DNA of 13,344 nucleotides from an uncultured archaeon (lineage in GTDB: Archaea; Iainarchaeota; Iainarchaeia; Iainarchaeales; Iainarchaeaceae), in the NCBI GenBank assembly GCA_964577555.1, contig CAZNZM010000001.1, forward strand, positions 157,942-171,285, in the 5' to 3' direction. Below are positions 1 to 13,344 of the stretch, piece after piece (within the stretch, counting starts at the first letter, position 1; each line of letters opens with the position of its first letter). The position numbers and the translations under genes are program-made. The notes beneath the pieces were generated by a model. That model searched no databases. It was not told where the DNA came from and saw only the letters and a program-made list of their open reading frames with translations.

Positions 1-233
1 TCAAGTTGTTTTTTTTGTTTGTTTTTGGTGAGCCATTTTTTGTGGTCATTTTTTGCCATTATTTTTTTGTTTTTAGAGGTCATATTTTTATTTTTTTAAC
101 AAATTTGATTTTTTTTGTCTTGGTGTTTTTGTGTGTCAAGTTTTTGGCTTTTTTATTTTTTCGTGGTTTTTTAGAGATTTTGTTTTCTTTTTGGCTAGTT
201 TTGCGGTTTTGTTTTTCGTTTTTTTGTCATTAG
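1..233. repeat. Array of degenerate T-rich repeat units (family with core GGTGAGCC-A-T6-GTGGTCA)
   Basis: Positions 1-55 'tcaagttgttttttttgtttgtttttggtgagccattttttgtggtcatttttt' align closely with 13269-13320 'caagtcgttttttttgtttgtttttttttggcgagccgtttttttgtcattttt'. Weaker copies sit at about 135-165 ('gtcaagtttttggctttttt') and 192-230 ('...cgtttttttgtcat'). Confidence 0.6.
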
Positions 234-238
234 TTCTG

Positions 239-266
239 TTTTAAATTAATTATTATTTATTTATTA
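239..266 (+). promoter_or_regulatory. TATA-box-like AT block upstream of the surface-protein gene
   Basis: 'tttaaattaattattatttatttatta' is the only A-containing AT block in an otherwise T/G spacer. It ends 14 nt before the TTG start. Confidence 0.3.
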
Positions 267-279
267 CGGGTGTTTTTTT

Positions 280-2487
280 TTGGTTAGGTTGTGTTGGTTT
301 GTTTGGTTTGTTTTGTTTTTGCCTTTTTGTTTTTCTACAGCTCCGCAAATAACGTATATTTCTCATTTGCCTGACAAGTGGAATAGTTCTTCAAGTATAA
401 TTGCTAATTTATCTTATCCTGGTGTTGATTATTTTTTAGTTGTTATTGATAAATCTTCTGATACTGTTCCCTCTGAATTAGATGGTCATTCCAAAGTTAT
501 TGAGCCTTCTAATAATAAAGTTGTGCTTGGTACTAAGGATGATGGGGAGTGGTGGGTGCATGTTAGGGCAAAGGCAGGTGGCAAGTTAAGTGATACTGCG
601 CATGTTAAGGTAAAGATTGATTCTGTTGGTCCTTTTTATCCTGGTTCTTTTACTGCTGTTGCTCTTGATGATGGTTCGATTAAGCTTGAATGGTCTGATT
701 CTAAAGATGAAATGTCTGGAGTGGCTTTTTATGATATTTATCGTAGTAATGTTAGATTTGTTACTGAGGAGTTTGGTGGGGTTATAAGGACGAGGGATTT
801 TACAATAAAGGACAAGGTTGTTTCAAAGGTTGCTTCTGGTGTCAAAGGCAATTCTTTTATTGATTCTAATTTTGATAAAGGTAAGGGTTATTATTATCAT
901 TATAAAATTGTAGCTACTGATGGTGCTGGCAATCTTGGCAAGGTCAGTCCTGCTGTTTCTGTCAAGTCTGCTTCTTTTTGTGAGTTTAAGGTTTCCATGG
1001 ATGTTTTGTTGGAAGATTTTGATTTGAAAATTTTGGTAGGCACTTCTCAGAATTTTAGTGGTGGTAAATTAATTGTTACTGATCCTTCTGGTTCAAGTAG
1101 TATTGTTGTTGAGAATGTTTCTGGCAGGAATTCTGTTGATGCTAATTATTCTCTTGAAGGCAAGGTTAATGGCGATTATAATGTGTCGTTTGTTTCTTTT
1201 GATAAGCGTGCTAATATTTGTTCTAAGTCTGTGATATTTTCATATGATACTGTACCCCCTGTCGTGAATTTTTTGAGCCCTGCTAATAATTCTCCTCTTT
1301 CTGGTGTTGTAAAACTTGAAGCTTCTGGTAATGATGGTGGTGTAAATCCTTCTGGCATTGTTTCGTTGTCTTTTTTTATGAAAAAGTCGTCTGGGGAAGT
1401 TAAGATAGGTGATGCTGTTTTTTCTAATGGCAAGTTTTTGTTTGATTGGAATACTTTGGGTTATGAGAATGGCAGGTTTGAGGTTGTTGCAAGGGCGTTT
1501 GATAAGGTTGGTAATAAGGGTGAGGCTTCTAAATCTTTTTCAATTTATAATGCTGATTATATTAAGGTTAGTGTCGCTAGTTATATTGAGGATGCCAATC
1601 GTAAGAGGTCAGAATCTGTTTTGCTTTTGGATTCTCTTTCAAAGAAAGGTATTAATGTAGGCAAGTTGCGTAATATTCTTGTTGGTGCTGATTTGAATTT
1701 TTTTGATGCTGTTTCAATGTTTCAATCTTCTGAGTTTGAATTGGCAAATAATAGGGTTTCAAAGGCTGTTGTTGCGTATGATTATGTTTTGAATGCTGTT
1801 AAGATTGAAAATTATGGTTCTGGTTTGTATTCTTATAATGTTAATCAATTGGATGTTTTGCTTTCTGGTTCTGGTTTGGACAAGTCTCTTGTTCCTGAAG
1901 CTTCTGTTTTAATAAAAAAGTTTAATCCTTCAAGGGTAGTGAATTTGTTAAAAGTTGATTTTGATTCTAATTCGTATTATCTTGCTACTGTTGATGTAGT
2001 GTTTTCTTTGGATGGTAATTTTGGAAAAGTTAAGGTTGTTGAGTTGGTGCCTAAAAAGTTTGTGTCTGATGCTAATATGATTTTTTCTTCTTCTCGTTTT
2101 GAAGTGTTGGATAGGGATCCTGTTTTGTTGTTTTATGTTGATTCTAATTTTGGGAAGGATGTTAATATTACTTATATGATTAATAAAGAGCTTACTAAAA
2201 GTCAGGCTGATGCTTTGTTGGATGCCAATGTTTGGGGTTTGTGGGTTTCGCCGCCTATTTTGGTTTCTGAAAAGTCTGTTGTGAAAGGATTTTCTGGCAA
2301 TTCTGGGGTTAGTAATTTGAATTTGCCTGATTTTAAGATTGAAAAGATTGATAATAAGGTTTGGTTGTTTGGCGGTTTATTTTTGTTTATTGTTTTTATT
2401 TTGTTTATTTTTATTATTGTTTTGGGTGTTGTTGTTTATTATTTGTTTTTCAAGAAGAAAAATGGTGGTTTGCATAGTTTTAGATGA
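280..2487 (+). CDS. Secreted/cell-surface protein: signal peptide, Fn3-like and Ig-like beta-sandwich domains, uncharacterised C-terminal half, C-terminal membrane anchor
   Basis: 735-aa ORF with a TTG start at 280 (alternative in-frame TTG at 289). Hydrophobic N-terminus MVRLCWFVWFVLFLPFCFSTA resembles a signal peptide. 'GSIKLEWSDS...GVAFYDIYRS' is an Fn3-like pattern. 'DTVPPVVNFLSPANNSPLSGVVKLEASGND...ARAFDKVGNKGEAS' is a bacterial-Ig-like pattern. Eight N-x-S/T sequons by hand count. C-terminal hydrophobic helix LFGGLFLFIVFILFIFIIVLGVVVYYLFF is followed by KKK. Confidence 0.75.
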   Translation: MVRLCWFVWFVLFLPFCFSTAPQITYISHLPDKWNSSSSIIANLSYPGVDYFLVVIDKSSDTVPSELDGHSKVIEPSNNKVVLGTKDDGEWWVHVRAKAGGKLSDTAHVKVKIDSVGPFYPGSFTAVALDDGSIKLEWSDSKDEMSGVAFYDIYRSNVRFVTEEFGGVIRTRDFTIKDKVVSKVASGVKGNSFIDSNFDKGKGYYYHYKIVATDGAGNLGKVSPAVSVKSASFCEFKVSMDVLLEDFDLKILVGTSQNFSGGKLIVTDPSGSSSIVVENVSGRNSVDANYSLEGKVNGDYNVSFVSFDKRANICSKSVIFSYDTVPPVVNFLSPANNSPLSGVVKLEASGNDGGVNPSGIVSLSFFMKKSSGEVKIGDAVFSNGKFLFDWNTLGYENGRFEVVARAFDKVGNKGEASKSFSIYNADYIKVSVASYIEDANRKRSESVLLLDSLSKKGINVGKLRNILVGADLNFFDAVSMFQSSEFELANNRVSKAVVAYDYVLNAVKIENYGSGLYSYNVNQLDVLLSGSGLDKSLVPEASVLIKKFNPSRVVNLLKVDFDSNSYYLATVDVVFSLDGNFGKVKVVELVPKKFVSDANMIFSSSRFEVLDRDPVLLFYVDSNFGKDVNITYMINKELTKSQADALLDANVWGLWVSPPILVSEKSVVKGFSGNSGVSNLNLPDFKIEKIDNKVWLFGGLFLFIVFILFIFIIVLGVVVYYLFFKKKNGGLHSFR

Positions 2488-3526
2488 TTATGTCAAGTCT
2501 GTAGTTTCTGAGGTTAATGCTGAGATTTTAAAGTTTTTTCCTAGACGTTTTTCTAAGAAGTGGTGTGAAAGTTCTCTTGGCAATATTGAGTTTGAATTTG
2601 ATTCTGAGGCTTCTCAGAGTGCTTTGTTTGATCCTATTTGGGATTTTTTAGATCGTGGTGGTAAGCGTTGGCGTCCTGCATTGGCTTTGCTTGCGTGTGA
2701 GGCTGTTGGCGGAAAGAGATCAGATGCTATTCCTTATTGTATTATTCCTGAGTTTGTTCATAATGGAACTATAATGGTGGATGATGTTGAGGATAATTCT
2801 GTTTTGAGGCGTGGCAAGCCGTCAACTCATATTTTGTATGGTGTTGATGTTGCGGTTAATGCTGGTAATGCCATGTATTATATTCCTCTTGTGTTGCTTT
2901 TTGGTTCTGGTCTTTCCGATAAAAAGAAGTTGGAGATTTATAATTTGTATGCTAAGTATATGTTGAGGCTTTCTTTTGGACAGGCTTGGGATATTTATTG
3001 GCATCGTGGCAATGGTGTTGTTTCTGAGAAGAAGTATTTGCAGATGTGTGTTTTTAAGACTGGTTCTCTTGCCGCTTTTTCAGCTGGGCTTGGCGGAATA
3101 CTTGGCAATGGTTCTAAAAAGCAGGTTGCTGCTTTGATTCAATTTGCCGAGAGTATTGGTGTTGCGTTTCAGATTCAGGATGATATTTTGAATATTAAAC
3201 CTGAAAATCTTGAATGGGGAAAGGAAATAGGTGATGATATTAAAGAGGGTAAAAGAACTTTGATGGTGGTTCATGCTCTTTCTGTTTTACCCAAATCTGA
3301 AAGAGCCAGGCTTTTAAAAATCATTAATTTGAAGGAAAAGTCTGAAAGTGATGTGGATCATGCAATAAAATTGCTTGAAAAGTCAGGTTCTATTGATTAT
3401 GCAAGGGATTATGCTCGTAGGATTGTTGCAAATAGTTGGAATTCGCTTGATAGGATTTTGCCTGATTCTAAGGCTAAGTTTTTGTTGAAGGATTTTGCTG
3501 ATTATTTGGTTAAAAGAAATATTTGA
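2462..3526 (+). CDS. Short-chain trans-prenyl diphosphate synthase, most likely geranylgeranyl diphosphate synthase (type-III-like)
   Basis: First Asp-rich motif DDVED in 'HNGTIMVDDVEDNSVLRRGKPSTH'; second in 'FQIQDDILN'; 'GKRWRPAL'; 'GQAWDIYW'. From memory, the motif string parallels eukaryote-type GGPP synthases (human GGPS1 'LIDDIEDNSKLRRG...GQGLDIYW...FQIRDD'). The tracked ORF starts at 2339, but its first 41 aa are an F/L-rich out-of-frame reading of the upstream TM anchor. The ATG at 2462 was chosen, giving a 26-nt overlap with the upstream stop. Confidence 0.85.
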   Translation: MVVCIVLDDYVKSVVSEVNAEILKFFPRRFSKKWCESSLGNIEFEFDSEASQSALFDPIWDFLDRGGKRWRPALALLACEAVGGKRSDAIPYCIIPEFVHNGTIMVDDVEDNSVLRRGKPSTHILYGVDVAVNAGNAMYYIPLVLLFGSGLSDKKKLEIYNLYAKYMLRLSFGQAWDIYWHRGNGVVSEKKYLQMCVFKTGSLAAFSAGLGGILGNGSKKQVAALIQFAESIGVAFQIQDDILNIKPENLEWGKEIGDDIKEGKRTLMVVHALSVLPKSERARLLKIINLKEKSESDVDHAIKLLEKSGSIDYARDYARRIVANSWNSLDRILPDSKAKFLLKDFADYLVKRNI

Positions 3527-3535
3527 TTTATTTGA

Positions 3536-3562
3536 TTTTTAGTTGTTTTTTTTATTTTTTTT
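3536..3562 (+). terminator. Oligo-T tracts (T5, T8, T8) downstream of the GGPP synthase gene; archaeal-type intrinsic terminator candidate
   Basis: T5 at 3536-3540, T8 at 3546-3553 and T8 at 3555-3562, all within 40 nt of the TGA at 3524-3526. The whole spacer is T-rich, so specificity is low. Confidence 0.4.
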
Positions 3563-3780
3563 AGTTTTAAAATTCAGTCTGTTTTTTTGCGAGCCTATTT
3601 TGTTTTATTTTTTGTTTTGTTTTTGTGGTGCTGTTGTTTTTAATTGGAAATTATTTTTTTTGATTGTTTTTTTTGTTTGAAATTTTGTTTTTTTTGCGAG
3701 CCATTTTTTTGTGGGGTTGTTTTTTTTATTTATTTTTTTTGAATTGTTTTTTGTTGTTTTTAATTTTTTATGAGCTGTTT
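3541..3780. repeat. Same repeat family, two core copies (GCGAGCC at 3589-3595 and 3696-3702) plus shared sub-motifs
   Basis: 'tttttttgcgagcctattttg' and 'tttttttgcgagccatttttttgtgg'. 'agttgtttttttt' (3541-3553) matches the start of the edge units. 'tttattttttttagttttaaaatt' (3551-3574) matches 7619-7643. A 'gagctgttttt' variant lies at 3772-3782. Confidence 0.6.
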
Positions 3781-4527
3781 TTATACTTCTTCGTATTCTC
3801 TTTCTACTTTGCTTATTATTACTCCTTTTTCTGTTGTTATTTCTACTGGGTGTAGGTCTTCTGAGTGTTTTGTGGCTCGCATTTTTCTTATGTGCATGGT
3901 TCTGTTGCTTCTGCCTGATCCTAATCCCATATAGTGCAGTGTTATTACTCCGTCTGCTACGAATTCTTCTACTCCATATCTGCTGAATTTGTTGTTGCCT
4001 TCTTCTATTTCTGTTATCATTAGTGTTGTTATTCCCATTTTCATTAGTAAGTAGGATAGTTTTAGAATTGCAGCTCTTATTTGGTTGTCGTTTTCAAAAT
4101 TAAATCCTAGTGCTGGTATTGAATCTATGACTATTCTTTTTGCTCCTATTCTTTTTGTTGCTCTTAATATTTCTAAAAGTAATTTGTCTATGTCGAATCC
4201 TGTTGCTGGCATTGAGAATTCTTCTTCGCTTTGAAGCCCTATTTTTGCTATGCTTCCGTCTATTATTTGGAGCATGTTTTGGTTTTCCAGTGTTCTTATG
4301 TCCCATCCGAATCTTAGCATGTCTTGCCTTACTAATTCAGGTCTTTCGTCTAGTGAGACATATATGCCCGGGTCTTTGTATTTTGTGGCCCCCATGTAGA
4401 GGTATTGCATTCCTATTATTGTTTTTCCCGTGCCGCATGCTCCTGAAATTAGTATTGATCTTCCTTCTGGGAACCCTCCTTCTATTAATTCGTCAAGGCC
4501 GGGCACGCCTGTTTTAACTCTGTTCAT
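3781..4527 (-). CDS. Single-domain KaiC-like / RecA-superfamily ATPase (archaeal RAD55/KaiC family)
   Basis: 'GVPGLDELIEGGFPEGRSILISGACGTGKT' is the typical KaiC-family N-terminus with Walker A. 'YVSLDERPE' carries the catalytic Glu region. 'KRIVIDSIPAL' is the Walker B. At 248 aa it has one RecA domain, not the double-domain cyanobacterial KaiC. Confidence 0.85.
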   Translation of the reverse strand: MNRVKTGVPGLDELIEGGFPEGRSILISGACGTGKTIIGMQYLYMGATKYKDPGIYVSLDERPELVRQDMLRFGWDIRTLENQNMLQIIDGSIAKIGLQSEEEFSMPATGFDIDKLLLEILRATKRIGAKRIVIDSIPALGFNFENDNQIRAAILKLSYLLMKMGITTLMITEIEEGNNKFSRYGVEEFVADGVITLHYMGLGSGRSNRTMHIRKMRATKHSEDLHPVEITTEKGVIISKVEREYEEV

Positions 4528-4550
4528 GTTCTCTTTAGATTTTTTTGTGG

Positions 4551-4565
4551 TTTATAATATTTAAA
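4551..4565 (-). promoter_or_regulatory. TATA-box-like element (with purine-rich BRE-like GAAAG upstream) for the KaiC-like gene
   Basis: The - strand reads GAAAG-TTTAAATATTATAAA-23 nt-ATG. This spacing implies a very short or absent 5' leader. No SD motif. Confidence 0.45.
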
Positions 4566-4817
4566 CTTTCTTGATTGTTGTCTTTGGTCAATCATTTATA
4601 AAGTAATGTTGTTGTCCTTTATTTTGTTCTTGTTTTTTTTGTGTTTTTATATATTTGTTTAGATTGAAGTTTGATTTGTCTAGTTTTATTTTTTTGCAGC
4701 AATATGGTTGATTTTGTCGGAAGTAATTATTTGCAAAGCTGATATGTTTAGTAAAATTTTATAGTGTGTTGTGTTGTCTTGTTTAGGAATTATGTGTTTT
4801 GGTGTCAGTTTTGTTAT

Positions 4818-6671
4818 TTATGTTCTTATGACTTCTGTTATTCCTTTTATTTCGTAGAGTTTTTTTTCAAGTTCTTCTATTTGTTGTGTGTTTCTTATTT
4901 TGATTACAAAGTCGCAGATTGTCATGTTTTGGGATATTGTTTTTGCAGATGTTTTTGTTATTTGTATTTTGTTTTTTGCGAAAACATCCAGTATTTCTTT
5001 GAGTATCCCTATTCTTTTGTTTGTTGTTATTTTTATTTCTGTTTCGTATTCTTTTTTTTCGCTACCTGTCCAGGTTACTTCTATATTTTTTGATTTTATT
5101 TTTTCTATTTCCTTGCAGTCTATTCTGTGGACTGATATTTTTCTTTTTGTGGTTTTTATTCCAATTACGTTGTCTCCTGGTATTGGGTTGCAGCATTTTG
5201 CTAATCTTACTCTATTGTCTGTAATTTTTATTGCGTTTTTTTGTATTGTTTTTTTTCTTGGTTTTTCTTCTTTGGTCTTTATGTGTAGCATTGCTCTTAT
5301 TTTTTGTTTTGCTTTTGCTGTTTTGACTAGTGAAAGCCATCCTACTTTTGGGGTTTGTTTTTGCGAGGTTATTATTTCTATTACATCTCCGGTGTATAGT
5401 GTTGTGTTTATTGGGGACATTTTGCCGTTTATTATTGCTTTTTGGCATTTGTTTCCAAGTTCGGTGTGTACTGCGTATGCAAAGTCCAGTGCAGTGGCTC
5501 CTTCTGGTAGTTCTATAATTTCTCCTTTTGGTGTTAGTGTGTATATTTCTTTTGTTAGGGCTTCTATTTTTGTTGTTCCTGTTTCTTTTTGCCATTCTAT
5601 TATTTGTTTTATCCATTCTATTTTTTTGTCGTATTTTGAATCTTTTGTTCCTTTATATTTCCAGTGTGATGCCAATCCGTATTCTGCAAAATTTTGCATT
5701 TCTTTTGTTCTTATTTGTATTTCTATTAGGGTGTTGTTGTCTATTAGTATTGTAGTGTGTAGTGATTTGTATCCGTTTTCTTTTGGTTTTGCTATGTAGT
5801 CGTCGAATTCTCCTGGCAGTGGTTTCCAGAGGCTGTGGACTATTCCCAGTGCTTCATAGCATTCTTTTTCTGTTTCGGTTATTATTCTGAGGGCTATTAT
5901 GTCGTATATTTTTTCTATAGGGCAGTTTTTTCTTATCATTTTTTCATTTGTGCTGTAAGCTGTTTTTATTCTTCCATAAATTGTTGCGTTTATTCCTGCT
6001 TTTGTTAGTTCGTTTTTTAGTCTTTCTTTTGTTGTATTGATTTTTTCAGTTGCTTTTTCTTTTATTTCTGATATTTTTTTTTCTAATTGTGCATATTTTT
6101 GCGGTTCTGTTTCTCTGAATGTTATTTCGTTTATTTCAGAGCTTATGGAGTAAATGCCGAATTTGTGTGCCATTTGGGCGTATATTTCTTTTGCTTGTTT
6201 TAGGAATTTTGTTCTTTCATTTTCTGGTAGTTCTTTTATTTTTCTTGCTTTGTCAAGTGCTTCTGCTAGTTGGAGTATGAATATGTTTGGGTTTGTTGCC
6301 ATTACTATTAGTAGTTTTTTTCTTGTTGTTTCTATGTTGTCGTTTTTTGTTGAAAGTGCTTTTTCAAGTTTTTCTTTTTCGTTGATGATGTTTAGTATTT
6401 GTTGTCCGAATTCGTTTTCTACTTCTTTTTCTGGCAAGCCGAGTGTTGTTAGGTTGTGTATGAATCCTGCTATTATCAATTCTTTTTCCATGCCTATTTC
6501 TAAAAGTATTGTTGCAACTGCTATGTTGTGTCTTGCATATATGTTAAGGTCTTTTTTTCCTATTTTGCATGCTTTAGCCAGTAATTCGTAGCCTTTTTTT
6601 ATTTTTTCTGAATTTCCGAATAGTTTTGCGTATTGTTCTGCAAATTTTTCTGTTTCGGCGTGCATTTCCAT
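4818..6671 (-). CDS. Long RelA/SpoT homologue (RSH), RelA-like: (p)ppGpp synthetase with degenerate HD hydrolase domain plus TGS, Cys-rich zinc-finger and ACT/RRM domains
   Basis: Synthetase motifs: 'GRIKTAYSTNEKM', 'YDIIALRII', 'EFDDYIAKPKENGYKSLHTT', 'IEIQIRTKEMQNFAEYGLASHWKYKG'. TGS: 'IYTLTPKGEIIELPEGATALDFAYAVHTELGNKC...GDVIEIITS'. Zinc-finger/CC: 'CCNPIPGDNVIGIKTTKRKISVHRIDC'. C-terminal ACT-like: 'IKITTNKRIGILKEILDVFAKNKIQI'. The N-terminal HD-like fold has 'FIHNLTTLG' where Rel has 'FLHDVVEDT', and 'QLAEALDKARK' where Rel has 'KLADRLHNMRT'. Confidence 0.85.
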   Translation of the reverse strand: MEMHAETEKFAEQYAKLFGNSEKIKKGYELLAKACKIGKKDLNIYARHNIAVATILLEIGMEKELIIAGFIHNLTTLGLPEKEVENEFGQQILNIINEKEKLEKALSTKNDNIETTRKKLLIVMATNPNIFILQLAEALDKARKIKELPENERTKFLKQAKEIYAQMAHKFGIYSISSEINEITFRETEPQKYAQLEKKISEIKEKATEKINTTKERLKNELTKAGINATIYGRIKTAYSTNEKMIRKNCPIEKIYDIIALRIITETEKECYEALGIVHSLWKPLPGEFDDYIAKPKENGYKSLHTTILIDNNTLIEIQIRTKEMQNFAEYGLASHWKYKGTKDSKYDKKIEWIKQIIEWQKETGTTKIEALTKEIYTLTPKGEIIELPEGATALDFAYAVHTELGNKCQKAIINGKMSPINTTLYTGDVIEIITSQKQTPKVGWLSLVKTAKAKQKIRAMLHIKTKEEKPRKKTIQKNAIKITDNRVRLAKCCNPIPGDNVIGIKTTKRKISVHRIDCKEIEKIKSKNIEVTWTGSEKKEYETEIKITTNKRIGILKEILDVFAKNKIQITKTSAKTISQNMTICDFVIKIRNTQQIEELEKKLYEIKGITEVIRT

Positions 6672-6690
6672 AATAATTTTACTCTTTTAG

Positions 6691-6700
6691 CTTTATTTTA
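6691..6700 (-). promoter_or_regulatory. TATA-box-like element for the RSH gene
   Basis: The - strand reads TAAAATAAAG, centred about 25 nt upstream of the ATG at 6671. No SD motif. The A-rich background makes this weak. Confidence 0.3.
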
Positions 6701-6817
6701 GGTTTTGCGTGTTATTGTAAATCTTTGAATTGAACTAATGTGAGGTGTAGCGTCTCTCTTAAAGGTTTTGGAGGTTGGTTTGTATTTTTATTCTGGTGGT
6801 TTTTTTTGGTTTGTTTT

Positions 6818-6840
6818 TTATTTTAATCGTATTATTTAAT
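6818..6840 (+). promoter_or_regulatory. TATA-box-like region for tpiA (divergent from the RSH promoter)
   Basis: 'ttattttaatcgtattatttaat' lies 18-40 nt upstream of the TTG start at 6858. Confidence 0.3.
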
Positions 6841-6857
6841 TTGTTGGTGAGTTTTTT

Positions 6858-7544
6858 TTGAACTTTCTTTTTGTTAATTTTAAAACTTATGCTGATTCTA
6901 CTGGTTCTAAAGCTCTTGGTCTTGCAAAGTTGTTGGCTACTTTTCAGAGTGGGGAAGTCGATATTATTCCAGTTGTTCAAGTTGTTGATTTAAGGGAAAT
7001 AGCTAGTAATGTTCCGCTTAAGGTTTTTGCTCAGCACGTTGATCCTATTTCTTATGGCGCTCATACTGGGCATGTTCTTCCAGAGGCTCTTGTTGAGGCA
7101 GGCGCTTTTGGTGTAGTGGTAAATCATGCTGAAAACAAGCGTGGTGATGATTTTGTTGAAAGAGTTGTTGGTAGATGTCATGATGTTGGTCTTAAGGTAA
7201 TGGTTTGTGCTGAGTCTATTGATAGGGCCAGGGTTCTTGCAAGGTTTTCTCCGGATTTTTTGGCTGTAGAACCTCCTGAATTGATTGGTGGTAGTGTTAG
7301 TGTTAGTACTGCAAAGCCTGAATTGATTTCTGATTGTGTGAAGTTGATTCGCGAGGTAGATCCAAAAGTAAAGGTTATAACTGGTGCAGGTATTAAGGAT
7401 TCTGCTGATGTTTCTAAAGCTATTGAATTGGGTACTTCAGGTGTTTTTGTTGCTTCTGGCGTGGTTTGTGCTAAGGATAAGGAGTATGCTTTGAGGCGGT
7501 TGTTGTCAGGTTTTCCTGTGAAGTTTGGTCGTGTAATGCCTTGA
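6858..7544 (+). CDS. tpiA: Triosephosphate isomerase, archaeal short type
   Basis: 228 aa. 'VNFKTY' (catalytic Lys region), 'VVNHAENK' (His region) and 'AVEPPELIGG' (catalytic Glu in the archaeal EPPELIG context rather than bacterial YEPVWAIGTG). TTG start at 6858 gives an N-terminus (MNFLFVNFKTY) that matches archaeal TIMs. Confidence 0.85.
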   Translation: MNFLFVNFKTYADSTGSKALGLAKLLATFQSGEVDIIPVVQVVDLREIASNVPLKVFAQHVDPISYGAHTGHVLPEALVEAGAFGVVVNHAENKRGDDFVERVVGRCHDVGLKVMVCAESIDRARVLARFSPDFLAVEPPELIGGSVSVSTAKPELISDCVKLIREVDPKVKVITGAGIKDSADVSKAIELGTSGVFVASGVVCAKDKEYALRRLLSGFPVKFGRVMP

Positions 7545-7551
7545 TTTTTTT
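7545..7551 (+). terminator. T7 tract immediately after the tpiA stop codon
   Basis: TGA (7542-7544) is followed directly by ttttttt. Further T-runs follow. Confidence 0.4.
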
Positions 7552-7650
7552 GTGAGCCAATTTTTTCTTATTTTTTTGATTGTTTTTTTTGTTTTTGTGA
7601 GCCGTTTTTTTGTCAATTTTTATTTTTTTTTAGTTTAAAATTTGTTTTTT
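7545..7650. repeat. Same repeat family, two core copies (GTGAGCC at 7552-7558 and 7597-7603)
   Basis: 7604-7631 'gtttttttgtcaatttttattttttttt' is nearly identical to 13002-13029 'gttttttttgtcaatttttatttttttt', with a 19-nt exact core GTCAATTTTTATTTTTTTT. Confidence 0.65.
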
Positions 7651-7710
7651 TTTGATTAGTTGGCTTTTTTGTGTATTCATTTTTGGCTTGCTACAATTTG
7701 CTTTTTTTTG

Positions 7711-8115
7711 TTAAATTGTTATTTTTGTTTCTGTTTTTTTGTTTTTATTTTTTAAGTATTCTATAATTCCTGTTTTTAGTATTGTTAGTCCAAGTAAGGC
7801 GCATTTTTGTCTTGTTTGTATGATGTTTCCTAGTTTTTCAAAAAGATTTTCAGGTGTTATTTGCATTACTTCTTCGATCTTTTTTTCTTTTGCCATTTCA
7901 GTAAGAATTGCAGCTGATGCTGTGCTTATGGCGCAGCCTTTTGATTGGAATTTGATTTCTTCAATTTTTTGGTTTTTTGTTTTAATGTATATTATTATTT
8001 GGTCTCCACATGTTGGATTTCCTCCGCTTGCTGTTATGTCAGAGTTGTCTATTTTTCCTTTGTTAGGCGGGTTTTTGTAGAGTTCAATTATTGTTTCTGA
8101 GAACAGTTCTGTCAT
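7711..8115 (-). CDS. sufU: Fe-S cluster scaffold / sulfur acceptor, SufU/IscU family
   Basis: 'GGNPTCGD', 'KGCAISTAS' and 'RQKCALLGL' supply three conserved Cys plus the CGD Asp. ATG at 8115 is preferred: it lies 1 nt after the sufS TAA and has GGTG 8 nt upstream. The ORF track extends to a GTG at 8124. Confidence 0.8.
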   Translation of the reverse strand: MTELFSETIIELYKNPPNKGKIDNSDITASGGNPTCGDQIIIYIKTKNQKIEEIKFQSKGCAISTASAAILTEMAKEKKIEEVMQITPENLFEKLGNIIQTRQKCALLGLTILKTGIIEYLKNKNKKTETKITI

Positions 8116-8116
8116 T

Positions 8117-9331
8117 TTAAACACCGAAAATTTTTTTGGTTTCTTCTATGCCTTCTGCTAGCGCGTCAATGTCTTTTGTAGTATTATAAATGTAAAATGA
8201 GGCTCTTGCTATTGCTTCTGTTCCTATTTCGTTTAGGAGTGGTTGTGCGCAGTGGTTTCCTGTTCTTATTGCAATTCCTTTGTTGTCAAGTATTGTTGCA
8301 ATATCGTGTGGGTGTATGTTGTCTAGGTTAAAGGATATTATGCCTGTTTTTTGTCCTTTTGGGATGTAGGTTTTGATTCCTTTTATTTCATTTATTCTTT
8401 TTGTTGAGTATTTTATTAGTTTTTTTTCGTGTTCTGCAATGTTTTCCATGTTTATTTTTTTTAGGTAGTCCATTGCTTTTGAAAAGCCTATTGCTCCTCC
8501 TACGTTTGGTGTTCCAGCTTCGTATTTCCATGGCAATTTGTTCCATTCTGATTTTTGAAGTGTTACTGTTGTAATCATGTCGCCCCCTGTAAGGAATGGA
8601 GGTAGTTTTTCTAAATGTTCTTTTTTTCCATATAGGACTCCTATTCCCATTGGGCCAAGCATTTTGTGTGCTGAAAATGCGAGGAAGTCTAAGTCTGTTT
8701 TTTTTGCGTTTATTTCAATATGTGGAATAGCTTGTGCTCCGTCTGCAATTGTAAGTATTCCTTTTTCTTTTGCTATTTTGCATATTTCTTTTGCTGGTGT
8801 TATTGTTCCCAATATGTTTGATGCCATTGTGAAAGCTATTATTTTGGTTTTTTTGTTTATTTTTTTTTCAAGGTCGTTTAGGTCTATTGTAAGTTCTTTT
8901 GTAATGTTTGCGTAGTTTAGTTTTATTTTTTTTCTTTTTGCTAATTGTTGCCACGGAACTATATTGGCGTGGTGTTCCATTTTTGTTAGTAATATTTCAT
9001 CTCCTCTTTTTAATTTGCTTTCTAATACGTATGATAATAGGTTCAGGCTTTCGGTAGCGTTTTTTGTGAATATTACTTCTTGCATGTCTCTTGCTCTTAT
9101 GAATTTTGCAGTTTTTTCATGTGCTTCTTCGTACATTTCTGTGGCTTTTTGGCTTAGAAAATTCATTCCCCTGTGTATGTTGGAGTTTGTTTCTTCGTAG
9201 AATTTTTTTTCCGCTTGGATTACTTCTAATGGTTTTTGAGTTGTTGCTGCGTTGTCTAAGTAAATTATTTTTTTTCCGTTTATTTTTTTTGAAAAAATAG
9301 GAAAATCTTTTTTGATTTTTTCAGGGTTCAT
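8117..9331 (-). CDS. sufS: Cysteine desulfurase, group II (SufS-type, PLP-dependent)
   Basis: 'FSAHKMLGPMGIGVLYG' (PLP Lys) and 'RTGNHCAQPL' (catalytic Cys loop; canonical RxGHHCAQP). 404 aa. Position between sufD and sufU. Confidence 0.9.
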   Translation of the reverse strand: MNPEKIKKDFPIFSKKINGKKIIYLDNAATTQKPLEVIQAEKKFYEETNSNIHRGMNFLSQKATEMYEEAHEKTAKFIRARDMQEVIFTKNATESLNLLSYVLESKLKRGDEILLTKMEHHANIVPWQQLAKRKKIKLNYANITKELTIDLNDLEKKINKKTKIIAFTMASNILGTITPAKEICKIAKEKGILTIADGAQAIPHIEINAKKTDLDFLAFSAHKMLGPMGIGVLYGKKEHLEKLPPFLTGGDMITTVTLQKSEWNKLPWKYEAGTPNVGGAIGFSKAMDYLKKINMENIAEHEKKLIKYSTKRINEIKGIKTYIPKGQKTGIISFNLDNIHPHDIATILDNKGIAIRTGNHCAQPLLNEIGTEAIARASFYIYNTTKDIDALAEGIEETKKIFGV

Positions 9332-9333
9332 GT

Positions 9334-10395
9334 TCAGAGCCTTTTTTCTATTTCTTCTTCTAGTTCTTGTTTTATACTGTCAGCCAGTTCAAAGATAATG
9401 CTTTCGAGGAAGCTTTTTACTATTATTTTTTTTGCTTGTTCTTTTTCTATGCCTCTTGATTGTAAATAAAATAATTCTTCTTCTGATATATGCGCTATTG
9501 TTGCTGAGTGGGTTGCTTTTACGTCATCTGTTTTTATTTCAAGGCTTGGTATTTGGTTGTTTGTTGCTTGTTCACCTAACAGCATTCCGTGGCATTCCAA
9601 TAGTGCGTTTGTTTTTTCTGCTTTTTCTTCTATTTTTATCATTCCTTCAAAAGTGTTTTTGCTTTGGTCTTTCATTGCGGATTTGAAAATGCAGTGGCTT
9701 TTTGTGTTTTTTCCTCTGTGTATTGCTGAATAGTTTATGTTGAAGTTTTGGTTTTTTGTTCCTATTAGAAAGCTGTAGTCTTTGCTTTCTGAACCGTCTC
9801 CGTGCATTATTATTTGGGTGTTTGAATATGTTGTTGTTCCTTGGCTCCACGAGTCTGATTTGATTAGTTTTGAGTCTTTGCCTAGTATGAATTGCCTGTG
9901 TATGATTATTTCACCTTGCGGTTTTGTTTTTCTCGCATAGTTTACTATTGAATTTTCTCCTATTATGAACGTTTCAGAAAGTATTGATTCTTTTTCTGCA
10001 ACGTGTTCTTCAATTATTGTTATTTCGCAATTTTTTGGGACTATTATTATTGCTTTTGAAGTTGTTTTTTCTTTTGAAATTATTTTTATATTGGTTTTTT
10101 TTCTGTTTGTTGATTCTTTTATTATTATTGCTGTTGCTTTTTCTATTGCAGAGTTTCCTTTTGCTTGGTATTGGTCTTTTGGAGGTTCTTCTAAGCTTAT
10201 TGTTTGAATTAATTGGTTGTCTTCTGCTTGGTCTTTAATTGTTGCATCTTTTTTGTTTATTTTTATCTCTGGTTTTTCTATTTTGGCTTTTTGGATTATT
10301 TCGTCCAGTTTTGTTGTGCTTATATATTTGCTTTTTTTTAATGGTTTTTGTATAAGTATTTCAAGGTTTTTTTTCAAGTATTGGATTTTGTCCAT
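9334..10395 (-). CDS. sufD: Fe-S cluster assembly protein SufD (short, divergent N-terminus)
   Basis: C-terminal 'VKATHSATIAHISEEELFYLQSRGIEKEQAKKIIVKSF' is the SufB/D family signature. Its ATG overlaps the sufB stop by 1 nt (TAATG). 353 aa, with a K/I/E-rich poorly conserved N-terminal part. Confidence 0.8.
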   Translation of the reverse strand: MDKIQYLKKNLEILIQKPLKKSKYISTTKLDEIIQKAKIEKPEIKINKKDATIKDQAEDNQLIQTISLEEPPKDQYQAKGNSAIEKATAIIIKESTNRKKTNIKIISKEKTTSKAIIIVPKNCEITIIEEHVAEKESILSETFIIGENSIVNYARKTKPQGEIIIHRQFILGKDSKLIKSDSWSQGTTTYSNTQIIMHGDGSESKDYSFLIGTKNQNFNINYSAIHRGKNTKSHCIFKSAMKDQSKNTFEGMIKIEEKAEKTNALLECHGMLLGEQATNNQIPSLEIKTDDVKATHSATIAHISEEELFYLQSRGIEKEQAKKIIVKSFLESIIFELADSIKQELEEEIEKRL

Positions 10396-11810
10396 TATCC
10401 CACCGAGTTTTCCATTTCCATTTCTATTAGCCTGTTTAGTTCTACCGCGTATTCAAGTGGAAGTGTTTTTGCAAATGGCTGTATAAAACCCATTACTATC
10501 ATTGTTATTGCTTCAGTTTCGCTTAAGCCTCTTGTCATTAAGTAGAATATTTCTTCTTCTCCTATTTTTCCTACTCTTGCTTCGTGTGCTATCGTGGCTG
10601 TTGGTTCATCTATTTCGATGTATGGGTATGTGTCTGTTCTGGATTTGTTGTCAAGTATTAGTGCATCGCAATTTACATTGCTTTTTACTCCTTTGCATCC
10701 TTTTACTACTTTAAGTAGTCCTCGGTAGCTTGTTCTTCCACCGTCTTTGCTTATGCTTTTGCTTGTTATTCTGCTTGTGGTGTTTGGTGCTAAGTGTATT
10801 ATTTTTGCTCCTGCGTCTTGGTGTTGTCCTTTTCCGGCTAGTGCTATTGATAATACTTCTCCTTTGGCTCCTTCTCCCATTAAGTATATTGCAGGATATT
10901 TTTGTGTTACTTTGCTTCCTAGGTTGCCGTCTACCCATTCAATTATTGCATTTTTGTATGCAAATGCTCTTTTTGTCACTAGGTTGTAGATGTTGTTTGC
11001 CCAATTTTGTATTGTAGTGTATCTTATAGTGGCATTTTCTTTTGCTATTACTTCTACTACTGCAGCGTGGAGCGATTGTGTTGAAAATCTTGGGGCTGTG
11101 CATCCTTCTATGTAATGTACTTGGCTTCCTTCTTCTGCGATTATCAGCGTTCTTTCGAATTGTCCGAAGCTTTCTGCGTTTATTCTGAAATAGGCTTGAA
11201 GCGGTATTTCTACTTTGACATTTTTTGGTACGTATACGAATGAGCCGCCTGACCATACTGCTGTGTTTAGTGCTGCAAATTTGTTGTCGTTTAGTGGCAC
11301 TACTTTTCCGAAATGTTCTTTTACTATTTCAGGGTATTTTTTTAGCCCTTCGTCCATTGACAGGAATATAACTCCTTGTTTTTCAAGGTCTTTTCTTATG
11401 TTGTGGTACATTACTTCTGAGTCGTATTGTGCGCCAACCCCTGCAAGTATTTTTCTTTCCGCTTCAGGTATTCCTAGCCTTTCAAATGTTTCTTTTACTT
11501 CTTTTGGGACGTCTTCCCATTTTTTTTTGTTTGCATCTGATGCTTTCATATAATATATTATTTCGTCAAAATCAATGTCGTTTAGATTCGCTCCCCATTC
11601 TGGCATCGGCTTTTCCATAAATGATTTTAAGGCTTTTAGTCTTATGTCAAGCATCCATTTTGGCTCTTTTTTTATTTCGGATATTTTTCTTACTGTTTCT
11701 TCGTTGAGTCCTTTTTTGAATATTACTTCGTAATTTTTTGTTCCATAGTTGAAATCGTATTTTTGGTATTCTATCGTTGCTATTTTTTTTTCTTTTGTTC
11801 TTGTGTCCAT
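10395..11810 (-). CDS. sufB: Fe-S cluster assembly scaffold SufB
   Basis: '[23 protein letters not shown]', '[26 protein letters not shown]'. 471 aa. AGGTGA SD-like motif upstream of the ATG. Confidence 0.92.
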
Positions 11811-11812
11811 TT

Positions 11813-12574
11813 TTATTCACCTTGTATTTTTAGTGGTTGGATTATTCCAGAGTATCCTTTTTCTTCAAGTTCGTCTGCTAGTTCTATTCCGCCAGATTTT
11901 ATTATTTTTCCGTGTGACATTATGTGGACTTTGTCTGGTTTCAGGTGGTTGAGTATTCTTTTATAGTGTGTTATGATTATTGCTCCAAATTCTGGGCTTC
12001 GCATTTTTTGTATTGATTGTGCCACTAATTTGAGTGAGTCTATGTCTAATCCTGAGTCTGTTTCGTCGAGTATTGCTATTTTTGGTTTTAATATAATTAG
12101 TTGCAGTATTTCTGCTCTTTTTTTTTCTCCTCCTGAGAATCCTACGTTTAGTTCCCTTTCGATAAAGTCGTCTTTCATTTCAAGTATTTTTGCCGCTTCT
12201 TTTATTTTTTCTCTGAATTTTATGATTGTGTCTGTTGAGAGTGGATTTTGTGCTTTATAGGCTGCATATAAAAATTTTGAGAATGTTAGTCCAGGTATTT
12301 CAAATGGGTATTGGAATGACATGAATAATCCTAATTTTGCCCTTTCATTCGGTTGCAGTTCGTTAATTTTTTTTCCGTTAAAAATTATTTCTCCTGAGTA
12401 TATTGTGTATTTTGGGTTTCCCATTATTATGTTGGCTAGTGTGCTTTTTCCGGTGCCGTTTGGACCCATTATTGCGTGTATTTCTCCTGTTTTTGTTGTC
12501 AGGTTCATTCCTTTGATTATTTCTTTTCCTTCTATTCCTGCGTGGAGGTTTTTTATTTCAAGTGTGTGTGTCAT
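11813..12574 (-). CDS. sufC: Fe-S cluster assembly ATPase SufC (ABC-type)
   Basis: Walker A 'GPNGTGKST', ABC signature 'FSGGEKKR', Walker B '[12 protein letters not shown]', H-loop 'IIITHY'. 253 aa. Confidence 0.92.
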
Positions 12575-12921
12575 ATTCGTGCCTCTGTGATTTTCATTCC
12601 TGCTTTTGAAAGCATTTCGCTGGAAGCGTCAAATTCTTTGCAAACAAAGCATAGTTTGTTTATTCCTTTTTCTGATTGCATTATCATGTCTGCCATTTGT
12701 TTTATTTTTTGTATGTCTTTTTGGTTGAATTTGTAGTTGCCTCCTCTTTTGTGCTTTATGTATTGGCATACTGCCGCTTCTGTAATTCCGAGTTTTTTTG
12801 CTATTGTTTTTCTTGGTATTTTTTTTTCAATAGCTAGGTATTTTGCTATTTCTCTTCTTACTGCTGGCATTACTTGCCAGCTTACTATTTCGCATGGGAA
12901 TACTATGCCCAATTCAACCAC
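12571..12921 (-). CDS. Small helix-turn-helix transcriptional regulator with four Cys; first gene of the suf operon
   Basis: 116 aa with a GTG start. 'PRKTIAKKLGITEAAVCQYIKHKRG' is an XRE/sigma-like HTH. 'PCEIVSWQVMPAVRREIA' is the N-terminal motif I associate with small archaeal HTH proteins (family assignment unverified). Cys at about aa 10, 52, 91 and 94 (CFVC). Its stop overlaps the sufC ATG (ATGA). Confidence 0.7.
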   Translation of the reverse strand: MVELGIVFPCEIVSWQVMPAVRREIAKYLAIEKKIPRKTIAKKLGITEAAVCQYIKHKRGGNYKFNQKDIQKIKQMADMIMQSEKGINKLCFVCKEFDASSEMLSKAGMKITEARI

Positions 12922-12923
12922 CT

Positions 12924-12939
12924 ATTAACATGCGTTAAT
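12924..12939. promoter_or_regulatory. Perfect inverted repeat ATTAAC-N4-GTTAAT; candidate operator of the suf regulator
   Basis: 'attaac atgc gttaat' has 6-bp arms and a 4-bp spacer. It lies between the TATA-like box and the start codon, 3-18 nt upstream of the GTG. Confidence 0.4.
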
Positions 12940-12944
12940 GAGTG

Positions 12945-12952
12945 TTTTTATT
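12945..12952 (-). promoter_or_regulatory. TATA-box-like element for the suf operon
   Basis: The - strand reads AATAAAAA, centred about 27 nt upstream of the GTG start at 12921. This is consistent with a leaderless transcript. Confidence 0.35.
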
Positions 12953-13148
12953 CTTTCTGGTTCGTTTTTGAAGTCATTTTTTTAGTCTAATTTTTGGAGC
13001 TGTTTTTTTTGTCAATTTTTATTTTTTTTAATTTGTTTTTTGAAGGATTTTTTTGTTTTTTGTATGTTGTTTTTTTTAATTTGAAAATTGTTTTTTTTGT
13101 GGGCTTTTTTTTAGACAATTTTTGTTTTTTTTTTGGTTTGAAGTTTTG

Positions 13149-13203
13149 TTTTTTTTGGCGAGCCGTTTTTTTGTCATTTTTCTTTTTTTTTTGAATTCTT
13201 TTT
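13149..13203. repeat. Exact 55-bp direct repeat, copy A
   Basis: 'ttttttttggcgagccgtttttttgtcatttttctttttttttttgaattcttttt' is identical to 13290-13344. The offset is 141 bp (47 codons). Confidence 0.9.
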
Positions 13204-13289
13204 TTTTGTCAAGTTGTTTTTTTGTTGTTTGTTTTTTGAGTTGTTTTTTTATTTTTTTCATTTTTTTGCAAGTCGTTTTTTTTGTTTGT

Positions 13290-13344
13290 TTTTTTTTGGC
13301 GAGCCGTTTTTTTGTCATTTTTCTTTTTTTTTTGAATTCTTTTT
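13290..13344. repeat. Exact 55-bp direct repeat, copy B (truncated by the window end)
   Basis: Identical to 13149-13203. Identity may continue beyond the window. Confidence 0.9.

Follow-up and report, generated by a model that had tools for sequence, protein, structure and literature searches.

A compact long RSH with a degenerate hydrolase site in a DPANN archaeon, predicted to be a synthetase-only enzyme

Introduction

The closest described counterparts of the archaeal protein examined here are bacterial long RSHs of two kinds. E. coli RelA (5IQR, 5KPS) has a monofunctional design, with a degenerate HD scaffold, an EXDD charge motif, an intact synthetase (SYNTH) domain, a TGS histidine, a CC zinc finger and an ACT domain, and our protein resembles it in each of these respects. 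Bifunctional Rel (RelSeq 1VJ7, B. subtilis 6YXA, mycobacterial 8FR8 and T. thermophilus 6S2T) has the same domain order as our protein, which differs from it in having lost the hydrolase residues, in carrying EFDD for RFKD and in the deletion of the AH domain. Whether Archaea use (p)ppGpp has been a standing question since the 1990s, and to our knowledge no alarmone has ever been detected in them.

RelA/SpoT genes have been reported in 69% of Diapherotrites, 41.7% of Woesearchaeota, 21.3% of Pacearchaeota and 19% of Nanoarchaeota genomes, with bacterial acquisition predicted for those of DPANN (Li et al. 2021, PMC8407392). These are the same genes as ours at the level of presence and absence; that study gives them one sentence of main text and a supplementary tree, and its main text makes no mention of hydrolase decay, EXDD, AH deletion or KaiC pairing. 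Our literature searches for a prior account of a dead hydrolase, AH loss or KaiC pairing in archaeal RSHs gave only Li et al. 2021, and the retrieved main-text passages of the 2019 RSH update (bioRxiv 575399) are silent on long RSHs of Archaea. The presence of RelA/SpoT in DPANN genomes is already known; new beyond Li et al. 2021 are a clade with degenerate HD domains and EFDD, the absence of the AH domain and a conserved KaiC-like gene 3' of the RSH gene.

Here we describe an RSH encoded in a 13,344-nucleotide stretch of DNA (hereafter, the window) from an uncultured archaeon (contig CAZNZM010000001.1). The original prediction, made from the letters of the window, had proposed a RelA-type long RSH with a dead hydrolase site.

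Results

Gene and domain layout

The RSH gene is complete and lies at 4818..6671 on the (-) strand, exactly where the original prediction had placed it; it starts with ATG and encodes 617 aa, stop included (ORF list and translation). Every motif string quoted in that prediction was found in the translation, and its description of a long RSH with all synthetase motifs, EXDD and a decayed hydrolase site was borne out by Pfam and by HMMER and MAFFT alignments. Profile-HMM searches matched HD_4, RelA_SpoT, TGS, RelA_AH_RIS and ACT_4 at strengths far above chance. The domain order (Pfam) is pseudo-HD, SYNTH, TGS, Cys/His zinc finger (RIS/ZFD) and ACT, all on the (-) strand: the pseudo-hydrolase domain HD_4 at 6153..6557 (residues 39-173, E 3e-20), the (p)ppGpp synthetase domain RelA_SpoT at 5643..5975 (residues 233-343, E 2.5e-40), TGS at 5367..5543 (residues 377-435, E 9e-20), the zinc finger at 5067..5210 (residues 488-535, with C493, C494, H515 and C519) and the ACT (RRM-like) domain at 4824..5057 (residues 539-616, ACT_4, E 4e-14).

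An HD-family domain followed by RelA_SpoT, the arrangement of long RSHs, is thus present (Pfam HD_4 and RelA_SpoT; Rel superposition, TM 0.87). The stand-alone SYNTH of small alarmone synthetases (SAS) is not what we find, the protein having five domains, and SAS models and structures match it weakly (NF053588, 38 bits; 5ded, E 1e-7). NCBIfam TIGR00691 (spoT_relA) gave 499.9 bits against a cut-off of 499.2, a margin of 0.7 bits. The best PDB sequence matches (phmmer) were mycobacterial Rel (8fr8, 1.8e-100) and E. coli RelA (5iqr, 3e-99). The AlphaFold2 model has a mean pLDDT of 86.3; its top Foldseek match was RelA on the 70S ribosome (E 4e-39), which was also its best full-length structural match. 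Compared with a 91%-identical orthologue, dN/dS was 0.135 overall, 0.10 in the pseudo-HD, 0.09 in SYNTH and 0.09 in TGS.

A hydrolase fold with a degenerate site

The first degenerate motif, H72 N73 L74 T75 T76 L77 (6441..6458, (-) strand), stands where functional hydrolases have H-D-x-x-E-D, and the second, E137 A138 L139 D140 K141 (6249..6263, (-) strand), where they have D-R-L-H-N. In the HMMER alignment with mycobacterial Rel (8fr8), IHNLTTLG pairs with LHDTVEDTG and AEALDKARK with ADRLHNMRT, and MAFFT alignments paired the motifs identically. In place of the intact H..HD..ED..D..N set, the protein has HN for HD, TL for ED, E for D and K for N; its site string is KHHNTLEAK, versus RHHDEDDRN in 184/216 non-compact (bacterial-length) RSHs. 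The SpoT equivalog NF008303 gave 343 bits against a cut-off of 947, and Pfam PF01966 (HD) matches relatives with an intact HD site but not the degenerate clade, in which pairwise identity of the pseudo-HD is 0.28, versus 0.52-0.56 in intact-HD groups.

The fold itself is predicted with confidence. In the model, pseudo-HD pLDDT values are mostly >90, and bifunctional Rel structures superpose on its N-terminal half with TM up to 0.87, the value for S. aureus Rel (7oiw, rmsd 3.0 A). With a dN/dS of about 0.1, the pseudo-HD is under purifying selection, and it would persist as a scaffold with a structural or regulatory role, much as proteobacterial RelA retains its own. Residues for metal binding and catalysis are gone, and (p)ppGpp hydrolysis is predicted to be lost, a prediction that belongs to a main reading we hold to be probable as a whole.

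Synthetase domain and charge motif

The acidic charge motif E288-F-D-D291 (EXDD) lies at 5799..5810 on the (-) strand, directly before DYIAKPKENGY and within the segment GEFDDYIAKPKENGYKSLHTT. R234, K236, K244, D257, R262, K297, Y301, H305, E317 and Q319 show no variation across 70 sequences from archaea and bacteria, and the mean pairwise identity of SYNTH in the degenerate clade (0.55) equals the bacterial value. K297, N299, Y301 and H305, which, from their roles in RelSeq, we take as the guanine-nucleotide contacts of long RSHs, are invariant or nearly so in our alignments. Most likely, SYNTH would move pyrophosphate from ATP onto GDP or GTP to give (p)ppGpp.

EFDD was counted in 59/96 degenerate-HD compact RSHs, and RFKD in 145/216 non-compact (bacterial-length) RSHs. 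The original prediction had taken EXDD together with a degenerate HD domain as the mark of a monofunctional enzyme. Both are present in our protein, but a dead hydrolase cannot be read from EXDD alone, because archaeal relatives and Chloroflexi Rel pair EFDD with a fully intact HD site; by itself, the motif is no marker of monofunctionality.

The C-terminal region lacks an AH domain

Of the C-terminal set of long RSHs (TGS, AH, ZFD/RIS and ACT/RRM), we found TGS, ZFD/RIS and ACT, whereas AH was absent. The CCNPIPGD...VHRIDC stretch aligns to C612/C613 of E. coli RelA, and H402 of TGS aligns with RelA H432 (5iqr alignment). H402 and the zinc-finger ligands C493, C494, H515 and C519 are invariant. 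Mean identity in the degenerate clade is 0.56 for TGS and 0.53 for the zinc finger (0.46 in bacteria), so that SYNTH, TGS and ZFD equal or exceed the bacterial values. In the AlphaFold2 model, ACT folds as beta-alpha-beta-beta-alpha-beta, and its pLDDT is about 90 or above.

Between TGS and the zinc finger, where AH would be, only a residual connector is found (residues 438-487; 5211..5360, (-) strand), modelled as two short helices (443-447 and 452-462) with pLDDT <50 at 467-476. The conserved Trp is 48 residues from the CC motif, versus 137 in E. coli RelA (W475 to C612) and 120-158 in bacterial Rel, and the Pfam RelA_AH_RIS match on residues 437-527 covers profile positions 95-180 of 185 only. 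A helical (AH) domain of roughly 80-90 aa between TGS and the zinc finger is absent from all compact archaeal RSHs. The original prediction had correctly listed TGS, Cys-rich and ACT domains in a compact 617 aa, but the cause of the compactness had escaped it: the protein is compact because AH is missing. RelA, by comparison, has 744 aa and keeps AH. Connectors of intermediate length, 72-83 residues, occur in P0149, P0156, P0163, P0190, P0243 and P0267.

A family of compact archaeal RSHs

We defined the compact DPANN RSH clade by a TGS-to-CC connector of <~65 residues, an archaeal context and clustering with compact RSHs; the members examined lie on archaeal contigs. In total, 117 compact RSHs of the kind borne by the archaeal contigs examined were recovered. 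In a bootstrapped NJ tree, our protein, with its connector of 48 residues and its archaeal context, fell in a clade of 25 sequences (100%), itself within 73 non-redundant degenerate-HD compact archaeal RSHs (86% bootstrap), most of them with EFDD. Intact-HD compact archaeal RSHs formed a separate clade (93%). Deep branches were weak, monophyly of all 92 compact sequences having 42% support. In a scan of a genome collection with the family alignment, L002, L003 and L005 were the archaeal loci among the matches listed, and the others were bacterial Rel.

The intact-HD compact DPANN RSHs (P0054, P0056 and P0061; L090 and L091) are also AH-less, with connectors of 55-62 residues and 34-37% identity to our protein, and their context is archaeal (Cdc6, archease/RtcB, eIF2-gamma and S6e). 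Unlike the window clade, however, they have the full RHHDEDD[RK]N site, RFKD or EFDD, and no KaiC-like neighbour.

The tree places our protein with degenerate-HD compact RSHs. By descent, the label 'RelA-type' of the original prediction does not hold, since the protein groups with archaeal compact RSHs and scores 365.4 bits with the RelA equivalog NF008124 against a cut-off of 728. In the features that predict function (intact synthetase motifs, EXDD and a degenerate hydrolase site), it does look RelA-like. The belief that long RSHs are rare in Archaea is outdated for this lineage: long RSHs are common in it, because 69% of Diapherotrites genomes have RelA/SpoT according to Li et al. (PMC8407392), and 117 compact RSHs were found here.

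Archaeal host and hydrolase partner

The contig is archaeal, the condition that the original prediction had set for its inference. Trm56, class-I LysRS, archaeal TIM, Pus10 and the KaiC/IdsA/Suf gene order are common to it and to MAGs labelled Candidatus Diapherotrites or Iainarchaeum; the contig with its extension carries the genes for Trm56, class-I LysRS and an archaeal-type TIM. The archaeal genes flanking the RSH gene are those for Trm56, class-I LysRS, archaeal TIM, Pus10, RadA and RPA. The position of the RSH gene is identical on four independent assemblies of the species and in relatives down to 34% identity, and its codon and strand composition matches that of its neighbours.

As predicted, no hydrolase is visible in the window: the 10 of its 11 coding ORFs that were scanned (all but SufC) gave no HD or hydrolase Pfam match. 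Nor was a gene for a hydrolase partner found in the window or in ~20 kb of flank at 10 related loci. A synthetase without a hydrolase is toxic in bacteria (PMC3153485), and we infer an alarmone-degrading enzyme encoded elsewhere in the genome.

The KaiC-like neighbour

The gene for a single-domain KaiC-like (RecA-superfamily) ATPase of 248 aa (3781..4527, (-) strand; Pfam KaiC, E 1e-73) lies 290 bp downstream of the RSH gene on the same strand, as the original prediction had stated (ORF list, Pfam). The spacer (4528..4817, (-) strand), read directly from the sequence, contains a candidate TATA-like element, TTTAAATATT, at 4565-4556, 29-38 nt before the KaiC ATG. Scans for bacterial-type signals, uninformative for an archaeon, gave chance-level numbers (9 promoters versus 8.0 expected and 2 terminators versus 2.2). 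The promoter of its own that had been ascribed to the KaiC-like gene is not established, the gap being only 40-78 bp in relatives, and the signalling role given to the ATPase is an assumption. Scans of the window for tRNAs and Rfam families gave no matches. Upstream, the divergent neighbour is a gene for an archaeal-type triosephosphate isomerase (TIM; 6858..7544, (+) strand; NCBIfam NF003302, 248 bits versus a cut-off of 132), which is found beside the RSH gene in most relatives.

KaiC-like orthologues (64-75% identity) follow the RSH gene directly on the same strand in L085, L089, L093, L002 and L095, with gaps of 40-290 bp if the window is included. In L093, the pair is kept though both flanks differ. 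In L086-88 and L094, an ABC-transporter cassette, inserted on the opposite strand, comes between the RSH gene and the orthologue. No KaiC gene was found within 6 kb of the RSH gene in L092, and none adjoins it at the intact-HD loci L090 and L091 or at L003 and L005. The KaiC-like orthologues are more conserved than the RSH itself (34-58%).

Discussion

On these sequence and model data, we think it likely that the product of this gene, from a Diapherotrites/Iainarchaeota (DPANN) archaeon, is a long RSH with synthetase activity only, a predicted maker of (p)ppGpp. It would belong to a compact RSH family restricted to DPANN archaea and shaped by deletion of the helical AH domain that otherwise joins TGS to the zinc finger; hydrolase decay would have occurred a single time, in the ancestor of a large clade, with vertical inheritance from then on, the gene keeping its place there between the genes for TIM and the KaiC-like ATPase. 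Conservation of TGS (with its CCA-sensing His), of the zinc finger and of ACT is as strong as in bacteria, so that control would most likely be RelA-like, with deacylated tRNA on a stalled (archaeal) ribosome activating the enzyme. The host, and hence the ribosome partner, is archaeal, unlike that of RelA, and bacterial ribosome-binding geometry is not simply transferable because AH is gone and RelA has about 90 more residues between TGS and ZFD. More tentatively, we envisage a genuine archaeal stringent response, in which this AH-less, hydrolase-dead RSH would sense deacylated tRNA on the archaeal ribosome through the TGS His and zinc finger, make (p)ppGpp and work with the KaiC-like ATPase, the alarmone being removed by a non-RSH hydrolase; this is possible, but we would not wager on it.

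Control might instead be exerted mainly by the downstream KaiC-like ATPase rather than by ribosomes, through phosphorylation, an ATP-dependent complex or the pseudo-HD/ACT domains, the C-terminal domains serving for autoinhibition or oligomerisation. The KaiC-like orthologue directly downstream in the window and the five relatives named above, its greater conservation, the survival of the pair in L093 despite different flanks and the lack of such a neighbour at L090, L091, L003 and L005 all speak for this arrangement, and AH loss argues for altered ribosome contacts. However, the whole neighbourhood (Suf operon, TIM, IdsA and a surface protein) is syntenic in this lineage, so that adjacency may reflect no more than slow rearrangement; the pair is split by the opposite-strand cassette in L086-88 and L094, and L092 has no KaiC gene within 6 kb. 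The invariant TGS His and zinc-finger ligands are those expected if tRNA/rRNA contacts are kept, and KaiC-like proteins of this size may, we presume, be RadA paralogues in repair. On balance, we consider control by the ATPase rather unlikely.

That the enzyme is a bifunctional Rel with a non-canonical hydrolase site is very improbable, even though H48 and H72 are kept, the HD fold is modelled confidently and shows purifying selection, and NCBI annotates some relatives as 'bifunctional'. Five catalytic or metal positions are replaced (D78N, E81T, D82L, D144E and N148K in RelSeq-type numbering), and the replacements vary among clade members (for example, NTLEAK, NDHEMK and PNIDIT), which points to relaxed constraint on the site rather than to a new conserved one; groups with an intact site show roughly twice the identity seen in the pseudo-HD, and PF01966 misses the clade. 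We rejected this reading, and likewise that of a pseudogene. It is also highly unlikely that SYNTH makes another product, for example (p)ppApp or tRNA pyrophosphorylated at its 3' end, activities known from some toxic small alarmone synthetases; such a product would suit the failure to see a hydrolase partner in the window or the ~20-kb flanks, but the guanine-holding residues are invariant or nearly so, and both the architecture and the nearest structures point to long RSHs rather than toxSAS. A recent arrival of the gene by horizontal transfer is scarcely credible, and so is its origin in a bacterial contaminant whose contig was mis-binned. Long RSHs are bacterial in origin overall, a bacterial source is predicted by Li et al. 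(PMC8407392) and the nearest non-archaeal matches reach 36-40% identity; against this stand the same place on four independent assemblies and in relatives down to 34% identity, the archaeal flanks, the matching codon and strand composition and the 73-member clade at 86% bootstrap. The locus shared by assemblies and relatives and the archaeal flanking genes already contradict contamination.

The preferred reading, a synthetase-only long RSH, makes this protein a concrete candidate for a stringent response in Archaea, in organisms that are uncultured, and gives the question of (p)ppGpp use a defined protein for direct tests. One archaeal lineage keeps a full-length synthetase with predicted ribosome-sensor domains under purifying selection, at a chromosomal position that is fixed across deep divergence (34-58% identity). 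If the archaeal stringent response is real, Archaea would have a first alarmone system of their own, and the RelA solution would have been reached separately, by convergence. The RelA design of a dead hydrolase and EXDD would have evolved independently in an archaeal lineage, and the likeness of the window clade to proteobacterial RelA appears to be convergent rather than a sign of membership. In the NJ tree, gammaproteobacterial RelA, represented by Pseudoalteromonas (L032), branches among bacterial Rel, far from the window clade, and it combines EFDD with the hydrolase string EATPLSQQL, whereas the archaeal RSH combines the same EFDD with KHHNTLEAK.

Domain architecture and catalytic residues of the window RSH

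The RelA/SpoT homologue (RSH) of the window is a five-domain long RSH in which the synthetase residues are intact, the hydrolase site has decayed and the helical AH domain is absent; it has kept its tRNA-CCA and zinc-finger sensor residues and is inherited vertically, under purifying selection, within an archaeal clade. Its predicted ORF (4818-6671, minus strand, ATG start, 617 aa) was borne out exactly by the ORF list and translation. The profile-HMM searches advised in the original prediction were run and matched Pfam HD_4 (residues 39-173, E 3e-20), RelA_SpoT (233-343, E 2.5e-40), TGS (377-435, E 9e-20), the second half only of RelA_AH_RIS (437-527; profile 95-180 of 185; E 9.3e-06) and ACT_4 (539-616, E 4e-14), confirming the TGS, Cys-rich and ACT-like domains proposed for this compact protein. 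With NCBIfam models, the score was barely above the cut-off of TIGR00691 (spoT_relA; 499.9 versus 499.2 bits), and the RelA (365 versus 728 bits needed) and SpoT (343 versus 947 bits needed) equivalogs were rejected, both scores being far below threshold. Among solved structures, a mycobacterial Rel (8fr8) was the top sequence match at E 1.8e-100, followed at E 3e-99 by E. coli RelA bound to the ribosome (5iqr); the AlphaFold2 model (mean pLDDT 86.3, pTM 0.64), with all five domains folded confidently, retrieved RelA on the 70S ribosome at first rank in Foldseek (E 4e-39).

From alignments of first 192 and later 333 long RSHs, we read out the charge motif, the distance from TGS end to CC motif and nine hydrolase positions, which we take to be R44, H53, H77, D78, E81, D82, D144, R145 and N148 in RelSeq-type numbering. 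Bacterial-length (non-compact) RSHs carried RHHDEDDRN in 184/216 cases and RFKD in 145/216. The window RSH reads KHHNTLEAK and EFDD, with both histidines retained and D78, E81, D82, D144 and N148 all substituted; as predicted, its IHNL-TTLG lies opposite LHDTVEDTG and its AEALDKARK opposite ADRLHNMRT. The quoted charge-motif stretch GEFDDYIAKPKENGYKSLHTT pairs with DEFDDYVANPKPNGYQSIHT of RelA, with the Rel counterpart also aligned, and CCNPIPGD...VHRIDC pairs with RelA C612/C613. The synthetase motifs were likewise intact as claimed: R234, K236, K244, D257, R262, K297, Y301, H305, E317 and Q319 were invariant across 70 archaeal and bacterial sequences, as were TGS H402 (aligned with RelA H432) and the zinc-finger ligands C493, C494, H515 and C519.

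The N-terminal half of the model superposed on S. aureus Rel with a TM of 0.87 (rmsd 3.0 Å), which, together with the confidence of the model, indicates that the HD fold is kept and its chemistry lost. The active-site replacements vary from one degenerate-clade member to another, which points to lost catalysis and away from a new conserved active site in the pseudo-HD. The original prediction had taken an EXDD motif with a degenerate HD domain as the mark of a monofunctional RelA; both are present here, but EXDD alone does not mark a dead hydrolase, as EFDD accompanies a perfect RHHDEDDRN in Chloroflexi-type Rel (L001, L012, L037, L044, L076, P0071-P0074) and in archaeal RSHs (P0056, P0057, P0059, P0064, P0066, P0070, P0095). 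The EXDD/RXKD charge motif and hydrolase loss are therefore not linked one-to-one.

Deletion of the AH domain and constraint on the remaining domains

In the window RSH, 48 residues separate the conserved post-TGS W445 (aligned with RelA W475) from the CC motif (C493, aligned with RelA C612), whereas E. coli RelA has 137 residues in this interval and the sampled bacterial Rel proteins 120-158. The modelled interval holds nothing more than two short helices (443-447 and 452-462) and a disordered stretch. Alignment and model thus point to an essentially complete deletion of the alpha-helical AH domain as the reason for compactness, a feature overlooked in the original, sequence-only prediction. 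Six RSHs with intact HD sites and RFKD-type motifs (P0149, P0156, P0163, P0190, P0243, P0267) have intermediate connectors of 72-83 residues and cluster with bacterial-length RSHs in the tree; these may reflect a further lineage in which AH was lost in part.

Mean pairwise identity in the pseudo-HD was 0.28 within the degenerate clade (73 sequences), 0.56 among intact-HD compact RSHs and 0.52 among bacterial Rel; the corresponding values were 0.55, 0.62 and 0.55 for the synthetase domain (SYNTH), 0.56, 0.59 and 0.54 for TGS, and 0.53, 0.43 and 0.46 for the zinc finger. Against the 91%-identical orthologue (L095), the overall dN/dS was 0.135, with 0.10 for the pseudo-HD and 0.09 each for SYNTH and TGS. 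On these sequence comparisons, the sensor domains of the degenerate-clade RSHs are fully maintained, and the pseudo-HD is still under selection despite lost catalysis, as expected of a structural or regulatory scaffold.

Distribution and phylogeny of compact RSHs

The original prediction regarded long RSHs as rare in Archaea, a view that traces to a 2011 census (PMC3153485) and is outdated for DPANN. Li et al. (2021; PMC8407392), who predict a bacterial origin for RelA/SpoT, report it in 69.0% of Diapherotrites genomes; the proportions are 41.7% for Woesearchaeota, 21.3% for Pacearchaeota and 19.0% for Nanoarchaeota; long RSHs being common in this lineage is what the original prediction had named as counting against it.

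Among the 333 aligned long RSHs, 117 were compact (connector shorter than about 65 residues), 96 with a degenerate hydrolase site (59 of them with EFDD) and 21 with an intact one. The intact-HD compact RSHs examined are also archaeal: P0061 adjoins archease, RtcB and Cdc6, and the genes for eIF2-gamma and ribosomal protein S6e are close to P0056. In a neighbour-joining tree of 167 sequences over 639 columns (200 bootstraps), the window RSH fell in a clade of 25 sequences (100% bootstrap) enclosed by one of 73, every one compact with a degenerate HD (86%); a split setting 92 compact sequences apart from every long one had a bootstrap of just 42%. A gammaproteobacterial RelA (L032) branched instead among bacterial Rel, indicating that the RelA-like state of the clade of the window RSH is convergent. 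The "RelA-type" designation thus holds for the dead HD and EFDD, but fails on the RelA equivalog and on this placement.

Archaeal host and conserved neighbourhood

Four independent metagenome contigs, up to 84 kb long, encode the identical RSH protein. Trm56, an archaeal tRNA methyltransferase, is encoded on the contig extension together with SerRS and class-I LysRS; within the window there are genes for a KaiC-like ATPase, an IdsA-like prenyl synthase and a TIM of archaeal type (NF003302). Among the matches listed, the closest homologues (612-640 aa) come from MAGs named "archaeon" or "Candidatus Diapherotrites archaeon", and at least one genome-collection match comes from "Candidatus Iainarchaeum archaeon". 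The gene order HTH, SufCBDSU, TIM (divergent), RSH, KaiC-like, IdsA, surface protein, LysRS is kept in relatives whose RSHs are only 42-58% identical (neighbour genes 47-82%). Trm56, class-I LysRS, the archaeal-type TIM and synteny with Diapherotrites-type relatives settle the contig taxonomy as archaeal; the independent contigs, archaeal neighbours and gene order kept in diverged relatives rule out a contaminant or recent transfer, and the gene is an old resident of an archaeal lineage.

The predicted surface protein (280-2487, plus strand, 735 aa), with an N-terminal hydrophobic signal, a C-terminal membrane anchor and a weak Ig-like Pfam match, is syntenic and fast-diverging (28-44% identity in relatives); its gene overlaps at the 3' end the longest ORF of the IdsA-like synthase (2339-3526, plus strand), whose start is placed later by the L081 gene calls (354 aa). 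The 116-aa helix-turn-helix protein (12571-12921, minus strand), with weak Pfam HTH matches, overlaps the sufC start by 4 bp and heads the suf operon in relatives (62-69% identity); it is a candidate suf regulator. Class-I LysRS carries a fused B3_4 domain, with a length of about 772 aa (L081 14220-16541, L085 18206-20524), is called as 1006 aa with extra AlaRS-like matches (tRNA-synt_2c, tRNA_SAD) in L086 (21269-end) and is plain in L089 (530 aa). L089 also encodes an intein-containing anaerobic ribonucleotide reductase NrdD (1862-5176, 1104 aa), and free-standing LAGLIDADG ORFs lie close to the RSH neighbourhood in L085 (17321-17980) and L093 (9833-10492).

A KaiC-like neighbour

The KaiC-like gene predicted 290 bp away was found downstream of the RSH gene (3781-4527, minus strand, 248 aa). 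Its orthologues are 64-75% identical, exceeding RSH conservation, and follow RSH on the same strand across the clade save in L092, which has no KaiC gene within 6 kb of RSH. The gap is about 70 bp in L095, 78 bp in L085, 40 bp in L089, 47 bp in L093 and about 60 bp in L002. The adjacency possibly reflects general synteny conservation; in L093, the pair is intact though both outer flanks differ from the usual neighbourhood, and KaiC-like genes are missing from the vicinity of all four RSH loci outside the degenerate clade. This pattern suggests that RSH and the KaiC-like ATPase are functionally linked. The two genes are separated in L086-88 and L094 by a cassette on the strand opposite RSH, absent from the window. 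The cassette, just 3' of RSH, comprises four genes (MacB/FtsX permease, ABC ATPase, MacB/FtsX permease and CARDB-like surface protein; L086/L087 11857-16073, L088 9852-14060, L094 6986-11152, L092 7926-12182). A TATA-like TTTAAATATT lies 29-38 nt upstream of the window KaiC ATG, but the spacer is extremely AT-rich, and a separate promoter for this gene is putative.

Proposed function

The observation behind the original prediction was confirmed and its interpretation supported in part. We propose that the window RSH would synthesise (p)ppGpp without being able to degrade it, and that deacylated tRNA on stalled archaeal ribosomes would switch it on, with the AH deletion probably altering its ribosome-binding geometry. 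The KaiC-like ATPase may contribute to this function, and a separate putative enzyme would remove the alarmone; synthetases without an opposing hydrolase are toxic in bacteria (PMC3153485). That DPANN archaea have the RSH gene family has been published (PMC8407392); the convergent RelA-like state across a whole Iainarchaeota/Diapherotrites clade, AH loss across the whole compact family and the conserved KaiC-like partner are apparently undescribed. An archaeal stringent response could be tested on the window RSH as a defined candidate.

Strand asymmetry

The whole window (1-13344), like L081-L084 and L095, shows extreme strand asymmetry regardless of gene direction. Third codon positions are T 57-64%, A 11-16%, G 20-25% and C 4% in plus-strand genes, and A 60-68%, T 6-14%, C 18-22% and G 5-10% in minus-strand genes; plus-strand intergenic DNA is T 55-67% and C 4-7%. 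Proteins are accordingly V/F/G/L-rich or K/E/I/N-rich depending on the coding strand, a sharp contrast in amino-acid composition. The sister species at 91% identity (L095) has the asymmetry too, with an AT skew of 0.51, but the syntenic relatives L085-L089 do not, their skews being about 0-0.1; a similar asymmetry is described for a CPR Microgenomates genome (PMC7143001).
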